A DNA stretch of 64,000 bases from positions 9,233 to 73,232 of the forward strand of contig CAOKQM010000002.1 of NCBI GenBank assembly GCA_948470875.1, read 5' to 3'. This DNA comes from an uncultured Clostridium sp. Its GTDB lineage: Bacteria > Bacillota > Clostridia > TANB77 > CAG-508. The position numbers and the translations under genes are program-made. This document shows, piece after piece, positions 1 to 64,000 of the stretch. Under the pieces are notes generated by a model, which worked only from the letters and a program-made list of their open reading frames with translations, ran no database searches and had not been told where the DNA came from. Each line of letters opens with the position of its first letter. Within the stretch, counting starts at the first letter, position 1.

Positions 1-1017
1 AATACTTCCACAACAACCCAATACAATGCTCAAAAAGTCAATTTTGAAGAAAATAATGCAAAACAAGAGGAAAAATCCCGCACAGAAAAGTCGAATGTCA
101 TAGAAAAATCGGTTAGTAGTATTGTAGGAATTTCGAAATTAAAACAAAGTGGAAGTTCAGTATTTGTCAATAGAGCAGAACAAAAATTGGGTTTGGGAAG
201 TGGTGTTATTATTACAGATAATGGCTATATTTTAACCAACCAACACGTAGCAGGAAATAAGTATAGCAGTTGTTATGTTACATTAGAAGAAGGAAAAGTG
301 CTAGAAGGAAATGTTGTTTGGGCAGATAACAATATTGATTTGGCAATTGTTAAAATTAATAAAGGAAATTTAGATTATTTAGAGTTGGGTGATTCAGACT
401 CAATTTATTTAGCAGATGAAGTATATGCAATTGGAAATCCACTTGGTTTAGATTTTCAAAAAACAGTTACAAAAGGAATTATAAGTAGTTTGAATCGTAC
501 AATAAAAATCGAAGATGAAGGCCAAAATGTGTATATGGAAGATTTAATTCAAACAGATGCTACCATTAATGAAGGAAATAGTGGTGGAGCTTTAATTAAT
601 CAAGCAGGAGAATTAATTGGAATTAATTCTGTAAAAATTAGCAATGCAGAAGGAATTGGATTTGCTGTGCCAGTTAATATTGTAAAACCAATTATCAATC
701 GATTAATAACGGATGGAAAATTTGAAGAAGCATGGCTTGGAATTTATGGTTATGACAAAGAAGCAATTCCATATTTGGATGCCAATATACAAATAGAAAG
801 TGGGATTTATGTTGCTCAAGTGGCATTGGATGGTCCATTAGCCAATCAAGATATAAAAGAAGGAGACATTATTACTAAAATTGATCATACTGTAATTAGC
901 AAAATGAATGATTTAAAAAAATATGTTTATAACAAATCACCAGGCGATACAGTTACATTGCATATGAAAAGGGCAGGACAAAGTTTTACAAAACAAATTA
1001 CATTGGCAAATAAATAA
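1..1017 (+). CDS. htrA: HtrA/DegP-family serine protease with PDZ domain; 5' end lies outside the window
   Basis: Frame 1 is open from base 1. Catalytic contexts TNQHV (His), DLAIVKI (Asp), GNSGGALIN (Ser). PDZ-like tail GIYVAQV..GDIITKID. Confidence 0.9.
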   Translation, partial: NTSTTTQYNAQKVNFEENNAKQEEKSRTEKSNVIEKSVSSIVGISKLKQSGSSVFVNRAEQKLGLGSGVIITDNGYILTNQHVAGNKYSSCYVTLEEGKVLEGNVVWADNNIDLAIVKINKGNLDYLELGDSDSIYLADEVYAIGNPLGLDFQKTVTKGIISSLNRTIKIEDEGQNVYMEDLIQTDATINEGNSGGALINQAGELIGINSVKISNAEGIGFAVPVNIVKPIINRLITDGKFEEAWLGIYGYDKEAIPYLDANIQIESGIYVAQVALDGPLANQDIKEGDIITKIDHTVISKMNDLKKYVYNKSPGDTVTLHMKRAGQSFTKQITLANK

Positions 1018-1028
1018 TGAAAAAAGTT

Positions 1029-1123
1029 AAAGCTGCGAAAAAATTTAAGTATATTGCGTGAGAAATTTTGGGAGATGCCCCCAATTTCGCTCGCTTTTTT
1101 TATAGATATCGTTTTTTTACAAC
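1029..1123. repeat. Palindromic intergenic element, copy 1 (terminator-like)
   Basis: Core hairpin GCGTGAGAAATTTTGGG / CCCAATTTCGCTCGC plus T-run, directly after the htrA stop. By eye about 80 percent identical to 58161-58258; a shorter relative lies at 6544-6613. Confidence 0.7.
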
Positions 1124-1348
1124 CTAATTTTTCTTTTTTTCGAAATAAATAGAATAAAAATGACAATATTTTTTGTCATTTTTACAATTAATACTTGTGT
1201 TTTTGGGATAAATGTAATAAAATAGATAAAAATTATCACAAATTGTAAAAGACTTTTCAAATATTAAAAGATAAAACGACAAAAAAATTATCTTTTTCAT
1301 GATTTAATAAATAAGAAGAATATTTGGAAAGGCAGAAGGTGGTTAAGG

Positions 1349-3739
1349 ATGTTTCAAAATATAACAGAAAATGTGCAAGAACAAGAAAACGCAAACACAA
1401 GTAAAGTAAAATTAATTTTAAAAGAATTGTTAAAAACGCAAAATATTGTAATTTGTATTTTAACATTATTGATGTCAATGTTATCCATTGAAGAAGAAAT
1501 CGCACCATTTGGACTAGCTATGGTTGCAGCAACTTTAAGCTCTGGCGTGCCTGTATTTGGTGTAGTCATTACAGCAGCAATTGGTACATTAATTGGAAAT
1601 GGAATCAGTGCATTTTTAAATTTCGTATTAAGTTCGATTATCTATTTTGCGTTGGTACTTATTTTTAAGCCAAAAGTAGCAATAGAAGAAAGAAATGAAT
1701 GGTTAAAAACTGGAAAAAGATTATTTTTTGCCTGTTTTGTTGTATCGTTTTTTCAAAATGTAAAAGGCATTGTTCTTACGTATGATTTATTTATGGCATT
1801 TGTTGTTGCTGCTTTAACGTATGTGTTTTATAAAATTTTTGTAAATGGACTGGCTGTTATAAAAAATTGGAAGCTAAAAAAAGCTTTTACATTAGAAGAA
1901 TTAATCGGTGGAGCAATTATGATTGCTATTGCTAGCATGATTTTAAATTCTATCACGATATTCAACATCCATTTAAGCAATATTGTTATTATATTTTTAG
2001 TGATGTTATTTGGTTGGAAAAGTGGAATGCTTGTTGGGTGCACAGCGGGTTTGAGCATTGGGCTAATTATTTCAATGATAGAATTGCAAAATGGTTTGCA
2101 AATAGCGGTATTTGCTGTAGCTGGAATTTTAGCAGGATTATTTAACAAATTTGGAAAAATTGGTGTTATTGTTGGTTTCATTTTAGGAAACAGTTTATTA
2201 ATTTATTTAAGCAATGGAGATACCATTAAAATTGTTTATTTTAGAGAAATTTTTGTAGCTTCCATTGGTCTACTTTTGGTGCCAAGTAGTGCGAAAATAG
2301 AAATCGAAGATTTAATCGGCAAAAACAAACTACTTAGTAATTTGGGCGAAAATCGATTAACCCAAAACGAAGCAATGGTCAGTCAATTAAATAAAATTTC
2401 AGAAACCATCTCAGAAATGGTGCCAAATAAACAAGAGCAAATGGAAGATATTTTAGAAGATTTTAAAGATATTTTATTTGCAAATTTAGAAGAATTAACA
2501 GACAATATGTTTTGTGAGGATATTTTAGACGAAAACATGCATATGGCAGAAGATATTTATGTTGCTTTGCAAGAAAAGGATATCTTACTTGAAAAAGATT
2601 TAATTGAAATTTTTAAAAACAATAATAATTATATCATTATGCAAGATTCTACGATTAAAAATGATTTGCAAGAAGTTTTAAAAATCATCAATCGTTCTTA
2701 TAAAATGTTGCAAATTGAAATCGTTAAAATACAAGAAAAAAATAAAACATTAAAAAATGTAAAAAAAGGACTAGAAGACGTTTCAGAGGCGATTTACAAA
2801 GTTGTCAAAATAAATGAAAATAGTACTGAAAATGAATTTTTTGCCAAGGAAAAAGAGTTAACTGTTTTACTAAAAAACAAATATCCAAACACAAAAATGG
2901 TACAAATTAAACAAGCCCAAAATGGGAAATATAACATCAGAATTACTTTCACAAATGATAAAGTAAAAGATAGACAATATATCATAAATATTGCTAATAT
3001 TTTAACAAAAAATATGGGATGTAAAATGGCTTTTTTCGAAGACAAAATGCAAAAAAATTATACACAAATTTATATGAGTGAAGATAAATATGTTTTGCAA
3101 ATTGGAAGTAGCAAAGTGACAAGAGAAGGAAGCAGCGTTTCAGGTGATTGCAATTTGCAAATGAAATTGAAAGATGGGAAATATTTATTAGCCATTAGTG
3201 ATGGAATGGGCAGTGGAAAAAAAGCAAGACAAGGAAGCAAATTAACGATTAAAATGTTAGAAGACATGCTAACAAATGGATTTGAAGATGACGAATTAAT
3301 CAATTTCATCAATGACTCTTTAAATTTCAATACAGACCCTGAAATGTACACAACATTGGATTTTGCTATTTTAGATTTGTATGATGGAACCGCAAAATTT
3401 GCCAAAAGTGGAGCTTGTAACACATATGTGAAAAACAAAAAAAGTGTCAAAGTGATCAAATCCCAAACAATGCCAGTTGGCATGCTTGACAAAGTTGAAT
3501 TAGAAGTCCAAACAAGAAAAGTTTCAGATGGTGACATAATTGTAATGTGTAGTGATGGTTTATTAGAATCGAAAAATAATTTAAAAGAAGATTGGATTCA
3601 AGAATATTTGGAAAATATGAATACAACTAATGTCCAAAGAGTTGCTGATTTAATTGTAGCAGAAGCAATTGATAACAGTTTTGGAATCGCAAGAGACGAT
3701 ATAACAGTCATTATTGCAAAAATTATAAAAAAGAAATAA
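1349..3739 (+). CDS. spoIIE: Stage II sporulation protein E (PP2C phosphatase with polytopic N-terminal membrane domain)
   Basis: Many N-terminal hydrophobic segments. C-terminal PP2C motifs LAISDGMGSGKKA, VMCSDGL, RDDITVI. RBS AAGGTGG upstream of the ATG. Confidence 0.9.
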   Translation: MFQNITENVQEQENANTSKVKLILKELLKTQNIVICILTLLMSMLSIEEEIAPFGLAMVAATLSSGVPVFGVVITAAIGTLIGNGISAFLNFVLSSIIYFALVLIFKPKVAIEERNEWLKTGKRLFFACFVVSFFQNVKGIVLTYDLFMAFVVAALTYVFYKIFVNGLAVIKNWKLKKAFTLEELIGGAIMIAIASMILNSITIFNIHLSNIVIIFLVMLFGWKSGMLVGCTAGLSIGLIISMIELQNGLQIAVFAVAGILAGLFNKFGKIGVIVGFILGNSLLIYLSNGDTIKIVYFREIFVASIGLLLVPSSAKIEIEDLIGKNKLLSNLGENRLTQNEAMVSQLNKISETISEMVPNKQEQMEDILEDFKDILFANLEELTDNMFCEDILDENMHMAEDIYVALQEKDILLEKDLIEIFKNNNNYIIMQDSTIKNDLQEVLKIINRSYKMLQIEIVKIQEKNKTLKNVKKGLEDVSEAIYKVVKINENSTENEFFAKEKELTVLLKNKYPNTKMVQIKQAQNGKYNIRITFTNDKVKDRQYIINIANILTKNMGCKMAFFEDKMQKNYTQIYMSEDKYVLQIGSSKVTREGSSVSGDCNLQMKLKDGKYLLAISDGMGSGKKARQGSKLTIKMLEDMLTNGFEDDELINFINDSLNFNTDPEMYTTLDFAILDLYDGTAKFAKSGACNTYVKNKKSVKVIKSQTMPVGMLDKVELEVQTRKVSDGDIIVMCSDGLLESKNNLKEDWIQEYLENMNTTNVQRVADLIVAEAIDNSFGIARDDITVIIAKIIKKK

Positions 3740-3753
3740 AAATGGAGGTTCAA

Positions 3754-5272
3754 ATGAGTCGAGGAAGAAGATATGATGATGCACGTAAGCTAAATATAAA
3801 AAAAGTTATTGCTACTATTATTGCAATTATTGTATTAATTATGTTTATAATATCCATAAAAAAATTATTAACATCTAAACCAAAAACAAAAAATGCAGCA
3901 ACTATGGAAACATATTTTCCAGTTTACACAAATGGAAAATGGGGCGTTATAAATAACAAGGGAAATACAATTCTAGATATTGACCAAGATGAAATGGTGA
4001 TTATTCCAGATAAAAACAAAGATTTATTTATTTGTACGTATGATGTTAACTATGAAAATGAAACTTTCCAAACCAAAGTATTTGACAAAAATAAAAAAGA
4101 AATTTTAACCAATTATAAAAATGTGCGGAGCAATTGAAAATTCAAATGGTTCTGAAATTTGGTATGAAAATGATGTTTTAAAATTTGAAAAAGACGGAAA
4201 ATACGGTTTAATTAACTTTAATGGAAAAGTAATTTTAAATCCAGAATATGATAAAATTTACGCTTTAGAAGGCGTACCAAAAAATATTTTGATTGAAAAA
4301 GATGGGAAAAAAGGTCTTGTTAATACAAGCATGGGCGAAATCATTATTAAACCAGAATATGTAGAAATTTCTACTTTAACGCAATCTTACGAAAATGGAT
4401 ATATTGTCAAAAGAGAAGACGGAAAATGCGGCATTATAAATGCAGACAGCAAGATTATTTTTGAGCCAGCTTATGAAGCAATCAAAAATGTAACAGCAGA
4501 TGGTTATTATGCAATTGTACAAGATGGCAAAGTAAAATTAATTCGAAATAATGGAGAAGTAAAACTAGAAACTGGTTTTGACAACATTGAAGAAATTCAT
4601 GGTGAAAATATAACCATTACAGTAGGCGGAAAATATGGAATTCTAAAGTTGGATGGAACTCCAGTTGTTAATTGTGAATATGAAGATTTACAATACATTT
4701 ATGGAAATTATTATATTGCTAAGAAAAATGGAATGTATGGAATCATCTCCACAAGCAATGAAGTTATGATAGATTTTACTTATACTTCTATGAAATACAT
4801 AAAAACAGCAGATTTTATCCAAGCAGAAAATCAAAATTACAAAACAGATTTATTAGATAGACAATTGAATAAAGTTTTAACAGATATCATTATTTCAGAA
4901 TTGAATCTAGAAGAGGGCTATATTCGTGTAAGGCAAGGCGAAGACTATCATTATTATAATTTTAAATTTGAACCCAAAACCAATAAAGAAGTTTTAGCAA
5001 GTAATACGTTATTTTTGGTAAAGGAAAATGGCAAATATGGTTATGAAAATAAAAATGGTGAAAGAATTGTAGACGCAATTTATGATGACGCAAAAGAACA
5101 AAACAAGTTTGGCTATTGTGCTGTCAAAAAAGAGGGCGTTTGGGGAGCCTTAAAAGCAGATGGAACCGTTGTTGTTACACCAAGCGTCCAGTTAGATGAT
5201 TATTTATATGTTGATTTTATTGACACTTGGTATTTAAGCAAAGACCTAAATTTAAATATTTATACCAAATAA
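3754..5272 (+). CDS. Membrane-anchored WG/KWG-repeat protein; frame break at in-frame CGG 4126-4128
   Basis: N-terminal anchor, then repeats GKWGVIN, GKYGLIN, GKCGIIN, GKYGIL, GMYGII, GKYGYEN, GVWGAL. ORFs 3742-4137 (frame 1) and 4121-5272 (frame 2) join if C4126 is skipped (..NYKNV-G-AIENSNG..). The ATG at 3754 follows the RBS GGAGG. Confidence 0.75.
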
Positions 5273-5277
5273 TTTAT

Positions 5278-5304
5278 GGGCACGGGGCATTGCGTGCCCT
5301 TTTA
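5278..5304 (+). terminator. Rho-independent terminator after the WG-repeat gene
   Basis: GGGCACG / CGTGCCC stem followed by TTTT. Confidence 0.7.
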
Positions 5305-5325
5305 TGCCCCAAATAGGAGAAAAGC

Positions 5326-5694
5326 ATGGAAATTAAATGTGGAACAGATATTATAGAAATTGAAAGAATCCAAAAAGCAATACAAAGAACAGGAGAAAAA
5401 TTTGTAAAAACGATTTTCACAGAAAATGAGATTGCGTATTGTGAATCAAGAAAAATACAGAAATATCAACATTATGCAGCCAGATTTGCAGCCAAAGAAG
5501 CAACTTTCAAAGCATTAGGAAACAGTTTAATTCAGCCATTTGATTGGAAACGTTTTGAAGTCGCAAAAATGGAAACTGGGAAACCAACCTTAAAAATTCA
5601 CTATGAAATACCAAATTTACAAGCAATTGAAATCAGTATTTCGCATTGTAAGTTGTATGCTGTGGCGACTGTCATAGCTCAGTTTGACAATTAA
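5326..5694 (+). CDS. acpS: Holo-[acyl-carrier-protein] synthase
   Basis: GTDIIEIERI, ARFAAKEATFKALG and ISISH motifs; about 120 aa. Confidence 0.9.
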   Translation: MEIKCGTDIIEIERIQKAIQRTGEKFVKTIFTENEIAYCESRKIQKYQHYAARFAAKEATFKALGNSLIQPFDWKRFEVAKMETGKPTLKIHYEIPNLQAIEISISHCKLYAVATVIAQFDN

Positions 5695-5769
5695 ACTCTG
5701 CATTTTATGTTATTGAATCGTATAAAATGCTGTTAAAGCTAATTTTAAATTGTTTATTTGAAAGGGGAA

Positions 5770-6549
5770 ATGATGGAATTTTTTGATTCACATGCGCATT
5801 ATAATGATGAAAAATTTGAAGAGGATGGAAATCAAATTTTAGAAGAAGTTTATCAAGAGGGAATCACGCAAATAACCTGCGCTGGTTATGATATAAAATC
5901 AAGTGAAATGGCAGTAAAATTAAGTCAAGAATATGAATTCATGTTTGCAACAGTTGGCATTTCTCCGAATGATGTTGATTCGGCTCAGATTAGTCAACTA
6001 GAAAAAATATGTCAAATGGCTAAAAATGATAAAGTGGTTGCTATTGGCGAAATTGGGCTAGATTATTATTGGAATAAAGAAAATAAGAAACGCCAGCAGG
6101 AGTTTTTTATCGAGCAAATAAAACTTGCTGATAAACTAGATTTACCAATTGTAATTCATTGTAGAGATGCCATTATGGATACATTAGACATCTTGAAAAA
6201 CATGATAAATCCTAAAAAAGGAGGAATTTTTCATTGTTGCATGTTAAATAAAGAACTCATTAAAGAAGCTGTAAAATTAGGATTTTATATATCCTTTTCT
6301 GGAAATATCACTTTTAAAAATGCCAAAGCAGAAGCATGCATTAGTCAAGTGCCACAAGATAAAATTTTGATTGAAACAGATAGCCCATATTTAACGCCAG
6401 AACCTTTCAGAGGAAAAAGAAATGATTCACGAAACGTAAAATTAGTAGCTCAAAGAATTGCGCAAATAAAAAATGTTAGTCTAGAACAAATTGCTCAAAT
6501 CACTTACCAAAATGCTCAAAAAATATATCAAATTAAAAGGGAACTGTAA
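5770..6549 (+). CDS. tatD: TatD-family metal-dependent hydrolase
   Basis: FDSHAH, GEIGLDYYW, HCRDA, ETDSPYL motifs. Start placed at the ATG after AAAGGGGA. Confidence 0.88.
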   Translation: MMEFFDSHAHYNDEKFEEDGNQILEEVYQEGITQITCAGYDIKSSEMAVKLSQEYEFMFATVGISPNDVDSAQISQLEKICQMAKNDKVVAIGEIGLDYYWNKENKKRQQEFFIEQIKLADKLDLPIVIHCRDAIMDTLDILKNMINPKKGGIFHCCMLNKELIKEAVKLGFYISFSGNITFKNAKAEACISQVPQDKILIETDSPYLTPEPFRGKRNDSRNVKLVAQRIAQIKNVSLEQIAQITYQNAQKIYQIKREL

Positions 6550-6613
6550 AAAACTTAAATAAATTGCGCCAAAAATTTGGGTGTCTTCCCTAATTTTACT
6601 TGCTTTTTTACAG
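6544..6613. repeat. Palindromic intergenic element, copy 2 (short variant, terminator-like)
   Basis: CTGTAAAAAA ... TTGCGCCAAAAATTTGGG ... CCCTAATTTTACTTGC TTTTTTACAG, directly after the tatD stop. Shares its outer and inner inverted repeats with copies 1 and 3. Confidence 0.6.
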
Positions 6614-6627
6614 ACTCCCTAAGTTAT

Positions 6628-6873
6628 TTATGCATTTGCGTATTTAGTTTTTGCTGCATCAATTTTGGTTTGTTCAGCAACATCTGTTTTATACCAGCCT
6701 TTTTCAGCCATTAAGTTATAAATTTTATTTTGAATATCTAAAGAAATATTTAATGCTTCTTTAAATGCTTGATGAACCTCAGCAGTTGTGCTCTCAAGTG
6801 TTCCATGAAGATATAAGTCACAAACACCTTTGATAACCAACAATTCATTTTCCATTAAATCTCTATCTTCCAT
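6628..6873 (-). CDS. Coat-F-like small spore coat protein
   Basis: 81-aa helical protein resembling the Coat_F family. GGAGGA RBS 6 nt upstream. Forms a tandem pair with a second small Coat-F-like gene. Confidence 0.6.
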   Translation of the reverse strand: MEDRDLMENELLVIKGVCDLYLHGTLESTTAEVHQAFKEALNISLDIQNKIYNLMAEKGWYKTDVAEQTKIDAAKTKYANA

Positions 6874-6883
6874 GATTTCCTCC

Positions 6884-7058
6884 TTACAATAAATTTTTAA
6901 ATTTGTTTAGCAAATCCGTATGCGTTTTTTGAAGTTCTGCTACATAAGCAGAAAGCGCAGGATCTGTTAATTTTGAAGATGTTTTTCCGAGCGCAACATT
7001 TCATGAATTTCTCATGACCTAACGCATCTTCTACATATAAAAGTTCTTTGCTTGTCAT
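6884..7058 (-). CDS. Small Coat-F-like protein; frame break at in-frame CGG (minus strand, 6989-6987)
   Basis: Starts MTSKELLYVEDALGHEKFMKCCA, then CGG. The +1 frame continues GKTSSKLTDPALSAYVAELQKTHTDLLNKFKNLL* and stops 10 nt before the next gene's ATG, its last codons overlapping that gene's RBS. The 0 frame gives an unrelated Cys-rich tail. Confidence 0.5.
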
Positions 7059-7238
7059 AATTATCACCATTCCTTTCTTGTATTAAAAATAGTATTTCCC
7101 AAAATAAAAAGTGTATACCAAAAAGGAATTTTAATGTTCATTTTCGTTAATCAAAAAATCTATGTTATATCTCATTTTTTACACTTAAAAATAGGACAAG
7201 TAAGTTAAAAAAATATATACTATAATCGTTGGAAAGTA

Positions 7239-7268
7239 TTGACATGTCAGAAAAAAGTATGATATAAT
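7239..7268 (+). promoter_or_regulatory. Sigma-A-type promoter for the large surface-protein operon
   Basis: TTGACA, 18 nt spacer, TGATATAAT (extended -10). Confidence 0.6.
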
Positions 7269-7343
7269 TATGTTATCTGTGAAATTTAGTTAACTACTAG
7301 ATATTCTAAGATAAAAATACAAATAAAGAAGGGGAATTGAATT

Positions 7344-10300
7344 ATGAAGTTAAAAAAATTACTTATTATTTTTTTACTCGTCACACTTTTTGTAGCTCAA
7401 ATCAGTTGGCTTACATTAAGTGATTTTGTTTATGCGGCAGAAAGTCAAGAAACTGGTAAATTTCATTATGACCAACTTGAGCCAGAAGCCCAAATAATAT
7501 ACAATGCATTATTACATATGTATGATAATGGTATATTAAAAACAGGAAACCAAAGTTATGACCTTGTTCAAAATGGTCATTTTACAGAGGAACAAGTTAA
7601 AGAATATGAAAAAGGAAGTTCTAATTTAAGTTCAGCAATGGAAGCTGCAAGATATGCTTTTTATGCAGATTACCCAGAAGTTTTTTATGTGAATTTCCAA
7701 AAATTATCAATCCGAATAACCAAAGATGCACAAAATAAATATCATGCAAATTTAGGTTCAGGAAGATTTGCTAATTATTACACAGATGGCTTTACAAGTC
7801 AAGAGCAAGTAGAACAAGCCATTTCAGAGTTTAACGATTGTGTTAATGAGATTGTTCAAAAAGTAAATGATATCGAAGTAGAAGCAAATAAAAATAAAAT
7901 CGTACAACAAATTAAATTAGTACATAATGAAATTATCTATAATACAGGTTATAGACTAGAAAGTGATTGTGAAGAAGGAAACGAAGGTTTTTTGGGAACA
8001 CCATATGGTGCTCTTGTAAAAAAACAAGCAGTATGTGAAGGATATGCAAGAGCTTTCAAAACGATTTTGGATAAAGTAGGAATCAACAACATCCTTGTAC
8101 AAGGAACACATCAATCAGATGGTGCGGCAGCTGTTCCTCATATGTGGAATTATGTTCAAATTGAAAAAGAAACACTTGCTAGAAGTAGTGAAAAAGTTTG
8201 GTATGCAGTAGATGCTACATTAGATGATCCGTTTTTACGTGATACAACGATGGATCCTACACATCCAGATTTTATACCAGGAAGTGATATACAAGAAGGA
8301 TTTGAAAATACAAGATATTGCTTAGTTGGAACAGAAACGATGAATAAAGAACACGTTGCTTTAGAAACAGTTGAAGCTGCAGGAAATTATACTTTTAGAT
8401 ATCCAGAATTAAATATAGAAGATTATGGTCTTGATAATGTAACAAATGTTAATGGATTATTAGTAAAATTCAAACAAGAAGGAACAGAAACAGAAGAATA
8501 CAAAGCAGGAGATTTCTATATTAGTTATAACAATAAAGGTTATACAGAAGCTGCTAAAGAAGGAAAATATATTTTAATGAAATATCATGAATATAGACCA
8601 GGAGATGATAAGTGGATTGAAGGAAAATGGGGATATTTTTTACCAGATGTATATGCAGGTGGATTTGTTGATTATGTTGATCATGTTTATGTAACAGTTC
8701 CAAATTCAGAATATGTTGAATTTGCAGTAACAACTTTAGCTCCAGGAGATTATAAAAATAATCCTTTATATTTATCATATCAAGGTGATGAATCTGATTT
8801 TGTAGCGCAATCAGGAAAATTATATAATCCAAATGGAACATATAAATCTGCTCCATATATTAAATATCAAACACCAGCAGCAACAGCATCACTTACAGTA
8901 GGACCTACTTACCATGTTGATGTTACTTATACTGATGATTTAGTATTAGCTGACGGAGCAACAGAAGCTGGTTATAGAATGGAATCAACAGGAGCAACAG
9001 GTGTTGCTGAATCAAAAATAGAAAACTTTACTTTTGATGGAAAAAATAGAATAACATTTGATTTAACATTTAGTAAAATGTTTGCAGATGACGATGCTAT
9101 GTATAGAATTTATATAACAGGTTTAGTAGGAAAAAATAGTTATAAAGAACCAAACTACATCTCTTATGGAGCCTCTAATTTAATAGCATGTTCTTTCAGT
9201 ATGAATGCAGCAAAAAGTTGGGATGTATTTGCTAGACCAACACTTCTTGAAAATTCTGACTTATCAATGAATGGTTGGCAAACAAGTGATGGAGAATTAG
9301 TATCAGAAAAACTAAAAAGCAGAATAGCATTAGTAACAACAAGAACTACTCAAACAGAAAAAGATGCAATGAATGATTTAATGGAAGAACAATTAGGAGA
9401 ACAAGAATTAATTACAAGTGAAACATATAATATTTCATTAAATGTATGTAAAAAATATGTTGTAAAAACAGGACATAGACTAAGATTATCTTTAGGATTC
9501 CCAGCGGGATATGGACCAGATGATGCGGGAGTTACCTTTAAAGCATATCACTTTAAAAGAGATGCAGAAGGTAATGTAACAGGAGTTGAAGAAATTCCAT
9601 GTGTAGTAACACAATATGGATTAATTGTTACATGTGACTCATTTAGTCCATTTGCAATAGCTGTAACAGAAAATGATGGAACTGTAGCGCAAGAAAAAGC
9701 AGTAATTGTATCTAGCACAGAAGGTGGTATCATAGAAGGTGCAAATCGTGAAGAAGGAAATATTGTTACTTTAGCAGAAAATGAATCAGCAAATCTTAAA
9801 GTTGTTCCAGAGGAAGGATATGAAATTGAATCAGTAACCGTTTGTGGAAATACAACTGAAATAACAAATAAAGATGCAATGGATGTAACAGTAAATTATA
9901 GTGATGTAAAAGATGGAAATTGTATTGTTGAAGCAAAATTTGTTGCTAAAGCAGTTACTACAGCTGAAGAAGAAAGAGGAGAAACAGTTGTTGTTCCAAA
10001 AGCTGTTCCAGCAGAAATTACAATGCCTCAAACAAAAATGGGAGTTGTAAATGGAACTTTAAAAATAGAGCCAACTGTTACACAAACACCAGGAATTCAG
10101 ACTTATCAATGGTATAAAGATGGAACAAAATTAGAGGGAAAAACAAATAAAATATTAGAAATTGCTAATGCTACAAGCGAAGCAGCAGGAAATTATGTTT
10201 TAAAAGTTACAACAACAGCAGAAACTTCAAGTGAAGAAGTAGAAAGTTCTGTTTGTGCAGTTACTATGGTTACATCAGGTTTTTCAACCTCAATTGAAAA

Positions 10301-11090
10301 TGTAGAAGAAAAAACAATTTATCCAGGGGATGAATTCGAAGTTAATGTTAAAATACAAGATTTTGAAAATGTAGGTAATGGATTGGTTTCAATTGGAGGA
10401 CAATTAGAATATGACACCAATGTTTTAGAAATAGTGCAAATAGAAAGTCAAAATAATTGGGATATGGAAGAATCTTTCAATGAAGAAAATTTCCAATTTG
10501 TAACCGATAATAATCAATACGTAACACAAGATAGCGATATTTTCAAAATCAAATTTAAAGTAAAAGACTCTGTTACAGAAGCTTTAAATACAATTATAAA
10601 AATCAAAAATATAGAAGCAAGCAATGGAGAAATGGATATTTCTTCACCAGATGCACAAATCGAAAAAAGCATTGAAAAAAGACCAGAATTAATTACTTCT
10701 GAAAAATACAAAATTGAAAATGCAGTAATTCATAGAGTAAAACCAGGAACTACTGTGAGTGAGTTTAAAGCAAATGTTCAAACTATGCAAAATATAACAA
10801 TTACAGATAAAGAAGGAAAAGTGCTTGGTGAAAATGAAATTCTTGCAACTGGTATGACATTACAAGTAGGAAGTTCGTTACAATTTACACTTGCCATAAC
10901 AGGTGATATTGATGGAAATGGTCAAATTACTTTAACAGATCTTGCTAAGTTAAAATTACATTATATTAATAAAAAATTATTGACAGGAGTTAATTTAAAA
11001 GCAGCCGATTTAAATGGAGATGACGGAATAACAATAACTGATTTAGCAAAACTAAAATTAGTATTAATCAATCTAAAAGAAATTGAATAA
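7344..11090 (+). CDS. Secreted multidomain protein: transglutaminase-like cysteine-protease core, Ig-like domain, cohesin-like domain, C-terminal type-I dockerin
   Basis: Signal peptide. Transglutaminase core CEGYARAF..HMWNYVQI..VDATLDD. Ig-like YQWYKDGTKLEG..AGNYVLKV. Cohesin-like GDEFEVNVKIQDFENVGNGLVSIGGQLEYDTNVLEIV. Dockerin duplicated Ca-loop GDIDGNGQITLTDLAKLK / DLNGDDGITITDLAKLK. Confidence 0.8.
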   Translation: MKLKKLLIIFLLVTLFVAQISWLTLSDFVYAAESQETGKFHYDQLEPEAQIIYNALLHMYDNGILKTGNQSYDLVQNGHFTEEQVKEYEKGSSNLSSAMEAARYAFYADYPEVFYVNFQKLSIRITKDAQNKYHANLGSGRFANYYTDGFTSQEQVEQAISEFNDCVNEIVQKVNDIEVEANKNKIVQQIKLVHNEIIYNTGYRLESDCEEGNEGFLGTPYGALVKKQAVCEGYARAFKTILDKVGINNILVQGTHQSDGAAAVPHMWNYVQIEKETLARSSEKVWYAVDATLDDPFLRDTTMDPTHPDFIPGSDIQEGFENTRYCLVGTETMNKEHVALETVEAAGNYTFRYPELNIEDYGLDNVTNVNGLLVKFKQEGTETEEYKAGDFYISYNNKGYTEAAKEGKYILMKYHEYRPGDDKWIEGKWGYFLPDVYAGGFVDYVDHVYVTVPNSEYVEFAVTTLAPGDYKNNPLYLSYQGDESDFVAQSGKLYNPNGTYKSAPYIKYQTPAATASLTVGPTYHVDVTYTDDLVLADGATEAGYRMESTGATGVAESKIENFTFDGKNRITFDLTFSKMFADDDAMYRIYITGLVGKNSYKEPNYISYGASNLIACSFSMNAAKSWDVFARPTLLENSDLSMNGWQTSDGELVSEKLKSRIALVTTRTTQTEKDAMNDLMEEQLGEQELITSETYNISLNVCKKYVVKTGHRLRLSLGFPAGYGPDDAGVTFKAYHFKRDAEGNVTGVEEIPCVVTQYGLIVTCDSFSPFAIAVTENDGTVAQEKAVIVSSTEGGIIEGANREEGNIVTLAENESANLKVVPEEGYEIESVTVCGNTTEITNKDAMDVTVNYSDVKDGNCIVEAKFVAKAVTTAEEERGETVVVPKAVPAEITMPQTKMGVVNGTLKIEPTVTQTPGIQTYQWYKDGTKLEGKTNKILEIANATSEAAGNYVLKVTTTAETSSEEVESSVCAVTMVTSGFSTSIENVEEKTIYPGDEFEVNVKIQDFENVGNGLVSIGGQLEYDTNVLEIVQIESQNNWDMEESFNEENFQFVTDNNQYVTQDSDIFKIKFKVKDSVTEALNTIIKIKNIEASNGEMDISSPDAQIEKSIEKRPELITSEKYKIENAVIHRVKPGTTVSEFKANVQTMQNITITDKEGKVLGENEILATGMTLQVGSSLQFTLAITGDIDGNGQITLTDLAKLKLHYINKKLLTGVNLKAADLNGDDGITITDLAKLKLVLINLKEIE

Positions 11091-11108
11091 AAAACTAAAG
11101 GAGAAGCT

Positions 11109-11969
11109 ATGAAAAATAAAATAGTAAAAATAAGTTTAATTTTAATAAGTATTATGTGTGTAGCAGTGATGCATGTGTATGCTGCATCATGCACAGTAAA
11201 TTTGCAAACAGACAAAAGTGAAATTGATAAAAATCAAGAATTTGTAGTAGATGTTGTAATTTCTAATATTCAAGTTGAAAACGGAATAATTGCATTAGGA
11301 GGTATATTACAATATGATAAAACAAATTTACAATTAGTAAAAATGGAAGGACAGAATTCTTGGGCAACACCTTCTTACAATGAAGAAGATGGTTCGTTTG
11401 TAATGGATAGAGGTTCTTTAGCAACAAGCCCTGAAACAGCATTTAAGATAACATTTAAAGCAATAGGTGAAAATGGAAAAAGTGCTAATATTGCACTAAG
11501 TGGAATCTCTGTTTCAGATGGGGAAGAAGATATTACCGTACCAAATGCTTCTAAAACAGTTACAATGAAACTAAATGCACCATCTACTAATACCAATACA
11601 GGAAATACAAACACAAATACAAGTACAAACACAAGCAACAATCAAGTAAATACAAATAATACTACAAATAATAATACTACAACAAACAATAACACAAATA
11701 CAAATAAACCGAATGTGAATACAAACAACAATAGTGGAACAACTACGAATCCAAATCAATCTAGTCAAACACCAGCTCCAAGTGGAAGTGGAACAACTAC
11801 AAATAAACCAATAAAAGCAAATACAAACACAGAAAAAACAGGAATATTACCAAAAGCAGGAGACACTAATATTGTTTTAGTAATAGCAATTGCAGTTGTT
11901 GGCTTAGCAGTAATTTTCTATATCAAAATGAAAGGCATTGATAAAAAAGTTAATAAACATAGTAAATAA
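11109..11969 (+). CDS. Cell-wall-anchored cohesin-domain protein (LPxxG sorting signal)
   Basis: Signal peptide. Cohesin-like QEFVVDVVISNIQVENGIIALGGILQYDKTNLQLV. Asn/Thr-rich linker. LPKAG (11847-11861) followed by a hydrophobic segment and a basic tail. Confidence 0.7.
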   Translation: MKNKIVKISLILISIMCVAVMHVYAASCTVNLQTDKSEIDKNQEFVVDVVISNIQVENGIIALGGILQYDKTNLQLVKMEGQNSWATPSYNEEDGSFVMDRGSLATSPETAFKITFKAIGENGKSANIALSGISVSDGEEDITVPNASKTVTMKLNAPSTNTNTGNTNTNTSTNTSNNQVNTNNTTNNNTTTNNNTNTNKPNVNTNNNSGTTTNPNQSSQTPAPSGSGTTTNKPIKANTNTEKTGILPKAGDTNIVLVIAIAVVGLAVIFYIKMKGIDKKVNKHSK

Positions 11970-11986
11970 AAATTAAATATGATTTT

Positions 11987-12031
11987 AATAACTAGAAGTT
12001 AGTTTTAAAAACTAATTTCTAGTTATTTTTT
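11987..12031 (+). terminator. Rho-independent terminator
   Basis: 18-bp stem AATAACTAGAAGTTAGTT / AACTAATTTCTAGTTATT followed by a T-run. Confidence 0.8.
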
Positions 12032-12076
12032 AGGCTTAAATTGCAATAAGTATTTAGAAAAAAATCGAAATAGTTG

Positions 12077-12130
12077 TTGACAATTGGAATATAGCATGGT
12101 ATAATCTATTTAGAAATATTTCTAAATAGA
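12077..12130 (+). promoter_or_regulatory. Promoter plus perfect 26-bp palindromic operator of the sdpR-sdpI operon
   Basis: TTGACA, 17 nt spacer, TGGTATAAT. Immediately followed by TCTATTTAGAAAT|ATTTCTAAATAGA (12105-12130). Confidence 0.65.
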
Positions 12131-12147
12131 AAAAAAGGAGTGATAAA

Positions 12148-12426
12148 ATGGGCATATCAGAAACATTAAAAGCAATTGCAGATCCAGTTAGAAGAGATAT
12201 ATTAGAAATGTTAAAACAGGAAAAAAAATCTGCTGGAGAAATTGCTGAAAAATTTAATTTAAGCAATGCAACCGTCTCGTATCATTTGTCCCAACTCAAA
12301 AAAGCAGATTTGATTAGTGAAAATAGATACAAAAATTTTATTTATTATGAATTAAATACATCTGTATTTGAAGATGTAATTTCTTGGATTTATCGATTAG
12401 GAGGAAAGAAAAATGAAAAAGATTGA
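12148..12426 (+). CDS. sdpR: ArsR/SdpR-family autorepressor
   Basis: Winged-HTH pattern ADPVRRDILEML..SAGEIAEKFNLSNATVSYHLSQLKKADLI. Overlaps the SdpI-like gene. Confidence 0.8.
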   Translation: MGISETLKAIADPVRRDILEMLKQEKKSAGEIAEKFNLSNATVSYHLSQLKKADLISENRYKNFIYYELNTSVFEDVISWIYRLGGKKNEKD

Positions 12427-13039
12427 TTGGAAAATGTTAAGTTTAACAAGTGCAGTTTGTTTGCTGCCAGTTTTGTTTGGTGTTGTTTTTTATGAAAAAA
12501 TGCCAGAAAGGATGCCAGTTCATTTTAATATAAATAATGAGGTAGATAGCTATGCATCCAAAAATTTTGCTTTGTTTGGAATCCCAATTTTAATGACCAT
12601 TTTGCAAATATTTTGTTGTTTAATTAGTGATTGGAACGGAAATTTAGGCAAAAAAAAGCCAAAGTTTATTTCGATTGTCAAATGGATTGTTCCAATTTTA
12701 AGTGTCGTAATATCTGTAATCATGATTCAAATACCGCTAGGAAGCAATGTTGATGTGCGCAGAAGTATTGTATTTATTTTAGGTATTTTGTGTGTAATAA
12801 TGGGAAATTATATGCCCAAAATGAGTTATGAACAAATGAAAGGAAAAATACATCCAATGCCCAAAAATGAAAAAATGTATAGAAAAACAATCAGAATGAC
12901 AGGATACACATTTGTGATTTTTGGCTTTATTTTATTAGGAAGCATATTTTTTAAGTCAATCACTTCATTTATCGTAATCATAATCATGGTTGGTGTTTTA
13001 ATATTAGAAAATATTTGGGTTTATGTTAAAAATAAATAA
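12413..13039 (+). CDS. sdpI: SdpI-family membrane (immunity/signal-transduction) protein
   Basis: Polytopic membrane protein translationally coupled to the sdpR-like gene. N-terminal DUF1648-like part PERMPVHFN. Confidence 0.7.
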   Translation: MKKIDWKMLSLTSAVCLLPVLFGVVFYEKMPERMPVHFNINNEVDSYASKNFALFGIPILMTILQIFCCLISDWNGNLGKKKPKFISIVKWIVPILSVVISVIMIQIPLGSNVDVRRSIVFILGILCVIMGNYMPKMSYEQMKGKIHPMPKNEKMYRKTIRMTGYTFVIFGFILLGSIFFKSITSFIVIIIMVGVLILENIWVYVKNK

Positions 13040-13042
13040 TCG

Positions 13043-13079
13043 AAAAATACATTTATCGTAATTGGTAAATGTATTTTTT
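13043..13079 (+). terminator. Rho-independent terminator
   Basis: 13-bp stem AAAAATACATTTA / TAAATGTATTTTT. Confidence 0.7.
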
Positions 13080-13111
13080 GTTAGAAATAGGGAAAAATCA
13101 AATTGTTAACC

Positions 13112-13159
13112 TTGACAAACAATCCATATCGTTATATAATGTTAACCATGATTAACATT
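13112..13159 (+). promoter_or_regulatory. Promoter and inverted-repeat operator upstream of the DtxR-family regulator
   Basis: TTGACA, 17 nt spacer, TATAAT. AATGTTAA-N6-TTAACATT (13138-13159) overlaps the -10 element. A further TGTTAAC overlaps the -35 element. Confidence 0.55.
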
Positions 13160-13171
13160 AAGGAGAAGTAT

Positions 13172-13618
13172 ATGATTTCAAAATCTTTGGAAGAATATTT
13201 AAAAACAATGTATATACTAGATAAGCAAAATGGACGTGTGCGTGTCACTGACATTGCAGAAAAGATGAATTGTAGTAAAGCTAGTGTCAACAAAGCTGTT
13301 CACAATTTAAAAAATAATGGATTACTTCACTATGAAACGTATGGAACAATTGAGTTGACACAAAATGGAGAAAATCTGGCCAAAAAAATATTAGAAGCGT
13401 ATGACATTGTGTATCTTTTTTTAAAAGATGTACTCAATTTAGAGACTGAAAATGCACAAAAAGAAGCCGAAAAAATAAAATCTATCATCACAGATAAAAC
13501 CATTAATAATCTTGCAAAGTACGTTCATAAAGTTTTAGATTTAAATAATTTGGATTGTGATTATGATGTAAGCAAAGAAAAATGTCGAAATTGCGTTCGT
13601 AGAACTAACAAAAAATAA
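13172..13618 (+). CDS. DtxR/MntR-family metal-dependent transcriptional regulator
   Basis: SLEEYLKTMYIL..VRVTDIAEKMNCSKASVNKAV HTH. The ATG at 13172 follows AAGGAG. Confidence 0.85.
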   Translation: MISKSLEEYLKTMYILDKQNGRVRVTDIAEKMNCSKASVNKAVHNLKNNGLLHYETYGTIELTQNGENLAKKILEAYDIVYLFLKDVLNLETENAQKEAEKIKSIITDKTINNLAKYVHKVLDLNNLDCDYDVSKEKCRNCVRRTNKK

Positions 13619-13638
13619 ATTAACGGAAAGGAAAAATC

Positions 13639-14376
13639 ATGGGGGAACAATTATTACAAATCAAAGATTTGCATGTAAATGCGGGGGAGAAAGAAATTTT
13701 AAAAGGAATTAATTTAGAAATCAGAAAAGGTGAAATTCATGTTATCATGGGACCAAACGGCTCTGGTAAAACAACAACAGCAAACGCTATTTTAAATCAT
13801 CCAATTTACACCAAGCAAAACGGAAATATTTTATTTGAAAACGAAGATATAACAAAATTAAAAACAGACGAAATTGCCAGAAAAGGAATTTTTATGTCAT
13901 TTCAATTGCCAGAAGAAATTCCGGGAGTTTCGGTGACCAATTTTCTAAAATATGCGAAAAATAAAATTACTGGAAAACCAGTGAAAGTATTTGAATTCAA
14001 AGATGAACTAAAAAAATATATGGAAGCCCTAAATATGAATCCAAAGAACATGGAAAGAAGCCTAAATGTTGGATTTTCTGGCGGAGAAAAAAAGAAAAAT
14101 GAGATTTTGCAAATGCTTGTGCTAAATCCCAAACTAGCTATTTTAGATGAAACCGACTCTGGACTTGATGTTGACGCTATAAAAACGGTTTCTAAGGGAA
14201 TTGAAATGTTCAAAAATGAAAACAATGCCGTTTTGATTATCACGCATAATACCAAAATTTTGCATAGTTTAAAAGTGGATTTTGTACATGTTTTGATAAA
14301 TGGACAAATTGTAAAAACAGGAACACAGGAATTGGCGAAGGAAATTGAAGAAAATGGATATGGGATATATAAGTAG
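13639..14376 (+). CDS. sufC: Fe-S cluster assembly ATPase SufC
   Basis: Walker A GPNGSGKTT, signature FSGGEKKKNEI, Walker B AILDETDSGLD. Confidence 0.93.
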   Translation: MGEQLLQIKDLHVNAGEKEILKGINLEIRKGEIHVIMGPNGSGKTTTANAILNHPIYTKQNGNILFENEDITKLKTDEIARKGIFMSFQLPEEIPGVSVTNFLKYAKNKITGKPVKVFEFKDELKKYMEALNMNPKNMERSLNVGFSGGEKKKNEILQMLVLNPKLAILDETDSGLDVDAIKTVSKGIEMFKNENNAVLIITHNTKILHSLKVDFVHVLINGQIVKTGTQELAKEIEENGYGIYK

Positions 14377-14549
14377 AGAAGACGGCTTCTCGCCTTCTTC
14401 TCTAAAACTCATCTTCTCGCCAAAGAACCACGCGGGTTCTTTGGAATCTCCAGCTAGTTTGTTGTTTCGCGTGGCGCCACGCGAAGGGAAATTGGGTAAT
14501 AAAAATTAAAAACTGTGCTCCAAGAGGAACACAGCCAAAACGAAGGTTT
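14377..14549. repeat. GC-rich multi-hairpin intergenic island A
   Basis: Hairpins GAGAAG/CTTCTC, CCAAAGAACC/GGTTCTTTGG (14420-14444), CGCGTGGCGCCACGCG, CTGTGCTCC/GGAACACAG. Conserved module AGCTAGTTTG..GCGTGG..CACGCGAAG shared with islands B and C. Confidence 0.7.
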
Positions 14550-14756
14550 TTAGTGCCAGCAATTAAATTTCTCATCCAGGAATTCATCTATTCCTACGAA
14601 GATGTGAGCACCTGCAATAAAAGTTAATCCAATTAATGCTATGAAGCTGTTAATATTGTCGAATTTAACACTAAAAAAGTCAAACCCAACTGATGCCAAT
14701 ATTATTGGTACATATATACCCATTAAGAGTATAACCCCGGCTAAAATTTTTTGCAT
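14550..14756 (-). CDS. Small (68 aa) two-segment membrane protein, antisense insert between sufC and sufB
   Basis: AAGGAGG RBS. Two hydrophobic segments. Its own hairpin plus T-run terminator on the minus strand (14501-14534). Confidence 0.55.
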   Translation of the reverse strand: MQKILAGVILLMGIYVPIILASVGFDFFSVKFDNINSFIALIGLTFIAGAHIFVGIDEFLDEKFNCWH

Positions 14757-14862
14757 GATAAAGCCTCCTTCATAAAGTTATTTATAAATATATTATAACA
14801 CAAATTAACATAAAAGTCAAGATGCCAGGAATGTGTTTGCTGGTCTTAGAAAGGAAAATAAA

Positions 14863-16263
14863 ATGTCAAAAATGAATATCGATGAAATTAATCAAAATAT
14901 TTATGATTTCAAAAATAAAGATGAATATGATTTCAAAATTAAAAAAGGTTTGACTCCTGAAATTATTGAAGAAATTTCGAAACAAAAAAATGATCCAGAT
15001 TGGATGCGAGATTTTCGTTTGAAAGCTTTAAAAGTTTATAACGAATTGGAACTTCCAACTTGGGGACCAGATTTACGTGAGCTGGATATGAGCGAAATTG
15101 CAACTTATGTACGACCAAAATCAAAACTCAATAATTCGTGGGAAGATGTGCCAGACGACATTAAAGATACTTTTGATAAATTGGGGATTCCAGAAGCAGA
15201 AAAAACTTCACTTGCAGGTGTTGGAGCACAGTACGATTCGGAAGTTGTATATCACAGCATGAAAGAAGAATTAATCCAGCAAGGTGTTGTGTATACTGAT
15301 ATGGAAACCGCTGTCCGAGAATATCCAGATTTGGTAAAAAATCATTTCATGAAATGCGTTCCTATTTATGATCATAAATTTGTTGCTTTGCATGGAGCTG
15401 TCTGGTCTGGAGGCTCATTTGTGTATGTACCAAAAGGCGTGAAAGTGGATATTCCGCTTCAATCGTATTTTCGTTTGAATTCGCCAGAGTCTGGGCAATT
15501 TGAGCATACGCTCATTATTGTGGATGAAGGCGCGAGCTTGCATTTTATTGAAGGATGTTCGGCTCCAAAATATAACAAAGTAAATCTTCATGCAGGTTGT
15601 GTGGAATTGTATGTCAAAGATAATAGCTATTTGCGTTATTCGACCATTGAAAATTGGTCCAAAAATATGCTAAATTTGAATACCAAAAAGGCAATTGTCG
15701 GCAAAAATGCTAAAATGGATTGGGTATCTGGTTCGTTTGGTTCCAAGATTTCTATGCTTTATCCCATGAGTATTTTGAATGGAGAAGGGGCAAAAACTGA
15801 ATTTACAGGGATTTCCTTTGCTGGAAAAGGGCAAAATTTGGATAATGGATTTAAAGTGATTCACAACTCGGAAAATACATCAAGTGTGATAAATGCAAAG
15901 TCCATTTCGAAAAATGGCGGAAAATGTACGTATCGTTCGTTGGTTCGTATTTGCGAAAATGCGAAAAAGTCGAAGTCTTCGGTATCGTGCGAATCGCTTA
16001 TGTTAGATGATATTTCTGTTTCGGATACGATTCCAGTAAATGATATTCAAACTGATGAAGTGGAGTTTTCGCACGAAGCCAAAATTGGAAAAATTAGTGA
16101 TAAAACCATTTTTTATTTGATGAGTCGAGGATTGTCTGAAGAAGATGCAAAGGCAATGATTGTAAGAGGATTTGCGTATCCGATTTCGAAGGAATTGCCA
16201 GTCGAATATGCAGTCGAGATGAATAATTTAATTAATTTAGAGTTAGAAGGGAGTATTGGCTAA
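14863..16263 (+). CDS. sufB: Fe-S cluster assembly protein SufB
   Basis: Length, position and sequence typical of SufB (..FIEGCSAP..HEAKIGKISD..FYLMSRGL..). Start taken at MSKMNIDE after an AGAAAGGAAAA RBS. Confidence 0.92.
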   Translation: MSKMNIDEINQNIYDFKNKDEYDFKIKKGLTPEIIEEISKQKNDPDWMRDFRLKALKVYNELELPTWGPDLRELDMSEIATYVRPKSKLNNSWEDVPDDIKDTFDKLGIPEAEKTSLAGVGAQYDSEVVYHSMKEELIQQGVVYTDMETAVREYPDLVKNHFMKCVPIYDHKFVALHGAVWSGGSFVYVPKGVKVDIPLQSYFRLNSPESGQFEHTLIIVDEGASLHFIEGCSAPKYNKVNLHAGCVELYVKDNSYLRYSTIENWSKNMLNLNTKKAIVGKNAKMDWVSGSFGSKISMLYPMSILNGEGAKTEFTGISFAGKGQNLDNGFKVIHNSENTSSVINAKSISKNGGKCTYRSLVRICENAKKSKSSVSCESLMLDDISVSDTIPVNDIQTDEVEFSHEAKIGKISDKTIFYLMSRGLSEEDAKAMIVRGFAYPISKELPVEYAVEMNNLINLELEGSIG

Positions 16264-16414
16264 GGAGCCTTAAAGGGCTTTGCCCCTTAAAATCCCCACG
16301 AAGGGCGCTGCCCTTTCGAAACCCGCTCTTCGGTCAGAGAGACATTGGATTTGTCAAATTGGTTATAAAAGCTGGTTTGATACTGCGCGTTGGTCACGCG
16401 AGTAGGTGTATTTT
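16264..16414. repeat. GC-rich multi-hairpin intergenic island B
   Basis: GAAGGGC/GCCCTTTC-type hairpins, then the module AAAAGCTGGTTTGATACTGCGCGTTGGTCACGCGAGTAGGTGTATTTT, which is about 80 percent identical by eye to 37755-37800. Confidence 0.7.
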
Positions 16415-16431
16415 AAAAGAGAGGTAAAAGT

Positions 16432-17490
16432 ATGATAGAATTAAATGAAACGCCGATTAGAACGTCGCGAAATTTTAACATGAATAACATAAAATTAGAA
16501 AATATTTGTGTGCCAGACAAAATTGAGAAATTTGAAAATGTGACGATAATGGGTGAGAATTCAAAAATAAAAATAGAGGATAAATGTAGTATCCTCAACC
16601 TTAATTATGGGTTAAGTGATTTTTTCACCAATCAAGTAAAAGAAAATTGCAATCAAAAAATCTGTCTAAGAATTGACAGCAAAACAGAAAAAGAAGTGCG
16701 CCTATATTTTGATTTTAATGAAAAAAATTTGATTTTAATGGAAGATATCGAAATCATAGCGGGTGAAAATGCTAGGGCAACTGTGGTAATAAAATATGAA
16801 TCAGATAATGATTTTGACTGTTTTCACAACGGAATTTTGCGCCTATATGCCAAAAAAGGTGCGAAAATAAATATTATTTTCATGAATTTAATGAACTTGA
16901 AATCCCACCATTTTATGGCAATTGAAAATACATTGGAGGAAAATGCAAAGATTAATTGTTGCATGATTGATTTGGGCGGAAAAAATAGCATTACCAATTT
17001 GTATTCGAATTTAGCTGGAGACTCTTGCGAAAATACAATTAATACGATTTATTTAGGAAAAGAAAATCAGTTGTTTGACTTGAATTATATTGGCGAGTTA
17101 CGAGGGAAAAAGTCGAATATTGAAATTGAAGTGCAAGGTGCTTTAAAAGATACTGCTAAAAAACATTTTAAAGGAACGATTGATTTTAAAAAAGGCTCTC
17201 AAAAAGCCAAAGGAAACGAAAACGAATCTTGTATGTTATTGTCTGATACGGCAAAATCGCTTGCTTTGCCAATGCTGTTGTGTTCAGAAGAAGATGTTGA
17301 AGGAAATCATAGCAGTTCAGCAGGAAAAATTGACGAAAAAGAATTATTTTATATGATGAGCAGAGGATTTGAAATCAAAGATGCGATGAAACTAATGGTA
17401 AGAGCAAGGTTTAATAAAATTTTGAGCCAAATAAAAGATGAGAGTTTAAGGGCGTTTATCTTCAGAAAAATAGATGAAAAATTGGATTAA
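16432..17490 (+). CDS. sufD: Fe-S cluster assembly protein SufD
   Basis: SufB/D-family beta-helix region and C-terminal ..GKIDEKELFYMMSRGF.. Lies between sufB and sufS. Confidence 0.88.
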   Translation: MIELNETPIRTSRNFNMNNIKLENICVPDKIEKFENVTIMGENSKIKIEDKCSILNLNYGLSDFFTNQVKENCNQKICLRIDSKTEKEVRLYFDFNEKNLILMEDIEIIAGENARATVVIKYESDNDFDCFHNGILRLYAKKGAKINIIFMNLMNLKSHHFMAIENTLEENAKINCCMIDLGGKNSITNLYSNLAGDSCENTINTIYLGKENQLFDLNYIGELRGKKSNIEIEVQGALKDTAKKHFKGTIDFKKGSQKAKGNENESCMLLSDTAKSLALPMLLCSEEDVEGNHSSSAGKIDEKELFYMMSRGFEIKDAMKLMVRARFNKILSQIKDESLRAFIFRKIDEKLD

Positions 17491-17615
17491 AATTGACGAT
17501 TAAGGATTGCTTGATTATTCAAAAAAGGGGAAAAATATGGAAAAGGATATTATCATAAGATAATCGAATTAATTTAGTGAAAAAGTTAAGTTAAAAAATC
17601 AAAAAGGGGGCAAAA

Positions 17616-18833
17616 ATGAACAAATTAAAACAAGATTTTCCGATTTTGCAAAATAAAAATATCACTTATTTGGATAGCGGAGCAACCACGCAGAAGCCAA
17701 TTCGAGTGATAAACGCAATTGAGGAATTTTATCAAAAACAAAATGCCAATCCGCATCGTGGTGCGTATTCTTTGAGTATGGAAGCAACGGAAATTTACGA
17801 AAATACGCGTGCTAAAATTGCAAAATTTATAAATGCAAAGCACAAAGAAGAAATTATTTTTGCGAAAAATGCCACGGAAAGTTTAAATTTAATTGCGTAT
17901 TCTTATGGCATGGAAAATTTGCAAAAAGGCGATGAAATCATACTTTCCATTATGGAACATCATTCTAATTTGGTGCCTTGGCAAAAAGTTGCAAAAATAA
18001 CTGACGCGAGTTTAAAATATATGTATTTGAATGAGGATTTTGAGTTGTCTTACGAAGAAATCGAAAATAAGATTACGGAGAAAACGAAAATTGTTGGGAT
18101 TACGCATGTTTCAAATGTTTTGGGAACGATTAATAATATCAGAAGAATCATTGATTTAGCACATAAAAAAGGTGCAATTGTTGTTGTGGACGCTTCGCAA
18201 AGTATTCCGCATATGAAAATTGATGTGCAGGATTTGGATGCCGATTTTCTTGTGTTTTCAGGGCATAAAATGCTTGCTCCACTTGGTATTGGCGTTTTGT
18301 ATGGAAAACGTAAAATTTTGAACGAAATGAGCCCATTTTTGATGGGTGGCGATATGATTGAATATGTATATGAAAAAGAAACGACATTTGCGCCACTTCC
18401 AAATAAATTTGAGGCTGGAACACAGAATGTGGAAGGCGTGATTGGTTTAGGAGCTGCAATTGATTATATTGAAAAAATCGGTTATCATAAAATTCAAGAA
18501 ATTGAAAAAGATGTGATTTCGTATGCGAGACAAGAATTGTCAAAATTGGATTATGTGACTTTGTATTTGACACCGAATGAGAACAATCATTCTGGGGTGA
18601 TTTCGTTTAATATTAACGGAGTTCATCCGCATGATGTGGCAAGTATTTTAGATAGTGAAGGCATTTGTGTACGCTCTGGAAATCACTGTGCTCAGCCGTT
18701 GATGAGATTTTTAGGGGTAGATTCGACATGTCGTGCAAGTTTTTATTTTTATAATGATAAGAAAGATGTGGATCGATTGGTGGAAGGTTTGAAGAAGGTT
18801 TATAGCGTTTTTGAGAAGTATATAAAAAAATAG
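17616..18833 (+). CDS. sufS: Cysteine desulfurase SufS (class V aminotransferase)
   Basis: PLP-lysine context FSGHKM and active-site Cys context RSGNHCAQP. Confidence 0.92.
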   Translation: MNKLKQDFPILQNKNITYLDSGATTQKPIRVINAIEEFYQKQNANPHRGAYSLSMEATEIYENTRAKIAKFINAKHKEEIIFAKNATESLNLIAYSYGMENLQKGDEIILSIMEHHSNLVPWQKVAKITDASLKYMYLNEDFELSYEEIENKITEKTKIVGITHVSNVLGTINNIRRIIDLAHKKGAIVVVDASQSIPHMKIDVQDLDADFLVFSGHKMLAPLGIGVLYGKRKILNEMSPFLMGGDMIEYVYEKETTFAPLPNKFEAGTQNVEGVIGLGAAIDYIEKIGYHKIQEIEKDVISYARQELSKLDYVTLYLTPNENNHSGVISFNINGVHPHDVASILDSEGICVRSGNHCAQPLMRFLGVDSTCRASFYFYNDKKDVDRLVEGLKKVYSVFEKYIKK

Positions 18834-18854
18834 AAAAATATTTTTGGGGGAATT

Positions 18855-19289
18855 ATGGACGAGTTAAATGATATTTACAATGATTTAATTATGGAACATA
18901 GCATGAATTCGTATAACAAGAAGAAGTTGGAGAAATGCGATTTTTGTCAAATGGGACATAATCCAAATTGTGGTGATGAAATATCACTTGAAATGAAATT
19001 AAATGGAAATGTGATAGAAGATATGGCGTTTACGGGTCATGGTTGCGCGATTTCTTTAAGTTCGACTTCTATTATGATTGATACTTTAAAAGGCAAAACA
19101 ATTGAGCAAGCTAAAGAAATTATAAAAACATTTATTGAGATGATAAAAAGAGAAGAAACAAAGGAAGAGAATTTGAAAAAATTAGAAGATGCGATTGCAT
19201 TTCGCAATATATCAAACATGCCTGCACGCGTCAAATGTGCATTACTAGCGTGGCATACAATAGAAGATATGTTAGATAAAAAGGAATAA
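18855..19289 (+). CDS. sufU: SufU/IscU-like sulfur-transfer scaffold
   Basis: NPNCGDE, GHGCAIS and RVKCALLAW motifs. Confidence 0.9.
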   Translation: MDELNDIYNDLIMEHSMNSYNKKKLEKCDFCQMGHNPNCGDEISLEMKLNGNVIEDMAFTGHGCAISLSSTSIMIDTLKGKTIEQAKEIIKTFIEMIKREETKEENLKKLEDAIAFRNISNMPARVKCALLAWHTIEDMLDKKE

Positions 19290-19293
19290 AAAA

Positions 19294-20350
19294 ATGGGAA
19301 ATAAAAGAGTTTTATTAGGTATGAGTGGTGGCGTGGATAGCTCTGTTTCTGCGCTACTTCTGAAAAAACAAGGGTATGAAGTAATTGGTACAACACTTGA
19401 ATTGTTTGCAGGAAGCAGTTGCTGTGATACAAATACGTATTTAGAAGCAAAAAATCTATGCAAACAAATTGGAATTGAGCACTTTACATATGATTATAAA
19501 AAGGAATTTCAAAAGTATATAATAAATGATTTTGTGGAGGCATATGCCAATTGCAAAACGCCAAATCCTTGTATTGAATGCAACAAATATATGAAATTTG
19601 GTGTGATGTGGCAAAAGGCGCAAGAATTGGGTTGTGATTTTATTGCAACTGGGCATTATGCTAAAACAGAATATAGCGAAAAATATGGCAAATGGGTTTT
19701 GAAAAAGTCCGAAAATGCGAAAAAAGATCAGAGTTATGTTTTATGGAGTTTGCCCAAAAAATTGATTGAGTATGTTTTGTTTCCACTTGCCAACTTTGAG
19801 TCCAAAGAGCAAATTCGTGAAATTGCGCGAAATCATCATTTAAAAGTAGCCAATAAGCCAGATAGTGAGGATATTTGTTTTGTACCAGATGGAAATTATA
19901 AGAAATTTTTAGAAAGTCATTCGGAAATTAAACCAAAAGCAGGAAATATTGTAAATAGCAAAGGGGAGATTTTAGGGAAACATAACGGTTTATACCATTA
20001 TACGATTGGGCAAAGAAAAGGTCTTGGAATTTCAAATCCAGTTCCATTGTTTGTTTTGGGATTTGATAAAGCAAAAAATGAAGTAATTGTTGGAGAAGAA
20101 AAAGAACTTTATCGACAAGAAACGACGGTTGCAGACATAAATTTATTGTTAGTGGATGCTTTGGAAAAAGAAATGGAAGTTCAAGTCAAAACAAGATATT
20201 CTTCTAAAATGGCAAAGGCAAAGATTAAGCAAGAAGCAAAAAACATAAAAGTTGTTTTTGATGAGCCACAAAGAGCAATAACGCCAGGACAATCAGCTGT
20301 TTTTTATGAAGGAGATGTAGTTGTTCGGTGGTGGAAAAATTATCAAATAA
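19294..20350 (+). CDS. mnmA: tRNA 2-thiouridine(34) synthase MnmA; frame break at in-frame CGG 20326-20328
   Basis: PP-loop GMSGGVDSS, catalytic Cys contexts. The 0 frame ends ..VVRWWKNYQIRR*. Skipping C20326 gives the family-typical ..FYEGDVVVGGGKIIK*, stopping at 20350. Confidence 0.85.
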
Positions 20351-20360
20351 GGAGATAAAA

Positions 20361-20636
20361 ATGTCAAAAGGAATTATAGTACTTGCATTTGCAGGAACAG
20401 GAAAAACAAGTTGTGCCAAAAAACATAGCAATGTGTATGATTTTGACTATTTGCTATATAAATATAGTTATCCGAAGGAAATAATGGAAACAAAAACGTT
20501 TGAGGAATTTAAACCAATTTATATGAAACGATATCAAAATAGAAGAACGCATTCAGAATGGATAGACAGGATGAATGAAAATTTTGAAAAAAATGTCGAG
20601 AGTCTTAAAAAAGGAATGTTCCAAAAATTATTTTAA
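20361..20636 (+). CDS. Small P-loop protein of unknown function
   Basis: AAGGAG RBS. Walker-A-like AFAGTGKTS. Confidence 0.4.
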   Translation: MSKGIIVLAFAGTGKTSCAKKHSNVYDFDYLLYKYSYPKEIMETKTFEEFKPIYMKRYQNRRTHSEWIDRMNENFEKNVESLKKGMFQKLF

Positions 20637-20718
20637 AAGAAAATGAAACATTGGAATATAAATTAAAGCAAATGGGTATGATTGAATAACTAAAATTATA
20701 AAGAGAGGAGAGGAAAAT

Positions 20719-23251
20719 ATGCAAAAAATGAAGTTTGCAATTCAAGGCATGACATGTAGCAGTTGTCAAGCACATGTGGAAAAAGCGGTTCAGAAGTTAG
20801 CAGGCGTGCAAAACGTAAGTGTCAATTTGCTTTCCAATGATATGACAGTTGAATACGACGACAACATTTTAGATAACGACAAAATCATAAAAGCCGTGAT
20901 AGATGCAGGATATGGGGCAAGTATTAAAAATATAGAAAACCAAAAGCATAATCCCAAAGAAAAGAAACTTGACAACAAAAGTGTTCTAAAATCCATGAAA
21001 AAAAGGTTGATTTTATCACTTGTTTTCTGGATTCCGCTGATGTATCTTGCCATGTATCACATGTTTTATGAATGGTTTGGCTTGCCAATTCCCCAATTTA
21101 TGTTGGAAACATTTCATGGAACAGAAAATGCGATTAGTTTTGGTTTTATGCAATTTTTGCTTTTATTGCCAATCGTATATGTTAACCGAAATTATTTTAT
21201 TGTTGGTCTAAAAAGGCTTGCTAAAAGAGCGCCAAACATGGATTCTTTGATTGCTATTGGGAGTTCAGCTGCGATTTTTTATGGAATTTATGCTATTTTT
21301 ATGATTGGGTATGGGTTAGGACATCACCAAATCCAACTAGCTGAGCATTTTTCAATGGATTTGTACTTTGAATCTGCTGGAACTATTTTAACATTAATAA
21401 CAGTTGGTAAATATTTAGAAACAAAATCGAAAAATAAGACCAGTGACGCTATTAGTAAACTAATGAATTTAGCCCCTAAAACAGCAATTGTTTTGCGAAA
21501 TAATCAAGAAGTTGAAATAGCAGTAGAAGAAATTTTGGTGGGGGATATGATTATCATTAAACCTGGAGGAAGTATTCCTGTGGACGGAATTGTAGTCGAA
21601 GGAAGTTCGTTGGTGGATCAAGCAAGCATAACAGGAGAAAGCATTCCAGTTCAAAAAAGTAAGGGCGATACAGTTGTTTCAGGAACAATTAACAAAAATG
21701 GCTATTTTAGAATGAAAGCAACAAAAGTTGGAAAAGATACTACCCTTTCACAAATTATTCAGTTGGTGGAAGAAGCAGGAAATTCTAAAGCGCCAATTGC
21801 AAGATTAGCAGATAAAGTAAGTGGAGTTTTTGTGCCTTGTGTGATAACGATTGCGTTTTTAGCAAGTATTTTTTGGATTTTGCAAGGGCAAAGTTTTGAA
21901 TTTGCCCTAAGTATTGGAATTGCTGTTTTGGTGATTTCGTGTCCATGCGCTTTGGGACTAGCGACACCAGTTGCAATTATGGTTGGAACTGGCAAAGCTT
22001 CTGAAAATGGAATATTAATAAAATCCGCAGAAAGCTTGGAATTATTGCATTTGGTGGATACAGTTGTACTTGACAAAACAGGTACAATTACAAAACGGAA
22101 AACCGAAAGTAATTGAGATTGTTTCTAAAATAGAAGAAAATGAATTATTGCAAATTGCAGGAAGTTTGGAACAAAATTCGGAACATCCTTTGGCAGAAGC
22201 AATTTTGGAAAAAATCAAAGAAACAGAAATTGAACCATTTACAGTAGAAGAATTCAGTAGTGTTTCTGGAAGAGGAGTTTTTGGAAGGATACAACACAAG
22301 CTTTATTTTGGTGGAAATTTGGCATTTATGAAAGAAAATGCAATTGATACACAGGAAATAGAAAATGATACAAATGAATTTTTAAAGCAGGGAAAAACGG
22401 TTCTTTATTTTGCAAATGAGAAAAGTGTAATTGGTGCTATTAGCGTGGCAGATACGATAAAGGAAACGAGTTATGAAGCCATTCAAAATTTAAAAAGAAA
22501 ACAAATAGAAGTTGTTATGCTAACTGGTGATAATAGTGTAGTTGCGGATTCAATAGGAAAAAAATTGGGACTTGACAAAGTGATTTCTGAAGTGCTGCCA
22601 CAGGAAAAAGAACGAGAAATTTCAAAATTGCAAGAACAAGGCAAAAAAGTAGCATTTGTAGGAGATGGAATTAACGATAGTCCCGCATTAGTCAAAGCAG
22701 ATGTTGGATTAGCAATTGCCTCTGGAACAGATATTGCAATGGATTCGGCAGATATTGTACTAATGAAAAATAATTTGCTTGATGTAGCTACTGCGATTGA
22801 TTTAAGCAAAGCAGTTATTCGCAATATAAAAATGAATTTATTTTGGGCATTTTTTTATAATTGTGTGGGGATTCCAATTGCGGCAGGCGTATTTTATTTG
22901 GGATTTGGGTTAAAATTAAATCCGATGATAGGTGCGCTAGCTATGAGTCTAAGTTCAGTTTGTGTTGTAACAAATGCTTTAAGATTACGAAAATTTAAAT
23001 CTGTAGTAGAGACACCAAAAATAAAACAAAATAAAAAGGAGGAAAAAATAATGATAAAAACAATTTTTGTTGAAGGAATGCAATGTAACCATTGTAAAAT
23101 GAGTGTGGAGAAGGCATTAGGAGCAATTGAGGGAGTAGAAAAAGTAGAAGTTAGTTTAGAAGAGAAAAAAGCTGTGATAGAAATGACGAAAGAAATTGAA
23201 GATAATAAAATAAAAGAAGTCATTGAAGAAGCTGGATTTACAGTAAAATAA
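20719..23251 (+). CDS. copA: Copper-translocating P1B-type ATPase with N-terminal and extra C-terminal HMA domains; frame break at in-frame CGG 22096-22098
   Basis: GMTCSSC HMA, CPC motif SCPCALGLATP, phosphorylation motif DKTGTIT, then CGG. The +1 frame continues GKPKVIEIV..SEHPLA..GDGINDSPAL. The C-terminal HMA carries GMQCNHC. Confidence 0.88.
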
Positions 23252-23311
23252 AAGGAGAGAAGATTCGTTAAGTTGGTGTTTATGAAGGAAAGTTTTTGCT
23301 TGCAAAAATAA

Positions 23312-23344
23312 AAACAGGTACTTAAAATTAAGTACCTGTTTGTT
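23312..23344 (+). terminator. Rho-independent terminator after copA
   Basis: 12-bp stem AAACAGGTACTT / AAGTACCTGTTT. Confidence 0.7.
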
Positions 23345-23429
23345 AGAACTAGTGATTAGCACAAGGGCAATAATAAAAACCTCTGGCGTCTAACTCATTT
23401 TGTGATATAATTTAGTAAAAGGAGAGTTT

Positions 23430-24108
23430 ATGCAAAATCAATTTTCAAGAACAGAAATTTTAATTGGAAAAGAAAAAGTCGAAAAGTTGCAAAAAAGGAA
23501 AGTTGCCATTTTTGGAATTGGCGGAGTTGGTTCATATGTTGTGGAAGGCTTGGTAAGAGCTGGAGTTGGTCATTTTATTTTGGTTGACAATGACGAAATT
23601 GAGATAACAAATTTAAATCGCCAAATTATTGCAACAAGAAAAACAATGGGAAAATCAAAAGTGGAAGTTAGCAAAGAACGAATTTTAGAAATCAATCCAG
23701 AAGCAAAAGTGGAAATTTTTCAAGAGTTTTTTATGCCAGAGACACAAGGAATTTTGGATGAAAATGTGGATTATATTGTGGATTGTGTGGATACAGTTAC
23801 TGCAAAAATTGAGTTGGTTGTGCGAGCGAAAGACCAAAATATTCCGATTATTTCGAGTATGGGAACAGGAAATAAATTGGATCCAAGTAAATTTGAAGTA
23901 GCAGATATTTATCACACAAGTGTGTGTCCATTGGCTAGAGTTATGCGAAAAGAGCTAAAAGTGAGAAATATTCACAGTTTGAAAGTTGTGTATTCTAAAG
24001 AAGAACCAATAAAAGTAGAAAGTTATGTGCCGCGGGAGCATTTCATTTGTGCCTTCTGTTGCAGGTTTAATCATAGCTGGAGAAGTTGTAAAGGATTTAA
24101 TAAAATAG
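23430..24108 (+). CDS. tcdA: tRNA threonylcarbamoyladenosine dehydratase (ThiF/TcdA family); frame break at in-frame CGG 24033-24035
   Basis: Rossmann motif FGIGGVGS. The 0 frame runs on into the next gene. Skipping C24033 gives ..ESYVPGSISFVPSVAGLIIAGEVVKDLIK*, stopping at 24108. Confidence 0.82.
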
Positions 24109-24116
24109 GGGTTTTT

Positions 24117-24968
24117 ATGGAAAGATATGAAGAAATTGAAAAAAGTATTATAACCACTTATCGAAATAAAATTTGGACCAAATTTGTCAAAGGTGTCAAA
24201 GAGTTTGAGATGATTGCAAATGGTGATAAAATTGCGGTTTGCATTTCTGGTGGAAAAGATTCCATGCTGATGGCGAAATGTTTTCAAGAGCTGAAAAAGC
24301 ATCGAAAAATGGATTTTGAGCTGGTTTTTTTGGTGATGAATCCAGGCTATAATGAAGAAAATACGCGCAAAATCATCGAAAATGCCAAAATTATGAATCT
24401 TCCGATTATCATGTTTGATACAGATATTTTTAATCGTGTTGTGAATATTGATGACCATCCATGTTACATTTGTGCAAGAATGAGAAGAGGTTATTTGTAT
24501 GAAAAAGCACAAGAATTGGGCTGTAATAAAATTGCATTAGGTCACCATTTTAATGATGTGATTGAAACAACTTTAATGGGCATGCTTTATGGAGCCCAAA
24601 TGCAAACTATGATGCCAAAAGTATGTAGCACATCTCATCCAGGCATGGAACTTATTCGACCACTTTATTATGTAAAGGAAGAAAATATCATTCGTTGGGC
24701 AAAACGAAATGAGTTGGAATTTATTCAGTGCGCTTGTCGATTTACAGAGCATTATACAGCTTGTCATAATCAAGATGGAAGCTCAAAACGTGAAGAAATA
24801 AAATGTCTGATTAAAGATTTAAGAAAAAAGTATGAAAATATTGATATCAATATTTTTAGAAGTAGTCAAAATGTGAATTTAGATACTTTAATTTCGTATC
24901 GAAAAAACGGAAAAACAGTCCATTTTTTAGAGGAATATGGAAAAAAAGGAGGAGAAAATGGCAAATAA
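24117..24968 (+). CDS. TtcA/TilS-type PP-loop ATPase (tRNA 2-thiocytidine synthase-like)
   Basis: PP-loop CISGGKDS. Cys motifs CYICARMRR and CACRF. Own ATG 9 nt after the restored tcdA stop. Confidence 0.75.
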   Translation: MERYEEIEKSIITTYRNKIWTKFVKGVKEFEMIANGDKIAVCISGGKDSMLMAKCFQELKKHRKMDFELVFLVMNPGYNEENTRKIIENAKIMNLPIIMFDTDIFNRVVNIDDHPCYICARMRRGYLYEKAQELGCNKIALGHHFNDVIETTLMGMLYGAQMQTMMPKVCSTSHPGMELIRPLYYVKEENIIRWAKRNELEFIQCACRFTEHYTACHNQDGSSKREEIKCLIKDLRKKYENIDINIFRSSQNVNLDTLISYRKNGKTVHFLEEYGKKGGENGK

Positions 24969-25116
24969 AGATGAACGAGATGTAAAGGAAATTTTAGCTA
25001 AAACAACATGTCGAGGGTGTTATCAGCACTGTATTTTAATAGCGCCTTGTTGTGGTAGAAGTGAAATATTCATAAAAGAAGTAAAAGATCGACTAAAAAC
25101 GGATGTAGATTCTTGA
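24958..25116 (+). CDS. Small Cys-rich protein (52 aa), translationally coupled to the ttcA-like gene
   Basis: AAAGGAGGAGAAA RBS. The ATG overlaps the ttcA-like stop. Five Cys in CRGCYQHCILIAPCC. Below the ORF-track length cutoff. Confidence 0.4.
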   Translation: MANKDERDVKEILAKTTCRGCYQHCILIAPCCGRSEIFIKEVKDRLKTDVDS

Positions 25117-25175
25117 CAGATTTAAGGAAAAATGATAATATAAACTACAATTTTTTTGCTGAAGGAGTGATAAAT

Positions 25176-25739
25176 ATGCCTAAATTTGTGTTGATATGTG
25201 GTCCACAAGCGGTTGGAAAAATGACAGTAGGACAAGAACTTTCTAAGATAACAAATTTGAAATTATTACATAATCATATGACAATTGAATTATTACTGAA
25301 AATATTTGAGCATGGAACACTTGAATTTAGAGAGCTTGATAAATTATTTCGAATGGAGATATTTAAAAAGGTTGCTGAAAGTGATTTAGAAGGCATAATT
25401 TTTACGTGGTGTTGGGCATTTGATTTGCAGGAAGATTGGCAATATATAGACGAAATTTTTACCATTTTTAGAAAAAAACATTGTGAAATTATCATTGTTG
25501 AATTGGAAACAACTTTGGAAGAGAGGTTAAAAAGGAATACAACTTCAAATCGATTGCAAAATAAGCCATCAAAGCGAAATTTGGAATGGAGCCAGAAAGA
25601 GATTTTGCGAAGTATGGATAAATATAGGTTGAATTCTTATCCAGATGAAATAAAGGAGAAAAATTATCTAAAAATCGACAATACAAAACTTTCTCCAGAA
25701 GAAGTAGCTCATAGGATAAAGGATAAATTTAAACTATAA
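25176..25739 (+). CDS. P-loop kinase/AAA-like ATPase of unknown specificity
   Basis: GAAGGAG RBS. Walker A CGPQAVGKMT. Confidence 0.5.
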   Translation: MPKFVLICGPQAVGKMTVGQELSKITNLKLLHNHMTIELLLKIFEHGTLEFRELDKLFRMEIFKKVAESDLEGIIFTWCWAFDLQEDWQYIDEIFTIFRKKHCEIIIVELETTLEERLKRNTTSNRLQNKPSKRNLEWSQKEILRSMDKYRLNSYPDEIKEKNYLKIDNTKLSPEEVAHRIKDKFKL

Positions 25740-25804
25740 AAATTTTTTTATAAATAATTGCAATATTGCATGTATGATTCTATCCTGTAAATAGTTAATA
25801 AAAT

Positions 25805-25849
25805 AAGGAGCATAAATTTTAAAATGAAGGAATACAAATTATGCTCCTT
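25805..25849. terminator. Possible bidirectional terminator between convergent genes
   Basis: 11-bp stem AAGGAGCATAA / TTATGCTCCTT with a large loop and T-rich flanks. Confidence 0.4.
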
Positions 25850-25872
25850 TTATGTAAGTAATGGTAGCAACT

Positions 25873-27177
25873 TTAAGAAGTATGAATTTCTAGTTGTTGT
25901 GAAAAATAGTCATCATTTTTCGTAGTATGTAAATTTAAATTTGAATTTTTGTCTAAAATTTGTTTTACTTCCCATAAACCTAGACCAGTATTGTCAGGTT
26001 TTGTCGTAAAATCTTTTTCAAAAATCTGGTCAATTGAAATTTCTTTATTGTTATAGGTATTTTTTACAGTAAGTAATTTTTTAAATTCGTTTTCTTTAAA
26101 AGAAATATTGATATTTTTTTCTTCACATTCTTTTGAAGCTTCAATTGCATTGTCTAATAAAATTCCCAAGATTCTACTTAATTCATAATTCTCAATGCTT
26201 AGATGATTAAAATCTGAAGTAATATCAAAATCAATATGTATGTTATGGTCATTTGCAGTACGGTATTTATCAACTAAAATATTGTAAATAGGCGGATTAT
26301 CAATTAGTTTTTCACTTAAACTCAAAAGATTGTTAGAGGTTACACGTTCTTTTGTTATGCGTTTGTAAAACTTTTTTAATTCTGCCATATTGTTTGTTGA
26401 GATGTATCCACCAATGGCTTGAAGAATATTGTGAAAGTCATGGTTAAAGGTACGATTTTCATCATGTAAAGCTAAAACAGTTTTGCTATATAATTTTAGG
26501 TGATGTATGGTTTCTTTTAAATAACTTGTATAACAAATGTTAGCAATAGTGCTGCAAGAAATGTAAAAATATAAATCTATCCATAAAAGGTAAAATATAT
26601 TTTGACTGAATTGTTCAGCTATTAAAAGAGAAATTCCTAAATTTAAAATAGATAAAACTGTAATTAGGTTTGCTTTTTCTTTCATGGATTTATGAAAAAG
26701 GCTATCCCCTTTAAAGTTTTTGCTCAAATGGTAAATAGTAATCGCAATACCAGATAAAACAACAGTTGAAGCAATTATTGAAATTGGCAATTCCATGATT
26801 TTAGAATAAGAGGTAAGGTTTGTTGTATGGGTTATAATATTAAAAATGAGGTATTGGATATTTAGCATAAACATTGATTTTATACTAAAATAAGCTAAAG
26901 TTTTAAAAACGGGAACTTTGAGCAAAAAAATCATAAGTAGTATAGAAGTTGTTAATACAGCAAAATAACTACATTCATAAAGTACGAATGGACTAATAAG
27001 AGCGAAACAAAGTGTGTTTAGTAAAACGTATAATCCTTGATTTTTCTTAGAAAATTTCAATTTTAAAATTTTTTGGAAAAAGAATAAAGATAATCCAATA
27101 AAAATTATTTCTGAAATTGTCGAAAAAATAAAATTTTTGTCGAATAGAAATTTTTCGCATAAATTTAACAAATACAT
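25873..27177 (-). CDS. AgrC/ComD-like (GHKL) membrane sensor histidine kinase, no adjacent response regulator
   Basis: Multiple N-terminal TM segments. H-box-like HDFHNILQAI. N-box LLDNAIEA. G-box NTGLGLWEV. Confidence 0.75.
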   Translation of the reverse strand: MYLLNLCEKFLFDKNFIFSTISEIIFIGLSLFFFQKILKLKFSKKNQGLYVLLNTLCFALISPFVLYECSYFAVLTTSILLMIFLLKVPVFKTLAYFSIKSMFMLNIQYLIFNIITHTTNLTSYSKIMELPISIIASTVVLSGIAITIYHLSKNFKGDSLFHKSMKEKANLITVLSILNLGISLLIAEQFSQNIFYLLWIDLYFYISCSTIANICYTSYLKETIHHLKLYSKTVLALHDENRTFNHDFHNILQAIGGYISTNNMAELKKFYKRITKERVTSNNLLSLSEKLIDNPPIYNILVDKYRTANDHNIHIDFDITSDFNHLSIENYELSRILGILLDNAIEASKECEEKNINISFKENEFKKLLTVKNTYNNKEISIDQIFEKDFTTKPDNTGLGLWEVKQILDKNSNLNLHTTKNDDYFSQQLEIHTS

Positions 27178-27337
27178 AATTTTATTTCCTTTCTTTCTTA
27201 AAATAAATAATTACACAAGTAACAGTAACAACACTTTAAAACAAAATTTGGAATTTGTCAAGAGGATTTTGTAAAAAAAAATAATTTTTTTTAAGAAAAA
27301 GTCAAAACATGTTGAAAAAAGACAATTTTTAGAAAAT

Positions 27338-27381
27338 AAAAAATATAAAAGAAAAGGAAACAAATCCAGAGATTTGTTTCC
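27338..27381 (-). terminator. Rho-independent terminator (minus strand)
   Basis: 11-bp stem GGAAACAAATC / GATTTGTTTCC followed on the minus strand by a T-rich run. Confidence 0.75.
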
Positions 27382-27464
27382 ATAAAGATGGAATTTGAAA
27401 TTTTAGTTAGGAGATTCATTTTTTAACACAGCTAACAGTTTGTGTCTCTGCCTCAGACAAGAAA

Positions 27465-27887
27465 TCAAACATACCGGGAGAAAATTACTGTAGATGTAGT
27501 CTTTAAAATGTCTGGATTTCCAGTAAAGCTAACTTTGTAGACTCCAGCTGGAAAAGCAAAGTTATAAGTAGTTACGCCTCCATCGGCGTTAAAAATGAAG
27601 GTTTGACTAAAGGCACCGCCATAAGTTTTGTCTACAATATGGCAGACTACTTTATCGACCGTATCTCCTTCACAAGTGCCACAAAAAGACACAATGTCAC
27701 AGTTTGAGTCAATAGAAATTGGTTCTGGTGTACTACGGTCTGTGAAGTTTTTTTCGATAAAAGCAGAAATATCCATATAGCCACCTGCCTGGGCATTTAC
27801 TGGAGCAACTGCAATGAGCATAATAGCTAATAAAGCTGCTATGATTTTTTTTGCTTTCTGTTTCTGTTTCTTTTTCATCTTTATCAT
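27465..27887 (-). CDS. Secreted protein of unknown function; in-frame CGG three codons before the stop
   Basis: Lys-rich N-terminus plus signal peptide ..APVNAQA. Ends ..IFS-CGG(R)-YV*. The +1 frame from the CGG stays open for 19 more codons, with a stop at 27416. Confidence 0.6.
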   Translation of the reverse strand: MIKMKKKQKQKAKKIIAALLAIMLIAVAPVNAQAGGYMDISAFIEKNFTDRSTPEPISIDSNCDIVSFCGTCEGDTVDKVVCHIVDKTYGGAFSQTFIFNADGGVTTYNFAFPAGVYKVSFTGNPDILKTTSTVIFSRYV

Positions 27888-28031
27888 ATGTAATCCTCAT
27901 CAAAAATTCCATCTTTTTTGTAATTGCAGAGAAACGAATAGCAATTACAAAAAATATACAAAATTATTATAACACAAACAACAAGTAAATGTCGACATTT
28001 TGTGACGTATTTTTTTAAATTTTAAAAATAC

Positions 28032-28060
28032 TTGACAGTTTTTGTCAAATCATGTAAAAT
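28032..28060 (+). promoter_or_regulatory. Promoter with overlapping inverted repeat upstream of the blaI-like gene
   Basis: TTGACA, 17 nt spacer, TGTAAAAT. TTGACA-GTTTT-TGTCAA palindrome at 28032-28048. Confidence 0.55.
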
Positions 28061-28104
28061 AAAAGAGAAGGAATACGAAAGTTTAAAAAATAAGAGGTGT
28101 AAGT

Positions 28105-64000: not shown

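Follow-up and report, generated by a model that had tools for sequence, protein, structure and literature searches.

A conserved cohesin-dockerin gene pair predicted to display a transglutaminase-like enzyme on the surface of an uncultured gut Clostridium

Gene organization of the locus

We analysed a 64-kb window (the whole stretch of DNA under study, 64,000 nucleotides) from an uncultured gut Clostridium. Two adjacent genes, ORF1 and ORF2 (Table 1), look like a single operon. A promoter scan identifies a 12/12 consensus match with an extended -10 element ahead of ORF1 and gives only 9/12 matches inside ORF1 and ORF2. The 18-nt gap between the two genes is too short for a promoter and contains a ribosome-binding site. 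The hairpin downstream of ORF2 has a free energy of -19.6 kcal/mol (z-score -5.9), and 0 of 200 shuffled sequences fold as well. The entire window contains exactly one dockerin and two cohesins. An earlier remark that no carbohydrate-active enzymes lie nearby is supported for degradative ones, none of which was found among the annotated neighbours at 0-27 kb; beyond 27 kb, the scan covered the ten largest ORFs.

Table 1. Features of the ORF1-ORF2 locus, with positions in the window
Feature	Position	Strand	Details
Sigma-70-type consensus promoter	7239..7268	+	TTGACA, 18 nt, TG-TATAAT; ~75 nt upstream of ORF1
ORF1	7344..11090	+	1248 aa, secreted multidomain protein
ORF1 signal peptide	7344..7436	+	aa 1-31; MKLKK, hydrophobic core, VYA|AE; read from sequence
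ORF1 helical and transglutaminase-like domain	7437..8333	+	aa 32-330; putative catalytic Cys231, His266, Asp290
ORF1 beta-sandwich region	8334..9683	+	aa 331-780, ~450 aa; strongly conserved, no Pfam family
ORF1 InlB B-repeat-like domain	9696..9983	+	aa 785-880; weak Flg_new_2 match; model pLDDT ~80
ORF1 Ig I-set-like domain	9996..10268	+	aa 885-975; Pfam and family-profile matches
ORF1 class-1 cohesin	10281..10679	+	aa 980-1112; PF00963 and solved-cohesin structure matches
ORF1 X module	10689..10895	+	aa 1116-1184; small beta domain, invariably precedes this dockerin type
ORF1 dockerin	10896..11087	+	aa 1185-1248; Ca-binding loops DIDGNGQITLTD and DLNGDDGITITD, helix after each
ORF2	11109..11969	+	286 aa, wall-anchored cohesin protein; GGAGA ribosome-binding site; start 18 nt past ORF1 stop
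ORF2 class-2 (anchor-type) cohesin	11187..11573	+	aa 27-155
ORF2 Asn/Thr-rich low-complexity stalk	11574..11843	+	aa 156-245; 33% Asn, 30% Thr
ORF2 sorting signal	11847..11966	+	LPKAG aa 247-251, then 21 hydrophobic residues, basic tail
Terminator hairpin	11987..12027	+	19-bp stem, then U run; operon end

Domain composition of ORF1 and ORF2

ORF1 belongs to a family of 520 homologue clusters. The best 120 of these are 52-79% identical to ORF1 and mostly full-length, and the sole name that they carry in any source is 'hypothetical protein'. The Transglut_core match of ORF1 (residues 182-291) reaches 21.5 bits, slightly below the Pfam cut-off of 23, and distant orthologues pass this cut-off with 28.7-38.4 bits. 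The putative catalytic residues are invariant in alignments of 30 and of 85 homologues, and in the latter the triad and its flanking motifs are unchanged down to 43% identity. The best PDB match of the AlphaFold model of residues 32-790 (pLDDT 82) is S. pyogenes TglA (9crn; Foldseek E 2.9e-11), and the ORF1 motifs VCEGYA, HMWNYV and YAVDAT align with VCNGYA, HAWNAV and YGVDVT of TglA.

The secondary structure modelled for residues 331-780 is almost wholly beta, the Foldseek matches of this region are tandem Ig/Fab-like sandwiches, and homologue alignments contain numerous invariant columns across it. Further downstream, an Ig_3 match (residues 891-955) scores under the Pfam cut-off, and the ORF1 family profile matches phage Ig-like domains of the tail and Hoc-like types with an E-value of 2e-15. 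The cohesin (PF00963, residues 987-1110) scores 42.5 bits against a cut-off of 24.1. The model of residues 775-1248 (pLDDT 88) matches the solved cohesins 2vo8, 4dh2 and 5lxv in Foldseek with TM scores of 0.80, 0.64 and 0.59, respectively.

The dockerin (Dockerin_1, PF00404, residues 1187-1238) scores 33.6 bits against a cut-off of 22.9 and also matches dockerin sequences in the PDB. It is preceded by an X module that has no Pfam family match, and the two are kept as a pair across many proteins. The two dockerin repeats co-vary across 50 orthologues: position 11 is T/T in 29 and N/N in 17, and position 17 is K/K in 46 and M/Q in the remaining 4. Such co-variation is expected of a partner-binding surface in a dockerin under selection.

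ORF2 starts with a signal peptide. It has no Pfam cohesin match itself; aligned with the ORF1 cohesin, its residues 44-147 show 39% identity (E 1e-16). Within its family, 59 of 99 members match PF00963, and a family profile searched against the PDB returns cohesins as 13 of the 14 matches at E<=1 (best 1g1k, E 8.7e-4). The DNA encoding the stalk contains imperfect repeats of 6, 15 and 18 nt. ORF2 scores 11.7 bits with the TIGR01167 LPXTG model, below the cut-off of 15.9, and Gram_pos_anchor is matched by 16 of the 99 family members. At the position of the sorting motif, orthologues have LPKAG, LPKTG, LPQTG or IPYTG, and after LPKAG, LPKTG or LPQTG a membrane span and a basic tail invariably come next.

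Taken together, these results bear out the modules assigned in the preliminary description. For ORF1 these were a transglutaminase-type Cys-His-Asp core, an Ig-like domain (by its family profile, despite the Ig_3 score), a cohesin and a canonical duplicated-loop dockerin; for ORF2 they were a cohesin-like domain (by family-level evidence), an Asn/Thr-rich stalk and an LPKAG sorting signal.

Conservation of the gene pair

We then considered 65 loci of uncultured Clostridia, from many species, that encode a dockerin-bearing ORF1 orthologue. An ORF2 homologue lies directly downstream in 56 of them. Three further loci have a split ORF2 or one that an inserted dockerin gene has displaced, two loci stop at a contig edge, and the remaining four (L015, L026, L029 and L032) have no adjacent ORF2. 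L015 and L065 show the same kind of pairing with other cargo, an anchor-cohesin gene coming after a dockerin gene. In L056-L059, ORF1 has no internal cohesin, its X-dockerin is kept and ORF2 is present, leaving ORF2 as the sole locus-encoded partner for the dockerin.

In distant orthologues from Lachnospiraceae, Oscillospiraceae and Acutalibacter, ORF1 is retained from residue 1 to about residue 975, and what follows is three SLH domains, a VPETG or LPETG sorting signal, or repeats that by eye look to be of the FN3 type. The cohesin-dockerin tail, together with ORF2, thus takes the place that a direct wall anchor has in these orthologues.

Two cohesin classes in a wider set of X-dockerin proteins

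Cohesins share 45% identity in class 1 and 42% in class 2, as against 28% across the two classes, and the nearest neighbour of a cohesin belongs to its own class in 100 of 100 cases. Of 115 class-1 cases, 109 have an X-dockerin alongside the cohesin, and of 186 class-2 cases, 172 have an LPXTG or membrane-span tail. Judged by sequence, the cohesins of ORF1 and ORF2 represent two classes that separated anciently.

The ORF1/ORF2 pair belongs to a wider X-dockerin protein set. The X-dockerin is also found on lectin-like, LRR and papain-protease proteins, and no glycoside-hydrolase family is among the commonest Pfam matches of X-dockerin proteins. At the same locus, sibling genomes encode additional dockerin proteins, namely NPCBM/F5-8 lectin-like giants, IgA-protease-like M26 proteins and small cohesin-X-dockerin adaptors. 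Proteins of about 300 residues consisting only of a signal peptide, a cohesin and an X-dockerin are common among 149 representatives, one being encoded in L014.

Proposed mechanism and alternative explanations

We propose that ORF1 and ORF2 probably form one operon that displays a large enzyme outside the cell wall. After export of ORF2, a sortase from another part of the genome would process the LPKAG signal; the sortase motif TLxTC was not found in the 64-kb window or in 80 related loci. Processed ORF2 would then be linked covalently to peptidoglycan and present its one cohesin on a flexible Asn/Thr stalk. The C-terminal X-dockerin of exported ORF1 would bind this cohesin in a calcium-dependent manner, with the transglutaminase-like domain held off the cell by a stalk of about seven beta-sandwich or Ig-like domains. 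The cohesin of ORF1 itself, being of the other class, would be left free and could take either a further ORF1 molecule or a second protein with a dockerin. Such recruitment or self-polymerisation is plausible by analogy with R. bromii Amy4, a tested precedent.

The preliminary description had proposed a two-component display of this kind. The operon layout, the pairing in 56 of 65 loci, the conserved sorting signal and the SLH/LPXTG swaps support display strongly but indirectly, and anchoring of ORF1 on the cell surface by ORF2 is the most likely reading. The system is, however, not closed, as sibling loci add dockerin proteins.

Alternatively, the ORF1 dockerin may mainly bind class-1 cohesins, on other ORF1 molecules or on the small cohesin-X-dockerin proteins, building head-to-tail chains in which ORF2 holds just the terminal unit or serves a different type of dockerin. 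The frequent presence of the class-1 cohesin and the X-dockerin on one polypeptide and the abundance of the small proteins fit such chains, as does the binding of R. bromii Amy4 to its own cohesin. The distance matrix of the dockerin also correlates slightly better with that of ORF1's own cohesin than with that of the ORF2 cohesin (partial r 0.44 and 0.32, respectively). We nevertheless consider this arrangement unlikely, given that the ORF1 proteins of L056-L059 retain the X-dockerin and ORF2 without a cohesin of their own, and that SLH or LPXTG endings replace the entire tail in distant orthologues, which points to an anchoring role. Self-binding and anchor-binding are moreover compatible, the Amy4 dockerin binding both the Sca2 cohesin and Amy4's own cohesin (PMC4611034).

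It is very unlikely that the two modules do not bind each other at all, with ORF2 acting as a wall-anchored adhesin in its own right and the dockerin as a calcium-stabilised module for another ligand, from the host or a glycan. ORF2 does diverge fast, its best relatives being about 58% identical in the cohesin versus 77-79% for the closest full-length relatives of ORF1, and four loci carry ORF1 without ORF2. However, the adjacency is kept across many species, the combination of a dockerin gene and an anchor-cohesin gene is seen with other cargo too, and the two dockerin helices co-vary symmetrically. To our knowledge, the modules bind wherever a system of this architecture has been tested by experiment.

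As for the cargo, the catalytic domain of ORF1 most likely acts on extracellular protein or glycoprotein, either as a thiol hydrolase (protease or amidase) or by cross-linking proteins. In the earlier label 'transglutaminase-like protease', the conserved Cys-His-Asp core stands and 'protease' is an assumption. That ORF1 is mainly a non-catalytic adhesin or scaffold, its core a binding domain and its Ig-like domains attaching to mucus or other cells, would agree with the bulk of Ig-like and beta-sandwich domains, the likeness of its Ig domain to those of phage Hoc and tail proteins and the mostly LRR or lectin-like cargo on the same X-dockerin, but is highly improbable given a triad and motifs invariant in 85 homologues, which is unexpected in a decayed active site.

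Comparison with known systems

TglA of S. pyogenes is the best match of ORF1 residues ~32-330 in both sequence and structure (family profile E 1e-7), although the identity is only 17%. Unlike ORF1, TglA (361-379 residues) has no Ig, cohesin or dockerin modules. Our literature search found no paper describing TglA (9crn) or its function.

The closest structural match of the ORF1 cohesin is that of the C. perfringens GH33 sialidase (2vo8, TM 0.80), which, like ORF1/ORF2, is part of a non-cellulosomal cohesin-dockerin system in a gut-associated Clostridium. The C. perfringens modules join secreted glycoside hydrolases to each other, and we know of no sortase-anchored partner or transglutaminase-like cargo for them.

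In C. thermocellum, the X-dockerin of CipA binds the wall-anchored cohesins of SdbA, OlpB and Orf2p, which form a class apart, in a type II interaction; cargo dockerins are taken up by cohesins of the other class. The two cohesin classes of ORF1/ORF2 fit this two-tier design, in which the X-dockerin sits on the cohesin-bearing protein. The C. thermocellum anchors, however, are SLH domains and not a sortase signal, and its scaffoldin has nine cohesins and no enzyme whereas ORF1 has an enzyme-like domain. In addition, the ORF1 dockerin scores as Pfam type I.

R. flavefaciens ScaE is a sortase-anchored single cohesin, as predicted for ORF2, and it receives X-dockerins. Strain FD-1 has 10 dockerin proteins with transglutaminase-like domains, along with LRR, protease and serpin cargo (PMC2930009). 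Their setting is a plant-fibre cellulosome rich in glycoside hydrolases, whereas none was found around ORF1/ORF2. The transglutaminase-like proteins in the FD-1 operon table are given as signal peptide, transglutaminase-like domain and dockerin with no cohesin shown (PMC2930009), whereas ORF1 has one.

The closest tested precedent is the starch-degrading amylosome of R. bromii. Amy4 (Sca1) is a secreted enzyme of about 1350 residues with a cohesin and then a dockerin at its end; Sca2 has a single cohesin and a C-terminal sortase signal and additionally binds the dockerins of peptidase and LRR proteins (PMC4611034). ORF1 and ORF2 share this architecture. They differ in that ORF1 carries a transglutaminase-like enzyme in place of a GH13 amylase and an X module before its dockerin, and in that the two genes form a conserved operon.

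Locus organization and neighbouring genes

ORF1, a secreted protein combining a transglutaminase-like core with a cohesin and a dockerin, and ORF2, a shorter protein bearing a cohesin, a stalk and a sorting signal, are encoded on the same strand and in the same frame at exactly the coordinates proposed in the preliminary description. The two genes are separated by 18 nt containing a GGAGA ribosome-binding site. A perfect consensus promoter precedes ORF1 and a 19-bp hairpin followed by a U run (-19.6 kcal/mol, z -5.9) lies 3' of ORF2; a second perfect promoter belongs to the next gene.

The window has about 29% G+C, and the neighbours of the pair are typical of the chromosome of a spore-forming Clostridium. 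They encode an HtrA-like protease, SpoIIE, a WG-repeat protein, AcpS and TatD upstream, and an ArsR/SdpI-like pair, a DtxR-type repressor, the SUF Fe-S operon and MnmA downstream. An Rfam scan matched no family in any part of the window, the 795-nt gap 5' of ORF1 included. A spore coat protein gene lies within this gap, adjoined by a 57-aa ORF that starts MTSKELLYVEDALGHE. This ORF finishes with an unusual Cys-rich tail and could be what is left of a frameshifted gene.

As for the claim that no carbohydrate-active enzymes surround the pair, the only such enzymes among the ORFs scanned are biosynthetic and lie in a surface-polysaccharide cluster about 32 kb away. This cluster encodes a GT1/GT4 glycosyltransferase, a polysaccharide pyruvyl transferase, a flippase and an FrhB/FdhB-like Fe-S protein; its Wzy-like match is weak (E 0.017) and under the cut-off. 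Two further ORFs of the window returned zero Pfam matches. A heavy-metal P-type ATPase is apparently broken into two overlapping ORFs, suggesting a frameshift or a sequencing error.

Coordinates of features in the window and of dockerin-bearing and M26 proteins at sibling loci (L-numbers) that encode ORF1 orthologues
Sequence	Feature	Position	Strand	Description
Window	Coat_F gene	6628-6873	-	Spore coat protein F, 81 aa
Window	Small ORF	6897-7070	-	57 aa
Window	Consensus promoter	7239-7268		Perfect; precedes ORF1
Window	ORF1	7344-11090	+	1248 aa
Window	ORF2	11109-11969	+	286 aa
Window	Tandem repeats	11603-11707		Stalk-coding DNA of ORF2
Window	Second promoter	12077-12105		Perfect; next gene
Window	P-type ATPase	20719-23251	+	Heavy-metal type, two overlapping ORFs
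Window	ATPase, first ORF	20719-22116	+	HMA and E1-E2_ATPase
Window	ATPase, second ORF	22064-23251	+	Hydrolase domain and HMA
Window	ORF	33363-34538	+	391 aa, zero Pfam matches
Window	ORF	35547-37637	+	696 aa, zero Pfam matches
Window	Polysaccharide cluster	43837-53088	+	Surface-polysaccharide biosynthesis
L014	Cohesin-X-dockerin protein	1197-2120		~300 aa
L014	Peptidase_M26_N protein	2158-7539		1793 aa
L029	Peptidase_M26_N protein	29-7798		2589 aa
L021	NPCBM + F5/8-type-C dockerin protein	11914-17895
L026	NPCBM + F5/8-type-C dockerin protein	3654-8186
L041	NPCBM + F5/8-type-C dockerin protein	12703-18948
L057	NPCBM + F5/8-type-C dockerin protein	11987-16852

ORF1 joins a transglutaminase-like core to a cohesin and a dockerin

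Pfam identifies a cohesin (PF00963, aa 987-1110, 42.5 bits versus a cut-off of 24.1) and a type I dockerin (PF00404, aa 1187-1238, 33.6 bits versus 22.9) in ORF1. An AlphaFold model of aa 775-1248 (pLDDT 88) starts with a B-repeat-like domain, followed successively by an Ig domain, the cohesin, a small beta domain that we call the X module (no Pfam family matched) and a three-helix dockerin. In Foldseek searches the modelled cohesin (aa 980-1112) has the cohesin beta-sandwich fold, with matches to Clostridium perfringens GH33 (2vo8, TM 0.80), C. thermocellum OlpC (4dh2_C, TM 0.64) and Ruminococcus flavefaciens ScaC (5lxv_A, TM 0.59). Type I dockerins comprise two repeats of about 22 residues, each with a Ca-binding loop (Asp/Asn at positions 1, 3, 5 and 12) and a helix. 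Both repeats are present in ORF1, with the loops DIDGNGQITLTD and DLNGDDGITITD, and the sequence matches dockerins in the PDB.

The Transglut_core match (PF01841, aa 182-291) scores 21.5 bits in ORF1, just below the cut-off of 23, and 28.7-38.4 bits, above it, in distant orthologues; NCBIfam MAG6410 gives a partial match (E 2.4e-17) that is well under that model's whole-protein cut-off. Cys231, His266 and Asp290 are unchanged in alignments of 30 and 85 homologues with identities down to 43%. The best PDB match to an AlphaFold model of aa 32-790 (pLDDT 82) is Streptococcus pyogenes TglA (9crn, Foldseek E 2.9e-11), and the ORF1 family profile finds the same protein (E 1e-7) with the Cys, His and Asp motifs aligned. 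Alignments and structure match together place a conserved Cys-His-Asp triad on a papain-like core. The domain calls made earlier for ORF1 thus hold, the cohesin and dockerin by scoring above the Pfam cut-offs and the transglutaminase core through the triad, the orthologues and the match to TglA. The core may act as a protease, as the preliminary description has it, or as a cross-linker. A literature search found no paper describing the function of TglA or PDB 9CRN, and no characterised close relative came to light.

Between the enzyme and the C-terminal modules, aa ~331-780 match no Pfam family; this region is modelled as nearly all beta-strand and resembles tandem Ig/Fab-like sandwiches in Foldseek. 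The Ig domain of ORF1 is similar to phage tail and Hoc-type Ig domains.

ORF2 carries a probable cohesin and a putative variant sorting signal

It was at the cohesin-like domain of ORF2 that the preliminary description was open to refutation. ORF2 itself has no match to PF00963, but the family-level evidence for a cohesin is clear. Over residues 44-147, identity to the cohesin of ORF1 is 39% (E 1e-16); 59 of 99 ORF2 family members match PF00963 at E<=0.01, and cohesins account for 13 of the 14 PDB matches of the family profile at E<=1, led by CipC (1g1k, E 8.7e-4) and followed by ScaB, OlpC and NagJ.

The probable cohesin (aa 27-155) is followed by a stalk (aa 156-245) composed of 33% Asn and 30% Thr, and then by LPKAG (aa 247-251), 21 hydrophobic residues and a basic tail. 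With Ala in place of Thr, the motif scores 11.7 bits with TIGR01167 (cut-off 15.9). Since the same position reads LPKAG, LPKTG, LPQTG or IPYTG in orthologues, we consider LPKAG a variant LPXTG signal; the LPXTG-anchor model PF00746 is matched by 16 of 99 ORF2 relatives. The sortase motif TLxTC was absent from the window and the 80 related loci, the stretches of genome to which the search was confined. The stalk-coding DNA contains imperfect tandem repeats of 6, 15 and 18 nt and orthologue length ranges from 227 to 327 aa, suggesting that stalk length is probably altered by repeat slippage.

Conserved pairing and exchange of anchor modules

ORF1 homologues form 520 clusters at 90% identity. The best 120 of these are 52-79% identical to ORF1 and mostly full-length, and come from uncultured Clostridia, mostly of mouse-gut catalogues; few are named, the sole name being 'hypothetical protein'. 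Across a one-genome-per-species collection, relatives of ORF1 are encoded in 140 stretches, of which 80 were used as comparative loci. Pairing was counted over the 65 orthologues that carry a dockerin and are 1000 aa or longer. An ORF2 homologue lies directly 3' of the ORF1 orthologue in 56 of these 65 loci; in three others ORF2 is either split or pushed away by the insertion of a dockerin gene, two are at a contig edge and four truly lack ORF2. At loci L056-L059, ORF1 has lost the internal cohesin and kept the X-dockerin (the X module with the dockerin), and ORF2 is still present.

Distant orthologues from Lachnospiraceae, Oscillospiraceae and Acutalibacter retain aa 1 to ~975 and differ at the C-terminal end, which most commonly consists of three SLH domains, or else of a VPETG/LPETG sorting signal; some end in what appear by eye to be FN3-type repeats. 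The cohesin-X-dockerin tail and ORF2 thus stand where a direct wall anchor stands in relatives. We take this replacement as the best available evidence that the job of the tail is probably anchoring. The interchange of SLH, LPXTG and cohesin-dockerin tails among orthologues is an unusually clean natural swap of anchor modules, and is a strong argument for an enzyme working at the cell surface.

We therefore favour, as did the preliminary description, a display model in which ORF2 would be a sortase-anchored receptor to which ORF1 docks through its X-dockerin. Docking would display the Cys-His-Asp enzyme on a long Ig-like stalk, leaving the ORF1 cohesin available for a second dockerin protein or another ORF1. 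This model of surface display stands on indirect evidence, including the operon layout, gene adjacency, the conserved sorting signal and anchor swapping.

Two cohesin classes and the choice of partner

Cohesins of the ORF1 type (class 1) share 45% identity and those of the ORF2 anchor type (class 2) 42%, compared with 28% between classes, and the nearest neighbour belongs to the same class for 100 of 100 cohesins. By these comparisons the two cohesins represent two old classes. Of 115 class-1 cases, 109 also have an X-dockerin; of 186 class-2 cases, 172 end in an LPXTG or membrane-span tail.

Across 50 orthologues the two dockerin repeats co-vary, with T/T in 29 and N/N in 17 at position 11, and K/K in 46 and M/Q in four at position 17. 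A symmetric, partner-binding dockerin would be expected to show such paired changes. For the predicted calcium-dependent binding of dockerin and cohesin, the evidence is indirect and consists of gene adjacency in 56 of 65 loci together with this co-variation of the two repeats.

We infer that the dockerin binds the ORF2 cohesin; co-evolution tests did not distinguish this partner from the cohesin of its own protein. A mirror-tree analysis of 50 paired loci was not discriminating: the partial r of the dockerin was 0.32 with the ORF2 cohesin and 0.44 with its own, and similar for unrelated domains. The position-11 T/N state, confounded by phylogeny, reached a best association of 0.92 with columns of both cohesins, versus 0.88 for the N-terminal-domain background. 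The two cohesins were hardly more alike when taken from the same genome than from different genomes (identity 0.289 versus 0.279), a negligible sign of concerted evolution. Other dockerins of a locus gave a weak signal, ranking the ORF1 dockerin of the same genome first in two of 12 cases (median rank ~12 of 66).

X-dockerin proteins at sibling loci and in databases

The window holds exactly one dockerin and two cohesins. Sibling loci add further dockerin proteins, and the scaffold may have more than the two components of the preliminary description. A search of 1.84 billion representative proteins returned 856 X-dockerin proteins at E<=1e-10. The commonest single architecture among the best 149 of these is a ~300-aa protein with cohesin, X module and dockerin. 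Such proteins, consisting only of a signal peptide, class-1 cohesin, X module and dockerin (at L014, and database representatives P0297, P0299, P0305 and P0309, the last with two cohesins), look like pure adaptor or chain-extender subunits.

Among 48 larger X-dockerin proteins the dominant Pfam families are F5/8 type C, BspA-type LRR, NPCBM and DUF285, together with a papain-family protease with a lectin-like domain. Glycoside hydrolases do not feature among the 25 Pfam families most often matched by these 48 representatives, and scans of eleven further dockerin proteins encoded at sibling loci detected no glycoside-hydrolase domain.

Sibling loci encode dockerin proteins of 1500-2100 aa, with or without the X module, that begin with an NPCBM domain and also carry F5/8-type-C lectin domains. 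Their middle ~700 aa match no family and show a C...GIPA...GH pattern reminiscent of a thiol-enzyme core. A second transglutaminase-like core in this region was considered and rejected: BLASTP to ORF1 found nothing and a PDB search gave TPR-like matches only. Beside the ORF1 orthologue at two loci lie proteins with Peptidase_M26_N, an IgA1-specific metalloprotease domain. The one at L014 also contains a GLUG motif, and its N-terminal dockerin, which shares 30-38% identity with that of ORF1, falls into a different sequence class. The M26 proteins hint at host IgA or mucin as targets and at a second dockerin specificity.

A bolder reading, which we regard as improbable, places the pair at the heart of a so far undescribed surface complex with which uncultured Clostridia of the rodent gut would target host proteins and glycoproteins. 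X-dockerin proteins would assemble on sortase-anchored class-2 cohesins, and the cohesin-X-dockerin cassette shared by ORF1 and the many ~300-aa proteins would polymerise head-to-tail into non-covalent, pilus-like chains bearing M26, papain-like, lectin-like (NPCBM, F5/8) and LRR cargo along with the transglutaminase-like enzyme.

Comparison with known cohesin-dockerin systems

Membership in a cellulosome or an amylosome was rejected, since no glycoside hydrolase with a dockerin turned up in the window, in the sibling-locus proteins scanned or among the commonest families of the X-dockerin proteins. To our knowledge, tests of cohesin-dockerin assemblies have been almost confined to bacteria that degrade fibre or starch. 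The lectin-like and IgA-protease-like dockerin proteins at sibling loci hint that host mucosal proteins are targeted here, not plant polymers, and the ORF1/ORF2 pair is small enough for direct testing with recombinant modules.

The closest parallel comes from R. bromii, in which Amy4, containing an enzyme, a cohesin and a dockerin, binds both the cohesin of sortase-anchored Sca2 and its own cohesin; Sca2 also accepts peptidase and LRR dockerins (PMC4611034). ORF1 and ORF2 share the architecture of Amy4 and Sca2, whereas binding was tested in R. bromii and is here predicted. Ten dockerin proteins of R. flavefaciens FD-1 are transglutaminase-like (PMC2930009), and the ScaE-type scaffoldins of ruminococci are sortase-anchored. 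Given the tested architecture of R. bromii and the R. flavefaciens precedents, ORF1 and ORF2 belong to the already known non-cellulosomal type of cohesin-dockerin surface display. What distinguishes them is the cargo, the conserved operon, the X module and the swapping of anchors among orthologues: the same display mechanism with a different enzyme, in a conserved compact operon.
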